In this document: piece after piece, positions 1-64,000 of the stretch
Position numbering within the stretch: the stretch's first letter is position 1
Layout of the letters: every line of letters begins with the position of its first letter
Source: an uncultured Eubacteriales bacterium
GTDB lineage: Bacteria > Bacillota > Clostridia > Oscillospirales > Oscillospiraceae
Assembly: GCA_900317855.1 (NCBI GenBank)
Contig: ONIG01000006.1
Coordinates: 3,918 to 67,917 of the forward strand
DNA length: 64,000 bases
Direction: 5' to 3'
Made by a program: the position numbers and the translations under genes
Notes under the pieces: model-generated
Told to the model about the DNA's origin: nothing
Database searches by the model: none
Seen by the model: only the letters and a program-made list of their open reading frames with translations

Positions 1-1
1 G

Positions 2-508
2 ATGACCGTGTCCATGACCAGCGGCATGAACACCGATGTGAATAACTACATGTTCGGCAGCATCCTGTCGCTGTCGTCGGCCGACCTGCGCCTGAGCCTG
101 ATTTTGTCGGCGGCGGTGCTGGCGCTGTTCGTGCTGTGCTATCCGCGCATTTTCGCCGTCACGTTCGACGAGACGTTTTCGCGCGCGACCGGCGTGCACA
201 CGCAGGCGTACAACATGCTGCTCGCGGTGCTCACGGCGGTCACGATCGTGCTGGGCATGCGCATGATGGGCGCGCTGCTCATCTCGAGCCTCATCATCTT
301 CCCGGCGCTGACGGCCATGCGCGTGTTTGGCACGTTCCGCTCGGTCACGATCTGCGCGGCCGTGGTGTCGGTGGTGAATTTCCTGCTCGGCATGGTGCTG
401 TCCTACGTGCTCGAGACACCGTCCGGCGCGAGCGTCGTGGTGGTCGACCTTGTGGTGTTCCTGCTCTTTTGCGGCGTGCAGCGCATTCAGTGCCGCGTGA
501 AAAAATGA
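2..508 (+). CDS. Metal (Zn/Mn-type) ABC transporter permease, ABC-3 family; 5' end lies outside the window
   Basis: Track ORF 2..508. The multi-TM sequence (NYMFGSILS, LISSLIIFPALTA) is typical of ZnuB/MntB-type permeases. A hairpin terminator follows. Confidence 0.75.
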   Translation: MTVSMTSGMNTDVNNYMFGSILSLSSADLRLSLILSAAVLALFVLCYPRIFAVTFDETFSRATGVHTQAYNMLLAVLTAVTIVLGMRMMGALLISSLIIFPALTAMRVFGTFRSVTICAAVVSVVNFLLGMVLSYVLETPSGASVVVVDLVVFLLFCGVQRIQCRVKK

Positions 509-514
509 GAAACG

Positions 515-548
515 AAGCGGCGGCTCCGACCGGAGCCGCCGCTTTTGC
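515..548. terminator. Bidirectional intrinsic terminator between convergent genes
   Basis: 13-bp GC-rich stem AAGCGGCGGCTCC/GGAGCCGCCGCTT with a 4-nt loop. T-rich tracts flank it on both strands. Confidence 0.7.
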
Positions 549-559
549 ATATCTTATCT

Positions 560-1285
560 TCAGCACTGCATCTGTTTGAGCATCTCCTGGCGCAGGTGCG
601 CGATGATGCGCTTTTCGAGCCGGCTGATGTAGCTCTGCGAGATGCCCAGCAGGTCTGCAACCTCTTTTTGCGTCGCCTCGCGCGCGCCGCCGATGCCGAA
701 GCGCAGCAGAATGATCTGCCGGTCGCGCTCGCCGAGCGTTTCGATGGCGCGCAGGAGCATGGCGCGCTCCGCGTCGTCCTCGAGCGGGCGGCTCACGGCG
801 TCGGCGTCCGTGCCGAGGATGTCCGAGAGCAGCAGCTCATTACCGTCCCAGTCGGTGTTGAGCGGCTCGTCGATGCTCACCTCCGTTTTCTGCGCGCTGC
901 ACTTGCGCAGGTACATGAGGATCTCGTTTTCAATGCAGCGTGAGGCATAGGTCGCGAGCTTGATGTTCTTGTCCGGCTTGAAGGTATGGATGGCCTTGAT
1001 GAGGCCGATCGTGCCGATCGAGATCAGGTCCTCGATGTGGATGCCCGTGTTTTCAAACCGGCGCGCGATGTACACCACCAGCCGCAGGTTGTGCTCGATG
1101 AGCAGGGAAGCGGCCTCCTCGCTCCCGGCGGCGAGCGCCCGGATGGCCTGCTGCTCTGCCTCGCGGTCGAGCGGGGCGGGCATGGTGTCGCTCCCGCCGA
1201 TGTAAAACAGCCCCGGCGCGCCGCCGCGCAGCCGCAGCCGCAGCGCCGCCCAGAGCGTATGCAGTCTTTCCAGTAGTCTTGGCAC
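560..1285 (-). CDS. sigE: Sporulation sigma factor, pro-sigma-E
   Basis: Collinear with B. subtilis pro-SigE as I recall it: [90 protein letters not shown]. Lies directly downstream of spoIIGA. Start reset to GTG 1285, which has GAGGAGG 8 nt upstream. Confidence 0.9.
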
Positions 1286-1298
1286 GAAAAACCCCTCC

Positions 1299-2135
1299 TC
1301 AGCTTTTTGGCGGCAGCACCATGGCAAATGCGCCGTCGGATGTGAGCGCCTGCGCGCTCAGCGCCAGCAGCATCGGCTCTGCCGCGCCGCCGATCCTCAC
1401 GCTGTCCGGCCGGAACGCCGGCAGCAGCGCGCCGGCCACGCCCACCGCGCGGTACGGCAGCAGCACGACCCGGCCGGTGCACTCCGGCAGCGCACTGAGC
1501 GCTTCCAGCGTCTGCACCGCGTCGTCCGGCAGCGCGTGCAGCGCCGGAAACAGCGGCAGCACCGCCGCGCGCTCGACCACCGCCGCCGGCAGGCCGGACA
1601 CCGGGTCGTGCAGGTCATTGCCGCTGTCGCGCAGGGCCTTGAGCGTCACGCTGCGCCCGGCGAGCATGACCGTCACGGTGCGCACCTCGCGGTCGGCGGC
1701 CTTTGCCCGCCGGCGGAACACGAGCGACACGGCCGCATAGCACGCGGCGAACGACAGCGCCAGCACCCGGCCCGACACCGTCACGAGCGCGCCGCTGCCC
1801 GGCGACACGCCTGCGAGCATACTCGCAGCGTACACCGTACCGCCGAACGCGGCCGACACGGCGAAGAACACCACCGTGCACCGCACGAGATGTGCCTCCC
1901 CGCCGAAGGCGATGAGCGCCATGGCCGCGCCGAGCGCGAGCTTCATCACACCGTTTGCCAGCCACCCGCAGCCGGGCAGGACCATGAGCGCCGCGTACAG
2001 CGCGCCGGTGAGCGCTGCGAGCGCGTACCGCCAGCGGCGCAGCACCACGCCGCATACGCGCGCAGAGGCCAGCACCAGGCAGTAATCGATCAGCAGATTC
2101 AGCCCGAACAGGCTGTCGAGATAGATGACGTCCAT
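1299..2135 (-). CDS. spoIIGA: Sigma-E processing aspartic peptidase SpoIIGA
   Basis: Five N-terminal TM helices plus a C-terminal domain with the DSGN motif ([15 protein letters not shown]). Conserved spoIIGA-sigE order. Confidence 0.85.
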
Positions 2136-2240
2136 GTGGGTATCCTAGCACGCCGCGCGCGGGAAATTGCGCAAAAGCGGCCTGCCGGAAAACCTGACAG
2201 AAAGTCCATGCATCGCCGGGGCGGGAAATGCCGCAGAGCG

Positions 2241-2269
2241 TTGCTTTTGCGCGATCCGGCTGGTATAAT
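2241..2269 (+). promoter_or_regulatory. Sigma-A-type promoter of the surface-module/ECF operon
   Basis: TTGCTT (2241-2246), 17-nt spacer, TATAAT (2264-2269) with an upstream TG (extended -10). The leader is about 65 nt and holds an 8-bp GC hairpin GCGCGCGG/CCGCGCGC. Confidence 0.55.
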
Positions 2270-2337
2270 GTTGCGTGATTTCGGAATTCGGCGCGCGGGC
2301 CGACCGCGCGCATCGTGACCCCTTCAGGAGGAAAATC

Positions 2338-3813
2338 ATGAAAACGAACAAACGGTTTCTGGCGCTGTGTCTGGCGCTGCTGCTCGTGTGCGCGGCGCTG
2401 CCGGCGCCGGCGGTGCAGGGCGCGGATGTGCAGCCAGTGCTCTCGGCCGCGCTGGCGCAGCAGGCGGCGGCCGTCCCGTCGCCGGGCTACGGCGATGAGT
2501 GGACGGTGCTGGGCCTTGCCCGCGGCGGGTATTTCGCCGTGGACAGCGACTATTTCGCGCGCTACTATGCAGACGTTGCGTCCAAGGCGCCGGAGCTCAC
2601 GGCAGCGTCCGGGCGCGACGGTGCGCTCAACGCCTACAAATCCACGGACAATTCGCGCGTCATCCTCGCGCTGTCCGCCATCGGGCGCGACGCGACGCAG
2701 GTCGGCGGCTGCGACCTTACCGCGCCATATGCCGACTTCGCCTGGGTACGTAATCAGGGCATCAACGGCCCGGTGTTTGCGCTGCTCGCGCTCGACAGCC
2801 GCAATTATCTGTCCGGCAGCGCGGTGCGCCGCCAGTGTGTGGACGCCATTCTGGCGGCGGAGCTCTCCGGCGGCGGCTGGGCGATGAGCGGTGCGGCGGC
2901 CGACCCGGACGTGACGGCCATGGTGCTGCAGGCGCTGGCGGCGTACCGCGGGGAGGCGGCCGTCGCAGCGGCCGTGTCGCGCGGCATTGACACGCTCTCG
3001 GCCATGCAGAGCAGCGACGGCGGCTTCACCTCGTGGGGCTCCGCCAACGCCGAGAGCGTCGCGCAGGTCATCGTGGCCTGCACGGCGCTGGGCATCGACC
3101 CGGACACGGACAGCCGCTTCGTCAAGGACGGCGGCTCGGCGGTCGATGCGCTGCTGACGTTTTATGATGCGGGCGCGGCCGCGTTCCGCCACAAGGCCTC
3201 CGGCGGCACGGACAGTCTCGCCACGGAGCAGGCGGTGTATGCGCTCGTGGCCGTCTCGCGGTTCCAGCGCGGGCAGAGCGGCCTCTATCAGGAGACGGAC
3301 ACGCCCACGGTCGAGACGCCTGCCGAGCCGGACGAACCGGTTGCGCGCGTGCTCTGCACGGCGGACGGCAGCGGCCTCATCCCGGCCGGATACCGCACGG
3401 TCGCCGTGTGCCTGCCGGACGTGACGGCGGACAGCACGGTCACGTTTTCCGACGGGACGCAGCTGCTCTACAGCCCCGTGCTCTCCGAGCGCAGCGACAC
3501 GCCGACGTGGGTCTGGCTCTTTGCGCCGGACGTGACGGATGACGCGCTCAATGACACGGCAAACTATACCGTGACGGACGAAAAAGGCCCGGTGCTGACC
3601 GTCGGCGATGGGAATGCCGACGGCGTTATCAACGTGCAGGATGCGATCAATATCCGCACGGCCTGTGCCGGCAGCGCGGTCCCAGCGGCGGAGCGGCTGC
3701 TGACGATGGATGTGAATCTCGACGGCCGTGTCGACGCGCGGGATGTGCGCGCGCTGGCCGACGGCTTTGTGCACAACACGGCGCTGCCCACGGCGCAGGA
3801 GGACGGACAATGA
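2338..3813 (+). CDS. Secreted alpha/alpha-toroid protein (prenyltransferase/terpene-cyclase-like, or transcobalamin alpha-domain-like) with a C-terminal type-I dockerin
   Basis: ATG 2338 follows AGGAGG. Signal peptide MKTNKRFLALCLALLLVCAALPAPAVQGA. Toroid-type repeats DVTAMVLQALAAY, SDGGFTSWGS and ESVAQVIVAC. Two C-terminal Ca-binding loops, DGNADGVINVQD and DVNLDGRVDARD (about 3601..3775). Confidence 0.7.
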   Translation: MKTNKRFLALCLALLLVCAALPAPAVQGADVQPVLSAALAQQAAAVPSPGYGDEWTVLGLARGGYFAVDSDYFARYYADVASKAPELTAASGRDGALNAYKSTDNSRVILALSAIGRDATQVGGCDLTAPYADFAWVRNQGINGPVFALLALDSRNYLSGSAVRRQCVDAILAAELSGGGWAMSGAAADPDVTAMVLQALAAYRGEAAVAAAVSRGIDTLSAMQSSDGGFTSWGSANAESVAQVIVACTALGIDPDTDSRFVKDGGSAVDALLTFYDAGAAAFRHKASGGTDSLATEQAVYALVAVSRFQRGQSGLYQETDTPTVETPAEPDEPVARVLCTADGSGLIPAGYRTVAVCLPDVTADSTVTFSDGTQLLYSPVLSERSDTPTWVWLFAPDVTDDALNDTANYTVTDEKGPVLTVGDGNADGVINVQDAINIRTACAGSAVPAAERLLTMDVNLDGRVDARDVRALADGFVHNTALPTAQEDGQ

Positions 3814-4367
3814 AGACTTTCCTGACGAAAAAGAACATTGCCATCGTGCTTGCCGTGCTGCTGGTCGTGGTCGTTGTGGTGCTGTGCATCACGATGCGGC
3901 AAAAGAGCGTCGCGGACACCGACCCCACGCTCACGCTCACAAGCCAGAGCGCGGACGCTGATGGCGCGTGCACGGTCGATGTTGTGCTCTCCGGCCTGCC
4001 GGACGGCGCGCACTATGCGGCGGCGAGCCTCGCCGTGGCCTTTGACCCGACGCAGATCACATTTCTCGGCACGTCGGACGGGGACATCCCGCTCGTGATG
4101 GGCAGCCTCCCGGAGTGGGAGAGTGACCCGGAGCGTGCCAACGAGACCGGCAGCGCACGCGCTCTGTGCCTGCCGGAGGATGACGGCACACTCGCCACAT
4201 CGACCGGCAGCGTGCTCGTGCGGCTGCGCTTTCAGCTCGCCGACGGTGTGACGGAGTCGGCGCTGACGGTGTCGGACGCCGTGCTGGCCGCCGCGGACGA
4301 ATCAGAGAGCCTTGCCACGACGACGGCCACGCTCACGGTCGTGAACGGGACGGTGCAGCGTGGCTAA
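3810..4367 (+). CDS. Single-pass membrane-anchored cohesin-like protein
   Basis: ATGA overlap with the upstream stop. N-terminal TM IAIVLAVLLVVVVVVLCI. The ectodomain follows the cohesin beta-sandwich pattern: CTVDVVLSGLPDG....ASLAVAFDPTQITFLG ... GSVLVRLRFQLADG..ESALTVSD ... TLTVVNGTV. Confidence 0.6.
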   Translation: MKTFLTKKNIAIVLAVLLVVVVVVLCITMRQKSVADTDPTLTLTSQSADADGACTVDVVLSGLPDGAHYAAASLAVAFDPTQITFLGTSDGDIPLVMGSLPEWESDPERANETGSARALCLPEDDGTLATSTGSVLVRLRFQLADGVTESALTVSDAVLAAADESESLATTTATLTVVNGTVQRG

Positions 4368-4860
4368 GCGGCGCGCGCTCAGTCTGCTGCTGTGCCTGCT
4401 GCTTTTGCTGTGCACGGCCTGCGGCGGGCAGGTGCAGGAGGATGACGGCGCGCTGCACTGCACGGTAACAATCGAGTGCAGCACGGTGCTGGAGCATATG
4501 GACGACCTGAAGCCCGGCAAGGCGGACATCGTCCCGCCTGACGGTGTGCTCCTGCCGGAGACGACCGTCTCCTTCTCGGAGGGGGACACGGTGTTCGATG
4601 TGCTGCAGCGGGTCTGCCGCGCGCAGGGCCTCCACATGGAGTCGACCTGGACGCCTGCATACAACAGCGCCTATATCGAGGGCATCGGCAACCTCTACGA
4701 ATTTGACTGCGGCGAGCTGTCCGGCTGGATGTACAGTGTCAACGGTGTCTGGCCGGACTACGGCTGCAGCGGCTACACGCTGCACGACGGCGACACCGTC
4801 GTCTGGAGCTATACCTGCGACCTCGGGCGCGACGTCGGCGCCCAGCAAGGAGAACCATGA
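4360..4860 (+). CDS. DUF4430 (transcobalamin-like C-terminal beta domain) lipoprotein
   Basis: GTG start overlapping the upstream stop by 8 nt. Lipobox LLLLC-TAC-GG. DUF4430-like core GDTVFDVL...YIEGIGNLYEFDCGELSGWMYSVNG..PDYG...Y.LHDGDTVVWSYT. Confidence 0.75.
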   Translation: MAKRRALSLLLCLLLLLCTACGGQVQEDDGALHCTVTIECSTVLEHMDDLKPGKADIVPPDGVLLPETTVSFSEGDTVFDVLQRVCRAQGLHMESTWTPAYNSAYIEGIGNLYEFDCGELSGWMYSVNGVWPDYGCSGYTLHDGDTVVWSYTCDLGRDVGAQQGEP

Positions 4861-5747
4861 ACGATTCCTTCTCGGCGCTGCACCCGGCGCTGACCTTTTG
4901 CTATTTTGCGGCCGTGCTGCTGCTGACGATGCTCGTGCTGCACCCGGTATTTCTGGCGCTGAGCCTGCTGGGCGCGCTGGGCTACTGTGCGGTGCTGCGC
5001 GGCTGGCGCAGCCTGGGGCGGACGCTCGGCTGGCTCGTGCCGTTTCTGGTGCTGATGGCGGCGCTCAACGCATTGTTCAACCATGCGGGCGTGACGATGC
5101 TGTTCTACCTGCCGAACGGCAACCCCGTCACGCGCGAGGCGCTGTGCTACGGCGCGGCCGCGGCGGCGATGTTCGCGGCCGTGATCCTGTGGTTCCAGTG
5201 CTGCAACGTTGTCATGACGGCGGAGAAATATCTGTACGTGTTCGGCAGCGCGCTGCCGGGCGTGTCGCTGCTGCTGAGCATGGCGCTGCGGTTCGTGCCG
5301 AAGTTTTCCGCGCACATCCGCGCCGTGCGCGCGGCGCAGGCGTCGCTCGGCTGCGGCACGCGCGAGGGCAATGCGTGGCAGCGGCTGAAAAATGGTGCGC
5401 GCATTTTGTCTGTCACCGTCTCGTGGGCGCTAGAGAGTGGCATCACGGCGGCGGACTCGATGAAGAGCCGGGGCTACGGCGCCGGCAGAAGAACCTATTT
5501 CGGCAATTACCATTTCACCCGGCGCGACGGTGTGCTCTGCGCCGTTTTTGCGCTCGCGCTTGCGGGCGTGTGCGCGGGCGTTGGCTGCGGCGCGCTGTAT
5601 GTGCGCTACTATCCGTCGATCCGCATCGGCGGCGACGGTGCGCTCGGCGCGGTATGCATGGTGTGCTTTGCGCTGCTGTGCTTTCTGCCGCTGCTGCTCG
5701 ATGGAAAGGAGGCACTGACATGGCGTCGTTTGCGCTCGAACATCTGA
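4857..5747 (+). CDS. ECF transporter transmembrane (T) component, CbiQ/EcfT family
   Basis: ATGA overlap with the DUF4430 gene. Polytopic protein with an EcfT-like coupling region (ALRFVP...RAVRAAQ..RG). Confidence 0.85.
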   Translation: MNDSFSALHPALTFCYFAAVLLLTMLVLHPVFLALSLLGALGYCAVLRGWRSLGRTLGWLVPFLVLMAALNALFNHAGVTMLFYLPNGNPVTREALCYGAAAAAMFAAVILWFQCCNVVMTAEKYLYVFGSALPGVSLLLSMALRFVPKFSAHIRAVRAAQASLGCGTREGNAWQRLKNGARILSVTVSWALESGITAADSMKSRGYGAGRRTYFGNYHFTRRDGVLCAVFALALAGVCAGVGCGALYVRYYPSIRIGGDGALGAVCMVCFALLCFLPLLLDGKEALTWRRLRSNI

Positions 5748-7330
5748 CGTTTACCTATCCGGGCCAGACGCGCCCGGCGCTCGATGACCTCACGCTCACG
5801 GTCCCGGAGGGCGCGGTCACCGTCCTCTGCGGCGAGAGCGGCAGCGGCAAATCGACCCTCCTGCGCCAGCTCAAGACCTGCCTCACGCCGCACGGCACGG
5901 TCAGCGGCACGGTGCGCCTCGGGGACACGCCCTTAAAGGACATCCCGTTTGCTGAGCAGGCGCGGCGCATCGGTTTTGTGCTCCAGCACCCGGATGATCA
6001 GATCGTGACGGACAAGGTGTTCCACGAGCTGGCGTTCGGGCTCGAGAGCCTCGGCTGCGAGGAAAAAACCATGCGTCTGCGCGTCGCCGAGATGGCGAGC
6101 TACTTCGGCATTGCCGACTGGTTCGCGCGCGACGTGGGCGCGCTCTCCGGCGGCCAGAAGCAGATGCTCAACCTCGCGTCCGTCGTGGTCATGCGGCCGG
6201 ACGTGCTCATTTTAGACGAGCCGACGAGCCAGCTCGACCCCATCGCGGCGAGTACTTTCCTGCACACGCTGCGCAAGCTCAACGAGGAGCTGGGGCTGAC
6301 GATCCTGCTGTCCGAGCAGCGGCTGGAGGAGGCCGTGCCGCTGGCCGACCACCTCATCGTGCTCGAGCAGGGGCGGCTGCTGGCCGCCGGTGCGCCGCAG
6401 GAGGCGGCGGCCGCGGTGCGTGGTCATGCGATCTTTTCTGCCATGCCCACGGCGGCGCGCATTGCCGCCGCCCTCGGCGAGACGGAGCGTCTGCCGCTCA
6501 CCGTGCGCGCGGGCAGAGCGTATCTGGGGCGCTTTTCTCCGCACCCGATGCCGGACGCAGCGCCCGCGCCCGTGGGCACGCCCCCGGTGCTCACCGTGCG
6601 CGACGGCTGGTTTCGCTACGCGCAAGGCAGCGCGGACGTGCTGCGCAATTTCTCGCTCGCGCTGCGCCCGGGTGAGCTCTACGCGCTCACCGGCAGCAAC
6701 GGCAGCGGCAAGACAACGGCGCTCGGCGTGCTCTCCGGGCGGCTGCGGCTCTACCGCGGCAGCGTGTACCTCAATGGGAAGCGGCAGCGCGCGCTCCAGC
6801 CTCTGCGCGACGGCATCGCCGCCGTGCCGCAGGACCCGCGCACGCTCTTCGCGGCCGACACGGTGCGCGCCGATCTCGCTTCGCTTGGCAGGGACGCCGC
6901 GCTGGTGGACACGGTCGTGCGGCAGATGGCGCTCGCGCCGCTGCTCGACCGGCACCCCTTTGACCTCTCCGGCGGCGAGCAGCAGCGCGCTGCGCTGGCG
7001 AAGGTGCTGCTCATGCAGCCGCGCGTGCTGCTGCTCGACGAGCCGACGAAGGGCATGGATGGCGCGTTCAAGGCTGACTTCGGCGCGCTTTTGCGCGCGC
7101 TCTGCGCGCAGGGCGCGGCCGTGTGCATCGTGAGCCACGATGTGGAGTTCTGCGCGCAGTACGCCGACCGCTGCGGCCTGCTCTTTCGCGGCGAGGTCGT
7201 GACGGAAAACGCCGCGCGTGCATTTTTCTCCGGCAATTATTTTTACACCACGGCGGCCGCGCGCATCGCGCGCACCGCTGCGCCCGGCGCGGTACTGTGC
7301 GGGGAGGTCGTGCAATGTCTCACCGATTGA
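5720..7330 (+). CDS. Fused duplicated ECF ATPase (EcfA-EcfA')
   Basis: True start is ATG 5720 after GGAAAGGAGG. The track ORF 4544..7330 carries a spurious N-terminal extension. Two complete ABC cassettes: GESGSGKST/LSGGQKQ/ILDEPTSQLD and GSNGSGKTT/LSGGEQQR/LLLDEPTKGMD. Confidence 0.9.
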   Translation: MASFALEHLTFTYPGQTRPALDDLTLTVPEGAVTVLCGESGSGKSTLLRQLKTCLTPHGTVSGTVRLGDTPLKDIPFAEQARRIGFVLQHPDDQIVTDKVFHELAFGLESLGCEEKTMRLRVAEMASYFGIADWFARDVGALSGGQKQMLNLASVVVMRPDVLILDEPTSQLDPIAASTFLHTLRKLNEELGLTILLSEQRLEEAVPLADHLIVLEQGRLLAAGAPQEAAAAVRGHAIFSAMPTAARIAAALGETERLPLTVRAGRAYLGRFSPHPMPDAAPAPVGTPPVLTVRDGWFRYAQGSADVLRNFSLALRPGELYALTGSNGSGKTTALGVLSGRLRLYRGSVYLNGKRQRALQPLRDGIAAVPQDPRTLFAADTVRADLASLGRDAALVDTVVRQMALAPLLDRHPFDLSGGEQQRAALAKVLLMQPRVLLLDEPTKGMDGAFKADFGALLRALCAQGAAVCIVSHDVEFCAQYADRCGLLFRGEVVTENAARAFFSGNYFYTTAAARIARTAAPGAVLCGEVVQCLTD

Positions 7331-8016
7331 CGCGGCGCACCTGGGCCGCGCTCGGCATCCTGCTCGTTGCGATCCCGGCGCTGATGGCGGTGTTCGTATG
7401 CGTGTGGGACGAGCGGAAGTACTACCTCACGTCGCTGCTGCTCGTGGGGCTGATGTTTGTGCCGTTCGTGCTGCGGTTTGAAGGCCGCAGGCCGCAGGCG
7501 CGCGAGCTCGTGCTGCTCGCGACGATGACGGCGCTGGCCGTGGCCGGGCGCGCGGTGTTTTACTGGCTGCCGCAGTGCAAGCCTGTGTGCGCGATCGTGA
7601 TCCTCACGGCCGTGGCCTTCACGCCGGAGGCAGGCTTCGTCACCGGCGCGGCGGCGGGCCTGATCTCGAACTTTTTCTTCGGGCAGGGGCCGTGGACGCC
7701 GTGGCAGATGCTCGGCTTCGGGCTCGTGGGCTTTCTCGGCGGCGTGCTGTTTGCCGGGCGGAAGGTGCGGCTCGTGCCGCTGCTGCTCTACGGCTTTTTC
7801 TCGGTGCTCATCGTCTACGGCGTGCTGCTCGATACGGCGAGCATGCTCATGTACAACGCCGTGCCCTCGTGGCAGCTGTGGCTGGCGACCTGCGCGTCGG
7901 GATTTGTGTTCAACCTCATCCACGCGGGCGCGACGGCCGTGTTCCTGCTCCTGCTGTATAAGCCCCTGCTCACCAAGCTCGCGCGCGTGAAAGAAAAGTA
8001 CGGACTTCTGGAATGA
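7315..8016 (+). CDS. ECF transporter substrate-specific (S) component, substrate unknown
   Basis: ATG 7315 after GGGGAGG, overlapping the ATPase stop. Six predicted TM helices. Contains NFFFGQGPWTPWQM, which I recall from the ECF_trnsp S-component family. Confidence 0.75.
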   Translation: MSHRLTRRTWAALGILLVAIPALMAVFVCVWDERKYYLTSLLLVGLMFVPFVLRFEGRRPQARELVLLATMTALAVAGRAVFYWLPQCKPVCAIVILTAVAFTPEAGFVTGAAAGLISNFFFGQGPWTPWQMLGFGLVGFLGGVLFAGRKVRLVPLLLYGFFSVLIVYGVLLDTASMLMYNAVPSWQLWLATCASGFVFNLIHAGATAVFLLLLYKPLLTKLARVKEKYGLLE

Positions 8017-8021
8017 AAAAA

Positions 8022-8051
8022 CTCCGCATCCAATCGGATGCGGAGATTTTT
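8022..8051. terminator. Bidirectional intrinsic terminator
   Basis: Stem CTCCGCATCC/GGATGCGGAG with loop AATC. A-run upstream and T-run downstream. Confidence 0.75.
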
Positions 8052-8060
8052 GTGTGCATT

Positions 8061-8939
8061 TCATGCCTGCTGCCAGAGCAGGCGGTTATCGTCAAAGACG
8101 GCGCAGAGCCTGCCGCTGTCTTTGAGCCACGCGAGGTAGGAGCGCACCGTGCTGCCGACGAGCACGTACTGCTCGAAGTTCATCACGAGGTCGAAGCGCC
8201 GAAACAGCTGCTGCAAGACCGCCTCGAACGTCTGCGGAGCGCGGCAGAGCTCCGTGATGATGTCCGCGATCTCGAGCACCTTGTCGATGTTGTACTGTGC
8301 GAGCGGGGCAATGTCCTCCGTGGCCGCGGCGTGCGCGGGTACGAAGGCGCGCCCAGAGAGCGTTTTGACCATTTCGAGCGTGTTCAGGTAGGCAGCCACA
8401 TCGTAAAGGAAGCCAATCTGGTACTTTTCCAGTGTCTCGCGGCTCGACAGACAGTCGGCCAGATACACCACGTCGTCCGGCGTGCGAAAGCCCACCATGT
8501 CAAAAAAGTGCCCCGGCAGCTGCAGCAGTTCAAACCCCTCCGGCAGGCACGCCGGGGTCAGCTCCTGCGCGTCGCTGGGCTTGGCCATGAGGAATTTGTG
8601 CTGCAGCTCCTTCGGCGGATAGCCGCCGTAGAGAAACGACGGCTCGAGCACCGGGTGGCGCGTGAAGTCACTCTCGATGCCGGGGGCATAGATCCTGCAG
8701 CCGGTCTGGTTTTGCAGGTACTGGTTGCCGCCGATGTGGTCGGCGTTGGAGTGCGTGTTGTAGATGGCGGTCAGGCGCCAGCCGTTGGCGTCGAGGATCT
8801 GGCGCACCTTGCGCCCGGCCTCCTTGTCGTTGCCGCTGTCGATGAGGCAGACGTCGGTGTCGTTCAGGCGCACGAGGCCGATCTTGGCCGGGCTCTGGAT
8901 GTAGTAGCTGTTTCCGGCCACCTGGGTCAGTTCATACAT
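8061..8939 (-). CDS. MBL-fold metallo-hydrolase
   Basis: THSNADHIGG metal-binding motif (HxHxDH-like). AAGGAGGA RBS. Starts 17 nt downstream of the pepF-like stop. Confidence 0.8.
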   Translation of the reverse strand: MYELTQVAGNSYYIQSPAKIGLVRLNDTDVCLIDSGNDKEAGRKVRQILDANGWRLTAIYNTHSNADHIGGNQYLQNQTGCRIYAPGIESDFTRHPVLEPSFLYGGYPPKELQHKFLMAKPSDAQELTPACLPEGFELLQLPGHFFDMVGFRTPDDVVYLADCLSSRETLEKYQIGFLYDVAAYLNTLEMVKTLSGRAFVPAHAAATEDIAPLAQYNIDKVLEIADIITELCRAPQTFEAVLQQLFRRFDLVMNFEQYVLVGSTVRSYLAWLKDSGRLCAVFDDNRLLWQQA

Positions 8940-8956
8940 GGTGCTTTCCTCCTTTA

Positions 8957-10648
8957 TCAGACGGTGTGCCTGCGGATGAGCGGCTCCACCTGCGCTGCCA
9001 GCTGCGCGAGCGCGCCCGGCTCGAACGGGGAGCGGAAGCCCGCCTCGGCCAGCAGGTCCGTCCAGAGCTTTTCGCCGCCCTGCTGCGACAGGTGCAGGTA
9101 GCGGGCGAACGCGCCGTCATAATCGTCCTGCGACGCGAGCAGGAACTGAAACGCCGCCGTCTGCGCCAGACAGTAGTCGATGTAGTAAAACGGCGTCTCG
9201 TAGATGTGCATCTGGTACTGCCAGCGGGTGCCGCGCTCGAGATACGGGATGCCGCTCTGGTCGATATACGGGCGGTATTTCGCCTCCAGCTCCAGCCAGA
9301 CGGCGTTGCGTTCGGCCGGGGTGAGGTCGGGCTCGGCGTAGACGCGGTGCTGGAATTCGTCCACCATCGTGCCGTAGGGCAGGAAGCTGAGCGCATCGAG
9401 CGCGTGCTGGAAGCGGTAGCGCTCCGCGTCGCCCGCCTTCGGGAAGAAGGCGTCGAGATACGGCCAGGCGAAAAACTCCATGCTCATCGAGTGCGTTTCG
9501 GCGGTCTCCATGCCGCCGCAGCCGAGCTCGAGCGCGAAGCGGTTGTCCGCGATCAGGTAGGCGTTGAGCGCATGGCCGGCCTCGTGCGTCACGACGTCCA
9601 TGTCGCCGGACGTGCCGTTGAAGTTTGCGAGGATGAACGGCTGCCGGAACTTCGGAAACTCCGTGCAGTAGCCGCCGCCCCATTTGTTCGGGCGGGACTC
9701 GACGTCGAAGGCCTCATTTTCGCACATCATGCGGAAAAATGCGCCCGGCACGTCGCCCATGGCGTCGTACATCTTCTGCGCAGCGGCGAAGAGTTCGTCC
9801 TTGCCGCAGGGCGTTGGGTCGCCGCCGGGGGTGAAAAATTCGTTGTCGTAGAGCCGGAACGTGTCGATGCCGAGACGCTTCGCGTTTTCCAGCCGCAGCC
9901 GGGACACGACCGGCACGATGTCGCGCACGATGTTCTCGCGGAAGGTCTGCACGGCCTGCGCGTCGTAGCACATGCGCTCCATGCGGCAGTAGCCAAGCTC
10001 GATGAAGTTTTCATAGCCCATCTTTTTGGCCATCCGGTCGCGCACGTGTACGAGCCGGTCGAAAATATCATCCAGCTGCGCGCTGTGCGCTTCCAGCGTT
10101 GTGCCGAGGGCCTCGTAGCATTCCCTGCGCGTGGCGCGGTCGGCGCTGCGGGCGTATTTCATCAGCATCGGCCGCGGCAGCTGCTCGCCCCGGAAGGGGA
10201 AGAGCATGCCCGCCATGAGCTGTGCGTATTCGCTGACGATCTTGTTTTCCTCGACCATGTCGTCGATGATCTCCGGCGACATGCTCCGCCGCTGCAGCTC
10301 CATGCTGCGCAGCAGGATCGGCGAGAGCGCCGTCTCGAGTTCTTTCCGGAACGGGCTGTCGAGCACGGCGGAGGTGTACTGCAGCGCGAGATTTTCGACC
10401 TCCGGGCCGATCTCGTCATAGTAGTCCTTTTCCGCCAGATAAAACGGGTCGACGGTGTTGATCGTGTAGCGCATGTACGACAGCGACTGCGCTGTGGCGT
10501 ACTCCGTCGTGAGCGAGAGATATTCCGCTCGCGCGGCAAGAATTTCCTCCACGCTCTGCGCGGCCTTTACGCGCTCGATCACGCGCTGCAGCCCTTTGGC
10601 CATTTCCTCGCGCGTCACGCGCCGGTAGGGGAGTTCGGATACTTTCAT
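8957..10648 (-). CDS. M3B-family oligoendopeptidase (PepF-like)
   Basis: Start MKVSELPY at 10648 after GGAAAGGAG. Zinc motif HEAGHAL. About 563 aa. The track ORF extends spuriously to 11056. Confidence 0.85.
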   Translation of the reverse strand: MKVSELPYRRVTREEMAKGLQRVIERVKAAQSVEEILAARAEYLSLTTEYATAQSLSYMRYTINTVDPFYLAEKDYYDEIGPEVENLALQYTSAVLDSPFRKELETALSPILLRSMELQRRSMSPEIIDDMVEENKIVSEYAQLMAGMLFPFRGEQLPRPMLMKYARSADRATRRECYEALGTTLEAHSAQLDDIFDRLVHVRDRMAKKMGYENFIELGYCRMERMCYDAQAVQTFRENIVRDIVPVVSRLRLENAKRLGIDTFRLYDNEFFTPGGDPTPCGKDELFAAAQKMYDAMGDVPGAFFRMMCENEAFDVESRPNKWGGGYCTEFPKFRQPFILANFNGTSGDMDVVTHEAGHALNAYLIADNRFALELGCGGMETAETHSMSMEFFAWPYLDAFFPKAGDAERYRFQHALDALSFLPYGTMVDEFQHRVYAEPDLTPAERNAVWLELEAKYRPYIDQSGIPYLERGTRWQYQMHIYETPFYYIDYCLAQTAAFQFLLASQDDYDGAFARYLHLSQQGGEKLWTDLLAEAGFRSPFEPGALAQLAAQVEPLIRRHTV

Positions 10649-11550
10649 GCTTGCTCCTTTCCAAGTTCCGCGGCCTCGGGGTCCGTGCGCAGCGTCTGCC
10701 GGGCGAAGGCGAGAAACCGCTTCGCCGCCGGGGACAGCTCCTCCGGCGCGGGTGCGGCGATGCCGATCTCGGCATACTGCGGCGGATCGACCGGGAGGAT
10801 CACGATGCCGGTCGTGTCCCAGCCGCGGGTGATGAGTTGATTGTTCAGGCTCACGCCGAGACCGGCCTGCACCATGGCAAAGGTGGCGCGGCTGTCCACG
10901 GACGTGTAGCGGACGTTCGGCGTGATGCCTGCTCGGGCGAACACGCGCGCGTTGTCCGTGTCCTGGTGCATATAGGTCGCGATGGTCGGCTCGGTCGCAA
11001 ATGCCGCGAGCGGGAACGCCTTTCCCCCGGCCAGCGGATGCTCCGGCGGCAGCCACGCGACCATGGGGTCGGCGTACAGCGGGATCCAGTCAAAGTCGCC
11101 CTCGCGGAAGCTCGTGATGCAGAAGTCAGCCGTGTGCTCGCTCACGGCGCGCGTGAGCTGGCTGCTGTTGCCCTGCAGGACCTGCACCTCAATGCCGGGG
11201 TAGACCTCGCAGAAGCGGGCGATGCAGCGGCTGAGCCAGCCGTAGTACGCCCCGTAGACGCAGCCGACGGCGATGGTGCCGGTCTCGACGCCGCGGATCT
11301 CGTCCGCCTGCGCGTCGAGCAGGGCACTCCAGTGCGTCAGCTCCCGCAGCGTCGGCAGCAGTGTTTGGCAGGCGCGCGTCGGCTGCACGCCGCTGTGCGA
11401 GCGGCTCAGCAGCGGGAAGCCCAGCTCCTGCTCGAGCGCCGCCATCATCCGGCTCAGGCCGGAGGGGGTGTAGTCCAGTTTTTCCGCCGCCGCCGAGAGG
11501 CTCCCGGCCTCGAGCACGGCCAGCAGTGCGCGGCATTTTTCCGTGTCCAT
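10645..11550 (-). CDS. LysR-family transcriptional regulator
   Basis: N-terminal wHTH MDTEKCRALLAVLEAGSLSAAAEKLDYTPSGLSRMMAALEQELGFPLL plus a LysR substrate-binding domain. Its stop overlaps the pepF start (ATGA). Confidence 0.9.
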   Translation of the reverse strand: MDTEKCRALLAVLEAGSLSAAAEKLDYTPSGLSRMMAALEQELGFPLLSRSHSGVQPTRACQTLLPTLRELTHWSALLDAQADEIRGVETGTIAVGCVYGAYYGWLSRCIARFCEVYPGIEVQVLQGNSSQLTRAVSEHTADFCITSFREGDFDWIPLYADPMVAWLPPEHPLAGGKAFPLAAFATEPTIATYMHQDTDNARVFARAGITPNVRYTSVDSRATFAMVQAGLGVSLNNQLITRGWDTTGIVILPVDPPQYAEIGIAAPAPEELSPAAKRFLAFARQTLRTDPEAAELGKEQA

Positions 11551-11564
11551 AAGCTGCCTCCGTT

Positions 11565-11581
11565 CTTGCGTAGTACGCAAG
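11565..11581. promoter_or_regulatory. Perfect 8-1-8 palindrome containing a T-N11-A core; candidate LysR operator
   Basis: CTTGCGTA-G-TACGCAAG lies 15 nt upstream of the lysR start, in the lysR/EamA divergent region. A further half-site TTACGCAA lies about 30 nt away. Confidence 0.5.
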
Positions 11582-11661
11582 GAACCATTGAAACATTGTC
11601 TCTTTACGCAATGATATAACCGTGGTATCGTTTCGTCAAGATATTTTCGGGAGGAATACGG

Positions 11662-12537
11662 ATGAAGACCCGGACCATGACGCGCACACAGGCGGAGCTG
11701 CTGCTGGCAGCGGTCATCATTGCGCGCAGCACATCGTATGTGCTTACAAAAGTCGGCTTGCAGGACATGGGCAAATTCACGCTGCTGGCGGTGCGGTTTT
11801 TGCTGGCGTTTGCGTTTCTGGCCGTGCTGTTCTGGCGGCGGCTGCTGCAGATCGACCGGCGCACGCTGCTGAGCGGTCTTGCCATGGGCGGCATTTACTT
11901 TTGCGTCATGACGGCGGAGCTCACGGCGCTGAAAACGGTGGAGACCTCCACCGTGTCGTTCGTGACGAATACGGCCGTCGTCATCGTGCCGCTCGTTCAG
12001 GCGGTGCTCAGCCGCCGGTGGCCGGAGCACCGTGTGCTGCTCGGCGCGCTGGCGTGTCTGCTGGGCGTGGCACTGCTGACGCTGCGCAACGGCCTTGCGC
12101 TCACGCCGGGCGTTGGGTACTGTATTCTGGAGGCGTTTTTGTATTCGGCGGCCATTCTCGTGACCGACCGGCTCACGCACGCCGGAGCGGCCCCCCTGCT
12201 GTCCGGCGTGGTGCAGGTGGGCTTTCTGGGCGTGCTGGCGCTCATCGCATCGTTTCTGTTTGAGACGCCGCACCTGCCAGGCAGCGGCACGGAGTGGCTG
12301 GCCGTGCTGGCGCTGGCGCTCGTGTGCAGCGGCTTTGGCTTCACGCTCCAGCCGGTCGCGCAGAGCGGGACAACGGCGGACCACGCGGCGCTGTTTTGCG
12401 CGCTCAATCCCTTCGTTGCGGCAACGCTGGGCGCGGTGTGCTTTCATGAGCACTTCGGCCTCGCGGGCCTGCTCGGCGGCGCGCTGATTTTAGCTGGGAT
12501 CCTGGCGTCCTGTTGGCCGCAGAAAACCGGCGGATGA
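11662..12537 (+). CDS. EamA/DMT-family transporter
   Basis: 10-TM protein with duplicated EamA-like halves. GGGAGGA RBS. Divergent from lysR. Confidence 0.85.
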   Translation: MKTRTMTRTQAELLLAAVIIARSTSYVLTKVGLQDMGKFTLLAVRFLLAFAFLAVLFWRRLLQIDRRTLLSGLAMGGIYFCVMTAELTALKTVETSTVSFVTNTAVVIVPLVQAVLSRRWPEHRVLLGALACLLGVALLTLRNGLALTPGVGYCILEAFLYSAAILVTDRLTHAGAAPLLSGVVQVGFLGVLALIASFLFETPHLPGSGTEWLAVLALALVCSGFGFTLQPVAQSGTTADHAALFCALNPFVAATLGAVCFHEHFGLAGLLGGALILAGILASCWPQKTGG

Positions 12538-12544
12538 AAAACAG

Positions 12545-12580
12545 AAAATGCCCCGGATGCATTGGCATCCGGGGCATTTT
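12545..12580. terminator. Bidirectional intrinsic terminator
   Basis: 16-bp stem AAAATGCCCCGGATGC/GCATCCGGGGCATTTT with loop ATTG. Confidence 0.75.
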
Positions 12581-12585
12581 CACAC

Positions 12586-13173
12586 TTATTCGTTCTGCGC
12601 CTGATAGGCACGCACGTAGGTCACGAGCGTGTCAACGGTTTTCTCGATGCCGAGCTTGCCGCTGTTGACGACGAGGTCATACCCGCGCGCGTCGCCCCAT
12701 TTCGTGTCGCAGTAGTAGTTGTGGTAGGCTTTGCGGTCGCGGTCGACGCGGCGCATTTCCAGCGCCGCCTGATCGGCCGTGAGGGACTTTTCCTCCATGA
12801 GCCGCTGGCGCTTCTGGTCAGGTTTTCCGGCGATGAACAGGTGCACGGCGTTCGGGTTGCTGCGCAGCAAAAAATCCGAGCAGCGGCCGAGCACGACGAA
12901 CGACTCGCCGCTGTCTGCCAGCTTCTGAATGTAATCGAACGTCTCGTGTGCGAGTGCATCCTCCGGCGCGTTGAAGTTCTCGCCGATGCGGCGCGACCAC
13001 AGCAGGTGCACGGGCTTTTCGTCATAGCGCGCGGCGTCCTCGGCGCTAAAGACGCTGTCGAGCAGCAGCTCCTTATCATAAAACGCGATGCCGAGCTGTT
13101 TGGCGATCTGTTCGGCGATGTACTTGCCGCCGCTGCCGTGTTCACGGCCGACGGTCACGATGATTTGCTTCAT
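12586..13173 (-). CDS. Cytidylate-kinase-like P-loop protein
   Basis: N-terminal VGREHGSGGKYIAEQIAKQLG, typical of the Cytidylate_kin2-like family. Starts 28 nt downstream of the permease stop. Confidence 0.7.
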   Translation of the reverse strand: MKQIIVTVGREHGSGGKYIAEQIAKQLGIAFYDKELLLDSVFSAEDAARYDEKPVHLLWSRRIGENFNAPEDALAHETFDYIQKLADSGESFVVLGRCSDFLLRSNPNAVHLFIAGKPDQKRQRLMEEKSLTADQAALEMRRVDRDRKAYHNYYCDTKWGDARGYDLVVNSGKLGIEKTVDTLVTYVRAYQAQNE

Positions 13174-13201
13174 GATGCGTTACCGCCTTTCTGTTGTAAA
13201 A

Positions 13202-14566
13202 TTACAGGTATCTCAGGAACAGGCATCCCAGCGAGACCGCAACGACCAGCACGGTGGCCGGAACGCAGTATTTGCAGTATTTTCCCCAGCTGATGGGGTG
13301 GCCGCTCTTGGCCGACACGGATGTGGCCACGACGTTGGCCGACGCGCCGATGGGCGTGGCGTTGCCGCCGAGGTCGGTGCCGAGCGACAGTGCCCAGGCG
13401 AGCACGGACAGATCCATGCCCTGCGTCGCCGCGATGGACTGCACGACCGGGACCATGGTGGCCGCGAACGGGATGTTGTCAATCAGCGCGCTGCACACGG
13501 CCGACAGCAGCAGAATGATGAGGATGACGACCTTGATGCTGCCGCCGCTGATGGTCGAGATGAACTGCGCGATGAGCTTGAGCACGCCGGTCTGCTCCAG
13601 ACCCGCGACGGAGATGAACAGGCCGATGAAAAACAGCAGCGTCTTGTAGTCCACACCGCGGATGACTTCCTTCACCGCAGCGCCGCCGTTGGTAAACACG
13701 GTCACCAGCAGCGTCAGGCACGCGACGATGACGCCGATGCACGCGACGGTCAGGCCGGTCTGCGCGTGCGTCACGAGCAGCGCGACTGCGATGAGAAACA
13801 CGATCACGTCCGCGACGAACGCCTTGCGGTTGGCGATGGCGGTCGCCGGAGCGGGGCAGACAGCGTCGGCTGGGCGGGCTGTCTCGCTCGCCTTGAGCGG
13901 CTTGCGGAAGCACAGCCAGAAGAAGATCAGCACGAACACAAAGCTGATGCCGACGATGACGCCGGTGTTTTCAATGAAGTCCGTGAAGGTAAAGCCGAGC
14001 GCGGTGCCGATGATGATGTTGGGGGGATCGCCGCACATGGTGGCGGCGCCGCCGAGGTTGGCGCAGAAGACCTCCGACAGGATCATTGGAACGGGGTCAA
14101 AGCGCAGGATCTGCGCCAGCTCCAGCGTGACGGTCGCGAGAAACAGTACGACCGTGATGCTGTCGATGAACATGGCCAGAAACGCGGACATGGCCATGAA
14201 GCACAGCAGCAGCGGCACGACGTGGTAGTGCGCGAGCTTTGCCAGCGACAGGCACAGCCAGCGGAAGAAGCCGGATTTGCCGAGGCCCTCGACCATAATC
14301 ATCATACCGGTGATGAAGAAGATGGTCGACCAGTTGACGCCGGAGCTGGCGCTCTCCGAGGCGCCGTACCAGAAGCCGGCGCGGAAGATGGCGCCGAGAT
14401 TCAGGGCATTTTTGATCGCGTCCCAGCTGTGCATGCAGACGCCGAACACGACCACGAGCACGAGGGCCGCGCTGCCAAGCGTGACATACTGGCGCTCGAA
14501 TTTGTCCATGATGATGAGCGCGAACATGCCGACGAAGATGACAGCCGCAAGGATTTGAGCAGTCAT
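13202..14566 (-). CDS. ArsB/NhaD-superfamily (CitMHS-like) anion/cation permease
   Basis: Start MTAQILAAVIF at 14566. Roughly 12 TM helices with internal duplication typical of the ArsB/NhaD permease superfamily. Confidence 0.7.
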   Translation of the reverse strand: MTAQILAAVIFVGMFALIIMDKFERQYVTLGSAALVLVVVFGVCMHSWDAIKNALNLGAIFRAGFWYGASESASSGVNWSTIFFITGMMIMVEGLGKSGFFRWLCLSLAKLAHYHVVPLLLCFMAMSAFLAMFIDSITVVLFLATVTLELAQILRFDPVPMILSEVFCANLGGAATMCGDPPNIIIGTALGFTFTDFIENTGVIVGISFVFVLIFFWLCFRKPLKASETARPADAVCPAPATAIANRKAFVADVIVFLIAVALLVTHAQTGLTVACIGVIVACLTLLVTVFTNGGAAVKEVIRGVDYKTLLFFIGLFISVAGLEQTGVLKLIAQFISTISGGSIKVVILIILLLSAVCSALIDNIPFAATMVPVVQSIAATQGMDLSVLAWALSLGTDLGGNATPIGASANVVATSVSAKSGHPISWGKYCKYCVPATVLVVAVSLGCLFLRYL

Positions 14567-14700
14567 AGAAAAAACCTTCTTTCTTGAAATTTGCGGGGGG
14601 TGCCGACGCAGAGGCATCGAAGAAAGAGGGTTGCTTCGCGGTGGTGTCCTTCCCCAACAGGAGAGGAATTCTAGCGCGCTCGGGGATAAAAATCAAGGGT
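14567..14700 (-). promoter_or_regulatory. Structured 5' leader with an RBS-sequestering terminator-like hairpin; candidate riboswitch or attenuator of unrecognised class
   Basis: RNA arms CCCUCUUUCUU (plus 14620-14630) and AAGAAAGAAGG (plus 14575-14585), then U6, 2 nt before the AUG. The 3' arm holds the only SD-like purine tract. A competing helix CGAAG/CUUCG and an upstream helix UCCCC/GGGGA are also present. Confidence 0.4.
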
Positions 14701-14748
14701 TTTTTGCAAATCTGAGCGTGTTCTTATCAGACTTTCAAATACTTGATA

Positions 14749-15603
14749 TTACAGGCATTTATAGGCGATGATCGTCGCGCCGCCCTTGCCCTCATAGCGC
14801 TTGATCTGGTACTTGTTGGGGAAGGCGGCCAGCAGCTCCGGCAGCTTGCTGTAGCCGTAGGCGCGCACGTTGAAATCGGGCTTCACGCGCTTGATGTACA
14901 GCCCCGAGGAGCTGACGTTGACAAAGCCGTCGGCGTCCTGATATTTCTCGGACGCGATGTGCAGCAGGTTGTGGATCTCGCGGATGTCGGGTTTTTTCGG
15001 TTCCGGCTCCGGTTCGGGTTCCGGCGTCGGTTCCGGTTCGGGTTCGGTGGCCGGGGCGGACTCAGCCGCGGATTTTTTCGTGCTGCGTGTGGCCTTTTTC
15101 GTCTTGCGGGCGGGCTTTTTGGCCGCGGGCTCCGCGGCGTGCTCGGCGGCTGCGGGCTTCTCGTCCGCCTTGGACAGGTAATCGATGAGGATAAAGTCGT
15201 CGCACGCGTTTTTGAACGACTCCGGCGTTGTCGTCACGCCGGCGCCGATGATATACAGGCCTGACTCGCGCAGGCGGATGGCCAGCGGCGTAAAGTCGCT
15301 GTCGCTCGACACGAGCACGAGCGCGTCGTACATATTGTTGTGCAGCAGATCCATGGCCCCGATGACCATGGCGATGTCAGTCGTGTTTTTGCCGGTGACG
15401 TAGTCAAACTGCTGCTCGGCGCGGATGGCGAGGCGCTTGAGCTCCGGCTCCCAGTTTTTCAGCGAGTCCTTGCGCCAGTTGCCGTAGGCCTTTTTCACGA
15501 CGATGCGGCCGTAGGTCGACACCTCGTGCAGCACGGCCTCCAGCTTGGACAGCTGCGTGTTGTCGGCGTCGATGAGCACGGCAATTTTCTGGAAATTTTC
15601 CAT
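14749..15603 (-). CDS. NYN (LabA-like) nuclease domain protein with a C-terminal OST-HTH/LOTUS domain
   Basis: Start MENFQKIAVLIDADN at 15603 after AGGAG. NYN motifs IDADN and VSSDSDF. Low-complexity linker (EP)n. C-terminal LOTUS signature DGFVNVSSSGLYIKR..PDFNVRAYGYSKLPELL. Confidence 0.75.
   Translation of the reverse strand: MENFQKIAVLIDADNTQLSKLEAVLHEVSTYGRIVVKKAYGNWRKDSLKNWEPELKRLAIRAEQQFDYVTGKNTTDIAMVIGAMDLLHNNMYDALVLVSSDSDFTPLAIRLRESGLYIIGAGVTTTPESFKNACDDFILIDYLSKADEKPAAAEHAAEPAAKKPARKTKKATRSTKKSAAESAPATEPEPEPTPEPEPEPEPKKPDIREIHNLLHIASEKYQDADGFVNVSSSGLYIKRVKPDFNVRAYGYSKLPELLAAFPNKYQIKRYEGKGGATIIAYKCL
14996..15048 (-). repeat. Imperfect hexanucleotide repeat encoding the (Glu-Pro)n linker
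   Basis: GGTTCSGG-type units on the plus strand encode PEPEPTPEPEPEPEP in the NYN-LOTUS protein. Confidence 0.7.
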
Positions 15604-15675
15604 AGATGTTACTCCTGAACCGCCCGGCGGGCGGTGATTTTTCTCCATTATAACGTTTTTGCGCGCAAAATGCAA

Positions 15676-15703
15676 CGAAAGCGGGGCGTAACCCCCGCTT
15701 TCG
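15676..15703 (-). terminator. Probable intrinsic terminator after the deacetylase gene
   Basis: Stem CGAAAGCGGGG/CCCCGCTTTCG. The minus-strand RNA continues UUGCAUUUUG. Confidence 0.5.
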
Positions 15704-15711
15704 CTTCCTGT

Positions 15712-16497
15712 TCATGCGCCCTCGCCCGCAGTCGCCGGGCACTGGCGGCCGTTGGGGTCGATGCTCGTGTCGCCGGGGAGGATCATCTGTGAGATCGGGA
15801 TGATGGAATACCCGTCGGCGATGAGCGCCTCAATGATGCCGGCCAGCGCCTCCGGCGTGTGCTCGGCCGCGTTGTGGAACAGCACGATGCTGCCCGGCTG
15901 CACGCGCGTGAGCACGCGCGAGGTGATCTCGTCGCTGCTCAGCCCCTTCCAGTCGAGCGAATCGACGTCCCACTGGATGACGTGCATGCCCAGACCGTTG
16001 ATGGTGCTCACGACCGTGTCGTTGTACTCCCCGTAGGGGCAGCGAAACAGCGTCGGCCGCGTTCCGGTGACGGCTTCGATTTTATCGGCGCAGGTGTTGA
16101 CCTCCGTCTGGATCTGCTCGGCGCTCAGCTGCGCCATGTGCGGGTGCGTGGACGAGTGGTTCATGACCTCGTTGCCCGCATCCGCAAGCGCCTTGACCGA
16201 CTCCGGATATTTGTCCACCCATTCGCCCACGACGAAGAACGTCGCGTGGACGTTGTACTTGTTGAGAATGTCGATGAGCATCTGCGTATCCTCGTTGCCC
16301 CAGGCTGCGTCGAACGACAGGCTCACGACGCGGTCGTCGCGCTGCACGCAGTAGATGGGCAGCACGCGCTTGGCCGCGCTCACGCCCACGATTGCGGGAC
16401 TGTTGACCGCCCAGAACATGAGCGCGATGGCCAGCACCATCGCGCACACACTCAGCAGTTTCCGGTGTTTTCTGACGGCTTGCCGCACTTTGTACAT
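15712..16497 (-). CDS. Polysaccharide deacetylase (NodB homology domain), membrane-anchored
   Basis: N-terminal TM. NodB motifs SLSFDAAWG, HATFFVVG and MNHSSTHPH. Confidence 0.85.
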   Translation of the reverse strand: MYKVRQAVRKHRKLLSVCAMVLAIALMFWAVNSPAIVGVSAAKRVLPIYCVQRDDRVVSLSFDAAWGNEDTQMLIDILNKYNVHATFFVVGEWVDKYPESVKALADAGNEVMNHSSTHPHMAQLSAEQIQTEVNTCADKIEAVTGTRPTLFRCPYGEYNDTVVSTINGLGMHVIQWDVDSLDWKGLSSDEITSRVLTRVQPGSIVLFHNAAEHTPEALAGIIEALIADGYSIIPISQMILPGDTSIDPNGRQCPATAGEGA

Positions 16498-16585
16498 TGC
16501 ACCACCTCCGGCTTTCTGCCTTCATCCTATGAGCAGGATGGACGCGGTATGCGCCGGTTGGTTTACATAACCACACCCTACGTGC

Positions 16586-16619
16586 AGAAAAACGCCCGCA
16601 CATGGTTTTATGTGCGGGC
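16586..16619 (-). terminator. Intrinsic terminator of fhs
   Basis: Minus-strand RNA GCCCGCACAU-loop-AUGUGCGGGC followed by GUUUUUCU. Confidence 0.7.
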
Positions 16620-16627
16620 ATAAACAC

Positions 16628-18301
16628 TCAAAACAGGCCGGTGATGCGACCGTCGTCATCGACGTCGATGTTTTCGGCGGCCGGGACTCTCGGCAGGCCG
16701 GGCATCGTGAGTACGTCGCCCGTGAGCGCGACGAGAAAGCCCGCCCCGGCGGACACGGTCACGCTGCGCACGGTCACGGTGAAGCCCTCGGGCGCGCCGA
16801 GCAGCGCCGGGTCGTCCGACAGGCTCGCCTGCGTCTTGGCGATGCACACCGGCAGGCCGCCGAAGCCGAGCGCCTCCAGCTCGCGGAGCTGTTTGCGCGC
16901 GGCGGGCAGGATCTCCGCGTCCGCTCCGCCGTAGACCCGGCGCACGACGGCACCGATCTTTTCCTCGACCGGCGCGTCGAGCTCATAGGCAAAGCGGAAG
17001 TGGTTATCACATTCGCACAGGCGCACGACCTCGCGCGCGAGCGCCTCGCCGCCGCGGCCGCCGTCGGCCCAGACGGTGGACAGCACGACGCGGACACCCA
17101 GCTGCCCGCACAGCTCCGTCAGCAGTGCGATTTCGCGGTCGGTGTCGGTGGGGAAGCGATTGATGGCCACGACGCACGGCAGACCGAACGTGTCGCGGAT
17201 GCAGCGCACGTGGTGCAGCAGGTTCGGCACGCCGCGGCGCAGTGCGTCGAGGTTCTCCGTGCCGAGTTCGTTCAGCGCCAGACCGCCGTGCATTTTCAGC
17301 GCGCGCACCGTCGCCACCACGACGGCGGCGTCCGGCCGCAGCCCGGCGAGCCGGCACTTGATGTCCAGAAACTTCTCCGCGCCGAGGTCGGCGCCGAAGC
17401 CGGCCTCCGTCACGGCGTAGTCGCAGCGGTGCATGGCCATGCGTGTGGCGAGCACGCTGTTGCACCCGTGCGCGATGTTGGCAAACGGCCCGCCGTGTAC
17501 GAACGCCGGCGTGCCCTCGAGCGTCTGCACGAGGTTGGGCTTGAGCGCGTCGCGCAGCAGCGCCGCCATCGCGCCCACGGCCTTGAGGTCGCGCGCCGTG
17601 ACGGGCCGGCCGTCATACGTGTAGCCCACGATGATGCGGCCCAGCCGCGCCTTCAGATCGGCCATGGACTCGGCCAGGCAGAGCACCGCCATGATCTCGC
17701 TGGCGACCGTGATGTCGAACCCGTCCTCACGCGGCACGCCGTTGGCCCTGCCGCCGAGCCCGTCGACGATGCAGCGCAGCTGCCGGTCGTTCATGTCCAC
17801 ACAGCGCCGCCACGTGATGCGCCGCGGGTCGATGCCGAGGGCGTTGCCCTGCTGGACATGGTTGTCGAGCATGGCGGCGAGCAGGTTGTTCGCCGCGCCG
17901 ATGGCGTGAAAGTCGCCGGTGAAGTGCAGGTCGATGTCCTCCATCGGCACGACCTGCGCATAGCCGCCGCCGGTCGCGCCGCCCTTGCGCCCGAACACCG
18001 GGCCGAGCGACGGCTCGCGCAGCGCGACGGCCGCGTCCTTCCCGATGCGGCGCAGCGCGTCGGCCAGGCCGATGGTCGTGGTCGTCTTGCCCTCGCCGGC
18101 GGGCGTGGGCGTGATGGCCGTGACGAGAACCAACTTTCCCTTTCCGCGCGGCGGCTGCCCGAGTACGGACAGCGCCACCTTCGCCTTATAGCGGCCATAC
18201 GGCTCTATATCAGCATCGTCGATGCCGACGGTGCGTGCAATGTCACAGATCGGCTGCATCGTGCAGCTCTGGGCGATCTCCAGATCGCTTCGATATTCCA
18301 T
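16628..18301 (-). CDS. fhs: Formate--tetrahydrofolate ligase
   Basis: Start [11 protein letters not shown] at 18301 after GAAGGAGG. Hallmark [17 protein letters not shown]-loop. About 557 aa with full-length FTHFS similarity. Confidence 0.95.
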
Positions 18302-18332
18302 GAAACCCCTCCTTCGGATGCGTGTATCTTTT

Positions 18333-18361
18333 ATCATACCTGACGGCGGCGGGTTTGTAAA
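18333..18361 (-). promoter_or_regulatory. Sigma-A-type promoter of fhs
   Basis: On the minus strand: TTTACA, 17 nt, TATGAT, about 25 nt upstream of the start. Confidence 0.5.
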
Positions 18362-18363
18362 GC

Positions 18364-18392
18364 TTGACGCGGGGTGGATTTTCCGCTATCAT
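18364..18392 (+). promoter_or_regulatory. Sigma-A-type promoter of the dus-like gene
   Basis: TTGACG, 17 nt, TATCAT. Back-to-back with the fhs promoter. Confidence 0.5.
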
Positions 18393-18416
18393 GGGCCGGA
18401 TAATGAGGTGATGACC

Positions 18417-19373
18417 ATGCAGTATCTCTGCGCGCCGATGGAGGGCGTGACCGGCGACCTGTTCCGGCAGGCGCAGCGGCAGACATTCCCCGCGGCGGAC
18501 AGCTACTATACGCCGTTTCTCTCGCCGACGGCGAACCGCACGTTTTCTCCGCGCGAGCTGCGCGAGATCGAGCCTGCGCACAACGCGGGCATCCACGTCG
18601 TGCCGCAGCTCATGGGCCACTGCGCCGAGGATTTTCTCTGGATGGCGGGGCGGCTTGCCGACATGGGCTACGACGAGGTGAATTTCAACCTCGGCTGCCC
18701 GTCCAACACCGTTACGGCGAAGAAAAAGGGCGCGGGTCTGCTCACGGAGCCGGATCTGCTGCGGCGGTTTTTCGACGCCGTGTTTGCGGCCTGCCCGCTG
18801 CCGGTATCGGTCAAGACGCGGCTCGGCAAGGCAACGGCGGAGACATTTCCCGCGCTGCTGGAGCTGTATAATGACTACCCGATCCGCGAGCTGATCGTGC
18901 ACCCGCGCGTGCAGGCCGACCAGTATCACGGGCACCCGGATCTCGACATGTTCGCCTACGCGCTCGCGCACAGCCGCGCCCCGGTGTGCTACAACGGCGA
19001 CCTGTTCGATGCCCCGGCCGTGCGCGCGTTTCAGGCGCGGTTCCCGACGGTGGAGCGCATCATGCTCGGCCGCGGGCTGGCCGCCAACCCCGGTCTCATC
19101 GGTCAGCTGCGCACCGGCACCGTGCCGACGGCGGCGCAGTTTCAGGCGTTTCATGACCGGCTCTATGCTGAAACGCGCGCGCGCATCCCCGACCGGCGCG
19201 CGCTGCTGTTTCGCATGAAGGAGGCGTGGCGCTATCTTGGCTGCAGCTTTGCGGACGCGGAGCGGCCGCTGCGCCGCATCCGCAAGGCGCAGGACCTTGC
19301 CGAGTATGAGAGCGCGGTGCGCCAGCTTTTCGCGTCCTGCCCGGTGCGGGAGGATGCGGGCTATTTTGTCTGA
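18417..19373 (+). CDS. tRNA-dihydrouridine synthase family protein
   Basis: LCAPMEGVTG N-terminus and NFNLGCPS active-site region. Start is ATG 18417 (GAGGTG 8 nt upstream); ATG 18411 is the alternative. Confidence 0.8.
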   Translation: MQYLCAPMEGVTGDLFRQAQRQTFPAADSYYTPFLSPTANRTFSPRELREIEPAHNAGIHVVPQLMGHCAEDFLWMAGRLADMGYDEVNFNLGCPSNTVTAKKKGAGLLTEPDLLRRFFDAVFAACPLPVSVKTRLGKATAETFPALLELYNDYPIRELIVHPRVQADQYHGHPDLDMFAYALAHSRAPVCYNGDLFDAPAVRAFQARFPTVERIMLGRGLAANPGLIGQLRTGTVPTAAQFQAFHDRLYAETRARIPDRRALLFRMKEAWRYLGCSFADAERPLRRIRKAQDLAEYESAVRQLFASCPVREDAGYFV

Positions 19374-19375
19374 CG

Positions 19376-19421
19376 GCCGAAAAAAACACCCCCTCCGCAG
19401 GAATACGACCTGCGGAGGGGG
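19376..19421 (-). terminator. Intrinsic terminator between convergent genes, best on the minus strand
   Basis: 13-bp stem CCCCCTCCGCAGG/CCTGCGGAGGGGG. The A7 run on the plus side gives a U-run for the minus transcript. Confidence 0.7.
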
Positions 19422-19456
19422 TTCACTTATGGAAGTCCGTGGTATACCGGCGCGCT

Positions 19457-20269
19457 TCAGGGCATCGGGCAGCCGAGGGGCGTGATGTTGTCCGGCGTGA
19501 TGTACTTCGTGGGCAGGGTGATCTCCGTTGCACCGTTGAGGTACGACTGCCGCCAGGCTTCGTATTCCCGTCCGTCCACTCTCTGCGCGTTGGCCTCGTC
19601 ACCGAAGGTGGGGATCTCTTCGCCGGAGTAGAGGAAGTAGATGAGACCGTCCCCGTCCTGATCCAGATCGTCGGGGAAGGGTTCACCGCCGCCGTAATAT
19701 GTGCTCATATAACTCTTGTCCCAGCCGTCCACGGCGCCGAAGTGACGGTAGCTGTCGGTCTTGGCGTCATAGGTGTATACGTTGTACGGCCAGATGCGGC
19801 CGCCCAGGCCCTGATTGTGCGACCAGCTTGCTTCCACGGCGCCGTTGCTGTAAAAGCGCGTGTCAACAAATTCGGACAGCTCTTCATGGAGCTTTCCGTT
19901 GTCGTAGCCGTAAATGAGGCACATCTTGCTGGCCATCGCAGCGTGCGCGCTCCACTGAACGATCAGCTCCTCGCGGCCGTCGTGATCCACATCATAGATA
20001 GCGAAGGTGTTTTCTTCCGCCTGCTGTGTGCTGCTATAGTCCAGCTTGGAGTTGTCCGGGAGGATGCCGTAGAGGTAAATGTCCCACAGCGCGGCGCCGT
20101 ATGCCTTGTTCTGCGCCGCCGTGTCGGCGGCCGCTGCGTTGTCGGTGCTTGTCACTTTGTCCACGGTTTTTCCCTCGGATTTTCCGGTGTCGGAGGCGGC
20201 TTGGCCGCACCCGGCGAGTCCTGCCAGCATGGCAATGCACAGAAGCAGGCAGCTTAGTTTTCTCCACAT
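19457..20269 (-). CDS. Hypothetical lipoprotein
   Basis: Lipobox MLAGLAG-C after a signal peptide. AAGGGAGA RBS. D.D.DG..ELIV-type motifs (DVDHDGREELIV, DLDQDGDGLIYF). No family recognised. Confidence 0.65.
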   Translation of the reverse strand: MWRKLSCLLLCIAMLAGLAGCGQAASDTGKSEGKTVDKVTSTDNAAAADTAAQNKAYGAALWDIYLYGILPDNSKLDYSSTQQAEENTFAIYDVDHDGREELIVQWSAHAAMASKMCLIYGYDNGKLHEELSEFVDTRFYSNGAVEASWSHNQGLGGRIWPYNVYTYDAKTDSYRHFGAVDGWDKSYMSTYYGGGEPFPDDLDQDGDGLIYFLYSGEEIPTFGDEANAQRVDGREYEAWRQSYLNGATEITLPTKYITPDNITPLGCPMP

Positions 20270-20355
20270 ATCGTGTTTTCTCCCTTCCCAAAGATGTTGT
20301 CCGAAACAGATCTATGGTTTGAGTGTAACCGGAAACAGGGGAATTGTCAATCCTT

Positions 20356-20405
20356 GTATAAGAAACAGCCCCGCGGCGGGAATGTAGTTCCGCTGCGGGG
20401 CTGTT
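20356..20405 (-). terminator. Intrinsic terminator after the DUF975 gene
   Basis: 16-bp stem (AACAGCCCCGCGGCGG/CCGCTGCGGGGCTGTT, one G-U pair). The minus RNA is followed by UUCUUAUA. Confidence 0.6.
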
Positions 20406-20418
20406 TTTGCACTCGTGT

Positions 20419-21162
20419 TCAGTTCTGGCTGTACCAGTCGCCGCCCGGCTGCGGGCCGGGGTTCGGCTGCCAGCCGTTGGGGGTCTGGCCTCCCATGCTG
20501 CGCGGTAGACTGCGGTAGAACGCGGCGCGCGACACGGTCATATACGGCATGAGCCAGAGATTGCCGATGCCGGCGGTCAGTATGGCCAGCAGCCCCCAGC
20601 CGATGAAGCTCAGGTCGAGGCAGAACAGATCGCCCTTGCGCCCGTCCATGAGCGCCTTGGAGCGCTCGATGGCGTCCGTGGCCTGCATGTTCGGATTTTC
20701 GGCCAGGATGTACGTCGCCATGGAGTAGCGGTAGGCGGCGATGATGCCGGGGATGACAAACAGCAGCGACCATGCGATGACCTTGAGCGTGATGAGCAGA
20801 TTGAGCACGAAGGCGTTGCCGAAGATGTCAAAGCCGGAAAACAGATCCTCAAACCGGGCCTCCTCGCCGTCGACCAGCTTCAGGCAGAAGCGGTTGTGGC
20901 CGATGGAGACGCTGCCGCCAATGACGAACTGCGCCAGTGAGACGATCCCGGAGACGGGGAGAAACACGCGCAGCGCGTGGCGCAGGGCCTCAGGATAATA
21001 CTGCGTCAGGTCGTCCCCGTTGACCGTGAGGCTGAACGACGGGGTGAAGCCGCTGCTCGTCCCGCCGAGGATGCTTGCCAGCAGCGTCACGCCGACGGCG
21101 AGCCACCAGTAATTTTTCAGCGCGCGGCGCGCCATGCTGCGATAATCGGATGCGGAATACAT
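20419..21162 (-). CDS. DUF975-family integral membrane protein
   Basis: N-terminal YRSMARRALKNYWW motif plus 4-5 TM helices typical of DUF975. Pro/Gly/Gln-rich C-terminus. Confidence 0.7.
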   Translation of the reverse strand: MYSASDYRSMARRALKNYWWLAVGVTLLASILGGTSSGFTPSFSLTVNGDDLTQYYPEALRHALRVFLPVSGIVSLAQFVIGGSVSIGHNRFCLKLVDGEEARFEDLFSGFDIFGNAFVLNLLITLKVIAWSLLFVIPGIIAAYRYSMATYILAENPNMQATDAIERSKALMDGRKGDLFCLDLSFIGWGLLAILTAGIGNLWLMPYMTVSRAAFYRSLPRSMGGQTPNGWQPNPGPQPGGDWYSQN

Positions 21163-21189
21163 AGGCGTTCTCCTTTCTTCTGTCTGCCC

Positions 21190-21750
21190 TCACCAGGGCG
21201 TGCGTTTCTGCCCGTGCACGAGGTAGGCGCGCTCGGCCAGCTCCGCGAGTGGGCTGTCGCTGCGGGAGTCGGAGTAAAACTCCGCAATTTCTACGTCGGG
21301 GTAGGTCTCGTGCAGGCGGCGGACCTTTTCCGTGCCGTGGCAGTTTTCCCCTTCGGTCCTGCCGGTGTGCTTGTCCACGCGCGAGGCCAGCAGCCGCACA
21401 CCCAGCTTCTGCGCCGGGATACGCACGAGAAACTCCGGCGATGCGGAGATGATGATGTCGTCCGGGCGTTTCTGCGCGAGGTACCACAGGTTCACGCGGT
21501 CGAAATTCTTCGCCCAGAACGCCTCCAGTTCCGCGTCCACATCGGGCACGCGGCGCAGAAAGCCGTACATCCGCTCCTTGAAGGCGGTCTTGCTCACCTT
21601 ACCGAGCAGGTAGCCCGGCAGCAGGACAAGCGCGCGCAGCAGCGGCCAGATTACACCGGGGTGCCGCCGCAGGCACCAGCGCACGAACGCCACCGTGCTG
21701 TCCACGGGGAAGATGGTCTTGTCCCAGTCGTATACGTTGACTTTTTCCAT
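21190..21750 (-). CDS. HAD-superfamily hydrolase (HAD-IB-like)
   Basis: Start MEKVNVYDWDKTIF at 21750 carries the DxDxT motif. GAGAGGTG RBS. Confidence 0.7.
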   Translation of the reverse strand: MEKVNVYDWDKTIFPVDSTVAFVRWCLRRHPGVIWPLLRALVLLPGYLLGKVSKTAFKERMYGFLRRVPDVDAELEAFWAKNFDRVNLWYLAQKRPDDIIISASPEFLVRIPAQKLGVRLLASRVDKHTGRTEGENCHGTEKVRRLHETYPDVEIAEFYSDSRSDSPLAELAERAYLVHGQKRTPW

Positions 21751-21760
21751 AGGGCACCTC

Positions 21761-22492
21761 TCAGTACAGGGTGCCGGCCAGCTGCATGTACGCGGCGGCA
21801 AAGGCCTCCCGGATGAAGTAATTGATGCGCATGGACGGCAGAGTGGTCTCGGCGGCGATCCCGACGGGCTCCGCCCCCAGCGCCCGCGCCATGCGTTTGG
21901 CGCGGTAGAGGTGGTATTCGCTCGTCACGATGCCGACACCGTCCGCCGGGTCGTACCCCCGCGCGCGGAGGATGGCGAACGAGTTTTCCAGATTATCACG
22001 CGTGGTGCGCGACTGATCTTCCTGCACGATGCGCGTACTGCTGATGCCGTGCGCCGTCAGATAGTCGGCCATGGCCCGGGCCTCCGTGATGTCCTCACCC
22101 TCGCCCTGACCGCCGGAGACGACGGCCAGCGCGTCCGGGTTCGCATTGAGATAGTTCAGCGCAGCGTCGAGCCGGTTGCACATCGACAGCGACGGTGTGC
22201 TGCCGTTGACGCCCGCGCCGAGCACGATGATCGCGTTCGGGTGCGCGCCCGTGTCCGTGTGCGCGTCGCGCACGACGGGGATCTCAAAGACCGCGAACAC
22301 GATCAGCCCCGCGCACACGAGCACACCCAGCACGATGCGCCCCACGCGGTGCAGCCGCGCCAACAGAAACACCAGCACGGCGATGCCCCAGAGCATGTAG
22401 CCCAGAAAGTCGTGCCCCGGCATCGCAAAGCGCAGCACGCAACCCGCGATGACGAGCACGATGGCGAGAATCGAGGATGCTTTGTGTTTCAT
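21761..22492 (-). CDS. YdcF/ElyC-family (DUF218) protein
   Basis: Two N-terminal TM helices plus the DUF218 core IIVLGAGVNG...VVSGGQG..E...EA.AMADYL. Its ATG overlaps the ABC-F stop (ATGA). Confidence 0.8.
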   Translation of the reverse strand: MKHKASSILAIVLVIAGCVLRFAMPGHDFLGYMLWGIAVLVFLLARLHRVGRIVLGVLVCAGLIVFAVFEIPVVRDAHTDTGAHPNAIIVLGAGVNGSTPSLSMCNRLDAALNYLNANPDALAVVSGGQGEGEDITEARAMADYLTAHGISSTRIVQEDQSRTTRDNLENSFAILRARGYDPADGVGIVTSEYHLYRAKRMARALGAEPVGIAAETTLPSMRINYFIREAFAAAYMQLAGTLY

Positions 22493-24360
22493 TCGCACAG
22501 CGCCTCCCACGCCTCGTAGAGCGCCTCGAGCTGCGCATTGAGCGCCTGCTTCTGCGCGTCGAGTTCCATGAGCTTCTGATAGTCCGCTGCGTTGGCCTCG
22601 CTCTCGGCGTCGAGCGCCGCGAGCTGCCCCTCCAGCTTTTCAATCTCGCGCTCCGTGCGCTCGCGTTGGCGCGTGGTGTTCGGGGCGCGTTTCGGCTTCG
22701 GCTTCGGCTCCTTTTTGCGTTCGACGGCCTTGGCCGTCTGCTGCAGGGCGGTCTGGCGCGCGCGGTATTCACGGAATTGCGCATACGTCCCGCGGTAGTC
22801 CGTGATCGTGCCGTTTTCGAGCAGCCAGATGCGGGTGGCGAATTTCTCGATGAAGTACCGGTCGTGCGACACGAACAGCAGCGCCTGCGTATAGTCGCTC
22901 AGCGCGTCCTCAATCCACTCGCGGCTGGCGATGTCGAGGTGGTTCGTCGGCTCGTCGAGGATGAGGAAGTTGATCTCCCGGCGCATGAGCATGCACAGCC
23001 GCAGCCGGGACAGCTCGCCGCCCGAGAGCGCCGACACGGGCTTGAGCACATCCTCGCCGCAAAATCCGTAGGCGCCGAGCTGGTCGCGCGCCTCCTGCGG
23101 CGTGCACTTGCACTCGTAGAGCATCGTGTCGAGCATGGAGCGCTCCGGCACGGCGAAGCGGACGATCTGCGGCAGGTAGGCCGTGCGCACGGACGGTCCG
23201 CGCTGCACCCAGCCGGTGTCCGGCGTCTCCTCGTTCATGACGAGCCTTAAAAACGTCGTCTTGCCGGCGCCATTGTCGCCGATGAGGGCGATGCGCTCGC
23301 CGCCGGTCACGGTCAGGTCCAGGTCGTGAAAGAGCGTCCGCTCGCCGTAGCGCTTGCTCAGACCCGCCATGGTCAGCACGTCGTCGCCGCGAAATTCCTG
23401 CGCGGTGAAGTGCACATTGAGCTTGCGCGCCTCGGTCGGCCGCTCGGTCGTTTCGAGCTTTTCCATGCGCTTTTCGATGGAAAACGCGCGCTTGTGCAGC
23501 TTGTCGTTGCCCATGAAGGCCCAGAGGTGCAGCTTTGCCGCCGCCTCCGTGAGCTGCTGGAGCTTGGCCTGATCCTTTTCGTATTTTTTGAGCTGCTCGT
23601 CAAAGCGGCGCTGCCGCTCAACGACGTAAAAGCTGTAGTTTCCGCTGTAAAACTCCGCCTGCCCGGACGTGAAGTCGATTGAGCGCTGCACGACGCGGTC
23701 GAGAAAATACCGGTCGTGGCTGATGACGAGCACCGTGCCGCGAAAATGCAGCAGGTATGCCTCCAGCCACTCGGTCGCGCGCAGGTCGAGGTGGTTCGTC
23801 GGCTCGTCGAGCAGGAGAATGTCCGTGTCCTCGAGGATGAGCCGCGCGAGGTTCACGCGCGTTTTCTCCCCGCCGGAGAGACTGTCAAACGGCTGCGCGC
23901 GCATCGCGGCCGGAATATCCAGACCGTTGGCGACGCGGTTGCGCTCGTGCTCCATGTCGTACCCGCCGAGGCGGCGGAAGTTTTCCGACAGCCGGTCGTA
24001 CTCCGAGAGCAGGGCGGGGGAGTCGTCCGTCGCCATGCGCGCGGTGAGCTCGTTCATGCGCGCCTCCATGTCGTAGAGCCGCCGGTGCGCCTCGCGCAGC
24101 ACGTCCTCCGTCGTCCAGCCGTCGGGGTAGACGGGGATCTGCGAGATCAGCCCCAGCCGCCGCCCGGAGGCGATGGACACGGTGCCGGCGTCCGGCTGCA
24201 GCTCGCCCGAGAGGATGCGGAAAAACGTCGTCTTGCCGCAGCCGTTGCGCCCGAGGATGCCCACGCGTTCACCGGCGTTGACGTCGAATGTGATACCTTT
24301 TAATATGTCGTTGCCTTGCTCAAAGCCCTTGACGAGCCCGCGGACGGATAGATCGATCAT
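22489..24360 (-). CDS. ABC-F family ATPase (Uup-like, with a C-terminal coiled-coil/Lys-rich domain)
   Basis: Two ABC cassettes (GRNGCGKTT, GDNGAGKTT; LSGGEKTR, LSGGELSR) and no TM domain. An inter-domain linker and a C-terminal coiled coil are present. Confidence 0.9.
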   Translation of the reverse strand: MIDLSVRGLVKGFEQGNDILKGITFDVNAGERVGILGRNGCGKTTFFRILSGELQPDAGTVSIASGRRLGLISQIPVYPDGWTTEDVLREAHRRLYDMEARMNELTARMATDDSPALLSEYDRLSENFRRLGGYDMEHERNRVANGLDIPAAMRAQPFDSLSGGEKTRVNLARLILEDTDILLLDEPTNHLDLRATEWLEAYLLHFRGTVLVISHDRYFLDRVVQRSIDFTSGQAEFYSGNYSFYVVERQRRFDEQLKKYEKDQAKLQQLTEAAAKLHLWAFMGNDKLHKRAFSIEKRMEKLETTERPTEARKLNVHFTAQEFRGDDVLTMAGLSKRYGERTLFHDLDLTVTGGERIALIGDNGAGKTTFLRLVMNEETPDTGWVQRGPSVRTAYLPQIVRFAVPERSMLDTMLYECKCTPQEARDQLGAYGFCGEDVLKPVSALSGGELSRLRLCMLMRREINFLILDEPTNHLDIASREWIEDALSDYTQALLFVSHDRYFIEKFATRIWLLENGTITDYRGTYAQFREYRARQTALQQTAKAVERKKEPKPKPKRAPNTTRQRERTEREIEKLEGQLAALDAESEANAADYQKLMELDAQKQALNAQLEALYEAWEALCE

Positions 24361-24374
24361 GTGTGACTCCTAAA

Positions 24375-25679
24375 TTACTTGCTCACGGCCGCCTGCAGCA
24401 CGGTGTTGGCCACGGCGCCCGCATTCGTCAGACCGCCGCCGGCGTTTTCCACCAGCACGACAAAGGCGTACGGGTGCGCATCGTCGAGCAGAAAGCCCGT
24501 GAACCAGGCGTGCGACGTGCCGTCGCCCACCTCGGCGGTGCCGGTCTTGGCACAGAGGTTCAGGCCCGGGAAGCGGTTCGTGCCGTAGTGGGCCGAGACG
24601 TTGTAGTTCATCATGTCGCGTAGCTTATTGGCGGTCGTGGCGCTGAGCAGATTCGTGTTCGAGCCGCTGGGCGTATCGAGCAGCAGCGACGGCTCCACGA
24701 CGCTGCCGCCGTTGGCGATGGCCGAGACGTAGCGCAGCATGGAGTACGGGCAGATGAGGTCCTCGTACTGGCCGATGCCCGACCAGGCGAGGTTTGCGCT
24801 GCCGGACGCGCCCTTCGTGAAGCTGCCGGCGAGCGTCGGGATGCCGCTCAGCGACTGGGAATCGAGGAAGCCGAGCTTCTTGGCGTAGCTCTCGATGGTA
24901 TCGGCCCCGAGCTCGAGCGAGATCTGCGCGAACGCGCAGTTGCAGGAGTTGGCCAGCGCGTCCTCAAACGTCTGGCTGCCGTGCACGCCCGTGCACTTGA
25001 CGCTCACGCCATTGACGTCCATACTGCCTGCGCACGTAAAGCGGCGGCTGTCGATGTCTTTGATGTTCTCGATCGCGGCGGCGGAGGTGATGAGCTTGAA
25101 GATGGAGCCCGGCGTGAATGAGCCGTTGATGCAGCGGTTGATGTACGCGCCGTCCGGCACGTCGCCGTCGCTGCTGGGGTCGATGCTCGGGCCGGAGACC
25201 ATGACCAGGATCTCGCCGGTCTTGTAGTTGCTCACGAGCACGGCACCCTTGCGCCCGGCGAGCGCCTCGTAGGCGGTCACGCACAGGCTCGAATCGAGCG
25301 TGAGCGCGACGGTGTGCCCATCGGTCGCGTAAGTGCCGGTGATGGGGTTGTAGCCCGAGAGCTGCTTGGAAAATGCCTTGAGCGCGCCGGTGCCGACATT
25401 GCCGGTGTAGTCGCCGACGGCCTGATAGCAGGCGGTGCGCACGGCAGCGTCATCGGCGTAGCTGCGCGAGCCGCCGTTGGCCGTCGCGAGCACGACGCCG
25501 CTGCGGTCGGTGAGTGTGCCGGTGCTGAGCACGCCGCTGGTGTAGACACTGCTGTTGGCGGCGAAGGTCGCCCACTCGGCGCCGTGTTCGATGTAGCGCA
25601 CGATGTACACGCCGATGCCGCCGAGCACCAGCACGGCGACGAGCAGCGCGCTCATGGCGCGGCGTTTGACTTTGTTCAT
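24375..25679 (-). CDS. Class B penicillin-binding protein (PbpA-like transpeptidase)
   Basis: Start MNKVKRR at 25679 after AAGGAGG, overlapping the RodA stop (ATGA). Motifs SIFK (SxxK), SCN (SxN) and KTGT. Confidence 0.85.
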   Translation of the reverse strand: MNKVKRRAMSALLVAVLVLGGIGVYIVRYIEHGAEWATFAANSSVYTSGVLSTGTLTDRSGVVLATANGGSRSYADDAAVRTACYQAVGDYTGNVGTGALKAFSKQLSGYNPITGTYATDGHTVALTLDSSLCVTAYEALAGRKGAVLVSNYKTGEILVMVSGPSIDPSSDGDVPDGAYINRCINGSFTPGSIFKLITSAAAIENIKDIDSRRFTCAGSMDVNGVSVKCTGVHGSQTFEDALANSCNCAFAQISLELGADTIESYAKKLGFLDSQSLSGIPTLAGSFTKGASGSANLAWSGIGQYEDLICPYSMLRYVSAIANGGSVVEPSLLLDTPSGSNTNLLSATTANKLRDMMNYNVSAHYGTNRFPGLNLCAKTGTAEVGDGTSHAWFTGFLLDDAHPYAFVVLVENAGGGLTNAGAVANTVLQAAVSK

Positions 25680-27370
25680 GCCTGCGCCTCCTTTTTCTTG
25701 CGCGATGGCAGCCGCACCACGAAGCTCGCGCCGCGCCGGGTATCGGCCGCCTTGATGTAGGCCAGCAGCATCCAGCACGAGAGCATGCTCGACCCGCCTT
25801 TGGACACGAACGGGAACGTCACGCCCGTGAACGGCAGGATGTCGAGCGCGCCGAACACATTGAGCGACATCTGCACGAGCATGAGCGTCACGGTGGCGCA
25901 GCCGGCGATGACGTAGTACGACGAGCGGCCCTGGGCCGCGTTTTTGACGGTGAAGATGGCGAGGGCGATGATGGCCAGCATCGCGCACAGCGCCACGATC
26001 AGGCCGAGCTCCTCACACAGCATGCCGAACACCATGTCGGTGTTGGCGGCAAAAATGCTTTTCAGCCAGCCGCAGCCCGCGCCCTGGCCGAACAGGCCGC
26101 CGGAGGCGGCCGCGCTCAGCGCGCGCGTCTGCTGGTAGCCCGCGCCGGAGACGTCCTCCCACACGTGGCCCCAGGTGGCGAAGCGCTGCGCCACGTGCGG
26201 CTTGATGCTCAGCACCAGCGTGCCCGCCATGGCGGCGGACGTCACGGCCAGCAGCACGGTCGCGATGCTGCCCGAGCGCATGAAGGCGATGACGAGGAAC
26301 GTCGCAAAGAAGATGAGTGCGGAGCCGAAGTCGCCCATCAGGGCGAGCCCGCCCACGCAGATGGCGGAAAAGGCGATGAAGAGCAGGATGCTCTTGCTGC
26401 GGAACATCCGGTTGAGCGACGTCGCGCCGACGTAGATGAACGCGACCTTAATGAGCTCTGACGGCTGCAGGGAGAAGCCCGCGATCGTCAGCCAGTTTTT
26501 CGCACCGAACACCTCGCGCGCGGCAAACAGGTTCAGTGCCAGCAGCGCCAGCGAGATGATGGCCGCCGGCCAGCGCAGCGCCTTGACATGGCTCAGGTCG
26601 CGCAGCCACCAGCCGAGCAGGAAAAACAGCGCGATGCCCACGAGGATGAGGATGATCTCCTTGGTCAGATCGTCCGGCGTGCTCGTCGCGCAGATCTCAA
26701 GCCCGAGCGTACACAGGAAAAACGCGATCGTCTCGACCTCGAAGCCCGAGCGGTCCATCGTGCGCATGAGCACGTAGCAGAACCACTGCGTGAGTGCGAG
26801 CGCGGCAAACGACATCAGGATCCCCAGCAGGTGCGCGCTGTCGGCCGAGGACACGAACTCCAGCGCCAGCAGCAGCTGAAACACCGTCAGGAAAAACAGC
26901 GTGCCGCCGGCGGAGACCTTCCGCCCGGCGATTGTGCGGCGCTGCTCCTGCACGGCGCGGCGTTCCTCGCTCATGTCGGCGAACTTGAGCATGTGCGTCG
27001 AGCAGCGGAGAATGTCGCCGCTGAATACCTGCGTCGGCTCCGTGATCTGTTCGCCGTTGAGGTACACGCCGCCGCTGCGGCTCAGATCGCTGACGGTCCA
27101 CTCGCCGGCGTCGTTGCGCATGAGTACGGCGTGGACGTTGGCCACGTCGGCATAGGGAAGCGTGATGTCCGCGCTGCGGGCGCGGCCGATCAGGCACTCC
27201 CAGTGCAGCAGGGGATAGACCTTGCCGTCCGGCGTGACGAGATGGCCCCACGTCTCCGGCTCGGCGCGGCCGTAGAACATGGACGCGATGCAGCGGATGA
27301 GCACGATGAGCGCGATGACCGGCAGGATGAAGTGCGCGGCCTGCGCGGCGTAAGCAGTTACGGCAGACAC
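25676..27370 (-). CDS. FHA-domain-fused SEDS glycosyltransferase (FtsW/RodA/SpoVE family)
   Basis: GTG 27370 has GGAAAGGAGG 7 nt upstream; the track ATG 27415 has no RBS. One N-terminal TM helix, then an FHA domain (LIGRARSADITL...VHAVLMRNDAGEWTVSDLSRSGGVYLNGEQI...GDILRCSTHMLKF), then a 10-TM SEDS core. Confidence 0.85.
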   Translation of the reverse strand: MSAVTAYAAQAAHFILPVIALIVLIRCIASMFYGRAEPETWGHLVTPDGKVYPLLHWECLIGRARSADITLPYADVANVHAVLMRNDAGEWTVSDLSRSGGVYLNGEQITEPTQVFSGDILRCSTHMLKFADMSEERRAVQEQRRTIAGRKVSAGGTLFFLTVFQLLLALEFVSSADSAHLLGILMSFAALALTQWFCYVLMRTMDRSGFEVETIAFFLCTLGLEICATSTPDDLTKEIILILVGIALFFLLGWWLRDLSHVKALRWPAAIISLALLALNLFAAREVFGAKNWLTIAGFSLQPSELIKVAFIYVGATSLNRMFRSKSILLFIAFSAICVGGLALMGDFGSALIFFATFLVIAFMRSGSIATVLLAVTSAAMAGTLVLSIKPHVAQRFATWGHVWEDVSGAGYQQTRALSAAASGGLFGQGAGCGWLKSIFAANTDMVFGMLCEELGLIVALCAMLAIIALAIFTVKNAAQGRSSYYVIAGCATVTLMLVQMSLNVFGALDILPFTGVTFPFVSKGGSSMLSCWMLLAYIKAADTRRGASFVVRLPSRKKKEAQA

Positions 27371-27465
27371 GGCGTCCGCCTCCTTTCCGAAGCTCCCGCG
27401 CGGGGAGCGGTACATTTTATAATAAAGCGATAAAAATCAAACCATTATACCACGGCAAAAATCCA

Positions 27466-27494
27466 TTGACAACCACTGCCGGGCATCCTAAAAT
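27466..27494 (+). promoter_or_regulatory. Sigma-A-type promoter giving a leaderless or near-leaderless transcript
   Basis: TTGACA, 17 nt, TAAAAT. Only 6 nt separate the -10 from ATG 27501, and there is no SD. Confidence 0.5.
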
Positions 27495-27500
27495 GAACCT

Positions 27501-27854
27501 ATGATGAAACAGACGAAATTTTGGGTCCTTTTGTTCGCCGCGCTCGCGATTGTTTGCGGCGGCGCCTTTTTACTGCTGCGCGGCCATGGGCAGACGGGGC
27601 AGACGGCCGTCATCCGGGTCGACGGCGAGGTCTACCGGCGCATCGACCTGCGCGCCGTGACCATACCATATGATATCGAAGTGCAGACCGACTGGGGCGC
27701 GAACACCGTGCACGTCGAGCCGGACGGCGTGTCCGTCACATATGCCGACTGCCCGGACCACCTGTGCGTCCAGCAGGGAAAGATCACCACGTCCGCCATC
27801 CCGATCGCCTGTGTGCCGCACCACCTGACGGTGCAGATCGAGGGGGAGCCATGA
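27501..27854 (+). CDS. NusG-domain-II-containing membrane-anchored protein
   Basis: N-terminal TM plus the NusG_II-like core AVIRVDGEVY...CPDHLCVQQGKI. The pairing with a Gx transporter gene is conserved as I recall it. Confidence 0.7.
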   Translation: MMKQTKFWVLLFAALAIVCGGAFLLLRGHGQTGQTAVIRVDGEVYRRIDLRAVTIPYDIEVQTDWGANTVHVEPDGVSVTYADCPDHLCVQQGKITTSAIPIACVPHHLTVQIEGEP

Positions 27855-28363
27855 AGGGGACGAAGCGTCTGGCCGTTCTGGCCATGTTCACCGCCATCGC
27901 GCTGACGATCTTCGTCGCTGAGGCGCAGATCCCGCCCGTCGTGCCGATCCCGGGTGTGAAGCTCGGCCTTGCCAACATCGTCACGCTCATCGCCATGGCC
28001 CTGCTCGGCCGGCGGCAGGCGGGGGAGATCCTGCTCGTGCGCATCGTGCTCGGCAGCGTGTTCACCGGTGGCGTGTCGGCGATGCTCTTCAGCATCGCGG
28101 GCGGCGTGTTCGCCTATCTCGTCATGTGCCTGACCATCCGCCGCCTGCCGGAGCGGCTGCTGTGGGTCGTGAGTGTGCTGGCGGCCTTCGGGCATAACGC
28201 CGGGCAGCTGCTGGTCGCCGTCTGGGTCACGGGCACGCCGTCCATTCTGGTGTATGCGCCCGCGCTCGTCGCGGCGAGCGTCATCACCGGGGCGTTCACC
28301 GGCGTGGCCGCCATGTATCTCGTGCGTGCGCTGCGCAAAACGGGGCACTTTCCGCAGGCATGA
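27851..28363 (+). CDS. Gx transporter family protein (formerly heptaprenyl diphosphate synthase component I-like)
   Basis: ATGA overlap with the upstream gene. Motif GVKLGLANIVTL. Five TM helices. Confidence 0.75.
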   Translation: MKGTKRLAVLAMFTAIALTIFVAEAQIPPVVPIPGVKLGLANIVTLIAMALLGRRQAGEILLVRIVLGSVFTGGVSAMLFSIAGGVFAYLVMCLTIRRLPERLLWVVSVLAAFGHNAGQLLVAVWVTGTPSILVYAPALVAASVITGAFTGVAAMYLVRALRKTGHFPQA

Positions 28364-28428
28364 GCCGGTCCTGTCATTCTTTCATAACATTTTAACGCCC
28401 CGCGTATTTAAAATGCTCTGCAAGTTGG

Positions 28429-28460
28429 AAGCCGCAGTTTTTGGAAACTGCGGCTTTGTT
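28429..28460 (+). terminator. Intrinsic terminator
   Basis: 12-bp stem AAGCCGCAGTTT/AAACTGCGGCTT, loop TTGG, then TGTTG. Confidence 0.7.
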
Positions 28461-28554
28461 GTGCAAATGCGACAAAATACGCAGAAAAAATATAGTAATA
28501 TACATCAAAAACGCACGTGAAAAAATTTCGGAAATGTTAAATCTGTTTTAAGTA

Positions 28555-28583
28555 TTGACTTCCGGAAGGCGGCGCGCTATAAT
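28555..28583 (+). promoter_or_regulatory. Consensus-like sigma-A promoter
   Basis: TTGACT, 17 nt, TATAAT, inside an AT-rich spacer about 110 nt upstream of the next ORF. Confidence 0.55.
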
Positions 28584-28692
28584 GCATCCGCGATTGAAAG
28601 ATGGGAAGATTTAGGCTGGTATCAGCCGGTTACACGATCATGTTTCTTCCCGCGCCGGGCCAGTCCGGCGGAGCTTTCCGAACGATTTTTTG

Positions 28693-30198
28693 ATGCTTAT
28701 GAATGCTTTTGATAAACCTGTCCAATCGAATATGGAGCAGACGGGGCGCGGCCATGGCTTCGCGCGGATGTTCGACCGTGTGTGCGCGTTTCTCGATGAG
28801 CGCGTCGGCGGCGCGGCTGCGCTCGTCGCCGCCTGTCAGAGCGCGGCGGACCGCTTCTGGCACAGCAAGCTGTACTTCCCGGTCTGCTTTCTGATGCTCG
28901 CGGTGTTCATGGCGGCCGGACTGCCGGTCGTGGGCGGCGTTCTCGTCATGTCCACGCTGATCTTCCTGCTGCTGTTTTGCGACGATCTGCTGAGCATCCT
29001 GTTCCCGGTCGTGCTGCTGGCCATGGTGGGCACGGAGTTTTATGACGAGCTCTACAGCCTGCTGCGCTTCTGGTGGATCGGCCTGCTGGCCGCGGCGGCG
29101 CTGCTCGTGCACATCGGGGCCTACGCCCGTGCACCGCGCAACGGCGGCTGCCTGCACGGCATGGTGGCCGTGTCGGTTGCGACACTGCTCGGCGGTCTCG
29201 GCTTTATCTCCCGCGAGGAGTACTTCTCGCCCACGGCACTGTACTATTCCCTCGGTCTCGGTGTGGTGATGCTGCTGGTCTACCTGCTGTGCCGCAGCGA
29301 GGCGGACCGCCCGCGCAGCTATGACGTTGCCGAGCGCATGCTGCAGATCCTCTACGCCGGCGGCCTGTTCACGGGCTTTGTGGTGGCGCTGTTCTACGCG
29401 CGTCATATGCAGGAGTTCCTGCAGGACTTCGCCACAATCTATTTCAAGTACCGCAATTTCAGCGCGACGATGCTGCTCATCGCGCTGCCTGCTGCGGCGT
29501 ACTTTGCCGCGCATGACCGGCGGCACTTCCTGTCGGTCGCGTTTTTGTACCTCATGATGCTCATGACCGGCTCGCGCAGCGGCCTGATCTTCGGCACGGC
29601 GATGCTGCTGCTGTGCCTTGCCTATGTGTACTACTGCAATCCCGAGCGCCGCGCGGTCTATCGCCGCGTCGGGCTCATCAGTCTGGTCCCGGCGGTCACA
29701 TTGCTCATCGCGCTCGTGCCGCGGCTGTTTGCCTCGCGCATGGTCGACGGTGCGCTCATCTCCCCGGACGACAGCCGGTACACGTTTTTCATTCAGGGTC
29801 TGCTGGATTTTGTGAAGAATCCGCTCTTTGGCTGCGGTCTCGGTTCGATGCACAATGCGCCGATCTTCCTCGGCGTGGAGGGCAGCATCGTCTGGTACCA
29901 CAACCTGATCGCGCAGATCCTCGGCAGTATGGGCCTCGTCGGCGTGGTCGGCTACGGCTGGCTGTTTTATGACCGCGTGCGCCTGCTCTGGCGCAAGCGC
30001 AGCCGCACGACGATGGCCTTCGCGCTGTCCTACTTTGCCATGCTGCTCATTTCCATGACGAACCCGGGCATGTTCTGCCCGATGCCGAACGCGCTGCTCA
30101 TGGTGGCCATGTTTGTGGTCGTCGAGCGGCAGCCCGATACTGTTGCGGTGCCGGTCAAGGCCGGCTCCGTGTGCACCCCGGAAAGGAGACTGTTCTGA
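28693..30198 (+). CDS. O-antigen ligase-like (Wzy_C domain) polytopic membrane protein
   Basis: At least 10 TM helices. Wzy_C-type segment LMMLMTGSRSGLIFGTAMLLL. Start is uncertain (TTG 28690, ATG 28693, 28699 or 28732); none has a good SD. Confidence 0.65.
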   Translation: MLMNAFDKPVQSNMEQTGRGHGFARMFDRVCAFLDERVGGAAALVAACQSAADRFWHSKLYFPVCFLMLAVFMAAGLPVVGGVLVMSTLIFLLLFCDDLLSILFPVVLLAMVGTEFYDELYSLLRFWWIGLLAAAALLVHIGAYARAPRNGGCLHGMVAVSVATLLGGLGFISREEYFSPTALYYSLGLGVVMLLVYLLCRSEADRPRSYDVAERMLQILYAGGLFTGFVVALFYARHMQEFLQDFATIYFKYRNFSATMLLIALPAAAYFAAHDRRHFLSVAFLYLMMLMTGSRSGLIFGTAMLLLCLAYVYYCNPERRAVYRRVGLISLVPAVTLLIALVPRLFASRMVDGALISPDDSRYTFFIQGLLDFVKNPLFGCGLGSMHNAPIFLGVEGSIVWYHNLIAQILGSMGLVGVVGYGWLFYDRVRLLWRKRSRTTMAFALSYFAMLLISMTNPGMFCPMPNALLMVAMFVVVERQPDTVAVPVKAGSVCTPERRLF

Positions 30199-30740
30199 TG
30201 AAACGTTTTCAGCTTCTCACCACTGCGATTTTTCTGTTCTGCACGCTGCTGATCGCCGGCTGCACCGGCCGCGGCGTCGAGGCACAGGCCACGCCCGCTC
30301 CGGAGGCAACGCCGACGGCCACGACGGACATCCGGTCCGGTATCCAGACCGGTGACAGCGAGGTCAACAAGATCCTGGCCGGCACGTGGGCGTTTGAGCG
30401 CACGGATGCCGATAAGAAGGCGGACGACAGCAGCCTCAGCCAGATCCTGCCCGATACGGATACCGGCGAGAAAACGGCCACCGAGATCAAGGAACCCGGC
30501 ACGATCCGCGAGCTGATGTTCCGCGTTGACGGCACGGGCAGCTATGCGAGCGCCGACGGTGCGGCGCAGGCCTTTGAGTTCGCGCTCAACGGCGACAATC
30601 TGACGCTCGCGCTCGACAACGGCACGGTGCAGATGTTCCGCTGCACGCTCGAAAACGGGCTCATGTACCTCACGCCCATGAGCAACAACGGTGCATATCA
30701 GGCATTTACCGATGTGTTCCGCCAGACGGAGGCCAACTGA
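30198..30740 (+). CDS. Hypothetical lipoprotein
   Basis: TGATG overlap with the upstream stop. GAAAGGAGA RBS. Lipobox LLIAG-C. Confidence 0.65.
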   Translation: MKRFQLLTTAIFLFCTLLIAGCTGRGVEAQATPAPEATPTATTDIRSGIQTGDSEVNKILAGTWAFERTDADKKADDSSLSQILPDTDTGEKTATEIKEPGTIRELMFRVDGTGSYASADGAAQAFEFALNGDNLTLALDNGTVQMFRCTLENGLMYLTPMSNNGAYQAFTDVFRQTEAN

Positions 30741-30758
30741 ATCCTTGCCATCACACCG

Positions 30759-30796
30759 GCCGGACGCTGAACGCGTCCGGCTGTTTTGCTTTTTTG
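30759..30796 (+). terminator. Intrinsic terminator
   Basis: Stem GCCGGACGC/GCGTCCGGC followed by TGTTTTGCTTTTTTG. Confidence 0.75.
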
Positions 30797-30879
30797 CAAG
30801 AATTCAGAAATTTTTCAGGATTTCCGGCCCGCAAACCGTGTATAATCAGGAGCATCCCCTACGGGAAAGGAGACCCGCC

Positions 30880-31671
30880 ATGTCCCGAAAGACAAGAAAA
30901 CGCGGCCGCCGGCGGCTGCTGGTCATCGTGGTGCTGCTGGCGCTGATCGTGTTCGGCGTGTTCGCGCGCGGCCTGCTCACGAGCGGCAGGACCACGACCG
31001 AGCGCGCGCAGCGCGAGCTGGATACCTATGCCGAGAAAAACGACGTCTCGCTTGACGCTTATCCGGAGGCGCTCGTGCAGCTCTACGCCCGCAACCCGGA
31101 CGCACGCGATTTCGTGCGCGACTACCCGAAGAAGAAAGACCTCACCCCGACGATCGACCTCAGTGGTCTTGCGGGTTCGGAGACCGTGCCGCTGCTGCTG
31201 CAGTGGGACGAGCGCTGGGGCTACCGCGCATATAATGAGAGCATCATCGGCCTCGCCGGCTGCGGGCCGACGTGCCTGTCCATGGTCACGATCTACATCA
31301 CCGGCGACACGACGAAGGACCCGCTCTGGATGTGCCGGTTTGCCGAGCAGCACCAGTTCAACGTGCCCGGCAGCGGCAGCAAGTGGGCGCTCATCTCCGA
31401 GGGCGGGCGGATGCTCGGCCTGGATGTGACGCAGATTCCGCTGGACAAGGACCGCATTTACCGCAATCTCGATGTCGGCAATCCGATCATCGTGGTCGTC
31501 GGCCCCGGTGACTTCACGACTGACGGGCATTTCCTCGTCCTGACGGGGCACGACGGTGATAAGATCACGCTCAACGATCCAAACAGTACCACAAATTCAG
31601 GCAAGAGCTGGGACTATGACACCCTTGCCGGGCAGATCCAGAGTCTCTGGGTGCTGCGCCGCGCGGGATAA
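30880..31671 (+). CDS. Membrane-anchored C39-like (papain-fold) peptidase domain protein
   Basis: ATG 30880 after GGAAAGGAGA. Arg-rich N-terminus plus one TM helix. Candidate catalytic Cys (GLAGCGPTCLSMV) and His (TDGHFLVLTGHD). Confidence 0.6.
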   Translation: MSRKTRKRGRRRLLVIVVLLALIVFGVFARGLLTSGRTTTERAQRELDTYAEKNDVSLDAYPEALVQLYARNPDARDFVRDYPKKKDLTPTIDLSGLAGSETVPLLLQWDERWGYRAYNESIIGLAGCGPTCLSMVTIYITGDTTKDPLWMCRFAEQHQFNVPGSGSKWALISEGGRMLGLDVTQIPLDKDRIYRNLDVGNPIIVVVGPGDFTTDGHFLVLTGHDGDKITLNDPNSTTNSGKSWDYDTLAGQIQSLWVLRRAG

Positions 31672-31877
31672 GCTCTGGATAATGAAAAGCCTCGCAGAGT
31701 TTCGCCGCCGGAGCGGCGAAAGAAAATTCAATCATTTGCTCCGGCGATATGTGCGGCGGAGAAAATACTTCTCAGGCTGCAAGTGTGAAATTTGTGCGCC
31801 GGCGGCGCACAAATTATGCGCGCAGCAGACTGTAAGCCCTTTGTCGGAAAACCTCTTGGGTTTTCCGACCGTTTTAA

Positions 31878-31908
31878 GCGGCACCGTCTTTGGACGGCGC
31901 TGCTTTTT
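31878..31908 (+). terminator. Intrinsic terminator about 200 nt downstream of the nearest stop codon
   Basis: Stem GCGGCACCGTC/GACGGCGCTGC (one mismatch, one G-U pair), loop TTTG, then TTTTT. Confidence 0.6.
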
Positions 31909-31922
31909 GCGCATTTCCGGGG

Positions 31923-31952
31923 TTGCGGCATACGCTCGGATGGGCGTATAAT
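31923..31952 (+). promoter_or_regulatory. Candidate fumC promoter
   Basis: TTGCGG, 18 nt, TATAAT, about 38 nt upstream of ATG 31990. Confidence 0.4.
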
Positions 31953-31989
31953 AGCGGCATCTGAGATTTTTGCGAAAAGAGGTTACAGG

Positions 31990-33375
31990 ATGGAATACCG
32001 TCTGGAGCATGATACGATGGGTGAGGTGCGTGTGCCCGCCGACCGTTACTGGGGCGCGCAGACGCAGCGCAGCTATGAAAATTTCCGTATCGGTACCGAG
32101 AAGATCCCGCCGGAGGTCATCCGCGCGTTTGCGGTCGTGAAGCTCGCAGCGGCGCGCGCCAATGCGCAGCTCGGCGTGCTCGATGCCCGCCGCGCCGGCG
32201 CCATCGAGACTGCCTGCCACGAGATCCTTGACGGCTCGCTCGACGGCAACTTCCCGCTCGCCGTCTGGCAGACCGGCAGCGGCACGCAGACGAATATGAA
32301 TGTCAACGAGGTCATTGCCCACCGCGCCAATGAGCTGATGGGCGAGACGCTCGTGCACCCGAACGACCACGTCAACTGCTCGCAGAGCTCGAACGACACG
32401 TTCCCGACGGCCATGCACGTGGCTGCGCGTGTCGCGCTCGAGGAGCAGGTCCTGCCGGCCATCGGCCGCCTGACGGCGACGCTCGACCGCCTGAGCGCGG
32501 AGTACCGCGACGTGGTCAAGATCGGCCGCACGCACCTGCAGGACGCCGTGCCGCTCACGCTCGGGCAGGAGATCAGCGGCTGGAGCGCCATGCTCGGCCA
32601 CGACCGCGACATGATCGTGCAGGCCTGCCGCGCGCTGAGCGAGCTGGCCCTCGGCGGCACGGCCGTCGGCACCGGACTCAACGCCCCGGCGGCGTTCGGC
32701 GACCTGGCGGCGGAGGAGATCTCCGAGCTGCTGGGCTACGCCTTCCTGTCGGCGCCGAACAAGTTCCACGCGCTCACAAGCAAGGACCAGATGGTGTTCG
32801 CGCACGGCGCGCTCAAGGCGCTGGCGGCCGACCTCATGAAGATCGCAAACGATGTGCGCTGGCTCGCTTCCGGCCCGCGCTGCGGCATCGGCGAGCTTAT
32901 CATCCCGGCCAACGAGCCCGGCTCGTCCATTATGCCCGGCAAGGTCAACCCCACGCAGTGCGAGGCCGTCACGATGGTGGCCGTGCAGGTCATGGGCAAT
33001 GACACGGCCATCGGCATCGCGGCGTCGCAGGGCAACTTCCAGCTCAACGTGTTCCTGCCGGTGACGATTTATAACTTCCTGCAGTCGGCGCGTCTGCTTG
33101 CCGACGCCATGGATTCGTTCGAGGCCAACTGCGTGCGCGGCATCCGGCCAAATTACGACGTCATTCAGGCGCATCTGGACGCGTCGCTCATGCTCGTCAC
33201 GGCGCTCAACCCGCACATCGGCTACGAAAATGCGGCAAAGATCGCAAAGCACGCCCACGCCACCGGCCAGACGCTCAAGGCTGCGGCGGTGGAGCTCGGC
33301 CTGCTCACGGCCGAGGAGTTTGACGCCTGGGTGCGGCCCGAGGATATGGTGCACCCGAAACAGGAGGAGGCTTGA
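31990..33375 (+). CDS. fumC: Class II fumarate hydratase
   Basis: Start [13 protein letters not shown]. Contains [14 protein letters not shown] and the signature [16 protein letters not shown] (the TQ variant is fumarase-type). Confidence 0.9.
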
Positions 33376-33377
33376 CC

Positions 33378-34553
33378 ATGGATTACGCAAAGGAATCGCT
33401 CCGGCTGCACGAGCAGTGGGGCGGCAAGATCGAAGTCAACACCCGCGTGTCGGTCTCGACCAAGGATGACCTGTCGCTCGCATATACGCCCGGCGTGGCC
33501 CAGCCGTGTCTGGAGATCCAGCGCGACCCCGACAAGAGCTACACGCTCACGCGCCGGCACAATCTCTGTGCCGTCATCACGGACGGCTCGGCCGTGCTCG
33601 GCCTCGGCGATATCGGGCCGGAGGCGGGCATGCCCGTCATGGAGGGCAAGTGCGTGCTGTTCAAGGCGTTTGCGGACGTGGACGCTTTCCCGCTGTGCAT
33701 CCGCACGAAGGACGTGGACGAGTTCGTGCGCACGGTGTACCTGCTCTCCGGCAGCTTCGGCGGCATCAATCTGGAGGACATCTCCGCGCCGCGCTGCTTT
33801 GAGATCGAGCGCAAGCTCAAGCAGCTGTGCGACATCCCGGTCTTTCACGACGACCAGCACGGCACGGCCATCATCACGCTCGCGGGCCTCACGAACGCCC
33901 TGCGCGTGGTCGGCAAGCGCCTCGAGGACGTGAAGATCGTCATGTCCGGCGCGGGCGCGGCCGCCATCTCCATCAGCAAGCTTCTGCTGCGCGCCGGCGC
34001 GCGCGACGTGACGCTCTGCGACCGCGTGGGCGCGATCTATGCCGGCCGGCCGGAGAACATGAACTGGATCAAAACCGAGATGGCCGAGGTCACGAACCTC
34101 CGCCGTCAGGCCGGCACGCTGGCCGACGTCGTCCGCGACGCGGACGTGTTCATCGGCGTGTCGCAGCCCGGCCTGCTGACCGGCGACATGGTGCGCACCA
34201 TGCACCGCGACGCCATCGTCTTTGCTTGCGCCAATCCCACGCCGGAGATCTTCCCCGACGAAGCCAAGGCCGCGGGCGCGGCCGTCGTCAGCACCGGCCG
34301 CAGCGACTATCCGAACCAGATCAACAATGTGCTGGCCTTTCCGGGCATCTTCCGCGGCGCGTTCGACGTGCGCGCGTCCGACATCAACGAGCCCATGAAG
34401 CTCGCCGCCGCGCACGCGCTCTCGGCGCTCATCACGCCCGAGGAGCTGTGCGCCGATTATATCATCCCCAAGGCCTTTGACCCGCGCGTCGGCCCGGCCG
34501 TGGCCGCAGCGGTCGCGCAGGCCGCGCGCGAGAGCGGCGTCGCGCGCATCTGA
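33378..34553 (+). CDS. NAD(P)-dependent malic enzyme (short form)
   Basis: ATG 33378 lies 7 nt after AGGAGGAGG. Contains LSLAYTPGVA and ITDGSAVLGLGDIG...PVMEGK. About 391 aa. Confidence 0.9.
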   Translation: MDYAKESLRLHEQWGGKIEVNTRVSVSTKDDLSLAYTPGVAQPCLEIQRDPDKSYTLTRRHNLCAVITDGSAVLGLGDIGPEAGMPVMEGKCVLFKAFADVDAFPLCIRTKDVDEFVRTVYLLSGSFGGINLEDISAPRCFEIERKLKQLCDIPVFHDDQHGTAIITLAGLTNALRVVGKRLEDVKIVMSGAGAAAISISKLLLRAGARDVTLCDRVGAIYAGRPENMNWIKTEMAEVTNLRRQAGTLADVVRDADVFIGVSQPGLLTGDMVRTMHRDAIVFACANPTPEIFPDEAKAAGAAVVSTGRSDYPNQINNVLAFPGIFRGAFDVRASDINEPMKLAAAHALSALITPEELCADYIIPKAFDPRVGPAVAAAVAQAARESGVARI

Positions 34554-34586
34554 TCTTGAATTTTTCCCCCGCAAAGGAGACATCCT

Positions 34587-36965
<2,379 letters not shown>

Positions 36966-37022
36966 AAACGGAAAAACCCGGCGAAAGAACGCTGTGCAAA
37001 GCAACAAAAAAACGAAAATCGG

Positions 37023-37051
37023 TTGACGATGCCGGGCGTTTTTGATAAGAT
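37023..37051 (+). promoter_or_regulatory. Candidate ptsH promoter
   Basis: TTGACG, 17 nt, TAAGAT. Confidence 0.45.
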
Positions 37052-37086
37052 GATATACGCATAATAGTGCATAAGGAGTGGAGAAA

Positions 37087-37350
37087 ATGATCACGAAAGA
37101 AGCAGTCATCAACAACCTGGAGGGACTCCATGCACGGCCTGCGGTCTTTTTTATCCAGAAGGCAAACGAATTCAAGAGCAGCATCTGGATCGAAAAAGAC
37201 GAGAGACGCGTTAACGCCAAGAGCCTTCTCGGCGTCTTGTCGCTTGGCATCGTGAAGGGCTCGACGATCACCCTCGTGGCGGACGGCGCCGATGAGCAGG
37301 AAGCGATCGATACCCTGACCGCGCTGATCAATTCCGATTTTTCCGAGTGA
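37087..37350 (+). CDS. ptsH: HPr-family phosphocarrier protein
   Basis: ATG 37087 lies 8 nt after AAGGAG. Active-site His in GLHARPA and the regulatory Ser context NAKSLLGVLSLG. Confidence 0.8.
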   Translation: MITKEAVINNLEGLHARPAVFFIQKANEFKSSIWIEKDERRVNAKSLLGVLSLGIVKGSTITLVADGADEQEAIDTLTALINSDFSE

Positions 37351-37369
37351 TCCCAACAACATGAAACCG

Positions 37370-37405
37370 AAACAGGGGCGTGTCATCAGCACGCCCCTGT
37401 TTTCC
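37370..37405 (+). terminator. Intrinsic terminator of ptsH
   Basis: 13-bp stem AAACAGGGGCGTG/CACGCCCCTGTTT followed by TCC. Confidence 0.7.
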
Positions 37406-37441
37406 TGACCGCAGATTTTTTCGGCATCGCAGGAGCAAGCT

Positions 37442-39274
37442 ATGGAAAAACTCCGACCCGAGCAACTGCGCGAAAAGGCCAATATGCTCCCGCTGCTGCC
37501 GGGCGTGTACATCATGCTCGACGAGCACGGCGAGGTCATCTACATCGGCAAGGCGAAAGCGCTCAAAAACCGCGTCACGAGCTATTTTCGCGGCGAGCAC
37601 CTGCCGAAGGTGGCTGCCATGGTCGCGCACGTTGCGGATTTCAATGTCATCGTCGTGCAGTCCGAGTTTGAGGCGCTCGTGCTCGAAAACTCGCTCATCA
37701 AGCTGCACAAACCCAAATACAACATCCTGCTCAAGGACGACAAGGGCTACCCCTTCGTGCGTCTGGACGTGACGCAGCCGTACCCGACGTTCTCTCTTGT
37801 CAACCGCACGGAGAAGGACGGCGCGAAGTACTTCGGCCCCTACGGCGGCCGGAGCATGACGGCCGAGATCATCGACACCGTGTGCAAGACGCTGCGCCTG
37901 CCGACGTGCACGCGCCGCTTCCCGCGCGACATCGGCCGCGCCCGCCCGTGCCTGAATTACCACATGGGTACCTGCGCAGGCTACTGCCTGAAGGACGTCA
38001 CGCGCGCGGAGTATCTCAAGGCCATCCGCGAGGCGGAGATGATCCTCGACGGCCGCACGGCGGAGCTCACGGCCGAACTGACCGAGCAGATGCAGGCTGC
38101 GGCCGACGCGCTGCGGTTTGAATACGCGGCGTCGCTGCGCGACCGGCTGCGCGCCATCCAGGGTCTGCAGAACCACCAGCGCGTCATCGCCACGGCCTAT
38201 TCCGACACGGACGCCGTCGGCTTTCAGCGCGGGGCCAAGTGCTGCTTTACCGTGCTGCACTTTACGGACGGCAACCTCACGGGCAAGGACAAGTCGTTTC
38301 TCGACGAGCCGATGGAGCCGGACGGCGAGGCGCTCGCCGCGCTCGTGCAGCAGTATTATGAGGGCCGCGGCGCCTATCCGCGGCAGGTGCTGCTGCCGTG
38401 CGCGCTCGAGGGGCAGGACGCGCTCGAGCGCCTGCTCACCGAGGCGGCGGGGCACAAGGTCGCGCTCGCCGTGCCGCAGCGCGGCGACAAGTGCCGCCTG
38501 ACGGAAATGGCGGCGAACAACGCGCGCGAGGAGATCCTCATCGCAACGACGAAGGCGCAGCGCAGCCTCAAAACGCTCGAATGGCTCCAGCGCGCGCTGG
38601 AGCTCGACGCGCCGCCCGAGCGCATCGAGGCGTTTGACATCTCCAACCTCGGCGATACCGGCATCGTCGCCGGCATGACCGTGTTCCAGCACGGGCGGCC
38701 GCGCAAGTCGGACTACCGGAAGTTCCGCATCCGCACAACGGACGGGCAGAACGACTACGGGTCCATGCATGAGGCGGTCACGCGCCGCTTTCAGCACTAT
38801 GTGGACGGCGACCCGGGCTTTTGCCCGCTGCCGGACCTGCTGCTCATCGACGGCGGCGCGGAGCACGCGGCGGTCGCACAGGCGGTGCTCGACGGCTTCG
38901 GGCTGACCGTGCCGGTGTTCGGCATGGTCAAGGACGACCGCCACCGCACGCGCGCGCTCATCACGCCCGGCGGGCATGAGATCGGCATTGCCGCCAATCC
39001 CGCGGTGTTTGCCTTCGTTGGCACCATTCAGGAGGAGACGCACCGCTTTTCCATCGACTATCAGCGCCGGCTGCGGCGCGAGAGCCTCTCGTCCGAGCTC
39101 GATCAGATCCCCGGCGTGGGCGAGAAGCGGCGCAGCGCGCTGCTCAAGGCGTTCCGCAGCGTCAAGGCCATCCGCGCGGCTTCGTATGAGGAGCTGTGCG
39201 CGGCCGTTCCGGCGGGTGTCGCCCGCACGGTCTACGACCACTATCACCCGAAAGGAGAACCGCCATGCGCGTGA
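37442..39274 (+). CDS. uvrC: Excinuclease ABC subunit C
   Basis: GIY-YIG N-terminus (PGVYIMLD..GEVIYIGKAKALKNRV.SYF), a UVR domain and a C-terminal (HhH)2. 610 aa. Confidence 0.95.
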   Translation: MEKLRPEQLREKANMLPLLPGVYIMLDEHGEVIYIGKAKALKNRVTSYFRGEHLPKVAAMVAHVADFNVIVVQSEFEALVLENSLIKLHKPKYNILLKDDKGYPFVRLDVTQPYPTFSLVNRTEKDGAKYFGPYGGRSMTAEIIDTVCKTLRLPTCTRRFPRDIGRARPCLNYHMGTCAGYCLKDVTRAEYLKAIREAEMILDGRTAELTAELTEQMQAAADALRFEYAASLRDRLRAIQGLQNHQRVIATAYSDTDAVGFQRGAKCCFTVLHFTDGNLTGKDKSFLDEPMEPDGEALAALVQQYYEGRGAYPRQVLLPCALEGQDALERLLTEAAGHKVALAVPQRGDKCRLTEMAANNAREEILIATTKAQRSLKTLEWLQRALELDAPPERIEAFDISNLGDTGIVAGMTVFQHGRPRKSDYRKFRIRTTDGQNDYGSMHEAVTRRFQHYVDGDPGFCPLPDLLLIDGGAEHAAVAQAVLDGFGLTVPVFGMVKDDRHRTRALITPGGHEIGIAANPAVFAFVGTIQEETHRFSIDYQRRLRRESLSSELDQIPGVGEKRRSALLKAFRSVKAIRAASYEELCAAVPAGVARTVYDHYHPKGEPPCA

Positions 39275-39807
39275 TCACAGGCACGGCCCGCGGCCGCAGG
39301 CTGCGCGAGCCGGAGGGGATGGCTACCCGTCCCACGACCGATAATGTCAAGGAATCCATGTTCAACCTCATCCAGTTCGACATCGAGGGCCGGCGCGTGC
39401 TCGACCTCTTTGCCGGCACGGGCCAGCTCGGCATCGAGGCGCTCAGCCGCGGCGCGCGCAGCGCCGTGTTCGTCGATGAGAGCCGCGCCGCCGTGCAGCT
39501 CGTGCGCGCCAATCTCGCGCTCTGCCGCCTGCAGGGCGATGTCGTGCAGGGCGAGTCGCTCGGCTACCTGCGCACGTGCGGAAAATTCGACCTGATCTTT
39601 CTCGATCCGCCGTATGATACGGGACTGCTTGACAAAGCACTTGAAAATGTTGTACAGTTTGACATATTAGCTGAGGGTGGTATAATCGTGTGTGAAAGCC
39701 GCCGCGAAAAGGTGCTCCCGCAGCTGCAGCCGCCGTATCATCTGCTCACCGAGCGCAATTACGGCAAGATCAAGCTTACGCTCTACGGAAAGGGAACCCA
39801 CGCATGA
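39265..39807 (+). CDS. rsmD: 16S rRNA (guanine966-N2)-methyltransferase RsmD
   Basis: Start MRVITGTARGRRL after AAAGGAGAA. Motifs RPTTD, LDLFAGTG and FLDPPY. Overlaps the uvrC stop. Confidence 0.85.
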   Translation: MRVITGTARGRRLREPEGMATRPTTDNVKESMFNLIQFDIEGRRVLDLFAGTGQLGIEALSRGARSAVFVDESRAAVQLVRANLALCRLQGDVVQGESLGYLRTCGKFDLIFLDPPYDTGLLDKALENVVQFDILAEGGIIVCESRREKVLPQLQPPYHLLTERNYGKIKLTLYGKGTHA

Positions 39808-40295
39808 AAACAGCGATCTACCCCGGCAGCTTTGACCCCATTACCCTCGGCCACCTGAACATCATCCGCCGCGCATCCGGTATTTTCGAGCGCGTCGTTG
39901 TGTGTATCATGCCCAACGCCGGCAAACTGCACCCCATGTTTACCCGCGAGGAGCGCGTGGCGCTCGCGCGCCGCGTCGTCAGCCGCTTCCCCAATGTGGA
40001 GGTGGACACGTTCGACGGCCTGCTCGCCGAATACGCCAAGACCTTCCCGGAGGGCGCGGTGATCGTCAAGGGCCTGCGCGCGAACACGGACTTTGAAAAC
40101 GAGTTTCAGATGGCGCTCATCAACAAAAAGATCAATCCCGAGCTGGACACCATGTTCCTGACGGCCAGTCAGAAATATACGTTCCTCAGCTCGTCGGTCG
40201 TCAAGGAGCTCGCGGGCTACGGCGCGGATCTGACGCCGTTTTTGCCGTACGAGATCATTGAAGACGTGCACGAACGCGCGACGCGCGGCGTGTGA
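39804..40295 (+). CDS. coaD: Pantetheine-phosphate adenylyltransferase
   Basis: N-terminal YPGSFDPITLGHLNII. ATGA overlap with rsmD. Confidence 0.95.
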   Translation: MKTAIYPGSFDPITLGHLNIIRRASGIFERVVVCIMPNAGKLHPMFTREERVALARRVVSRFPNVEVDTFDGLLAEYAKTFPEGAVIVKGLRANTDFENEFQMALINKKINPELDTMFLTASQKYTFLSSSVVKELAGYGADLTPFLPYEIIEDVHERATRGV

Positions 40296-40352
40296 CCCGA
40301 TTCAGACAATTTTTCACCGGCTATGCCGGAACACGCTTTGGGAGGAAACAAA

Positions 40353-40886
40353 ATGGACAACGAAGTCATGGAACTCATTGACCAGCTTTATACCATGGTG
40401 TCGGAGGCATGGGGCGTGCCGCTCGGCAACGAAAAGTGCATCGTCGAGCGCGACCAGGTCCTCGAGATCCTCGATGAGATCAAGACCGCCATGCCGGTGG
40501 AGCTTTCCGAGGCAAAGCGTCTGGTCTCCGCCCGCGACGAATTCATCAACAATGCCAAGCGCGAGGCCGAGGGCATCCGCAATCAGGCGGAGGAGCGCGC
40601 CCGCGCGCTCGTGGACGATCAGGAGATCGTGCGCATCGCCAAGGCCCGCAGCAACGAAATGCTCGCCTCCACGCAGGCCAAGGCCGACGCGCTGCGCCGT
40701 GCCTCGAGCCAGTTCTGCGATGAGGCGCTGCGCCGCACGGAGGAGGCTATCTCCGCCGCGCTCGGCAGCGTGCAGCAGGCGCACACCGCGTTCCAGAGCG
40801 TTGCCGGCAGCACGGCCGCGCCCGCCGCTGCCCCTGCGGCCGGACAGCCGGAGATCCGCTTCGAGGGCGAGGAGGAAGTCGACTGA
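40353..40886 (+). CDS. Hypothetical coiled-coil protein
   Basis: ATG 40353 after GGGAGGA. Long Ala/Arg/Glu-rich helical region. No family confidently recognised. Confidence 0.55.
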   Translation: MDNEVMELIDQLYTMVSEAWGVPLGNEKCIVERDQVLEILDEIKTAMPVELSEAKRLVSARDEFINNAKREAEGIRNQAEERARALVDDQEIVRIAKARSNEMLASTQAKADALRRASSQFCDEALRRTEEAISAALGSVQQAHTAFQSVAGSTAAPAAAPAAGQPEIRFEGEEEVD

Positions 40887-40910
40887 GGGACGTTTTATGA
40901 CGCATCCGCA

Positions 40911-40947
40911 CCGCCGCCGGTTTGCCCGGCGGCGGTTTTGCGTTTTG
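40911..40947 (+). terminator. Intrinsic terminator, first of a tandem set
   Basis: Stem CCGCCGCCGG/CCGGCGGCGG, loop TTTGC, then TTTTGCGTTTTG. Confidence 0.7.
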
Positions 40948-41007
40948 CCGAAATTTTTCCCCACCGGGGATGCGTTTGGCGCTCCCGGCGGGGATTTTTT
41001 CGCGCGG

Positions 41008-41045
41008 CGGCGGCACATCTTGTGCCGCCGTTTCCCTTTTTTCGG
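41008..41045 (+). terminator. Second strong intrinsic terminator upstream of the dcw cluster
   Basis: Stem CGGCGGCACA/TGTGCCGCCG, loop TCT, then TTTCCCTTTTTT. Confidence 0.7.
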
Positions 41046-41133
41046 TGAAAAACGCAAAGGATTGTGACCGGGAAAACCACAGTCGGATTGACAGAATTGT
41101 CGGAATCTGCAAGAAAAAGGCGGGAATTTCTCC

Positions 41134-41162
41134 TTGCAATTTCCCTGACCTGCCACTATAAT
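41134..41162 (+). promoter_or_regulatory. Sigma-A-type promoter of mraZ and the dcw operon
   Basis: TTGCAA, 17 nt, TATAAT, about 95 nt upstream of the mraZ ATG. Confidence 0.55.
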
Positions 41163-41173
41163 GAGGATTACAT

Positions 41174-41188
41174 GTGGGGCGAAGTGGT
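41174..41188 (+). promoter_or_regulatory. Two GTGG direct repeats at 10-nt spacing just downstream of the -10; candidate MraZ operator
   Basis: GTGGG (41174-41178) and GTGGT (41184-41188). MraZ proteins are known to bind GTG-containing direct repeats with 10-nt periodicity near their own promoter. Confidence 0.35.
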
Positions 41189-41256
41189 TTAAAAAGCATC
41201 AAAAGCCCACGCATGGGGCGCGAAAGTGCACGATTCCGGAGAAGGGGGGATGCAGT

Positions 41257-41673
41257 ATGACCGGTATCTATCAGCACACGCTGGACGCAAAAGGTCGTCT
41301 GTTCATCCCGGCCAAGCTCCGCGAAGAGCTCGGCGATACGTTCTATGTGACGGTCTCGCCCGAGAAGTGCCTGTCGGCTTACAGTCAGGAAAACTGGAAG
41401 GGCATCTCCGAGAAGGCCGCCGCCATGACCAATTTGCAGCAGCGCAAGGTGCGCCCGCTGTTCGCGTATGCGGCCCGCTGCGATCTCGACGGGCAGGGAC
41501 GTATCCTCCTGCCGCAGCACCTGCGCGACTTTGCCGGCCTGACCAAGAGCGTCACCGTGGTCGGCAGCAACAACCATGCGGAATTTTGGGACAGTGCACG
41601 CTGGAATGAGATCTGCCCGCTCGAGGCGCTGCCGGAGAACATCGCCGCCGTCATGGAGGAGCTGGATTTCTGA
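41257..41673 (+). CDS. mraZ: Transcriptional regulator MraZ
   Basis: Start MTGIYQHTLDAKGRLFIPAKLR. Two SpoVT-AbrB repeats, the second being DGQGRILLPQHLRDFAGL. Confidence 0.9.
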   Translation: MTGIYQHTLDAKGRLFIPAKLREELGDTFYVTVSPEKCLSAYSQENWKGISEKAAAMTNLQQRKVRPLFAYAARCDLDGQGRILLPQHLRDFAGLTKSVTVVGSNNHAEFWDSARWNEICPLEALPENIAAVMEELDF

Positions 41674-42605
41674 TGGATGCCGGACATATTCCCGTGCTGC
41701 TGCACGAATGCATCGAGAACCTGAATATCCGCCCCGACGGCATCTACGTGGACGGCACGCTCGGCATGGGCGGCCACTCCGAGCAGATTGCCGGCCGCCT
41801 GACGACCGGAACGCTCGTCGGCATCGACCGCGACGAGACGGCGATCGCGCGCGCCGGCGCGCGGCTGGCCCCGTTTGGGGACCGTGTGCGGCTCGTGCAC
41901 GGCAACTTCCGCGACACGGCCGCCATTCTCGACCGCCTCGGTATCGACGCCGTGGACGGCATGCTCTTTGACCTCGGCGTTTCGTCGCCGCAGCTCGATG
42001 AGACGCAGCGCGGCTTTTCCTACATGCACGACGCGCCGCTCGACATGCGCATGGACGCGACCAGCGGCCTGAGTGCGTGGAACGTTGTCAATGAGTGGCC
42101 GGAGAGCGAGCTCAAACGCATTTTGTATGAATACGGCGAGGAGCGCTATGCGCCTCGCATTGCCGGGGCGATCGTGCGCGCCCGGGCGCAGCGGCCGATC
42201 GCGACCACGCTGGAGCTGGTCGATGTGATCCGCTCGGCCATGCCGGGCGCGGCGCTGCGCGAAAAACAGCATCCCGCCAAGCGCAGCTTTCAGGCGATCC
42301 GCATCGCCGTGAACGACGAGCTGGCGGCGGTGCGTGAGATGATGGACACCGCGCCGGACAAGCTCCGTACCGGCGGGCGGCTGTGCGTCATCAGCTTTCA
42401 TTCCCTCGAGGACCGGATCGTCAAGACCGGCATCGCCCGGCGGGAGCACGGCTGCACCTGCCCGCGCGAGGCGCCGGTGTGCACCTGCGGCTTTGTGCAG
42501 ACGCTGCGCAGCGTATCCCGCAAGCCGATCCTGCCCGGCGAGGAAGAACTGGAGTGTAACCCACGCGCCCGCAGCGCGAAACTTCGTGTCGCGGAGCGTG
42601 TCTGA
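41673..42605 (+). CDS. rsmH: 16S rRNA (cytosine1402-N4)-methyltransferase
   Basis: HIPVLL, DGTLGMGGHS, DLGVSSPQLD and SFHSLEDRIVK. TGATG overlap with mraZ. Confidence 0.95.
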   Translation: MDAGHIPVLLHECIENLNIRPDGIYVDGTLGMGGHSEQIAGRLTTGTLVGIDRDETAIARAGARLAPFGDRVRLVHGNFRDTAAILDRLGIDAVDGMLFDLGVSSPQLDETQRGFSYMHDAPLDMRMDATSGLSAWNVVNEWPESELKRILYEYGEERYAPRIAGAIVRARAQRPIATTLELVDVIRSAMPGAALREKQHPAKRSFQAIRIAVNDELAAVREMMDTAPDKLRTGGRLCVISFHSLEDRIVKTGIARREHGCTCPREAPVCTCGFVQTLRSVSRKPILPGEEELECNPRARSAKLRVAERV

Positions 42606-42619
42606 GAAAGGAATCGATC

Positions 42620-43165
42620 ATGGCATCTCCTGATTCGAGAAAACGGAATACCGCGCGCATGGACGGCAACGCGGCGTATGACCTGCGCAGTACGGCTGCG
42701 GAGGAGTACCTGTACAGTGCGCCGGTCGAGATGCCGCACGCGCCCCGGACGACGGAAGCCGTCGTCCCGGAGTCCGTTCCGACGCCAAAGCAGGCGATCG
42801 CACCGCTGGCCGTGCTCGGCTTTGCCATTGCCGCCGTGCTGATCGTCATCTCGCTCGTCGCGCGCGTGCAGCTCTCGCAGACGTCGGCGGAGGTCTCGGC
42901 GCTTGAGGATCAGTATGCCCAGCTGCAGGAGGATCAGACGCGCCTGCGCATCGACTACGAGAGTGCGTTCAACCTTACGGAGATCGAGGATTATGCCATC
43001 CACGAGCTCGGCATGCAGAAGCCGCGCAGCGACCAGCTCTATTACATCAGCAGCAGTGACGCCACGGATACGGCGGTGGTCCTCGACCAGAACGCGGCCG
43101 AGCCGCTGAGCCTTGCCGACCGCCTCGGCGATTTCTTCTCTTCCATAGTGGAATATTTTCGATGA
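42620..43165 (+). CDS. ftsL: Cell division protein FtsL-like (septum formation initiator)
   Basis: dcw position after rsmH. Single TM followed by a coiled coil (ALEDQYAQLQEDQTRLRIDYES) and IEDYAIHELGMQKP. Confidence 0.7.
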   Translation: MASPDSRKRNTARMDGNAAYDLRSTAAEEYLYSAPVEMPHAPRTTEAVVPESVPTPKQAIAPLAVLGFAIAAVLIVISLVARVQLSQTSAEVSALEDQYAQLQEDQTRLRIDYESAFNLTEIEDYAIHELGMQKPRSDQLYYISSSDATDTAVVLDQNAAEPLSLADRLGDFFSSIVEYFR

Positions 43166-43212
43166 GCCAGCCTGTATGATAGTACTATCCCCGCAGGAAC
43201 AAGGAGACAGAC

Positions 43213-45567
43213 ATGGCGAATGAAACTTCCGGGCGCCGGGACAACCGCGTGCCTTTTCGTGCAAGTACCAAAACACCGAATATCATGATGCTCCGCCGCA
43301 CACGCTTCCTTTTGATTGTGTGCGGCATCCTTGCATTTGCTGTCCTTGGCATCAAGCTGTTCAATGTCATGATCGTACACCATGAGGAGTACGAAAAAAT
43401 GGCGATCGACCAGCAGGTACGCGAGACGGAGATCACGGCCTCGCGCGGCGCGATCTATGACACGAACGGCAAGATCCTGGCCATGAACGCCTCGGTCGAT
43501 ACGATCTTCATCAGTCCGGCCGAGATCGCCAATAACAAGGAGGACCCGCAGCTGATCGCGCGCGAACTTTCCGAGATTCTCGACGTCGATTATAACAAGA
43601 TCCTGGCCATGACGAAAAATACCGACCGCTGGTATGAGGTCGTCAAGCGCAAGGTCGAGCCGGACGTGTCGGAAAAGGTGCGGGCGTTCAAGAAGGACAA
43701 CAATCTCACCGGCGTGAAGATCGAGCCGGACACGAAGCGCTACTATCCTTACGGCAATCTGGCCGCGCACGTCATCGGCTTCGTCGGGCAGGACAATAAG
43801 GGACTCTACGGTCTCGAGCAGCGCTATGACAGCTACCTGACCGGCAGCGCCGGCCGCATCATCCGCGCGACGGATAACCGCGGCACGGATATGCTCTTTG
43901 TCAACTACGAGGATTACTACGACGAGACGAAGGGCAACGACATGAACCTGACCATCGACGCGACCATTCAGTATTACCTCGAAAAGCACCTGCAGCAGGC
44001 GGTCGAGGATTACGACGTGCAAAACGGCGCGGCGGCCATCGCCATGGACCCCAACAGCGGTGCCATCCTCGGCATGGTCTCGCTCGGCAACTTTGACCTG
44101 AACAATTATCAGAAGGTCAGCGACAAGGATCAGGAGGCCATCGACGCCGAGACCGACCCCGACAAAAAGGCCGAAATGCTCACTGCCGCGCAGACGAAGC
44201 AGTGGCGCAACAAGGCCCTGTCGGACACTTACGAGCCAGGCTCCACGTTCAAGATCATCACGCTGGCCATGGCGCTCGAAGAGGGCGTGGTCAATGAGAA
44301 TTCGTCGTTTTACTGCGGCGGCAGCACGAACGTGCTCGGCCGTACCGATCCCCTCAAGTGCTGGAAGACGACCGGCCACGGCAGCCAGAACCTCACGCAG
44401 GCCATTCAGCACTCGTGCAACGTGGCGCTCGTGCAGATCGGCCAGCTCGTCGGCGCGCGCACATTCTACAAGTACGCCGAGGCGTTCGGTTTCCTGAACC
44501 TGACCAATAACGTGGACAGCAACCTCACGGCCAAGACCGGCATCGACATGTCCGGCGAGAGCGGCAGCATCTGGTGGAGCCAGAACACGTTCTACGACCC
44601 GGAGAACCTCTCCCAGCTCGCGGCGGCCTCCTTCGGCCAGACGTTTACGATCACGCCGCTGCAGCTCATCACGGCTGTCAGCGCCTGCGTCAACGGCGGC
44701 TATCTCATGAAGCCGTATGTCGTCAAGAGCGTCGTCAACAGCGACGGGGAAGCGGTCGTGTCCAATTCGCCGACCGTGGTGCGCCAGGTCGTGAGCGAGC
44801 AGACGAGCGCCACCGTGCGTCAGATCCTGGAGCAGGTCGTCGGCGACCCCGTCGACGGCACCGGCAAGAACGCCTACGTTGCCGGCTACCGCATCGGCGG
44901 CAAGACGGGCACGTCGGAAAAGGTCGCGCAGGACGCGGCCGGCGGCGCGAAGGAGTACATCGTCTCGTTCATCGGCTTCGCTCCGGCGGACGACCCACAG
45001 ATCGTCATCCTCGTGCTGCTCGACACGCCGAGCAACAGCACCGGCATCTACATCAGCGGCGGCCAGATGGCCGCGCCCACCGTCGGCAAAATGATGGCGG
45101 ACATCCTGCCGTATCTCGGCGTGGAGCCGTCGTACTCCGAGACGGAAAAGACGCACATGGATAAGACCGTGCCGAACGTGACCGGCCTGTCCGTCGAGCA
45201 GGCGAAGGCCGCGCTCGCGGAGCTCGGCCTGCAGGCGCGCGTCTACGGCGACGGCGACAAGATCACGGCGCAGCTGCCGGGCAGCGGCGCGGTCGTGGCC
45301 AACGGCAGCACCATCCTGCTCTATGCCGGAAAGGAGCCCTCGGGCGACAAGGAGACCATGCCCTACCTGACCAACCTGAGTTACGAAACGGCCCGCGACC
45401 GCATGGCCGCGCTGGGCCTGTATATCAAGACCAACAGCTCCATCACGGACACTGCCTCCCAGAAGATCTCCGGGCAGGCCGTGGCCGCCGGGACCGAGCT
45501 CGATCACGGCACGGTCGTGGAGGTCACGCTCGTGACGACCGATTCGGGCATGTTGGGACGATACTGA
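43213..45567 (+). CDS. Class B penicillin-binding protein of the dcw cluster (FtsI/PBP2B/SpoVD type) with two C-terminal PASTA domains
   Basis: Motifs STFK, SCN and KTGT. PBP dimerisation domain. PASTA repeats begin VPNVTGLSVEQAK and MPYLTNLSYETAR. Confidence 0.9.
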   Translation: MANETSGRRDNRVPFRASTKTPNIMMLRRTRFLLIVCGILAFAVLGIKLFNVMIVHHEEYEKMAIDQQVRETEITASRGAIYDTNGKILAMNASVDTIFISPAEIANNKEDPQLIARELSEILDVDYNKILAMTKNTDRWYEVVKRKVEPDVSEKVRAFKKDNNLTGVKIEPDTKRYYPYGNLAAHVIGFVGQDNKGLYGLEQRYDSYLTGSAGRIIRATDNRGTDMLFVNYEDYYDETKGNDMNLTIDATIQYYLEKHLQQAVEDYDVQNGAAAIAMDPNSGAILGMVSLGNFDLNNYQKVSDKDQEAIDAETDPDKKAEMLTAAQTKQWRNKALSDTYEPGSTFKIITLAMALEEGVVNENSSFYCGGSTNVLGRTDPLKCWKTTGHGSQNLTQAIQHSCNVALVQIGQLVGARTFYKYAEAFGFLNLTNNVDSNLTAKTGIDMSGESGSIWWSQNTFYDPENLSQLAAASFGQTFTITPLQLITAVSACVNGGYLMKPYVVKSVVNSDGEAVVSNSPTVVRQVVSEQTSATVRQILEQVVGDPVDGTGKNAYVAGYRIGGKTGTSEKVAQDAAGGAKEYIVSFIGFAPADDPQIVILVLLDTPSNSTGIYISGGQMAAPTVGKMMADILPYLGVEPSYSETEKTHMDKTVPNVTGLSVEQAKAALAELGLQARVYGDGDKITAQLPGSGAVVANGSTILLYAGKEPSGDKETMPYLTNLSYETARDRMAALGLYIKTNSSITDTASQKISGQAVAAGTELDHGTVVEVTLVTTDSGMLGRY

Positions 45568-45587
45568 CGAACAACGGAGGTACCTTT

Positions 45588-47045
45588 ATGAAACTCAAGC
45601 GACTGCTGTCCGTTCTGGACGTGTGCGAATGCACCGCCGATCCGGAGCTGGACATCCGGGACATCAGCTTCGACTCGCGCACCACGCAGCCCGGCGACCT
45701 GTTTGCCGCCGTCTGCGGGTATGAGTCCGACGGGCACCGGTTCATCGGCGCAGCCGTCGAGCGCGGTGCGGCCGTCGTGCTCTGCCAGAAGCAGCCGGAG
45801 GTCGATATACCGTATATCCTCGTGGCCGACAGCCGCCTTGCGCTCTCGCGCATCTGCTGCGAATTTTTCGATAACCCGTCGCGAGAGCTGACCATGATCG
45901 GCGTGACCGGCACGAACGGCAAGACCACCGTCACCACGCTCATCAAGCACATGCTTGAGCAGTGCCTGCACACGAAGGTCGGTCTCATCGGCACGAACGC
46001 GAACGTCATCGGCGACGAGGTGCTGCACACCGAGCACACCACGCCCGACGCCTATGAGCTGCAAAAGCTCCTGCGCCGGATGGCCGACGCCGGCTGCACG
46101 CACGCGGTCATGGAGGTGTCGTCCCACTCGCTGGTGCTGCACCGCGTGGAGGGCATCCAATTTCAGGTGGGCATCTTCACGAACCTGACGCAGGACCATC
46201 TGGACTTCCACAAGACCATGGAGGCCTACGCCGAGGCCAAGGCGCTGCTGTTCGCGCAGAGCGATGTCGGCATCGTCAATGCCGACGACGATTGGGCGCA
46301 CGTCATGCTCGAGCACGCCAAGTGCCCGATGCATACGTACTCTGCCAAGCGCAACGACGCCGACCTCGTGGCCAAGGACATCCGCCTGAGCGCGTCGGGC
46401 GTGCGCTTCGTCGCCATGCGCGGCGATGCGCTCGCGCGCATGCGCCTCGGCATTCCCGGCATGTTCTCGGTTTATAATGCGCTGAGCGTCATTGCCTGCG
46501 CCTGCGCGCTCGGCATATCGCTGGACGACTGCGCCGCCGCGCTCGATACGGCAAAGCCCGTCAAGGGCCGCGCCGAGGTGCTCGAGACCGACGGGGATTA
46601 CACCATTCTCATCGACTACGCCGTCACGCCCGACGCCATCGACAACATCCTCACGACGGTGCGCGAGTTTGCGCCCGCGCGGCTCGTGTTCCTCTTTGGC
46701 TGCGGCGGCGACCGCGACCGCGGCAAGCGCCCGAAGATGGGCCGCATCGCGGGCCAGAAGGCGGACTTTGTCATCGTCACGAGCGACAACCCGCGCGCGG
46801 AGGACCCGGAGGCGATCATCGCCGACATTCTCCCCGGCCTCAAGGAGACGCGCACGCCCTACGTCGTGCGGCCCGACCGGCGCGAGGCCATCGCCTACGC
46901 GATCGAGAACCACTGCCCCGGCGATGTCATCATCCTCTGCGGCAAGGGCCATGAGGATTACCAGATCATCGGCAAGACGAAAGTGCATATGGACGAGCGC
47001 GAGATCGTCGCCGAAATACTCGAGAAGAGGAAGAGAGAGAAATGA
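45588..47045 (+). CDS. murE: UDP-N-acetylmuramoyl-L-alanyl-D-glutamate--2,6-diaminopimelate ligase
   Basis: GVTGTNGKTT, and DNPR in SDNPRAEDP (a meso-DAP-type determinant). Confidence 0.95.
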   Translation: MKLKRLLSVLDVCECTADPELDIRDISFDSRTTQPGDLFAAVCGYESDGHRFIGAAVERGAAVVLCQKQPEVDIPYILVADSRLALSRICCEFFDNPSRELTMIGVTGTNGKTTVTTLIKHMLEQCLHTKVGLIGTNANVIGDEVLHTEHTTPDAYELQKLLRRMADAGCTHAVMEVSSHSLVLHRVEGIQFQVGIFTNLTQDHLDFHKTMEAYAEAKALLFAQSDVGIVNADDDWAHVMLEHAKCPMHTYSAKRNDADLVAKDIRLSASGVRFVAMRGDALARMRLGIPGMFSVYNALSVIACACALGISLDDCAAALDTAKPVKGRAEVLETDGDYTILIDYAVTPDAIDNILTTVREFAPARLVFLFGCGGDRDRGKRPKMGRIAGQKADFVIVTSDNPRAEDPEAIIADILPGLKETRTPYVVRPDRREAIAYAIENHCPGDVIILCGKGHEDYQIIGKTKVHMDEREIVAEILEKRKREK

Positions 47046-48058
47046 CACTGAAGCTGATACTGGCGTTCGTCATCGCGTTTGCGGTGTCGGCCGTCGTCGG
47101 ATTTTTCCTGGTCCCGTATCTCAAACGCATCAAGGCGGGCCAGAGCATCAAGGAAAACGGCCCCGCGTGGCACATGTCCAAGCAGGGCACGCCCACCATG
47201 GGCGGGCTGATGTTTATTGCCGCGATCACGGTCGTGTGCCTGTCGGTCGGCTTTGAGTGCATGGCCGAGGGCGAATATGGCCACCTGTTTTGTCTGGCGT
47301 TCGCGCTCGTGTTCGGCGCGATCGGCTTTCTGGACGACTATGAAAAGCTCAAGAAAAAGCAGAATCTCGGCCTGACGGCCGGCAAAAAAATGCTGCTGCA
47401 GCTGGCGGCGGCCGTGGCGTTCATTTTCCTCATGCGCCGCTTCGGCTATGTCGCGCTCGACAGCCTGTACATCCCGTTCTGGAACAAGACGGTGGCGATC
47501 TCCGAGCCGCTGTATGTGATCTTTGCGGCCTTCGTCATCGTCGGCACGGTCAACTCCGTGAACCTCACCGACGGTGTGGACGGCCTCGCCGCGAGCACGA
47601 CGATGCCGGTGTGCATCTTCTTCGCCGTCATCTCCATCCTCTGGGGCGAGCGGTTTTTGTCCCTCGGTGTGTTCGCCTCCGGCATTGCCGGCGGCCTGCT
47701 GGGCTTTTTGATCTATAATTTCCACCCGGCGAAGGTGTTCATGGGCGACACGGGTTCGCTCTTTCTCGGCGGCGCGGTCGCGGCGCTGGCCTTTGCCTAC
47801 GATATGCCGCTCATCCTCGTGACGCTCGGCATCATGTACATCATCGAGGCCCTGTCGGACATCATCCAGGTCGGCTATTTCAAGCTCACGCACGGCAAGC
47901 GCGTGTTCAAGATGTCCCCGTTCCACCACCATCTCGAGATGGGCGGCTGGACGGGCCACAAGTGGAAAGAAACGCAGATCGTGGCGCTGTTTGCCGGCGT
48001 GACGGTGCTGTTTGCAGTTTTGTCGTTCATCGGCGTGTTCCACCGCTTCGGCGTGTGA
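47042..48058 (+). CDS. mraY: Phospho-N-acetylmuramoyl-pentapeptide transferase
   Basis: ATGA overlap with murE. Motifs K.GTPTMGG, NL.DGVDGLA and FMGDTGSL. Confidence 0.95.
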   Translation: MTLKLILAFVIAFAVSAVVGFFLVPYLKRIKAGQSIKENGPAWHMSKQGTPTMGGLMFIAAITVVCLSVGFECMAEGEYGHLFCLAFALVFGAIGFLDDYEKLKKKQNLGLTAGKKMLLQLAAAVAFIFLMRRFGYVALDSLYIPFWNKTVAISEPLYVIFAAFVIVGTVNSVNLTDGVDGLAASTTMPVCIFFAVISILWGERFLSLGVFASGIAGGLLGFLIYNFHPAKVFMGDTGSLFLGGAVAALAFAYDMPLILVTLGIMYIIEALSDIIQVGYFKLTHGKRVFKMSPFHHHLEMGGWTGHKWKETQIVALFAGVTVLFAVLSFIGVFHRFGV

Positions 48059-48089
48059 TGCATGCGCCGCGGTGCAGGGAGGTGCTTGC

Positions 48090-49250
48090 ATGAATATTTC
48101 CGATCTGAGACTTCCCGCGCGTCGCTCGGGCGCGGCCGCCGGGCCGCAGCGCGGCAGCTTCGACCTGCCGTTTTTCGTACTCACGCTGCTGCTGCTGACG
48201 ATCGGCGTCATCATGGTGCTCTCGTCGAGCTTTGCCCGCGCCTATGCGCAGGGCAAGTCGCCGACGTACTACTTCGTCCGCCAGGCGGCCTTCGCCGTGG
48301 CCGGCGTGGTGGTCATGATCTTTCTGTCCAAGGTGCGCATGGCGACCTACCGCCGCCTGTCGCTGCTGGTGCTGGGCGTGAGCATCTTCCTGCTTGCCGT
48401 CGTCTGGATCCCGCACATCGGCACTCGCGTCAACGGTGCGCGCCGGTGGCTGAGTCTCGGCTTTACGACATTTCAGCCTTCGGAGATCGCGAAGATCGCG
48501 GTCGTGCTGTTTTTCTCCAGCATGATCTGTACCTATAAAGAGCAGATGCAGACATTCCGCTACGGCGTCGTGCCGTTCATGGTCGTCACGGTCATCATTG
48601 TCGGCCTGCTGATGCTCGAGCCGCATCTGTCGGCGTCCATCATCATCATGGCGCTTGCGATCGTGATGATGTTTGTCGGCGGCATCAAGCTTTCGTACCT
48701 GCTCGTCGGCATGGGCAGCGCGGGCGCGCTGCTGCTTTTCGCGAGCAAGTTCGTGCCCTATGTGCATAAGCGCATTGTGTCCTGGCGCGACCCGTTTGCC
48801 GATACGAGCGCTGCCGGCTATCAGATCGTGCAGTCGCTGTATTCCATCGGATCGGGCGGCTTCCTCGGCCTCGGCCTCGGCCAGAGCCGGCAGAAGTACC
48901 TCTATCTGCCCGAGGAACACAATGACTACATCTTTTCCATCGTCTGTGAGGAGCTCGGCTATGTCGGCGCCATTGCGATCCTGATCCTGTTTGCGCTGCT
49001 CATCTGCCGCGGCTACTGGATCGCCGCGCACTCGCCCGACCGCTACAGCTTCCTCGTCGGCGTCGGCATCACGACGCTGCTGTCGATCCAGGTGTTTTTG
49101 AACATCGCGGTCGTCACGAACCTCATCCCCTGCACGGGCATCTCGCTGCCGTTTTTCAGCTACGGCGGCACGGCGCTGCTCATGCAGCTCGGGGAGATGG
49201 GCATCATCCTGAGCATCTCGCGCGACATTCCAACGAAAAAAGCGCGCTAG
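48090..49250 (+). CDS. ftsW: SEDS protein FtsW/SpoVE of the dcw cluster
   Basis: ATG 48090 after GGGAGG. Motifs FQPSEIAK and LPFFSYGG. Confidence 0.9.
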   Translation: MNISDLRLPARRSGAAAGPQRGSFDLPFFVLTLLLLTIGVIMVLSSSFARAYAQGKSPTYYFVRQAAFAVAGVVVMIFLSKVRMATYRRLSLLVLGVSIFLLAVVWIPHIGTRVNGARRWLSLGFTTFQPSEIAKIAVVLFFSSMICTYKEQMQTFRYGVVPFMVVTVIIVGLLMLEPHLSASIIIMALAIVMMFVGGIKLSYLLVGMGSAGALLLFASKFVPYVHKRIVSWRDPFADTSAAGYQIVQSLYSIGSGGFLGLGLGQSRQKYLYLPEEHNDYIFSIVCEELGYVGAIAILILFALLICRGYWIAAHSPDRYSFLVGVGITTLLSIQVFLNIAVVTNLIPCTGISLPFFSYGGTALLMQLGEMGIILSISRDIPTKKAR

Positions 49251-49341
49251 CACCTGATTTTGTAAAGCATATCCGGCAGCCCGCGGCGGCCTTCGGCGCG
49301 GACTGCCCGATTTCCGTGTTTTGATCCTGGGAGGCATTGCT

Positions 49342-50478
49342 ATGAACTTTCTCTTTACCTGCGGCGGCACCGCAGGTCACATCAACCCCGCGCTCGCGGT
49401 CGCGGGCGTCCTGCGCGACCGGATGCCCGACTGCGGCATCCTCTTTGTCGGCGCCAACGGCAAGATGGAGACCGACCTTGTCCCGCGCGCAGGCTACGAC
49501 ATCGTGACCGTGGAGGTCACGAACATCCACCGCAGCCTCAAGCCGGCGGAGATCGCGTACAACTTCCGCTCGCTGCACAACGCGCGGCAGGCGACGAAGG
49601 ACGCGCGCAAGATCATCGAGGACTTCCAGCCCGACGTCGTCATCGGCACCGGCGGCTATGTCTGCTACCCCGTGCTCAAGGCGGCGGCGCAGCTCGGCAT
49701 CCCGACCATTGTGCATGAGTCCAACGCCGTGCCCGGCCTGACGACGAAGATGCTCGTCGGCGCGGTCGACCGCATCCTCGTCGGCTTCGAGGAAAGCAAG
49801 CAGCACTACAGCGAGAAGGAAAAGGTCGTCGTCACCGGCACACCGGTGCGCGGCGCGTTCACGGCCTGCTCCAAGGCGGAGGCCAAGCGCCAGCTCGGGC
49901 TCGACCCGGACAAGCCGCTGGTGGTGTCGGTCTGGGGCTCGCTCGGCGCGTCGTACATGAACGAGGTCATGACGGCGTTCATCACGCGCGCCGCCGTCAT
50001 GGATGCGCCGTTCGCGCTCATCCATTCGGCCGGGCGCAACGGCTATGAGAAGATGCACACGGCCCTGCTCGAAAAGTGCCCGGCCGATCTCGCCGCGCAC
50101 GGCATGGACGTGCGGCCGTATATTTACAACATGCCGCTCGTAATGGATGCGGCCGATCTCGTGCTCTGCCGCGCGGGTGCGTCCACGCTCGCGGAGCTCA
50201 CGTGCATCGGCAAGCCCGCGGTGCTCATTCCGTCGCCGAATGTCACGAACAACCACCAGGAGCGCAACGCGCGCGTGCTTGAGCACGCCGGCGGGGCCAA
50301 GGTGCTGCTCGAGGGTGCGTTCACGGCGGACGATCTGTATAACCTCGTCAGCGACCTGCTCGCCGATCCCGCGCAGCTTGCGCAGATGGCGGAGAATATG
50401 CGCGCCGCCGGCGTTGCTGACGCTGCCGAGCGCATTGCTGATCTGGTGCTGAAGCTGGCCGACCGGCACGGAAAATGA
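49342..50478 (+). CDS. murG: UDP-N-acetylglucosamine--N-acetylmuramyl-(pentapeptide) pyrophosphoryl-undecaprenol GlcNAc transferase
   Basis: Start MNFLFTCGGTAGHINPALAV after GGGAGG. Full-length MurG similarity. Confidence 0.95.
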   Translation: MNFLFTCGGTAGHINPALAVAGVLRDRMPDCGILFVGANGKMETDLVPRAGYDIVTVEVTNIHRSLKPAEIAYNFRSLHNARQATKDARKIIEDFQPDVVIGTGGYVCYPVLKAAAQLGIPTIVHESNAVPGLTTKMLVGAVDRILVGFEESKQHYSEKEKVVVTGTPVRGAFTACSKAEAKRQLGLDPDKPLVVSVWGSLGASYMNEVMTAFITRAAVMDAPFALIHSAGRNGYEKMHTALLEKCPADLAAHGMDVRPYIYNMPLVMDAADLVLCRAGASTLAELTCIGKPAVLIPSPNVTNNHQERNARVLEHAGGAKVLLEGAFTADDLYNLVSDLLADPAQLAQMAENMRAAGVADAAERIADLVLKLADRHGK

Positions 50479-50534
50479 CAATCTCGCGTTTCTCTGCATA
50501 GGATGGCATGAATTTGCTGTGCGGAGGAAAGATT

Positions 50535-51794
50535 ATGAGCATATGGCACATTTACGGCGGAAACAGACTGACCGGGAGCACCCAGGTGCAGGGCGCCAAG
50601 AATGCGGTGCTGCCGATCATGGCGGCATCCGTGCTTGCCGGCAGTGAGACGGTTCTGCACAACGTGCCCGACCTGAAGGACGTGACGATCACGCTGCGCA
50701 TCCTGCGCCATCTCGGCTGCACGGCGGAGCGCGACGGGGACACAGTGCGCATCGATTCCCGCGACATGAACCGCAACTTTATCCCGCACGATCTCATGCG
50801 GGAGCTGCGCTCCTCGGTCATTTTTCTCGGCGCGATCCTCACGCGCTTCGGGACGGCGAGCCTGTCCATGCCGGGCGGGTGCGAGCTCGGCCCGCGGCCG
50901 GTGAACCTGCACCTCGACGCGCTGCGCGCGCTCGGTGCGGAGGTCACGGAGCGCGGCGGGGACATCGTCTGCAGTGCGCACGATCTGAAGGGGCGGCGCA
51001 TCCTGCTGCCGTTTCCGAGCGTCGGCGCGACGGAAAACGCCATGCTGGCCGCCTGCGCGGCGGCGGGGGAGACGGTCATCTGCAACGCTGCGCGCGAGCC
51101 GGAGATCCTTGACCTGCAGTGCTACCTGCGCAAGCTGGGCGCGCAGATCTCCGGCGCCGGCACATCGACGGTCACGGTCAGCGGCTTCCGGCCGCAGCCG
51201 TTTGTGGAGCACACGATCATGCCGGACCGCATCGTTGCGGCGACGATTTTGTGCGCCGGAGCCGCCTGCGGCGGCGATGTGGAGCTGCAGGGCGTCGACC
51301 CGGACCACTTTTTAACCGTTCTGGACTCGCTTTCAGAGGCGGGGTGTGCTATAATAAAAACGGCGTCCACCGTGCGCCTGACATCGACCGGGCGGCTCAC
51401 GGCGCCGCGGCCCGTCGTCACGCAGCCGTATCCGGGCTTTCCCACGGATGCGCAGCCGCCGCTCATGGCTGCCTGCCTGAAGGCGAAGGGCACCACGGTG
51501 TTCACCGAAAATATCTTTACCAACCGTTATCGTCATGCCGAGGAGTTCCGGCGCCTGGGCGCAGCCGTCAGCATCGAGGGCCGAGTGGCCTATGTCACCG
51601 GTGTCGACCGGCTCACCGGCGCGCCGCTCACGTCGAGCGACCTGCGCGGCGGCGCGGCCATGATCGTGGCCGGCCTCTCCGCCGAGGGTGAGACCGAGAT
51701 CCTCGACAACGGCTATATCAACCGCGGCTATGACCGCTTCGATGCGTGCCTGTCGGCGCTTGGCGCCGACGTGCGCTGCGTGGCGCCGCAGTGA
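50535..51794 (+). CDS. murA: UDP-N-acetylglucosamine 1-carboxyvinyltransferase
   Basis: Start MSIWHIYGG..L.G...VQGAKNAVLPIMAA after GGAGGA. PGGCELGPRPVNLH contains the catalytic Cys loop. Confidence 0.95.
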   Translation: MSIWHIYGGNRLTGSTQVQGAKNAVLPIMAASVLAGSETVLHNVPDLKDVTITLRILRHLGCTAERDGDTVRIDSRDMNRNFIPHDLMRELRSSVIFLGAILTRFGTASLSMPGGCELGPRPVNLHLDALRALGAEVTERGGDIVCSAHDLKGRRILLPFPSVGATENAMLAACAAAGETVICNAAREPEILDLQCYLRKLGAQISGAGTSTVTVSGFRPQPFVEHTIMPDRIVAATILCAGAACGGDVELQGVDPDHFLTVLDSLSEAGCAIIKTASTVRLTSTGRLTAPRPVVTQPYPGFPTDAQPPLMAACLKAKGTTVFTENIFTNRYRHAEEFRRLGAAVSIEGRVAYVTGVDRLTGAPLTSSDLRGGAAMIVAGLSAEGETEILDNGYINRGYDRFDACLSALGADVRCVAPQ

Positions 51795-51810
51795 AAGGAA
51801 TCACCAGCCT

Positions 51811-52590
51811 ATGAAACAATCGAAGCAGCCCGGGCCGCGCCGCGCGCGCCGGCCCCGCCGTCCGTCCGGCGGCCGGGGCAGGTCGCTGCTGCAGCCGCTG
51901 ATCTTTCTGCTGATCTGCGCGGCGCTCGTCCTGGGCATGAGCGTATTTTTCCGTGTTGCCAAGGTCGAGGTCGTGGGCAACTCCATCTACACGGCCGAGG
52001 AGGTCGTCGAGGCCTCCGGCATCGGCACGGGCGACAATCTGTTTTTCATCAACCGCTTCTCGGCGGCCAGCCGCATCTTCAGCAAGCTGCCGTATGTGGA
52101 CAAAGCGAAGGTCACGCGTGCGCTGCCCAACCGCGTTACCATCACGATCCAGGAGAGCAGCGCTATGGCCTATGTGCAGGCGGACGACGGCTACTGGGTC
52201 GTGGACCAGAACTGCAAGCTGCTCAAGTCCGTCACGGAGAGCGAGCTGACCGGTCTTGCCCGGGTCGACGGCATCACGCCGGTCGAGCCGAAGGTCGGCG
52301 AGGTGCTCAAGGCCGGCGAGGCCGACGCGCCGAAGGTCACGTACCTCGCGGCGATCCTCGGCCAGCTGCTCACGCGCGACATGGCGTCCAAGGTCACGGT
52401 CATCGACCTGTCGGATGCTTCCAACCCCGGCTTTACCTATGACGGGCGGTTCACGGTGCGCCTCGGCGCGAATGAAAATGTCGAGTACAAATTCGGCATG
52501 CTGCAAAGCGCGGTTTCCCAGCTCGCGGACAGCGACACCGGCACCATCGACCTGTCGATCGACAAACGCGCGCATTTCAGCCCCGGCTGA
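51811..52590 (+). CDS. ftsQ: Cell division protein FtsQ/DivIB (POTRA domain)
   Basis: Arg-rich N-terminus plus one TM helix. POTRA (VAKVEVVGNSIYTAEEV) and the FtsQ beta domain. dcw position. Confidence 0.8.
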   Translation: MKQSKQPGPRRARRPRRPSGGRGRSLLQPLIFLLICAALVLGMSVFFRVAKVEVVGNSIYTAEEVVEASGIGTGDNLFFINRFSAASRIFSKLPYVDKAKVTRALPNRVTITIQESSAMAYVQADDGYWVVDQNCKLLKSVTESELTGLARVDGITPVEPKVGEVLKAGEADAPKVTYLAAILGQLLTRDMASKVTVIDLSDASNPGFTYDGRFTVRLGANENVEYKFGMLQSAVSQLADSDTGTIDLSIDKRAHFSPG

Positions 52591-52607
52591 TTGTTCACAA
52601 AAAAAGA

Positions 52608-52636
52608 TTGACCTGATAAGGAAAACGATATAAAAT
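52608..52636 (+). promoter_or_regulatory. ftsZ-proximal sigma-A-type promoter
   Basis: TTGACC, 17 nt, TAAAAT. The -10 overlaps the in-frame upstream ATG 52635, which argues that ATG is not the ftsZ start. Confidence 0.5.
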
Positions 52637-52742
52637 GGGAAAGAATAAGAACAAACAGAAGCGAAAACCGCCAAAAAACGGCTTCCAGAGCGCGCCCGCG
52701 CCGGTTGCCGATACAAATAGAAACAACAGGGAGGAACCGAAT

Positions 52743-53912
52743 ATGTCCTTTGCTACCGAGTCCGGTCCGGAAAATGTCGTCACCATCAAGGTCGTTGGCG
52801 TCGGCGGGGCCGGCAACAACGTCGTAAACCGCATGGTTAAGTCCGGCACTCAGGGAATTGAGTACGTGGCTGTCAATACAGATAAGCAGGCTCTGGCCGT
52901 CTCCAGCGCGGACCAGAAGATCCAGATCGGCGAGAAGCTGACCCATGGTCAGGGCGCCGGCAGCGATCCCGACGTCGGCAAGCGCAGCGCCGAGGAGAGC
53001 CGCAACAACATCGCCAAGAGCCTGGAGAATGCGGACATGGTCTTCATCACCGCCGGTATGGGCGGCGGCACCGGCACGGGCGCAGCGCCCACGATCGCGG
53101 ACATCGCCCGCGAGGCCGGCATCCTGACCGTCGGCGTCGTCACCAAGCCCTTCAAGTTCGAGGGCAAGCGCCGCATGGATCAGGCTATGGTCGGCATCAA
53201 CGAGCTGCTGGGCAAGGTCGACTCCCTGCTCATCATCCCGAACGACCGGCTGAAGTTCGCCACCGACCAGAAGGTCACGCTGGCCAACGCCTTCGAGATC
53301 GCGGACGATGTCCTGCGTCAGGCCGTCGTGAGCATCTCGGACCTCATTAAGAACACCGGCTTCATCAACCTCGACTTTGCGGACGTCACCTGCGTCATGA
53401 AGGACGCCGGATTCGCGCATATGGGCGTCGGCCGCGCCGCCGGCAAGGGCAAGGCGGAGGACGCTGCCCGCATGGCCGTGGCCAGCCCGCTCATGGAGAC
53501 GTCCATCAACGGCGCGCGCGGCGTGCTCATCAACATCACCGGCTCCGAGGATATGGGTCTGGAGGATGTCGAGACGGCTGCAAACCTCGTGCAGGAGGCT
53601 GCGCATCCGGACGCCAACATCATCTTCGGCGCGAGCTTCGATCCCTCGCTCGACGACGAGATCCGCGTGTCCGTCATCGCCACCGGCTTTGACGAGCCGG
53701 GCAAGGCGCAGGCCGAGCAGGCTGCTGCCGCTCCGGCGCAGGCGCCCGCTGCCGGTCTTTACACGGCTGCTGCCAAGGCTGCCGCTCCGGCTGCCCCGGC
53801 CGCTCCGGCGACGCCGGCCCCGGCCCCGGCCGCTGCTCCGGCTGCGGATACGGCCGCTCCCGCGGAGGAAGACCCGTTTGACAGCATCTTCAAGATCTTC
53901 AATTCCAAGTAA
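52743..53912 (+). CDS. ftsZ: Cell division GTPase FtsZ
   Basis: ATG 52743 after GGGAGGA. IKVVGVGGAGNNVVNRM and the tubulin signature GGGTGTGAAP. Ala/Pro-rich linker and conserved C-terminal peptide DPFDSIFKIFN. Confidence 0.95.
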   Translation: MSFATESGPENVVTIKVVGVGGAGNNVVNRMVKSGTQGIEYVAVNTDKQALAVSSADQKIQIGEKLTHGQGAGSDPDVGKRSAEESRNNIAKSLENADMVFITAGMGGGTGTGAAPTIADIAREAGILTVGVVTKPFKFEGKRRMDQAMVGINELLGKVDSLLIIPNDRLKFATDQKVTLANAFEIADDVLRQAVVSISDLIKNTGFINLDFADVTCVMKDAGFAHMGVGRAAGKGKAEDAARMAVASPLMETSINGARGVLINITGSEDMGLEDVETAANLVQEAAHPDANIIFGASFDPSLDDEIRVSVIATGFDEPGKAQAEQAAAAPAQAPAAGLYTAAAKAAAPAAPAAPATPAPAPAAAPAADTAAPAEEDPFDSIFKIFNSK

Positions 53913-53930
53913 TTCGACACATTTTGACCC

Positions 53931-53964
53931 AAACCGCCTTCGCTCCCGTGAAGGCGGTTTTTGT
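53931..53964 (+). terminator. Intrinsic terminator of ftsZ and the dcw operon
   Basis: 11-bp stem AAACCGCCTTC/GAAGGCGGTTT, 8-nt loop, then TTGT. Confidence 0.75.
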
Positions 53965-53987
53965 ATTCTACCGGAGGAGGCAGCCGC

Positions 53988-54818
53988 TTGAAAAACTGGC
54001 GCATTACCCGCGTTCTGATGTCCATGGCGGACACATTTCTCGCCCGGCGCGTGACGCGCTCGGCGGCCGAGCTCGCCTACTGCATGGTCATGGCGCTGTT
54101 CCCGGCCATCATCTGCATGTACGACCTGCTCGCGCTCATCCTGCGTGACCCGACCGCCGTGCTGCGCATCGTCGAGACGCTTGTGCTCCCGCGCGAGACG
54201 CAGGCGCTCGTGTCGGAGTTTCTGACTTACGTGTCCGGCAACACGAGCGAGGTCATGTTCTTTGCCGCCCTGTTTGTCATGATCACGAGCGCGTCGGCCG
54301 CCTTCCGCGCCATGGCCGCCATCGTTGGCGAGATCCACGGCGGCAAACGCTTCGGCATCGTGCGCAGCACGATCGTGAGCGTGGCTTTTTCCGTGGCGTT
54401 TCTGCTGGTGCTGTACCTGTGCATCCTGCTCATGCTGACCGGCAAGCACTTTCTGCTCTGGCTCGATGCGCTGCTGCCGCATGTGAGCATCGTCTGGTCG
54501 TGGACTTGGCTGCGGTTTTTGATCCTGTTTGCCATCCTGCTGATGATGATCCTGATCCTCTACCGACTCACCACGCCGCGCCGGCCGCAGCACCGGGTGC
54601 TCCCGGGGGCGGTGTTTTCCGCCGTGGCGATCGTGTGCATGAGTATCCTGCTGTCGTGGCTGATCGGCAACAGCACAAAATATTCACTTGTGTATGGATC
54701 TCTCGCCTCGGTCGTGATCCTGCTGTTCTGGTTCCAGGCCTTCGGATTGCTGCTCATTTTGGGCGTGGTGCTTAATCACGCGCTTGAGGTGACGGCGCCG
54801 CCGGATACGGAGACATAA
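53988..54818 (+). CDS. YihY/BrkB-family membrane protein
   Basis: TTG 53988 lies 8 nt after GGAGGAGG. Motif AELAYCMVMALFPAII and six TM helices. Confidence 0.7.
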   Translation: MKNWRITRVLMSMADTFLARRVTRSAAELAYCMVMALFPAIICMYDLLALILRDPTAVLRIVETLVLPRETQALVSEFLTYVSGNTSEVMFFAALFVMITSASAAFRAMAAIVGEIHGGKRFGIVRSTIVSVAFSVAFLLVLYLCILLMLTGKHFLLWLDALLPHVSIVWSWTWLRFLILFAILLMMILILYRLTTPRRPQHRVLPGAVFSAVAIVCMSILLSWLIGNSTKYSLVYGSLASVVILLFWFQAFGLLLILGVVLNHALEVTAPPDTET

Positions 54819-55004
54819 ATTCTGCGGGAAAGGATGCAAATTGTTGTAAATCGCTTTACAAACCGGTTTTTTTCACGTAAACTATTCCGTTAAGAAGATC
54901 GCGCGGCCCGAAAACGGATTTTTTGAGAAGAAAATTTGCGGAAAATTGTTTTTTATGCATTAAATTTCGTTTTCAGGCATTATTCTCATGTGGGGTAATC
55001 AAAT

Positions 55005-55586
55005 ATGCGAAATGACGACAAGCACGTCTCCGGTGTATGTGCGGCCGATGGCCAGCCGCCGGATGATGCGCTCATCCTGCGCATAGCGCGGGGTGACACC
55101 GCCGCGCTGGAAACGCTGTATCGCCAGACGTCCGCTTCCATTTACGGCTTCGCGCTGTCCATCCTTCGGGATCCGACGGCGGCGGAGGATGTGATGCAGG
55201 ACACGTTTGTGAGCGTGATGCAGTCGGCGCCGGGCTATCAGCCGTCGGGCAAACCGATGGCGTGGCTGCTGACGATCGCGCGCAATCTGGCGTTGATGCG
55301 CCTGCGCAAGGCGGAAAACAAAAACCTGTCTTTTGATGAGCTGTTTCATGTGGAAGATACGCATGATGCCTATCAGGTGACAGAGAATCATATGGTGCTT
55401 GAGAAAGTGCTGCATACGCTCACAGACAGCGAGCGGCAGATCGTGATGCTGCATGCGCTGTCCGGGCTCAAGCACAGAGAAGTTGCTGACCTGCTGGGGA
55501 TCCCGCAGGCAACAGCCATTTCTCGCTATAACCGTGCGCTTGGAAAGCTGCGCAATTCGATGGGAGGTGACGATCTTGACCGATAA
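55005..55586 (+). CDS. ECF-type RNA polymerase sigma-70 family factor
   Basis: Region 2 (AAEDVMQDTFVSV...WLLTIARNLA) and region 4 HTH ([28 protein letters not shown]). Confidence 0.85.
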   Translation: MRNDDKHVSGVCAADGQPPDDALILRIARGDTAALETLYRQTSASIYGFALSILRDPTAAEDVMQDTFVSVMQSAPGYQPSGKPMAWLLTIARNLALMRLRKAENKNLSFDELFHVEDTHDAYQVTENHMVLEKVLHTLTDSERQIVMLHALSGLKHREVADLLGIPQATAISRYNRALGKLRNSMGGDDLDR

Positions 55587-56976
55587 GGAATTGCTGGAAC
55601 AGCTGCGGACCGAGGTCGTTGCCGAGACGCCGGATTGCTGGAGCGCCATCTTGGCGCGTGTGCAGGCCCCGGCGCAGCAGCCGGAGGAGGAGAAGGTCGT
55701 CCCGATGCCGGAGCGCGGACGTCGCCGCGGCGCGTGGAAGCGCTGGGTCGCAGCGGCGGCGGTGTTCTTCCTGGCCGTGCTCGGTGGCGGACTGTATGCC
55801 ACGCAGGTGCCCGGAGGCGTCGCTACGCTCGATGCCAACCCCAGCATCGAGCTGACGGTCAACAAGCTCGGCCGCGTCCTGTCTGCACGCGCGTGCAACC
55901 CGGACGCCCAGTTTGTGCTCGACGATCTGGAGCTGCGCAATCAGTCCCTGCAGACGGCGGCGGACGAAATCGTCGCCGCAATGCAGACAGATGGCTATCT
56001 ATCGGCAGATACGAACTCCGTCCTCGTGACGGTCGAGGCCGGCAAGGGCGATGCGCGTCTGCGCGACCGGCTGGCTGCGGCCGTGGAAAGCGCCCAGACG
56101 GATTGCGGCATGGACCCTGCGGTCCTTGCTCAGGTGCTGGAGGTGGATCCGGAGCTGGAGGCTTATGCCTCTGCCGCGGGTGTCAGCGCCGGCAAGGCGA
56201 TGCTGATCCGGCAGATCAGCGACCAGGTGCAGGACCTTTCCGGCGAGGAGCTGGTCAGCCTGCCGATCAACGATCTGAACATTCTGGCGGCCTCCAATGA
56301 CGTGGCGTTTGCCGGCATGGAGTCGATCGGTGCTGCCAGCACCGGCGCCTACATTCCATATAACGAGGCGCTGCAGGCAGCGCTCGAGCGCTGCGGTCTG
56401 ACTGCGGACGATGTCACGCAGGCCAGCATGCGCTTCACGCTCATCGACGGGGAAATGGTCATGGAGTTCGCACTCACGGACGGCGAGCGGCACTATGTGT
56501 GCAGCGTCGATGCCGAGACGGCGGAGGTCTGCCGCCTGACGGGCGACGAGCCGAAGCAGCCGGAGGAAACGGAGATCATTCCGGTGCCGCCGACGGTTCA
56601 GCCAAATCCGAACCTGCCTGTGACACCCATACCGACACCGACGTCGACTCCGACGCCCACACCGACGCCGACGCCTACTCCGACGCCGACGCCTACTCCG
56701 ACGCCGACGCCTACTCCGACGCCGACGCCTACCCCGACGCCGACCCCGCCCGCGGGCCCGGTCACACAGGAGCAGGCGCTGAAGATCGCCATTGCGGCGG
56801 CCGGCATCGCGGAGCGCGACCTTGCCGCATGGGATGTCCAACTCGACGAGAGCGGTGCACAGCCGGTTTACCGCGTGACGCTCACGACGATGTACTACTT
56901 CCACCCGCATTACGTCGTGATCGTCGATCAGCAGACCGGCGCGGTCCTCTCGGTGGACAAAACGCCGACCTTATGA
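55576..56976 (+). CDS. Putative anti-sigma factor: N-terminal cytoplasmic segment, one TM helix, and an extracytoplasmic region with two PepSY-like domains split by a (Pro-Thr)n linker
   Basis: TTG 55576 lies after GGGAGGTGA and overlaps the sigma-gene stop. TM helix WVAAAAVFFLAVLGGGLYA. C-terminal PepSY-like segment QALKIAIAAAGI...DESGAQPVYRVTL...VIVDQQTGAVLSVDK. Confidence 0.6.
   Translation: MTDKELLEQLRTEVVAETPDCWSAILARVQAPAQQPEEEKVVPMPERGRRRGAWKRWVAAAAVFFLAVLGGGLYATQVPGGVATLDANPSIELTVNKLGRVLSARACNPDAQFVLDDLELRNQSLQTAADEIVAAMQTDGYLSADTNSVLVTVEAGKGDARLRDRLAAAVESAQTDCGMDPAVLAQVLEVDPELEAYASAAGVSAGKAMLIRQISDQVQDLSGEELVSLPINDLNILAASNDVAFAGMESIGAASTGAYIPYNEALQAALERCGLTADDVTQASMRFTLIDGEMVMEFALTDGERHYVCSVDAETAEVCRLTGDEPKQPEETEIIPVPPTVQPNPNLPVTPIPTPTSTPTPTPTPTPTPTPTPTPTPTPTPTPTPTPTPTPPAGPVTQEQALKIAIAAAGIAERDLAAWDVQLDESGAQPVYRVTLTTMYYFHPHYVVIVDQQTGAVLSVDKTPTL
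56626..56750 (+). repeat. In-frame tandem repeat encoding (Pro-Thr)n
   Basis: 6-nt periodicity throughout. The core has 3 perfect copies and 1 near-perfect copy of the 18-nt unit CCGACGCCGACGCCTACT (56662-56733). Confidence 0.85.
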
Positions 56977-56984
56977 TCATGCAA

Positions 56985-57011
56985 AAAGGACGCCCGATCG
57001 GGCGTCCTTTT
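56985..57011 (+). terminator. Intrinsic terminator of the sigma/anti-sigma operon
   Basis: Palindrome AAAGGACGCCCG-AT-CGGGCGTCCTTT followed by TG. Confidence 0.7.
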
Positions 57012-57020
57012 GCAACAGAA

Positions 57021-57063
57021 AGCAGAAAAAGCGCATCCCTCCGCCTGCCCGGCGGAGGGATGC
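57021..57063 (-). terminator. Intrinsic terminator of the csoR-like gene
   Basis: 13-bp stem GCATCCCTCCGCC/GGCGGAGGGATGC. The minus RNA is followed by GCUUUUUCUGCU. Confidence 0.7.
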
Positions 57064-57074
57064 GTTGCTTTCCG

Positions 57075-57443
57075 TCAATTCATGAATTTTTCGATCGCCT
57101 GATTCAGCTCGTCGATGGCCTGCTGGTCGCCGGTCTCCACGGCGTCGGCCAGACAGTGGTCGATGTGGTCCTTCAGGATGATCTTTGCGGTGTTGTTGAG
57201 CGCCGAGCGCACGGCCGCAAGCTGGATGAGCACCTCGGCGCAGTCGCGCCCGTCCTCTACCATGCGCTTGACCGACTCCAGGTGGCCGATCGCGCGGGCC
57301 AGTCGGTTGACGACCGCCTTGGTCTGCGTGTGGGTGTGCGGGTGCGCGTGGGTGTGGCCCTCGCCGCCGTGGCAGTGGGTGATGACGTTGCCGTTCTCGT
57401 CCACGTGCGTGTGCACCAGCGTGTTGGGATCCTGTTCCGCCAT
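57075..57443 (-). CDS. CsoR/RcnR/FrmR-family metal-sensing repressor with a His-rich N-terminal extension
   Basis: ATG 57443 lies 8 nt after AGGAG. N-terminal HTHVDENGNVITHCHGGEGHTHAHPHTHT. Core VVNRLARAIGHLESVKRMVE...C..VL.Q..AV..AL...A..IL..H..HC. Confidence 0.85.
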   Translation of the reverse strand: MAEQDPNTLVHTHVDENGNVITHCHGGEGHTHAHPHTHTQTKAVVNRLARAIGHLESVKRMVEDGRDCAEVLIQLAAVRSALNNTAKIILKDHIDHCLADAVETGDQQAIDELNQAIEKFMN

Positions 57444-57470
57444 GGTATCATCTCCTGTCATTTCGCCGCA

Positions 57471-57499
57471 ATTTTACCGTGTTTCGCGCCTTTTGTCAA
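57471..57499 (-). promoter_or_regulatory. Sigma-A-type promoter of the csoR-like gene, bracketed by an 8-bp inverted repeat
   Basis: On the minus strand: TTGACA, 17 nt, TAAAAT. The inverted repeat CCGTGTTT (57477-57484) / AAACACGG (57503-57510) flanks the spacer and the -35. Confidence 0.5.
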
Positions 57500-57520
57500 T
57501 GCAAACACGGCTGTGGACGG

Positions 57521-58213
57521 TCAGTAACCGTCGGCCTGCAGCGCGGCGCGCAGCTTTTCAATGGCTTTTTTCTCGATGCGCGAGACGTACGACCGGCTGA
57601 TGCCGCAGCGCTGCGCGGTCTCGCGCTGCGTCAGCGCCTCGCCGCCGCCGATGGCGTAGCGCAGGCGGATGATCTCCGCCTCGCGCGCGTCGAGCGCTTC
57701 GTCGATGCAGCGCCGCAGCGCCCGGCTGACCTCGTCCGCATGGAGATGTTCATCCATGTCGTCGTCCTCGGACAGAATGTCGATCAGCGACAGGCTGTTG
57801 CCATCGCCGTCCGTGTCGAGCACGTCCGAGAGCAGCATTTCCGATGCGTTCTTGCGCGTGCTGCGAAAATACATCAGGATCTCGTTTTCGGCGCATTTGC
57901 TGGCATACGTCGCCAGCCGCACGCCCTTGTCGGGCCGGTAGGTGTTGATGCCCTTGATGAGCCCAATCGTGCCGATCGAGATCAGATCGTCCGTGTCGTC
58001 ATAGTGCGTGTAGTATTTTTTGATGATGTGCGCCACCAGCCGCAGGTTGCGTTCAATGAGCACGTTGCGCGCCTCCAGGTCGCCCTGCAGCCAGGCGTCG
58101 AGATATTTGCGCTCCTCGGCCTCGCTCAGCGGGCGCGGGAAGGAGCCGCCAGGGGTCAGGCGCAGCATCAGAAATGCACTGCTCATCATCAGCATCAGGG
58201 TACTGTACAGCAT
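57521..58213 (-). CDS. sigK: Sporulation sigma factor, pro-sigma-K; uninterrupted, with no skin-like insertion
   Basis: Start MLYSTLMLMM at 58213 after GGAGGG. The hydrophobic pro-sequence ends FPRPLSEAEERKYL (B. subtilis FPQPLSSSEEKKYL as I recall it). Contains [28 protein letters not shown] and GISRSYVSRIEKKA. Confidence 0.9.
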   Translation of the reverse strand: MLYSTLMLMMSSAFLMLRLTPGGSFPRPLSEAEERKYLDAWLQGDLEARNVLIERNLRLVAHIIKKYYTHYDDTDDLISIGTIGLIKGINTYRPDKGVRLATYASKCAENEILMYFRSTRKNASEMLLSDVLDTDGDGNSLSLIDILSEDDDMDEHLHADEVSRALRRCIDEALDAREAEIIRLRYAIGGGEALTQRETAQRCGISRSYVSRIEKKAIEKLRAALQADGY

Positions 58214-58370
58214 TTTCAGCCCTCCGTTTCTGCCTGAGGTTATTCTATTCGGCGGCTGCAAGTACACTTGCCTGCCACACAATTTTCCGGATGTGCGCAA
58301 ATGTTACGCAACGTTGTGTTGACTATTGAATAAAAAATGACGGCCAGACCGAGAAAATTACACGTTATAC

Positions 58371-58399
58371 TTGACAAAATCACCAAAAAGCGTTAATCT
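58371..58399 (+). promoter_or_regulatory. Candidate promoter of the small ORF
   Basis: TTGACA, 17 nt, TAATCT. The leader contains the hairpin GGCCATT/AATGGCC. Confidence 0.4.
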
Positions 58400-58465
58400 T
58401 TGAACAGAAGGCCATTCCAGATTGAAAAATGGCCGGTGTGCTCAAAATTGAAAGGAGAACATATC

Positions 58466-58675
58466 ATGGATTACAAAACTCTGAGTGTTAAGACGTTTAT
58501 CGAGGACATGAACGGCAAGGAGATCATGATGAAGACGGTTCCGTCTCTGACCAAGTATCCCCTGAAGCTCTTCTACAAGAAGACCGTCGGCGACATCGTC
58601 GATCTCGTTCGCAGCAAGAAGCTTGTTCCGGAAGATGCCATCCAGGCTTTCATCAAGGACGTCGAGGCGCTCTAA
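58466..58675 (+). CDS. Small hypothetical protein (69 aa)
   Basis: ATG 58466 after AAAGGAGAA. It has its own promoter-like element and a strong terminator. Lys/Asp/Glu-rich and soluble. No family recognised. Confidence 0.6.
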   Translation: MDYKTLSVKTFIEDMNGKEIMMKTVPSLTKYPLKLFYKKTVGDIVDLVRSKKLVPEDAIQAFIKDVEAL

Positions 58676-58693
58676 GTTATCTCATATGCAACA

Positions 58694-58727
58694 GATCCCC
58701 TGCCGGGCGGCAGGGGATCGTTTTTTG
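58694..58727 (+). terminator. Strong intrinsic terminator
   Basis: Stem GATCCCCTGCC/GGCAGGGGATC, loop GGGC, then GTTTTTTG. Confidence 0.8.
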
Positions 58728-58846
58728 CCCATTTTAGTTTACATAACTTTTGGCTTGCACAAAAAACGAAAAAGCGGATTGACAATTTGTTTGACTTGTG
58801 ATACAAAGTAAGAAAAGTAATACGGTTCTTACAGGAGGCGGATCGC

Positions 58847-59140
58847 ATGGAGACCATGCAGGACAAATTCATGACCACGGTGCGCATCGGCCCGAAGGGG
58901 CAGATCGTGATCCCGAAGGAGGTGCGCGCAATGTTCGGTCTCGAGCCGGGGGATTCGCTCATCCTGCTGGCCGACCGTGAGCGCGGCATCGCGCTGCAGA
59001 GCAGCAGCTATTATGATTCGTTCGTGCGCGCGGTATTCGATCAGGGTGCGAAAGCGGCGGCGCCCGGCGTGCCCGAGGCGGAGACGCAGGTGTTTGCCTC
59101 CGCGCTGGAGCAGGAGCTGAAAAGGAGGGACGGCGAGTGA
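58847..59140 (+). CDS. AbrB/MazE/SpoVT-family DNA-binding protein
   Basis: SpoVT-AbrB fold signature TVRIGPKGQIVIPKEVRAMFGLEPGDSLILL. CAGGAGG RBS. Confidence 0.8.
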   Translation: METMQDKFMTTVRIGPKGQIVIPKEVRAMFGLEPGDSLILLADRERGIALQSSSYYDSFVRAVFDQGAKAAAPGVPEAETQVFASALEQELKRRDGE

Positions 59141-59886
59141 ACATTCTGGAAGTGGAGGGCCTGTGCAAGACCTATCCGGCGTTTCAGCTGCGCGGCGTGT
59201 CGTTTGCGGTGGCGCCGGGGACCATCATGGGCTTCATCGGCCGCAACGGCGCCGGCAAGAGCACGACCATCAAGTCCATGCTCAACCTCGTGCATCCGGA
59301 CAGCGGCCGCGTGACCATGTTCGGCCAGGATTTTTACGCCAATGAGCCTGCCTGCAAGCAGCAGCTCGGCGTGGTGCTCGGCGGCGTAGATTTTTACCCG
59401 AATAAAAAGCTGCGCACCATCACGAACGTGACGCGGACGTTTTACGACCACTGGGACGAGAACAAATACCGGCACTACCTGCAGCTGTTCGCACTCGACG
59501 AGACGAAGAAGGTTTCGCAGCTCTCGTCCGGCATGCGCGTGAAGTACATGCTCGCGCTTGCGCTCTCGCACGATGCGCGCCTGCTCATCCTCGACGAGCC
59601 GACGAGCGGGCTCGACCCCGTGTCGCGCGATGAGCTCATGGAGCTGTTTTGCGGTGTGGTCAAAAGCGGCGAGCGCAGCATCTTGTTTTCGACGCATATC
59701 ACGTCCGACCTCGAAAAGTGCGCCTCGCACATCACGATGATCAAGGACGGGCAGATCCTGTGCAGCGACACGCGCGACGGTTTCCTAGCGCGCTATCGCG
59801 CGCAGTTCGGCGACGGGCAGATGTCGCTCGAGGACATTCTTGTGCGCGTGGAAAGGAGAAGCTATGACAGCGAAGATTTTCTCTAA
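59137..59886 (+). CDS. ABC transporter ATP-binding protein
   Basis: GTG start after AAAGGAGGG, overlapping the abrB-like stop (GTGA). Motifs GRNGAGKST, LSSGMRVK and LILDEPTSGLD. Confidence 0.9.
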   Translation: MNILEVEGLCKTYPAFQLRGVSFAVAPGTIMGFIGRNGAGKSTTIKSMLNLVHPDSGRVTMFGQDFYANEPACKQQLGVVLGGVDFYPNKKLRTITNVTRTFYDHWDENKYRHYLQLFALDETKKVSQLSSGMRVKYMLALALSHDARLLILDEPTSGLDPVSRDELMELFCGVVKSGERSILFSTHITSDLEKCASHITMIKDGQILCSDTRDGFLARYRAQFGDGQMSLEDILVRVERRSYDSEDFL

Positions 59887-60514
59887 GGATCTGCGCCTCG
59901 CGGCGCACCCGATGATGTACGTGTTCGCGCTCTTCGGCGTCATGCTCATCATCCCGAACTATCCGTACACAGTCGTGTTTTTCTACGGCCTGCTCGGCAT
60001 TTTCTTCACGTTCCTCAACGGCCGCGAGAATAAGGATGTCTATTACTGCGCCGTGCTTCCGGTCACGAAGCGCGACCAGGTGCGCGCCCGCGCCTGGCTC
60101 GTCGTGGCGGTGGAGCTGGCGGAGCTCGTGATCGCGGTCCCGTTCGCGTTCCTCTCCGCGCGCATTAACCCCAACGGCACGAACCTCGCCGGCATCGATG
60201 CAAACGTGGCACTCTTCGGCTCCGTGCTGCTGATCTACGGCGTGTTCAACGTTGTGTTCCTGCCCGTGTTTTATAAGACGGCCATCCGCGCCGGGCGGGC
60301 GTTTCTGCTCGCGGTCATTCCGATGACGGTGCTCATGGTACTCGTCGAGGCACTGTCCCATTTCCCGGTCGTCGGGCCGTATCTCGATGCGACCGACGCG
60401 GCCGGTCAGGTGCGGCAGCTGCCGGTGCTGGCCGTGGGGCTGGCGGCGTTTGCGCTGCTGTCGTGGCTGGCGTACCGGAAGGCAGCCAAAAACTACGAGC
60501 GGGTCGATCTGTGA
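59864..60514 (+). CDS. ABC-2-type transporter permease
   Basis: ATG 59864 after GAAAGGAGAA, overlapping the ATPase gene. Six TM helices. Confidence 0.7.
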   Translation: MTAKIFSKDLRLAAHPMMYVFALFGVMLIIPNYPYTVVFFYGLLGIFFTFLNGRENKDVYYCAVLPVTKRDQVRARAWLVVAVELAELVIAVPFAFLSARINPNGTNLAGIDANVALFGSVLLIYGVFNVVFLPVFYKTAIRAGRAFLLAVIPMTVLMVLVEALSHFPVVGPYLDATDAAGQVRQLPVLAVGLAAFALLSWLAYRKAAKNYERVDL

Positions 60515-60551
60515 CGGGGACTTGCCGCGACACGAAAAATGTGTTATCCTG

Positions 60552-60585
60552 AAAAGCAGCTCACACGAGCTGCTTTTCATTTTTT
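60552..60585 (+). terminator. Intrinsic terminator
   Basis: 11-bp stem AAAAGCAGCTC/GAGCTGCTTTT, loop ACAC, then CATTTTTTG. Confidence 0.8.
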
Positions 60586-60602
60586 GTCCGGGAGGGATCT
60601 GC

Positions 60603-61364
60603 ATGAAGAACAAACGTCTCTGGCTGTCGGTGGCGCTGACGGTCCTGGTCGTCGTGTGCGCCATGCTCATCCTCTCGCGCGTCAATGAGGCGCGCAGCAA
60701 CGCCGCGCCCGCCGCGCCGACGGATCTGATCCTTCCGCCGGACATCCAGACGACGGCGAAGCCGGATGTGAAAAAGTACGACGACCTGCCGGATGTGGAT
60801 ATTTCCTCCTGGGAGTATCTCATCGCGAGCCAGGCGCATAATATCAGCGACTATGTTCCGGATGTGAGCAAGATCAGCGGCTCGCAGTCCACGTTCGATT
60901 CCCGCGCCGTCGATGCGCTCAACGCACTGCTCAAGGCGGCCCGGGATGCCGGCTGGAGCCCGTATATCTACTGCGCCTATCGTCCATACCTCACGCAGAA
61001 GCAGCAGTACGAGGATCAGGTCGCCGAGAACATGCGCAAGGGCGATACCCGCGACGAGGCCGAGACCGCCGCCGCGCGCATCGCTGCGCCCCCCGGCACG
61101 AGCGACCATCAGACCGGCCTCGGCGCGGACATCGTCGATCAGTACTATTCCTCGCTGAGCGTGGACACGGTCAACGCGCGCTTTCTGGCGTGGCTGGCGG
61201 AGAACTGCGCAGACTACGGCTTCGTCATCCGCTACCCGTCGGACAAGGTCAGCATCACCGGGCGCAACGAGCCGTGGCACGTGCGCTATGTCGGTGACGC
61301 GGCAGCGCGGTTCATGACCGAGCACAACCTCTGCCTGGAGGAATTCGCGGCGCTGTACCAGTAA
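60603..61364 (+). CDS. M15-family D-alanyl-D-alanine carboxypeptidase (VanY-like), membrane-anchored
   Basis: ATG 60603 after GGGAGGG. Signal anchor. Motifs SAYRPY-like (CAYRPYLTQ), PGTSDHQTGLGADI and EPWHVRYVG. Confidence 0.85.
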   Translation: MKNKRLWLSVALTVLVVVCAMLILSRVNEARSNAAPAAPTDLILPPDIQTTAKPDVKKYDDLPDVDISSWEYLIASQAHNISDYVPDVSKISGSQSTFDSRAVDALNALLKAARDAGWSPYIYCAYRPYLTQKQQYEDQVAENMRKGDTRDEAETAAARIAAPPGTSDHQTGLGADIVDQYYSSLSVDTVNARFLAWLAENCADYGFVIRYPSDKVSITGRNEPWHVRYVGDAAARFMTEHNLCLEEFAALYQ

Positions 61365-61388
61365 GTGTCCGCCAGCGCAAAAAAAGGC

Positions 61389-61417
61389 TTGCATTGTCCG
61401 GCACGGGATGGTATGAT
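61389..61417 (+). promoter_or_regulatory. Promoter of the rimP-nusA-infB operon
   Basis: TTGCAT, 17 nt, TATGAT with an upstream TG (extended -10). Confidence 0.55.
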
Positions 61418-61446
61418 ATTGCCGTACGAAGGAAGCAGGATTTGAC

Positions 61447-61475
61447 AGAGTGGGCACCCGCCCACTCTTTTTCTT
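61447..61475 (+). terminator. Terminator-like hairpin inside the rimP-nusA leader (candidate attenuator)
   Basis: Stem AGAGTGGGC/GCCCACTCT, loop ACCC, then TTTTCTTG. Located between the promoter and the rimP ATG (61514). Confidence 0.55.
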
Positions 61476-61513
61476 GAGGTCTTTCAAAGTGTCAGAAAAT
61501 GGAATGGTGATCT

Positions 61514-61969
61514 ATGAGTAAATTGACAGACGCCGTCCTGGCGCTGGCCGAGCCTGTGGCCGCGCAGCAGGGGTGCGAGATCTGGGACGTGGAGTACGTC
61601 AAGGAAGCGGGCAGCCGCTACCTGCGTGTGTATATCGACAAGCCGGACGGTGTGTCGATCCAGGACTGCGAGGATTTCAGCCGCGCGCTCGATCCGATCC
61701 TCGACGAGGCCGACCCCATTCCCGACAGCTATATTTTCGAGGTGTCGTCCGCGGGGGCGGAGCGGCAGCTCAAGCGCCCGGGCGATTTCGCGCGCTTTCT
61801 CGGCGCGCAGGTCGAGGTGCGGCTCTACCAGCCGGTCGACGGCAGCAAGGTGCACATCGGCACGCTCGAGCAGTATGACAACGGGGACGTGACCGTCTCC
61901 GACGGCAAGGCCCGCCGTGTCTTTCAAAAATCCGCCATCGCACAGGTGCGCCTGCACCTGACCATATAA
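61514..61969 (+). CDS. rimP: Ribosome maturation factor RimP
   Basis: Contains LRVYIDKPDGVSI.DCE..SRAL..ILD and LEVSS-like FEVSSAGAERQLK. Conserved position upstream of nusA. Confidence 0.9.
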   Translation: MSKLTDAVLALAEPVAAQQGCEIWDVEYVKEAGSRYLRVYIDKPDGVSIQDCEDFSRALDPILDEADPIPDSYIFEVSSAGAERQLKRPGDFARFLGAQVEVRLYQPVDGSKVHIGTLEQYDNGDVTVSDGKARRVFQKSAIAQVRLHLTI

Positions 61970-61986
61970 GGAAAGGGAATTCGACC

Positions 61987-63039
61987 ATGAACGCAGAATT
62001 TTTTGACGCAGTTGCAGATATCGAAAAAGAAAAAGGTATTCCGCGCGAATATATGTATGAGAAGATCCGCCAGGCCATGCTGACGGCGTTCCGCAAGGAC
62101 ACGCCCGACTGCGAGGATAACGTGGAGGTCATTCTCGACGAGGACAAAAAGAAGATCGAGATGGTCGTCAAGAAGACGGTCGTCGCGCGCGTCATCGACC
62201 CGTATGTTGAGATCAGCGAGGAAGCGGCGCACCGCATCAGCAAGCGCGCCAAGATCGGCGACGTGGTCAGCGTCCCGGTCGAGACCAAGCAGTTCGGCCG
62301 CATCGCGGCGCAGGCAGCCAAGCAGGTCATCATTCAGGGCATCCGCGAGGCGGAGCGCGGCATGATCTACGAGGAGTTCAACTCCAAGGAGCATGAGATC
62401 CTCACCGGCGTCGTCAATAAGATCGACCCGCGCACCGGCTGCGCGTTTTTGAAGATCAGCTCCAACTCGGACTATACCGAGGCCATGCTTGCCCCGGCGG
62501 AGTGCATCCGCGGCGAGGTGCTGCATGAGGGCGACCGCATCAAGGTCTACGTGGTCGAGGTGCGCAACAGCACGCGCGGCCCACAGGTGCTCATCAGCCG
62601 GACGCATCCGGGTCTGGTCAAGCGCCTGTTCGAGCTCGAAGTGCCGGAGATCTTCGACGGCACGGTCGAGATCAAGTCCATCGCCCGCGAGGCCGGCAGC
62701 CGCACGAAGATGGCCGTCTGGGCGGAGGATCCGGTCATCGACCCGATCGGTGCCTGCGTCGGCCCGAAGGGCGGCCGTGTCGCGAGCGTCGTCAACGAGC
62801 TCGGCGGCGAGAAGATCGACATCGTCAAGTACAGCGAGGTGCCGGAGGAATTCATCGCGGCCGCGCTGGCGCCGTCCGAGGTGCTGGAAGTGACCTTGCT
62901 CGACGAAGGCAAGAGCTGCCGCGTCATCGTGCCGGATAACCAGCTCTCGCTCGCCATCGGCAAGGAGGGGCAGAACGCCCGCCTGGCCGCAAAGCTCACC
63001 GGCTATAAGATCGACATCAAGCCGGAGAGCGAGGCGTAA
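61987..63039 (+). CDS. nusA: Transcription termination/antitermination factor NusA
   Basis: N-terminal domain, S1 domain and two KH domains (CVGPKGGRV, AIGKEGQNARLAAKLTG.KIDI). Confidence 0.95.
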   Translation: MNAEFFDAVADIEKEKGIPREYMYEKIRQAMLTAFRKDTPDCEDNVEVILDEDKKKIEMVVKKTVVARVIDPYVEISEEAAHRISKRAKIGDVVSVPVETKQFGRIAAQAAKQVIIQGIREAERGMIYEEFNSKEHEILTGVVNKIDPRTGCAFLKISSNSDYTEAMLAPAECIRGEVLHEGDRIKVYVVEVRNSTRGPQVLISRTHPGLVKRLFELEVPEIFDGTVEIKSIAREAGSRTKMAVWAEDPVIDPIGACVGPKGGRVASVVNELGGEKIDIVKYSEVPEEFIAAALAPSEVLEVTLLDEGKSCRVIVPDNQLSLAIGKEGQNARLAAKLTGYKIDIKPESEA

Positions 63040-63060
63040 ACCGAAAGGAGGCAGTCACCC

Positions 63061-63333
63061 ATGCCCAAGTCCATTCCCCAGCGGCAGTGCGTCGGCTGCC
63101 GTGAAAAGAAGCCCAAGCCGGAACTCATCCGGGTGGTGCGCGCGCCCGACGGGGCCATCTCGCTCGATGCGCGCGGCAAGGCGGCGGGCCGCGGCGCGTA
63201 TCTGTGCCCGAAAGCCGCGTGCCTGAAAAAGGCGCAGAAGAACCGCGCGCTCGAGCGCGCGTTCGACGTGCCCATCCCGGCGGAGATCTACGAGCAGCTC
63301 ACAGCGGAACTGGAGGTGCTCGGCGACGGATAA
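63061..63333 (+). CDS. ylxR: YlxR-family (DUF448) RNA-binding protein
   Basis: Contains PQRQCVGCREKKPK.ELIRVV and GRGAYLC. Conserved position after nusA. Confidence 0.85.
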   Translation: MPKSIPQRQCVGCREKKPKPELIRVVRAPDGAISLDARGKAAGRGAYLCPKAACLKKAQKNRALERAFDVPIPAEIYEQLTAELEVLGDG

Positions 63334-63355
63334 AGCAGCCAACTATCTCGGCCTC

Positions 63356-63742
63356 ATGCGCAAGGCCGGGCGCATCGCGCTCGGGGAGCATGACGCCGGA
63401 GCGGCGGCGCGCGCCGGAAAGGCGTGCCTGCTGCTGCTGGCGCAGGACGCATCGGACAATGCGCGCAAGCGCGCCGAGGGCTTTGCCTATGCGGCGCAGG
63501 CGCCGCTGCTGCGCCTGCCGTACACGAAGCAGGCGCTGTCCGACCGGCTCGGCAAGACCGGCTGCGCCATCGCGGCGGTCACCGATCCGGGTCTGGCGAA
63601 GGCCTTTGTGTCCGCGCTGGCGCAGGCGGATCCGGAGCAATACAGCAGCACGGCGGCAGAGCTTGCCGCACAGACGAGAACAGACACGGGCACGGCGCAG
63701 ACAAGCGGCGGGCGCAACGGCAAGAGGAGGAAACAAGTATGA
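63356..63742 (+). CDS. L7Ae/YlxQ-family ribosomal-protein-like RNA-binding protein with a low-complexity C-terminal tail
   Basis: Contains RKAGRIALGEH and LLLLAQDASDN. Conserved position between ylxR and infB. Its stop overlaps the infB ATG. Confidence 0.7.
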   Translation: MRKAGRIALGEHDAGAAARAGKACLLLLAQDASDNARKRAEGFAYAAQAPLLRLPYTKQALSDRLGKTGCAIAAVTDPGLAKAFVSALAQADPEQYSSTAAELAAQTRTDTGTAQTSGGRNGKRRKQV

Positions 63743-64000
63743 GCGGATTGATTAAATACAGAGTGCATGAGGTGGCGAAGGATTTCGGCATGACCTCGAA
63801 GGAGATCACGCAGATCCTGACGGATTATGCCACCACTCCGAAAAATCATATGCAGGTGCTGGAGGACGACGAGCTCAACGACATCTTTGAGTATCTCACG
63901 CAGCATCATCAGGCGGCCAGCCTGGAGGAGCTCTACAAAGTGCCGGACCAGCCGAAGGCCAAGCCGCAGGCGGCCCCGGCCGCGCAGGCCGAAGCGCCGA
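63739..64000 (+). CDS. infB: Translation initiation factor IF-2, N-terminal part; 3' end lies outside the window
   Basis: Not in the ORF track because there is no stop in the window. My translation from ATG 63739 (after GAGGAGG) is MSGLIKYRVHEVAKDFGMTSKEITQILTDY..., an IF2_N-type segment. Operon context rimP-nusA-ylxR-L7Ae-infB. Confidence 0.85.
   Translation, partial: MSGLIKYRVHEVAKDFGMTSKEITQILTDYATTPKNHMQVLEDDELNDIFEYLTQHHQAASLEELYKVPDQPKAKPQAAPAAQAEAP

Follow-up and report, generated by a model that had tools for sequence, protein, structure and literature searches.

Bacterial proteins resembling transcobalamin were predicted in 2007 by Burroughs, Balaji, Iyer and Aravind (PMC1796856), who placed toroid and SLBB proteins in CbiO/CbiQ operons and proposed that they scavenge B12. 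In this class, to which the operon described here belongs, secreted SLBB/DUF4430 proteins are fused to or encoded next to toroids, together with CbiO-like ATPases and CbiQ-like permeases. The study predates the definition of the ECF concept and of CbrT, and mentions LPXTG-type anchors but not cohesin, dockerin or riboswitches. Another close system is Lactobacillus sakei lsa1836-1840 (Verplaetse et al. 2019, bioRxiv 10.1101/864751), which by its description has the same five parts (an S component, T, a fused A-A' and two secreted proteins, one transcobalamin-beta-like and the other an alpha-like toroid) and for which the same split-transcobalamin hand-off model was put forward. It differs in gene order and in the claimed substrate, heme, and its description includes neither a cohesin gene nor a dockerin.

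Among transporters, ECF-CbrT of Lactobacillus delbrueckii (6FNP; Santos et al. 2018, PMC5997447) is an experimentally characterised B12/cobinamide ECF transporter that needs no accessory proteins to function in E. coli; CbrUVT also figures in gut-genome reconstructions (PMC6593275). Eukaryotic transcobalamin, intrinsic factor (IF) and haptocorrin combine an alpha6/alpha6 toroid and a beta-grasp domain with a beta-hairpin insert in one soluble polypeptide, and delivery is to an endocytic receptor. The Bacteroides surface lipoprotein BtuG is a beta-propeller. BtuG and BtuH also provide high-affinity surface corrinoid capture that feeds a transporter in gut bacteria (PMC8941943 and related work), but their folds are unrelated to those considered here, and they serve a TonB-dependent transporter in a Gram-negative envelope.

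The window, that is, the whole 64-kb stretch of DNA analysed, contains an operon which, judged from sequence and models, is with a probability of about 0.7 a dedicated group I CbrTUV-type ECF corrinoid importer with a three-protein capture device on the outer face of the membrane. The preliminary description had proposed a split transcobalamin mounted on an ECF system. Its parts are borne out by folds, natural fusions and likeness to CbrT; the idea itself is not new, given the 2007 prediction and the 2019 L. sakei study.

Organization and control of the operon

Positions 2338-8016 hold six translationally coupled genes, g1 to g6 (Table 1), whose coordinates and start/stop junctions agree with those first reported. 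The overlaps would yield roughly equimolar synthesis of the products. The promoter placed ahead of them is visible in the sequence and unchanged in a relative that is 92% identical (L007), although its -35 element matches at only 3/6 positions, below the -35 rule of the promoter scanner. The 62-nt leader RNA folds with -26.3 kcal/mol (z = -1.9), and its hairpin shows one compensatory change in L007, from G-C to A-U; an Rfam search gave zero matches for this hairpin.

Table 1. Predicted features of the operon and its flanks.
Feature	Positions	Strand	Remarks
Sigma-70-like promoter	2241-2269	+	TTGCTT, 17-nt spacer, TG-extended TATAAT (TGgTATAAT); read from sequence
Hairpin in 62-nt leader	2291-2311	+	GC-rich, 8-bp; no T-tract; not a riboswitch
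g1, secreted toroid protein, 491 aa	2338-3813	+	Start ATG, ribosome-binding site AGGAGG; Pfam, AF2, Foldseek
g1 signal peptide (about residues 1-28)	2338-2421	+	
g1 alpha/alpha toroid (about residues 30-320)	2425-3297	+	Followed by Pro/Thr/Glu linker
g1 small beta domain (residues 336-413)	3343-3576	+	
g1 type-I dockerin (residues 420-480)	3595-3777	+	C-terminal
g2, membrane-anchored single-cohesin protein, 185 aa	3810-4367	+	ATGA junction with g1, overlap 4 nt; Pfam, family profile, hydropathy
g2 TM helix (residues 10-29)	3837-3896	+	After Lys-rich N-terminus; single hydrophobic segment, N-terminal
g2 cohesin (residues 40-174)	3927-4331	+	
g3, lipoprotein, 166 aa	4360-4860	+	Start GTG, overlap with g2 8 nt; Pfam, AF2, Foldseek
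g3 signal peptide and lipobox Cys21	4360-4422	+	
g3 transcobalamin-beta-like (DUF4430/SLBB) domain (residues 31-156)	4450-4827	+	
g4, EcfT (CbrU-like) transmembrane coupling component, 296 aa	4857-5747	+	ATGA junction with g3, overlap 4 nt; PDB EcfT matches
g5, fused EcfA-EcfA' (CbrV-like) ATPase, 536 aa	5720-7330	+	Overlap with g4 28 nt; two ABC_tran domains
g6, CbrT-like S component, 233 aa	7315-8016	+	Overlap with g5 16 nt; PDB and Pfam matches
g6 two extra N-terminal TM helices (residues 8-56)	7336-7482	+	Backed by hydropathy
g6 CbrT-homologous core (residues 59-230)	7489-8004	+	
Bidirectional intrinsic terminator	8022-8045	both	10-bp stem, 7 G-C pairs, T-runs on both strands; directly 3' of g6

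The arrangement is not a chance juxtaposition, as shown by 39 related genome loci in which the sequence continues for at least 5.6 kb past the g1 homolog. Toroid, DUF4430 and ECF genes occur together there: DUF4430 is present in 38 loci, A-A' in 37, T and S in 36 each, and g2 in 30.

The ECF importer and its substrate

The assignment of g4-g6 to EcfT, a fused EcfA-EcfA' ATPase and an S component holds. The g4 product matches the solved EcfT chains 4hzu_T, 4huq_T and 5d3m_D (E 2e-5 to 7e-5); a Pfam search with g4 gave no match, and Pfam CbiQ is present in its orthologs. In g5 the two ABC_tran domains reach E = 7e-57, and the ECF_ATPase models TIGR04520 and TIGR04521 score 295 and 284 bits. The g6 product matches Pfam ECF-ribofla_trS (E = 4.5e-9), and as a single sequence it has CbrT (6fnp_A, E = 2.3e-10) as its sole PDB match at E <= 1; with the family profile CbrT reaches E = 2e-16, against E = 0.059 for the second-ranked S component.

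The importer resembles ECF-CbrT in its EcfT component, two ABC domains, predicted corrinoid substrate, B12 riboswitches in relatives and S component, which is homologous to CbrT over its whole length. It differs in the two additional helices of g6, in the co-transcription of three surface-protein genes, in the lack of a riboswitch at this copy and in being dedicated (group I), with the fused A-A' encoded beside the S component, whereas the L. delbrueckii transporter uses a shared ECF module.

The cobalamin riboswitch (Rfam RF00174) was searched for at 25 loci with the orthologous operon and lies upstream of it at 16 of them (8/12, 7/7 and 1/6), with full-length matches of 49-125 bits on the same strand. 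By nhmmer seeded with these matches, it is found at 46 of the 64 loci with at least 400 nt of upstream sequence. The corrinoid, at first a guess, is therefore backed by two independent lines, the CbrT-specific S component and the riboswitches before most orthologous operons. As already reported for the leader, Rfam detects no cobalamin riboswitch here, either in the whole window at gathering threshold or in 1900-2600 at E <= 10, and neither another B12-linked signal nor any other B12 gene was found within the window, so that the substrate call for this operon rests on orthology. The g6 product keeps all 31 invariant columns of an alignment that includes riboswitch-controlled orthologs, and its sequence gives no sign of a substrate shift with respect to them.

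The missing riboswitch is also a point in favour of the proposal that the operon imports heme, alone or besides corrinoids, the toroid/beta pair scavenging an iron-porphyrin. Heme was proposed for the architecturally equivalent L. sakei operon, whose deletion lowered and whose overexpression raised intracellular heme; heme could also be docked between its alpha-like and beta-like proteins, both as homology models (bioRxiv 10.1101/864751). This is the only experimental work on the architecture, and it reports uptake of heme, not B12; B12, however, was left untried. A few kb upstream of the operon the window also has genes for a Fur-family regulator and a ZnuABC-type metal cluster, but these are not part of it and are set apart from it by divergently transcribed spoIIGA-sigE genes. 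The riboswitches of the relatives follow the logic of B12 rather than heme acquisition, and the S component is specifically CbrT-like; import of heme is accordingly considered improbable.

The surface proteins and their tether

The g1 product is, from its sequence and model, an exported protein in which a toroid is followed by a linker, a small beta domain and, at the C-terminus, a type-I dockerin. The repeat motifs first noticed, DVTAMVLQALAAY and SDGGFTSWG, are found at residues 191 and 226. The alpha/alpha toroid fold is confirmed by an AF2 model (pLDDT 90) and by Foldseek matches to terpene cyclases, GH88/GH105 hydrolases, prenyltransferase beta subunits and also transcobalamin (7qbf, 2v3n, 2bb6; E 4e-4 to 1e-3), to which the toroid is structurally no nearer than to terpene cyclases or GH88/GH105. 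In Pfam, SQHop_cyclase_C matched g1 (E = 2e-7) and Cobalamin_bind did not, the latter being a difference from the eukaryotic carriers.

Such matches could be taken to mean that g1 works outside the cell as an enzyme, whether a terpene cyclase/mutase, a prenyltransferase or a toroid of the glycoside-hydrolase kind, and that the ECF module imports the product of a cell-surface or environmental substrate. SQHop_cyclase_C is the best Pfam match, the top Foldseek matches are a diterpene cyclase, GH88/GH105 and squalene-hopene cyclase, and NCBI labels the homologs "terpene cyclase/mutase family protein". The NCBIfam cyclase models, however, score g1 at 19-20 bits against cut-offs of 323-431. In place of DxDD, the acid motif of class-II cyclases, g1 has D-P-D-V and the consensus of its family D-P-D-[IV]. 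Moreover, the protein is predicted to be secreted and dockerin-tethered, its toroid comes with a B12-type beta domain, either as a fusion or as a separate partner, and relatives have the gene downstream of B12 riboswitches. An enzymatic role is thus very improbable.

Comparison with transcobalamin is closer for g3. As proposed, it is a lipoprotein with a DUF4430-type beta domain (Pfam DUF4430, E = 5e-20), and Cys21 is kept in at least 90% of homologs in the context L-x-[AG]-C-G. The AF2 model (pLDDT 89) has the transcobalamin-like fold: in Foldseek, beta domains of IF, transcobalamin or haptocorrin fill the first 17 places among the PDB matches (E down to 5.5e-7), ahead of the bacterial DUF4430 structure 3u7z, and the TM score against the isolated transcobalamin beta domain is 0.70-0.72. 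Natural fusions of toroid and DUF4430 occur among the homologs (P0056, P0060, P0099, P0108, L060, L067, L085).

Of the three-gene surface module, g1 and g3 had been identified correctly, while g2 had been left without identity. The g2 product is, by its sequence, a type-II membrane protein whose entire ectodomain is one cohesin. The Pfam Cohesin match (E = 1.1e-4, 22.9 bits) is just under the cut-off of 24.1 and spans 2-133 of the 139-position profile; 37 of 39 g2 orthologs match the same model (best E = 1.4e-9), and the family profile finds only cohesins in the PDB (5nrk, 5nrm, 4uyp). The g1 dockerin in turn matches the PDB dockerins 6kg9 and 6kge (Pfam Dockerin_1, E = 3e-6) and has two Ca-loop motifs, DGNADGVINVQD (residue 424) and DVNLDGRVDARD (residue 458). 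Dockerin_1 is present at the g1 C-terminus in 49/49 loci with g2, the window included, versus 1/11 loci without it (window excluded, 48/0 versus 1/10; Fisher p = 1.8e-10). Where g2 is missing, relatives have SLH cell-wall anchors in place of the cohesin route, so that anchoring is conserved and its means vary.

One half of the split transcobalamin therefore appears, from sequence, to be fastened to the cell through a cohesin-dockerin pair. Like cellulosomal and non-cellulosomal pairs, this one has a cohesin of about 135 residues, matching the full Pfam model, and a type-I dockerin whose two Ca-binding loops are canonical, both encoded by adjacent genes. Unlike them, its predicted cargo is a vitamin-binding protein rather than a carbohydrate-active enzyme, and the "scaffoldin" is minimal (one cohesin, one TM helix), with even distant g2 relatives found in this operon context only.

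Capture, hand-off and biological meaning

In the proposed mechanism, the g1 dockerin would bind the g2 cohesin in a Ca2+-dependent manner, holding the toroid a few nanometres over the bilayer, beside the lipid-anchored beta domain of g3. Like the two domains of transcobalamin, but as separate polypeptides predicted to be membrane-tethered, these two would grip a corrinoid from either side and pass it to the g6 S component. The EcfT/A-A' module would then topple the S component, freeing the ligand inside the cell.

The surface proteins might instead hoard or sequester corrinoids for competition or storage, or mainly strip B12 from host or dietary binders, with import by the ECF module but no hand-off. 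By itself, ECF-CbrT is enough for B12 and cobinamide transport in a heterologous host (PMC5997447), the operon of surface and ECF genes is present at least twice in several genomes (L018/L019, L047/L054, L076/L079), and the surface proteins of many orthologs are far larger and built of several domains. Tight translational coupling, near-invariant synteny with the ECF genes and very short linkers on both anchors, which would place the domains right at the membrane beside the S component, make this reading unlikely, if less so than import of heme. Hoarding and hand-off are compatible with each other.

Under the capture and import reading, since ECF-CbrT works alone in E. coli, the surface module may raise affinity or competitiveness rather than be required. 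In most relatives a cobalamin riboswitch would turn the operon off; this lineage lacks one, and transcription would start at a plain sigma-70-like promoter and run through a short leader with a hairpin. No published description of a cohesin-dockerin tether in such an operon was found, and by virtue of this tether the operon counts as a new version of a known architecture. As judged from sequences and models, it represents a real and widespread corrinoid-capture and import system in this gut Clostridia bacterium and its relatives.

Operon architecture and distribution

The preliminary description had one promoter driving six genes chained by start/stop overlaps, and the six open reading frames (g1 to g6) agree with it exactly in coordinates and junctions. 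Ribosome-binding sites resembling AGGAGG precede g1, g2, g4, g5 and g6. The promoter-like element is composed of TTGCTT, 17 nt and a TG-extended TATAAT; its -35 hexamer is rejected by a consensus scanner, and the whole element is unchanged in a relative of 92% identity (L007). A strong bidirectional terminator lies at the 3′ end. The S, T and A genes of the transporter belong to one operon, as indicated by the overlapping genes, the single promoter and terminator, and the conserved synteny. The host genome is that of an Oscillospiraceae-like, spore-forming member of the Clostridia with 64% GC.

Features of the operon, its surroundings and related genome loci. Coordinates are those of the window unless a locus (L-number) is named; the last column gives presence among the 39 loci with enough downstream sequence.
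Feature	Coordinates	Product	Remarks	Presence
Promoter-like element	2241-2269
Leader hairpin	2291-2311
g1, toroid	2338-3813	491 aa	first gene
g2, cohesin	3810-4367	185 aa	ATGA junction, 4-nt overlap with g1	30/39
g3, DUF4430 lipoprotein	4360-4860	166 aa	GTG start, 8-nt overlap with g2	38/39
g4, EcfT (T)	4857-5747	296 aa	ATGA junction, 4-nt overlap with g3	36/39
g5, EcfA-EcfA′ (A-A′)	5720-7330	536 aa	28-nt overlap with g4	37/39
g6, S component	7315-8016	233 aa	16-nt overlap with g5, different frame	36/39
Extra TM helices of g6	7336-7482		residues 8-56
Terminator	8022-8045
Divergent sporulation sigma factor and Peptidase_U4 (SpoIIGA-type) gene, with Fur/Znu genes beyond them	560-2135 (-) and 2-508; L001:1946-4833		upstream of operon
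ORF with N-terminal FHA and FtsW/RodA/SpoVE domain	25676-27415 (-)		adjoins transpeptidase
Penicillin-binding transpeptidase	24375-25988
Second FtsW-type gene	48012-49250		dcw cluster
RsgI-like anti-sigma factor (C-terminal PepSY) and sigma-70-family factor	55453-56976 (+) / 57521-58300 (-)		neighbouring genes
Second partial riboswitch-like matches (examples)	L047:906-954, L059:1414-1486, L064:5120-5187, L029:6547-6594
Fused EcfA-EcfA′-S (examples)	L005:12604-15255, L003:12336-14879
Larger orthologs of g1 and g3 (examples)	L009:8128-10908, L060:8203-10866, L005:10489-11733, L003:9893-11362
Full system of Paraclostridium sordellii	L087:4518-14430		GCA_001372395.1

A scan of a one-genome-per-species collection yielded at least 577 confirmed matching stretches, and 80 loci were kept for comparison. 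The matches listed belong mainly to Oscillospiraceae, Lachnospiraceae, Ruminococcus, Faecousia and Acutalibacteraceae, with some from Clostridium, Lutispora, Bacillus and Paenibacillus. The order toroid-cohesin-DUF4430-T-A-A′-S is nearly invariant in the 80 loci and is repeated on independent metagenome contigs, so that the association of toroid, DUF4430 and ECF genes, first seen in the window, holds across genomes. Mis-binning or horizontal transfer may explain why some loci are labelled Alistipes, Muribaculaceae, Actinomycetes or Coriobacteriales. Two separate toroid loci occur within several single MAGs (L018/L019, L047/L054 and L076/L079), which suggests paralogous capture and import operons in one genome, possibly for different corrinoids.

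Typical orthologs of g1 are about 900 aa long, with an extra and often weak N-terminal DUF4430 domain ahead of the toroid, and those of g3 measure 380-490 aa, some 300 of these residues forming an uncharacterised region ahead of DUF4430; the window versions of both are stripped down by comparison. The full system is also found in a cultured pathogen, P. sordellii, in the order cobalamin riboswitch, 903-aa DUF4430 protein, cohesin, DUF4430 protein, T, A-A′, S and, at the 3′ end, a separate 360-aa toroid gene. As a cultured carrier of all the parts and the riboswitch, this species is a candidate experimental model.

Beyond the sporulation sigma factor and Peptidase_U4 genes upstream of the operon lie a Fur-family regulator and an operon for metal uptake (ZnuA/ABC/ABC-3); the window starts within the last gene of this operon. 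Two FtsW-type genes occur further downstream, one of them fused to an FHA domain.

The ECF transporter and the transcobalamin-like surface proteins

Residues 11-237 of g4 match solved EcfT chains (4hzu_T, 4huq_T and 5d3m_D, E = 2e-5 to 7e-5); no Pfam or NCBIfam model matches g4, and its orthologs carry Pfam CbiQ. The g5 product is a fused double ABC ATPase with two ABC_tran stretches, scoring 295 bits with TIGR04520 and 284 bits with TIGR04521, slightly below the single-domain equivalog cut-offs of 315 and 330. The sole PDB match of g6 at E <= 1 is CbrT (6fnp_A, E = 2.3e-10), the S component of the L. delbrueckii B12 transporter (PMC5997447). With a profile of 27 family members the match reaches E = 2e-16, the next S component standing at 0.059. 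Every column invariant across the riboswitch-controlled orthologs is kept in the window g6.

The g6 product and all 26 aligned orthologs, fused or not, differ from CbrT (182 aa) in possessing two extra N-terminal TM helices, which could connect the S component to the ATPase where the two are fused, or offer the surface proteins a place to dock. In about three-quarters of the orthologous operons, including some 30 loci besides the examples tabulated, a single polypeptide of about 850-890 aa combines EcfA, EcfA′ and the S component. The S component is thought to topple in the membrane, and in this light a covalent link to the ATPase is mechanistically curious. The L. delbrueckii gene cluster nrdJ-cbrS-cbrT-pduO includes "cbrS" (PMC5997447).

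The g3 product has a lipoprotein signal, whose Cys is conserved in at least 90% of homologs, and such lipoproteins number in the thousands. The transcobalamin-type beta domain attributed to it by the preliminary description is borne out by the match to Pfam DUF4430 (E = 5e-20) and by the AF2 model (pLDDT 89). Indeed, the 17 best PDB matches of this model found by Foldseek are exclusively beta domains of intrinsic factor, transcobalamin and haptocorrin, followed by a bacterial DUF4430 structure (3u7z). The TM-score of the g3 model to the beta domain of transcobalamin taken alone is 0.70-0.72. A sequence search of g3 against the PDB returned nothing at E <= 1, and the relationship is visible only via Pfam and fold comparison.

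Behind a signal peptide, the AF2 model of g1 (pLDDT 90) has an alpha/alpha toroid at residues ~30-320, which a linker rich in Pro, Thr and Glu joins to a small beta domain (336-413); a three-helix module makes up the C-terminus. The proposed toroid fold is sustained, and its link to transcobalamin agrees with the data but is not exclusive. In Foldseek the neighbours of the toroid (E = 8e-5 to 1e-3) are diterpene and squalene cyclases, GH88/GH105 hydrolases, prenyltransferase beta subunits and transcobalamin; the transcobalamin chains (4e-4 to 1e-3) are equalled or bettered by terpene cyclases and GH88/GH105 proteins. On this ranking, which places transcobalamin amid generic toroids, a specifically transcobalamin-type toroid is one possibility among several; Pfam Cobalamin_bind gave no match to g1 at E <= 0.01. 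More than 1,300 homologs of g1 are detectable, and some are single proteins with both a toroid and a DUF4430 domain.

The database name of these homologs, terpene cyclase or prenyltransferase, raises the alternative that g1 is an enzyme, and cyclases are indeed among its fold neighbours. This is unlikely, given the Foldseek results for the toroid and cyclase-model scores far below cut-offs: TIGR01787 and TIGR01507 have cut-offs of 323 and 431 and give g1 19-20 bits, so that the NCBIfam cyclase models miss by more than 300 bits, and assignment as a class II terpene cyclase or prenyltransferase was rejected. The position of DxDD, the catalytic motif of class II terpene cyclases, reads DPDV in g1 and DPD[IV] in its family, and g1 is secreted.

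The proposed cohesin-dockerin tether

The C-terminal module of g1 matches Pfam Dockerin_1 (27.6 bits, cut-off 22.9) and the PDB dockerins 6kg9 and 6kge, and is of the type-I class. Both of its Ca-binding loops, DGNADGVINVQD and DVNLDGRVDARD, are canonical, and AF2 places three helices at residues 433-478.

The g2 product, left without interpretation in the preliminary description, is by its sequence a membrane-anchored cohesin. A Lys-rich N-terminus and one TM helix precede a stretch of about 135 residues that aligns to nearly the whole Pfam Cohesin model, and this architecture is common to the window protein and 38 orthologs from related loci. The window g2 scores 22.9 bits, slightly below the cut-off of 24.1; Cohesin is matched by 37 of the 39 aligned sequences (best E = 1.4e-9), and the family profile finds only cohesins in the PDB. 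The relative in P. sordellii is named "cohesin domain-containing protein" in one source. An exhaustive phmmer search with g2 gave only 84 clusters, almost all of about 200 aa and aligned end to end, and its distant relatives, found by profile search, share the same operon context in every case inspected.

The two modules occur together. Dockerin_1 is found in 49/49 g1 C-termini from loci with g2 (window included), against 1/11 from loci without it; when the window is excluded, the contingency table is 48/0 versus 1/10 (Fisher's exact p = 1.8e-10). Among the g2-less loci, 2/11 g1 C-termini end in SLH domains, and triple SLH anchors occur on the large proteins of Lutispora and Paenibacillus in which toroid and DUF4430 are fused. 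Because these relatives have SLH anchors in place of the tether, surface retention is conserved and the anchoring device variable, the cohesin-dockerin tether being the commonest configuration among the sampled Clostridia loci.

In the 64-kb window no second dockerin, cohesin, toroid or DUF4430 ORF was found. The locus has in common with known cohesin-dockerin pairs a dockerin with duplicated Ca2+-binding F-hand loops, a cohesin module and the co-occurrence of the partners, and an interaction of the g1 dockerin with the g2 cohesin is likely. Elsewhere in the window, an RsgI-like anti-sigma factor adjoins a sigma-70-family factor; SigI/RsgI pairs control cellulosome genes in some Clostridia.

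Substrate, mechanism and significance

The absence of a cobalamin riboswitch, remarked upon earlier for the leader, extends to the entire window: no Rfam family, RF00174 included, gave a match at the gathering threshold, and RF00174 gave none at E <= 10 in the 1900-2600 region. A weak Ms_IGR-2 match (20 bits, gathering score 45) was dismissed as chance. RF00174 is also absent in the closest relatives, the near-identical L001 and the 92%-identical L007. A GC-rich 8-bp hairpin without a T-tract, located between promoter and ribosome-binding site, is the only element in the 62-nt leader. L007 shares it, a compensatory change having replaced one G-C pair by A-U. The hairpin matches no Rfam family; it could be an mRNA-stabilising or regulatory element which replaces the riboswitch in this lineage.

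RF00174 is present upstream of the orthologous operons in 16 of the 25 loci tested, namely 8/12 of one set, 7/7 more distant loci (including Bacillus, Paenibacillus, Lutispora and Clostridium) and 1/6 further loci, the single positive of the last being P. sordellii. These hits are full-length, on the operon strand and 5′ of the first surface-protein gene. With an nhmmer model of the Rfam-confirmed copies, the riboswitch is detected in 46/64 loci with at least 400 nt of upstream sequence. In many Faecousia-type loci a second partial match (model positions ~51-98) lies about 180 nt downstream of the full riboswitch; a degenerate tandem aptamer may account for it, or it may belong to the expression platform. 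The approximately 40 further ORFs of the window (12.5-63 kb) include no cob/cbi gene or B12-dependent enzyme and are all housekeeping, such as the dcw cluster, uvrC, nusA, formate-THF ligase, fumarase and malic enzyme.

The substrate is predicted with good confidence to be a corrinoid, a prediction which, for the riboswitch-less copy of the window, rests on orthology. The only rival with experimental backing is heme, proposed as the substrate of the L. sakei operon lsa1836-1840 of like architecture (bioRxiv 10.1101/864751). Heme import does not fit the riboswitch regulation of the operon family, and B12 was not among the substrates tried in the L. sakei study; uptake of heme and of corrinoids is not mutually exclusive.

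By homology, the co-transcribed and translationally coupled genes encode a CbrT-type ECF importer, a toroid that is secreted and bears a dockerin, a cohesin set in the membrane and a transcobalamin-beta domain with a lipid anchor. The cohesin begins only about 10 residues past its TM helix and the g3 domain about 10 residues past the lipidated Cys, and with such short anchors both halves would lie at the membrane surface. The g1 dockerin would plug into the g2 cohesin, and toroid and beta domain would be held next to the S component. They would clamp a corrinoid in the manner of transcobalamin and pass it on to the S component, with ATP driving the import. To this overall picture of corrinoid capture and import we assign a probability of roughly two in three; direct hand-off to the S component, taken separately, is marginally favoured. 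ECF-CbrT works alone in E. coli (PMC5997447), and therefore the surface layer most likely is not obligatory but improves the affinity or rate of capture when B12 is scarce. A role of the surface proteins in hoarding corrinoids or in competition is compatible with this and agrees with most of the data.

Several parts of the corrinoid capture-and-import reading have precedents. The beta (DUF4430/SLBB) domain of g3 is shared with transcobalamin, intrinsic factor and haptocorrin, in which both domains lie on one polypeptide, whereas the window has separate genes with the cohesin gene between them. With the dedicated (group I) CbrTUV type of ECF transporter the operon shares EcfT, two ECF ATPase domains, a CbrT-like S component and the one-operon layout, but not the B12-regulon riboswitch; CbrUVT serves as a B12-transporter marker in gut-genome reconstructions (PMC6593275). 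Secreted bacterial transcobalamin-like SLBB proteins, fused or adjacent to toroids, were reported in CbiO/CbiQ operons by Burroughs et al. 2007 (PMC1796856). For an operon of S, A-A′, T, beta-like and alpha-like genes, Verplaetse et al. 2019 (bioRxiv 10.1101/864751) proposed the same hand-off and deleted the operon. The core interpretation is thus already published and the locus belongs to a known class; the main idea dates back 19 years and has already been taken up in part by experiment, which makes the advance incremental, not categorical.

The feature not found described is the dedicated cohesin-dockerin tether. Cohesin, dockerin and riboswitches are unmentioned by both Burroughs et al. 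and Verplaetse et al., and no description linking a cohesin-dockerin pair to cobalamin capture was found in the literature covered, which took in a minority of the subscription journals, so that an earlier description is possible. The sole cohesin/dockerin paper mentioning cobalamin concerns ANME/SRB adhesion. The tether is directly testable by simple protein chemistry, and the regulatory evidence on the substrate bears on the published ambiguity between B12 and heme.

A minimal "cobalosome" of gut Clostridia (Oscillospiraceae, Lachnospiraceae, Ruminococcus, Faecousia and others) is put forward tentatively: a one-cohesin membrane anchor exclusive to operons of this type would hold the dockerin-toroid beside the lipid-anchored transcobalamin-beta domain, and the resulting two-piece corrinoid clamp would load the ECF S component. 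If true, this would be the first cohesin-dockerin assembly for vitamin capture, as opposed to polymer degradation or adhesion. Gram-positive bacteria would then have their own equivalent of Bacteroides BtuG, and the system would offer a present-day model of the bacterial ancestor from which animal transcobalamin has been proposed to descend. ECF transporters are usually defined by lacking extracytoplasmic binding proteins, and on those of this operon family an extracytoplasmic binding layer would be routine. Corrinoid competition shapes gut communities; to our knowledge, the capture of B12 by Gram-positive anaerobes at very low concentrations is poorly understood. The identification of B12 transporters in gut genomes has been named an open problem (Rodionov et al. 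2019). Given the abundance of the operon family and the location of most copies behind B12 riboswitches, it probably ranks among the main ways in which Clostridia acquire corrinoids.

Follow-up and report, generated by a model that had tools for sequence, protein, structure and literature searches.

A ruminant-gut Clostridia bacterium carries a dockerin and a cohesin on adjacent genes of a six-gene ECF operon, within the 64,000-nucleotide stretch of DNA that we analysed as a whole (hereafter the window). We consider it probable that this operon encodes an ECF corrinoid uptake system with a split binding protein, one half of which would be held by a private 1:1 cohesin-dockerin membrane tether. 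In this model, the six genes at 2338..8016 would act as one operon for ECF-type uptake of corrinoids (the vitamin B12 family), and the capture proteins would be transcobalamin-like halves, namely an alpha/alpha toroid and, as part of a lipoprotein, a DUF4430 beta domain. The toroid protein, predicted to be exported by Sec and to have no membrane anchor of its own, would plug its type I dockerin, in a Ca2+-dependent manner, into the cohesin encoded by the next gene, whose product has the predicted topology of a type II membrane protein (N-in, C-out), presenting the cohesin ~9 residues above the bilayer. Such a tether would keep the toroid beside the DUF4430 lipoprotein and the CbrT-like S component, and a captured corrinoid would pass to the transporter instead of diffusing away. 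The initial annotation had already interpreted the cohesin protein as holding the secreted toroid at the cell surface next to the lipoprotein and the ECF complex, and this interpretation is supported by the predicted modules and their genomic context. The features of the region, with positions counted from the first nucleotide of the window, are:

2136..2337, plus strand: divergent intergenic region between spoIIGA (minus strand) and the operon, presumed promoter, with the ribosome-binding site AGGAGG before the ATG at 2338
2338..3813, plus strand: gene for a secreted alpha/alpha-toroid protein of 491 aa (from Pfam, AF2 and Foldseek)
3604..3756, plus strand: type I dockerin module, residues 423-473 of the 2338..3813 product, with Ca loops at 3607-3642 (DGNADGVINVQD) and 3709-3744 (DVNLDGRVDARD)
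3810..3813, plus strand: ATGA overlap of the cohesin start (ATG 3810-3812) and the toroid-dockerin stop (TGA 3811-3813)
3810..4367, plus strand: gene for a membrane-anchored cohesin of 185 aa (from Pfam, a family profile and AF2/Foldseek)
4360..4860, plus strand: gene for a DUF4430 protein of 166 aa with a lipoprotein-type signal peptide (…LLLCTAC); Pfam DUF4430 72 bits; 8-nt overlap with the cohesin gene
4857..5747, plus strand: EcfT-type transmembrane coupling component; PDB matches to EcfT only (E 2e-5); start overlapping the DUF4430 stop (ATGA)
5720..7330, plus strand: fused double ATPase EcfA-A' of 536 aa; two ABC_tran domains; NCBIfam ECF_ATPase_1 (E 5e-88) and ECF_ATPase_2 (E 1e-84)
7315..8016, plus strand: CbrT-like ECF S component of 233 aa; Pfam ECF-ribofla_trS 37 bits; PDB 6fnp_A
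8022..8045, no strand assigned: bidirectional terminator closing the operon, a 10-bp GC-rich hairpin with T runs on both strands

The six genes, in the order toroid-dockerin, cohesin, DUF4430 lipoprotein, EcfT, EcfA-A' and CbrT-like S component, all overlap or abut, with ATGA junctions at 3810 and 4857 and overlaps of 8, 28 and 16 nt. The cohesin gene does begin inside the toroid stop codon, as had been read from the sequence, with an AGGAGG 7 nt upstream of its ATG (3810), and the two genes are predicted to be translationally coupled through this ATGA. An S component, EcfT and two EcfA ATPase domains are encoded together, which places the system among the ECF transporters with a dedicated module (group I); orthologues of the EcfT at 4857..5747 also match Pfam CbiQ, and a lipobox-like motif is present in 40 of 55 orthologues of the DUF4430 protein. 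One RNA-seq run (X25) yielded a contig spanning 1900-4596 that crosses both gene junctions, but since it also includes the divergent spoIIGA, DNA carry-over is possible; the other RNA runs gave short pieces only.

The toroid protein comprises a predicted Sec signal peptide (residues ~1-28), the toroid (~32-310), a small beta domain (~336-413) and a C-terminal type I dockerin. The dockerin matches Pfam Dockerin_1 (PF00404) significantly at residues 423-473 with 27.6 bits (E 3.3e-6; gathering cut-off 22.9 bits), as the initial annotation had anticipated, and retrieves solved dockerins in a phmmer search of the PDB (best 6kg9, E 2e-4). The two canonical Ca-binding loops proposed there, DGNADGVINVQD (nt 3607) and DVNLDGRVDARD (nt 3709), both lie in the frame of the 2338..3813 gene, have D/N at loop positions 1, 3, 5, 9 and 12, and are the only matches to a Ca-loop regular expression in a six-frame search of the whole 64-kb window; they share one ORF, at a spacing of 34 residues. 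In the AF2 model, each loop is followed by a helix (433-444 and 467-479), with a linker helix at 451-457 and pLDDT of 81-88 over the helices. The location of the dockerin at the C terminus of the toroid protein thus stands, while its extent needs correction from ~55 to the last ~70 residues. The two segments differ from one another (VQ/AR at loop positions 10-11), pointing to a single binding mode.

The 3810..4367 product has a predicted signal-anchor helix (residues 7-30, nt 3828-3899), separated by a linker of ~9 residues from a domain at residues ~40-183 (nt 3927-4358). Taken alone, it is a borderline candidate, scoring 22.9 bits (E 1.1e-4, model positions 2-133 of 139) against Pfam Cohesin (PF00963), below the gathering cut-off of 24.1 bits, whereas 34 of 37 relatives at 26-45% identity match the same model at E <= 0.01 (best E 1.1e-11); the expected Cohesin match is robust for the family and borderline for the window protein by itself. 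Pfam Cohesin also appears in the precomputed annotation of two relatives (P0243 and P0260), and a profile of the cohesin family matched cohesins alone in the PDB (best 4uyp, E 8.5e-6). The AF2 model (pLDDT 92.4) folds residues 40-183 into 10 strands and one short helix, and the top 50 of 50 Foldseek matches in the PDB are cohesins (best 5nrm_A, E 2.7e-7, TM 0.72 normalised to the target), as would be predicted for a cohesin-type beta sandwich behind an N-terminal transmembrane anchor, the architecture first proposed for this protein. A single-sequence phmmer search of the PDB with the ectodomain returned one chance-level match (an iron-binding protein) and no cohesin, and a word-indexed homologue search found relatives of at least 59% identity only, for none of which a Pfam domain had been precomputed across the region of the cohesin; the wider family was reached by an exhaustive search of representative genomes. 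We regard the family-level evidence as decisive, and on the robust agreement at the family, profile and fold level we accept the predicted ectodomain as a cohesin.

The toroid fold itself was confirmed: the protein matches Pfam SQHop_cyclase_C (30.6 bits), its AF2 model has a pLDDT of 86.4, and Foldseek returned class II terpene cyclases (E 1.8e-5), GH105 enzymes and transcobalamin (2bb6, E 8e-4; also 2bb5, 7qbf and 4zrp). DUF4430, in turn, forms the C-terminal domain of B12 binders of the transcobalamin family (PMC4350170; bioRxiv 10.1101/864751), and a correspondence of such proteins to the alpha and beta domains of transcobalamin was proposed by HHpred for Lactobacillus sakei homologues (bioRxiv 10.1101/864751). 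Together, the toroid and DUF4430 proteins might form the alpha and beta domains of a split transcobalamin-like binder, although, since terpene cyclases outrank transcobalamin in the fold search, homology of the toroid to transcobalamin is plausible rather than established.

How such a toroid would be retained at the surface is suggested by its relatives. Dockerin-less toroids linked to ECF genes end in a hydrophobic helix and a K/R tail (two in locus L028, one in L053 and many other matches), and another (L027) carries C-terminal SLH repeats (96 bits). Since members without a dockerin have a helix with K/R tail or SLH repeats at this position, the C terminus is the likely surface-retention site of the family, and the dockerin would therefore be functionally equivalent to these anchors.

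To assess whether the two modules belong together, we used a toroid-domain profile to retrieve loci from species-representative genomes and counted toroids with enough downstream sequence or complete genes. Orthologous operons indeed carry both modules or neither: a cohesin-family gene directly follows 60 of 61 dockerin-bearing toroid genes and 0 of 9 complete dockerin-less ones (Fisher p = 1.5e-10, for loci that are phylogenetically non-independent). In the adjacent pairs the cohesin start lies no more than 105 nt upstream or 83 nt downstream of the toroid stop, and the start and stop codons overlap in the window as well as in six of the related loci (L003, L004, L012-L014 and L067). The arrangement is kept in about 60 genomes, and the order toroid-dockerin, cohesin, DUF4430, EcfT, EcfA-A' and S persists among cohesins as distant as 26-45% identity; it occurs in Clostridium sp. 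CCUG 7971 and in MAGs that bear the labels Oscillospiraceae, Lachnospiraceae, Ruminococcus, Acutalibacteraceae, Faecousia and Lawsonibacter. The 64-kb window itself was found to contain no further cohesin or dockerin. By contrast, mirror-tree distances were uninformative, because the cohesin-dockerin correlation (r 0.85) falls to a partial correlation of 0.37 when toroid and EcfT are controlled for, no better than the 0.38 of cohesin-toroid, and is therefore non-specific. From this gene context we infer that the toroid dockerin may bind the operon cohesin in a Ca-dependent manner.

It is conceivable that the two modules, though real, do not pair with each other, with the toroid dockerin engaging a scaffoldin or anchoring cohesin encoded elsewhere and the small cohesin recruiting other dockerin proteins. 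One dockerin-bearing toroid (L011), the single exception among the 61, has no operon cohesin, and no cohesin is hidden in its DUF4430 protein by Pfam, so that its dockerin could apparently use a partner encoded elsewhere. Extra dockerin proteins also occur near some related loci (e.g., L014 6281-8428 and L035 19154-21508), and in Ruminococcus bromii, whose genome has several promiscuous cohesins, a 'putative terpene cyclase' carries one of the 26 dockerins (PMC4611034) and is probably a homologue of the window toroid protein; three dockerins of R. bromii L2-63 bound to none of Sca1-4. However, the strict adjacency, the both-or-neither pattern, the recurrent start-stop overlaps and the single dockerin and cohesin of the window all speak against such a reading, and the L011 dockerin is visibly different and internally symmetric, whereas the operon-linked dockerins form a family of their own with asymmetric segments; we consider non-partnership very improbable. 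Even less probable, in our view, is that the cohesin-like sandwich is a ligand-handling or transporter-accessory domain, passing corrinoid or contacting the S component, while the dockerin is a Ca-stabilised tail. An accessory role could account for the low identity to solved cohesins (11-18% among the top 50 Foldseek matches), the score of the window protein below the Pfam cut-off, and cohesin distances that track those of EcfT (r = 0.93). It leaves unexplained, however, why cohesins are restricted to loci with dockerin-bearing toroids and why cohesin-less loci have covalent anchors, and the structural neighbours are all dockerin-binding cohesins.

The anchor of the cohesin has been weighed in the same way. 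In 59 of 59 cohesin-family proteins the N terminus includes an uncharged stretch of 17-31 residues (median 21), with median K/R counts of 5 before and 1 after it, and ~8 residues separate it from the cohesin domain. Since it lies at the N terminus and follows lysines, much like a signal peptide, this segment could in principle be cleaved, and cohesin and toroid would then form a soluble secreted heterodimer. Typical Sec h-regions are shorter than this stretch, though, and in the window protein K/R and polar residues follow it with no small-x-small cleavage site; the distance of merely ~8 residues to the domain and the one long helix (7-30) of the AF2 model also disfavour cleavage, which we regard as scarcely probable.

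With regard to the substrate, the S component (7315..8016) has a sole PDB match, 6fnp_A (E 2.3e-10, residues 59-230). PDB 6FNP is the structure of the vitamin B12 transporter ECF-CbrT (PMC5997447), and from its length of 182 aa and its 'Membrane protein' label we take chain A to be CbrT. Furthermore, a cobalamin riboswitch (RF00174) precedes the toroid gene in 14 related loci, and since relatives sit behind such riboswitches, the operon is a candidate corrinoid-uptake system; the transport context recognised in the initial annotation can thereby be sharpened to B12-type transport. In the window, no cobalamin riboswitch was detected by Rfam at the gathering cut-off or at E <= 1, including the region 2136..2337, nor was one found in its close relatives L003 and L004. 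Therefore, for the window operon a corrinoid is predicted by homology.

Alternatively, the tether may hold while the molecule captured in this lineage is heme or a different tetrapyrrole. The window clade (the window, L003 and L004) has lost the riboswitch, and its dockerin, cohesin, EcfT and S component are unusually diverged from the family (identity ratios of 0.49 for the dockerin, the most diverged, 0.64 for the cohesin, 0.66 for S and 0.67 for EcfT, the window cohesin being no more diverged than EcfT or S). In addition, the homologous lsa1836-1840 operon of L. sakei contributed to heme uptake (bioRxiv 10.1101/864751), and, together with the loss of the riboswitch, this makes the corrinoid assignment of the window operon a tentative one. 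On the other side, the riboswitch control in the 14 related loci and the CbrT relationship of the S component favour a corrinoid, and hemin was no competitor for ECF-CbrT (PMC5997447). We regard a heme cargo as unlikely, and corrinoid uptake as the better prediction.

The modules are the same as those of cellulosomal type I pairs (Acetivibrio cellulolyticus ScaB/ScaC, 5nrm and 4uyp; C. thermocellum OlpA/OlpC, 3ul4 and 4dh2), namely a dockerin of ~70 residues with a pair of EF-hand-like Ca loops, together with a beta-sandwich cohesin of ~145 residues, and these solved cohesins are the best profile and fold matches. As in OlpA/OlpC, a single cohesin is proposed to anchor a dockerin-bearing protein to the cell. 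Unlike cellulosomes, however, the window operon lacks CAZymes, a CBM and a scaffoldin built of repeated cohesins, its cohesin is predicted to be anchored by an N-terminal membrane helix instead of SLH repeats or sortase, and the pair is encoded by adjacent overlapping genes of a transporter operon. A cellulosome or amylosome was accordingly considered and rejected, given the lack of any CAZyme or CBM, the single cohesin of a 185-aa protein, a toroid that is not a CAZyme and the housekeeping chromosomal neighbourhood; no glycoside hydrolase or CBM was found in the operon or in the scanned ORFs of the window. Other systems likewise lie outside cellulose degradation, such as the R. bromii amylosome (PMC4611034), the glycosidase/toxin complexes of C. 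perfringens (2w1n, 2jh2 and 2o4e) and the Archaeoglobus fulgidus cohesin (2xdh), but these non-cellulosomal systems assemble enzymes or toxins, and none is described in a nutrient transporter operon or as a dedicated 1:1 tether. In the literature searched we found no description of cohesin or dockerin combined with ECF transport, DUF4430 or B12 uptake, in agreement with the initial annotation, to which no role in a vitamin or nutrient uptake machine was known.

The transporter resembles ECF-CbrT of Lactobacillus delbrueckii (6FNP, PMC5997447) in its CbrT-like S component, EcfT and EcfA-A', but ECF-CbrT uses a shared ECF module without extracellular binding proteins, whereas the window encodes a dedicated module after three surface-protein genes. 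The lsa1836-1840 operon of L. sakei (bioRxiv 10.1101/864751) shares the core of the window operon, with S, T, a fused A-A' and two proteins that have export signals, one a beta-like protein of the DUF4430 type and the other an alpha-like toroid; in contrast, no cohesin or dockerin was reported there, the study does not discuss what keeps the alpha-like protein at the surface, and the operon was linked experimentally to heme uptake. In mammalian transcobalamin, intrinsic factor and haptocorrin, an alpha6/alpha6 toroid and a small beta domain (DUF4430) clamp cobalamin (PMC4350170). In the window the corresponding domains are separate polypeptides, with predicted tethers that differ (cohesin-dockerin and lipid). 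Bacteroides BtuG and BtuH are surface B12-capture lipoproteins, in which a high-affinity binder feeds a membrane transporter. Similarly, staphylococcal Isd proteins are sortase-anchored heme receptors, again a surface binder feeding a transporter (bioRxiv 10.1101/864751). BtuG/BtuH and Isd differ from the window system in having unrelated folds and anchoring by lipidation or sortase. We know of no use of cohesin-dockerin by BtuG, BtuH or Isd.

The proposed tether need not be static. The joint could be a reversible Ca2+-gated dock, in which a free toroid would act as a 'corrinophore', capture corrinoid, re-dock on the cohesin and unload to the DUF4430 lipoprotein and CbrT; the corrinoid may then come from the gut lumen or neighbouring cells. 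We consider this decidedly unlikely, but, if it were true, cohesin-dockerin would constitute a general, evolvable private address system for nutrient scavenging in Gram-positive gut bacteria, and there would be an unrecognised class of ECF transporters that depends on extracellular binding proteins. To our knowledge, ECF transporters are generally described as having no need of such proteins.

Returning to the membrane tether as the preferred reading, B12 competition is much less understood in Gram-positive gut bacteria than in Bacteroides. The operon family, present in dozens of species-level genomes of gut Clostridia, suggests that in many of them a split transcobalamin-like binder operates at the membrane, and that a dedicated cohesin-dockerin pair is the solution by which these bacteria retain it. 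The role of cohesin-dockerin pairs would thus be extended from enzyme scaffolding to the assembly of a nutrient-uptake machine. The pair is also a compact natural 1:1 system, a small self-anchored cohesin with a ~70-residue tag, of which many orthogonal natural variants may exist, with possible use in surface display. For Oscillospiraceae, Lachnospiraceae and Ruminococcus, it provides a testable model of how corrinoids may be captured.

On the forward strand, six closely packed genes occupy 2338..8016 in our reading of the window, and their junctions are, in order, ATGA, an 8-nt overlap, ATGA, a 28-nt overlap and a 16-nt overlap. The operon and its borders are as follows:

560-2135, minus strand: sigE-like sigma factor and SpoIIGA-like protease genes (translations read by eye), immediately upstream and divergent
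2338..3813, plus strand: toroid-dockerin gene, 491 aa
3810..4367, plus strand: cohesin gene, 185 aa
4360..4860, plus strand: DUF4430 gene, 166 aa (Pfam DUF4430, 72 bits), lipoprotein-like signal peptide
4857..5747, plus strand: EcfT gene, 296 aa, membrane protein, assigned from a PDB search that gave EcfT proteins alone; orthologues match CbiQ
5720..7330, plus strand: EcfA-A' gene, 536 aa, double ATPase
7315..8016, plus strand: S component gene, 233 aa, membrane protein, whose sole solved relative is 6fnp_A
8022-8045, directly after the S component gene: GC-rich 10-bp hairpin with T runs on either side

The dockerin of the toroid protein was recovered as the initial annotation described it, with both 12-residue Ca loops exactly in place and a Pfam Dockerin_1 score of 27.6 bits (cut-off 22.9). 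The Ca-loop pattern matched only these two loops in six frames of the 64 kb, plain phmmer retrieved solved dockerins from the PDB (best E 2e-4), and the AlphaFold model places dockerin helices at 433-444, 451-457 and 467-479. A Sec-type signal peptide at its N terminus is the only hydrophobic segment of the protein.

The cohesin assignment of the neighboring protein was only partly borne out when that protein was searched alone, since its score (22.9 bits) fell short of the cut-off (24.1), although nearly the full model aligned with an E-value of 1.1e-4. A word-indexed search found close relatives only; an exhaustive search of representatives gave a family of ~200-aa proteins of 26–45% identity with the same layout, of which 34 of 37 members matched Pfam Cohesin (best E 1.1e-11). 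The family profile hit exclusively cohesins in the PDB (best 4uyp, E 8.5e-6), and an AlphaFold model built with the family alignment (pLDDT 92.4) shows a beta domain after a long N-terminal helix (7-30). The 50 best Foldseek PDB matches to this model were all cohesins; types I, II and III are represented among them, as are cohesins from outside cellulosomes. The predicted fold thus agrees with the earlier claim, and the two modules are ordinary members of their families. Across 59 family members from the fetched loci, an uncharged N-terminal stretch of 17–31 residues (median 21) is preceded by a median of five K/R and followed by one, with ~8 residues separating it from the cohesin domain. Because of this length, charge bias and spacing, the protein bears the signature of a predicted N-in/C-out signal anchor, with its domain lying near the membrane's outer surface.

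Species-representative genomes yielded 80 loci in a search with a profile of the toroid domain, and local HMMs were then used to locate cohesin, dockerin, toroid and transporter parts in these loci. Where enough downstream sequence was available, a cohesin-family gene directly followed 60 of 61 dockerin-bearing toroid genes, and none of the nine complete dockerin-less ones, as expected if orthologous operons carry both modules or neither (Fisher p = 1.5e-10, for loci that share ancestry). In the 60 loci, the cohesin start lies anywhere from 105 nt before to 83 nt after the toroid stop, and start and stop overlap in the window and six relatives (L003, L004, L012-L014, L067); two more contexts, found from the cohesin side, have identical gene order. 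Distance-matrix co-evolution of cohesin and dockerin was not specific. The sole exception among the fetched loci is L011, where a cobalamin riboswitch precedes the toroid gene (692-1891, 399 aa), DUF4430-EcfT-EcfA/S follow directly, and a cohesin gene is absent. Its dockerin is of a different type, internally symmetric and more canonical (Pfam 43.7 bits), and presumably uses a partner encoded elsewhere.

With that exception, a dockerin occurs at the toroid C terminus only alongside a membrane-anchored cohesin. ECF-linked toroids without a dockerin end instead in a hydrophobic helix plus K/R tail (twice in locus L028, in L053 and in many database homologues) or in SLH repeats (L027); therefore, the C terminus of the toroid family is a slot for interchangeable surface-retention devices.

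Architectures vary elsewhere as well. The window toroid protein is a minimal form, whereas most orthologues have ~900 aa (e.g., L006 9197-11911; L002 3171-5849): these carry a DUF4430-like domain at the N terminus, and additional beta domains separate their toroid from the dockerin. DUF4430 lipoproteins accompanying long toroids have ~375 aa. A single continuous ORF of ~870-940 aa covers both EcfA-A' and the S component in most relatives, an apparent ATPase/S fusion (L006 14394-17210; L007 14573-17215; L008 12816-15470), vs. separate genes in different frames in the window. A paralogous toroid class of ~850 aa (L019 851-3379, L020, L022, L029) combines DUF4430 with cadherin-like domains and has a conserved '...SLKNVVRALYLYNQAANAY..' tail at the C terminus; the L019 paralogue is under riboswitch control, with ECF genes absent from ~9 kb downstream.

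The transport context proposed for the module pair holds, with a DUF4430 protein, EcfT, EcfA-A' and a CbrT-like S component downstream. 6fnp is the structure of the ECF-CbrT vitamin B12 transporter (PMC5997447), DUF4430 is a C-terminal domain in transcobalamin-family proteins (PMC4350170), and the toroid model resembles class II terpene cyclases, GH105 enzymes and several transcobalamin structures. In Lactobacillus sakei, an ECF system linked to heme uptake comes with exported proteins that are transcobalamin alpha-like and beta-like; its gene set is that of the window operon but without cohesin or dockerin (bioRxiv 10.1101/864751). Rfam cobalamin riboswitches lie just 5' of the toroid gene, on the same strand, in 14 related loci (e.g., L070 8544-8727; L008 6681-6888; in tandem at L002 2392-2578 and 2748-2925). 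The predicted context of the operon family is corrinoid uptake, the riboswitches being decisive at family level, and corrinoid-type cargo is very likely. By contrast, Rfam found no cobalamin riboswitch in the window, where the 200-nt divergent region between spoIIGA and the toroid gene (2136-2337) is free of it, or in its two closest relatives, L003 and L004. B12-responsive control seems to have been lost in this clade, or the substrate changed, and we are less sure of corrinoid cargo here than for the family.

The sigE-like and SpoIIGA-like genes adjoining the operon suggest a spore-forming clostridial host. Remaining window genes are housekeeping (penicillin-binding proteins, MurE, UvrC, MutS2), G+C is 64%, the nearest genome, at 92% protein identity, belongs to an Oscillospiraceae MAG, and the sequence is present in bovine and sheep gut metagenomes. 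RNA-seq assemblies contain the operon region, with one contig crossing both gene junctions, DNA carry-over being possible. The 3.5-kb contig from run X25, 98% identical and unbroken over 1900-4596, spans spoIIGA, toroid, cohesin and part of the DUF4430 gene; two other RNA libraries gave short contigs within genes, one crossing the cohesin/DUF4430 junction. An ORF at 55453-56976 (plus strand) combines an RsgI-like anti-sigma-factor central domain (88 bits) with a PepSY domain. RsgI-type factors are best known from polysaccharide-sensing control of Clostridium thermocellum cellulosome genes; this ORF has no evident connection to the operon, for which a cellulosome or amylosome identity was rejected.

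Taken together, we consider it likely that the toroid protein is held by a dedicated cohesin-dockerin tether. The firm part of this mechanism comprises module identities, topology signals, operon structure and co-occurrence. The secreted toroid protein would be captured, Ca-dependently, when its dockerin binds the cohesin, and would thereby come to lie next to the lipid-anchored DUF4430 protein; these two proteins might then clamp a corrinoid in the manner of the two transcobalamin domains and hand it over to the CbrT-like S component, to be imported at the expense of ATP.

Cohesin-dockerin pairs are also known from outside cellulosomes. In Ruminococcus bromii, one dockerin is carried by a 'putative terpene cyclase' (PMC4611034). 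In the full-text literature searched on cohesin or dockerin together with ECF transport, DUF4430, cobalamin or terpene cyclase, the present arrangement is not described, and we therefore regard the arrangement, rather than the modules, as a new form of such a pair: the proposed tether would be an operon-encoded, dedicated 1:1 cohesin-dockerin membrane attachment within a B12-type ECF uptake system.
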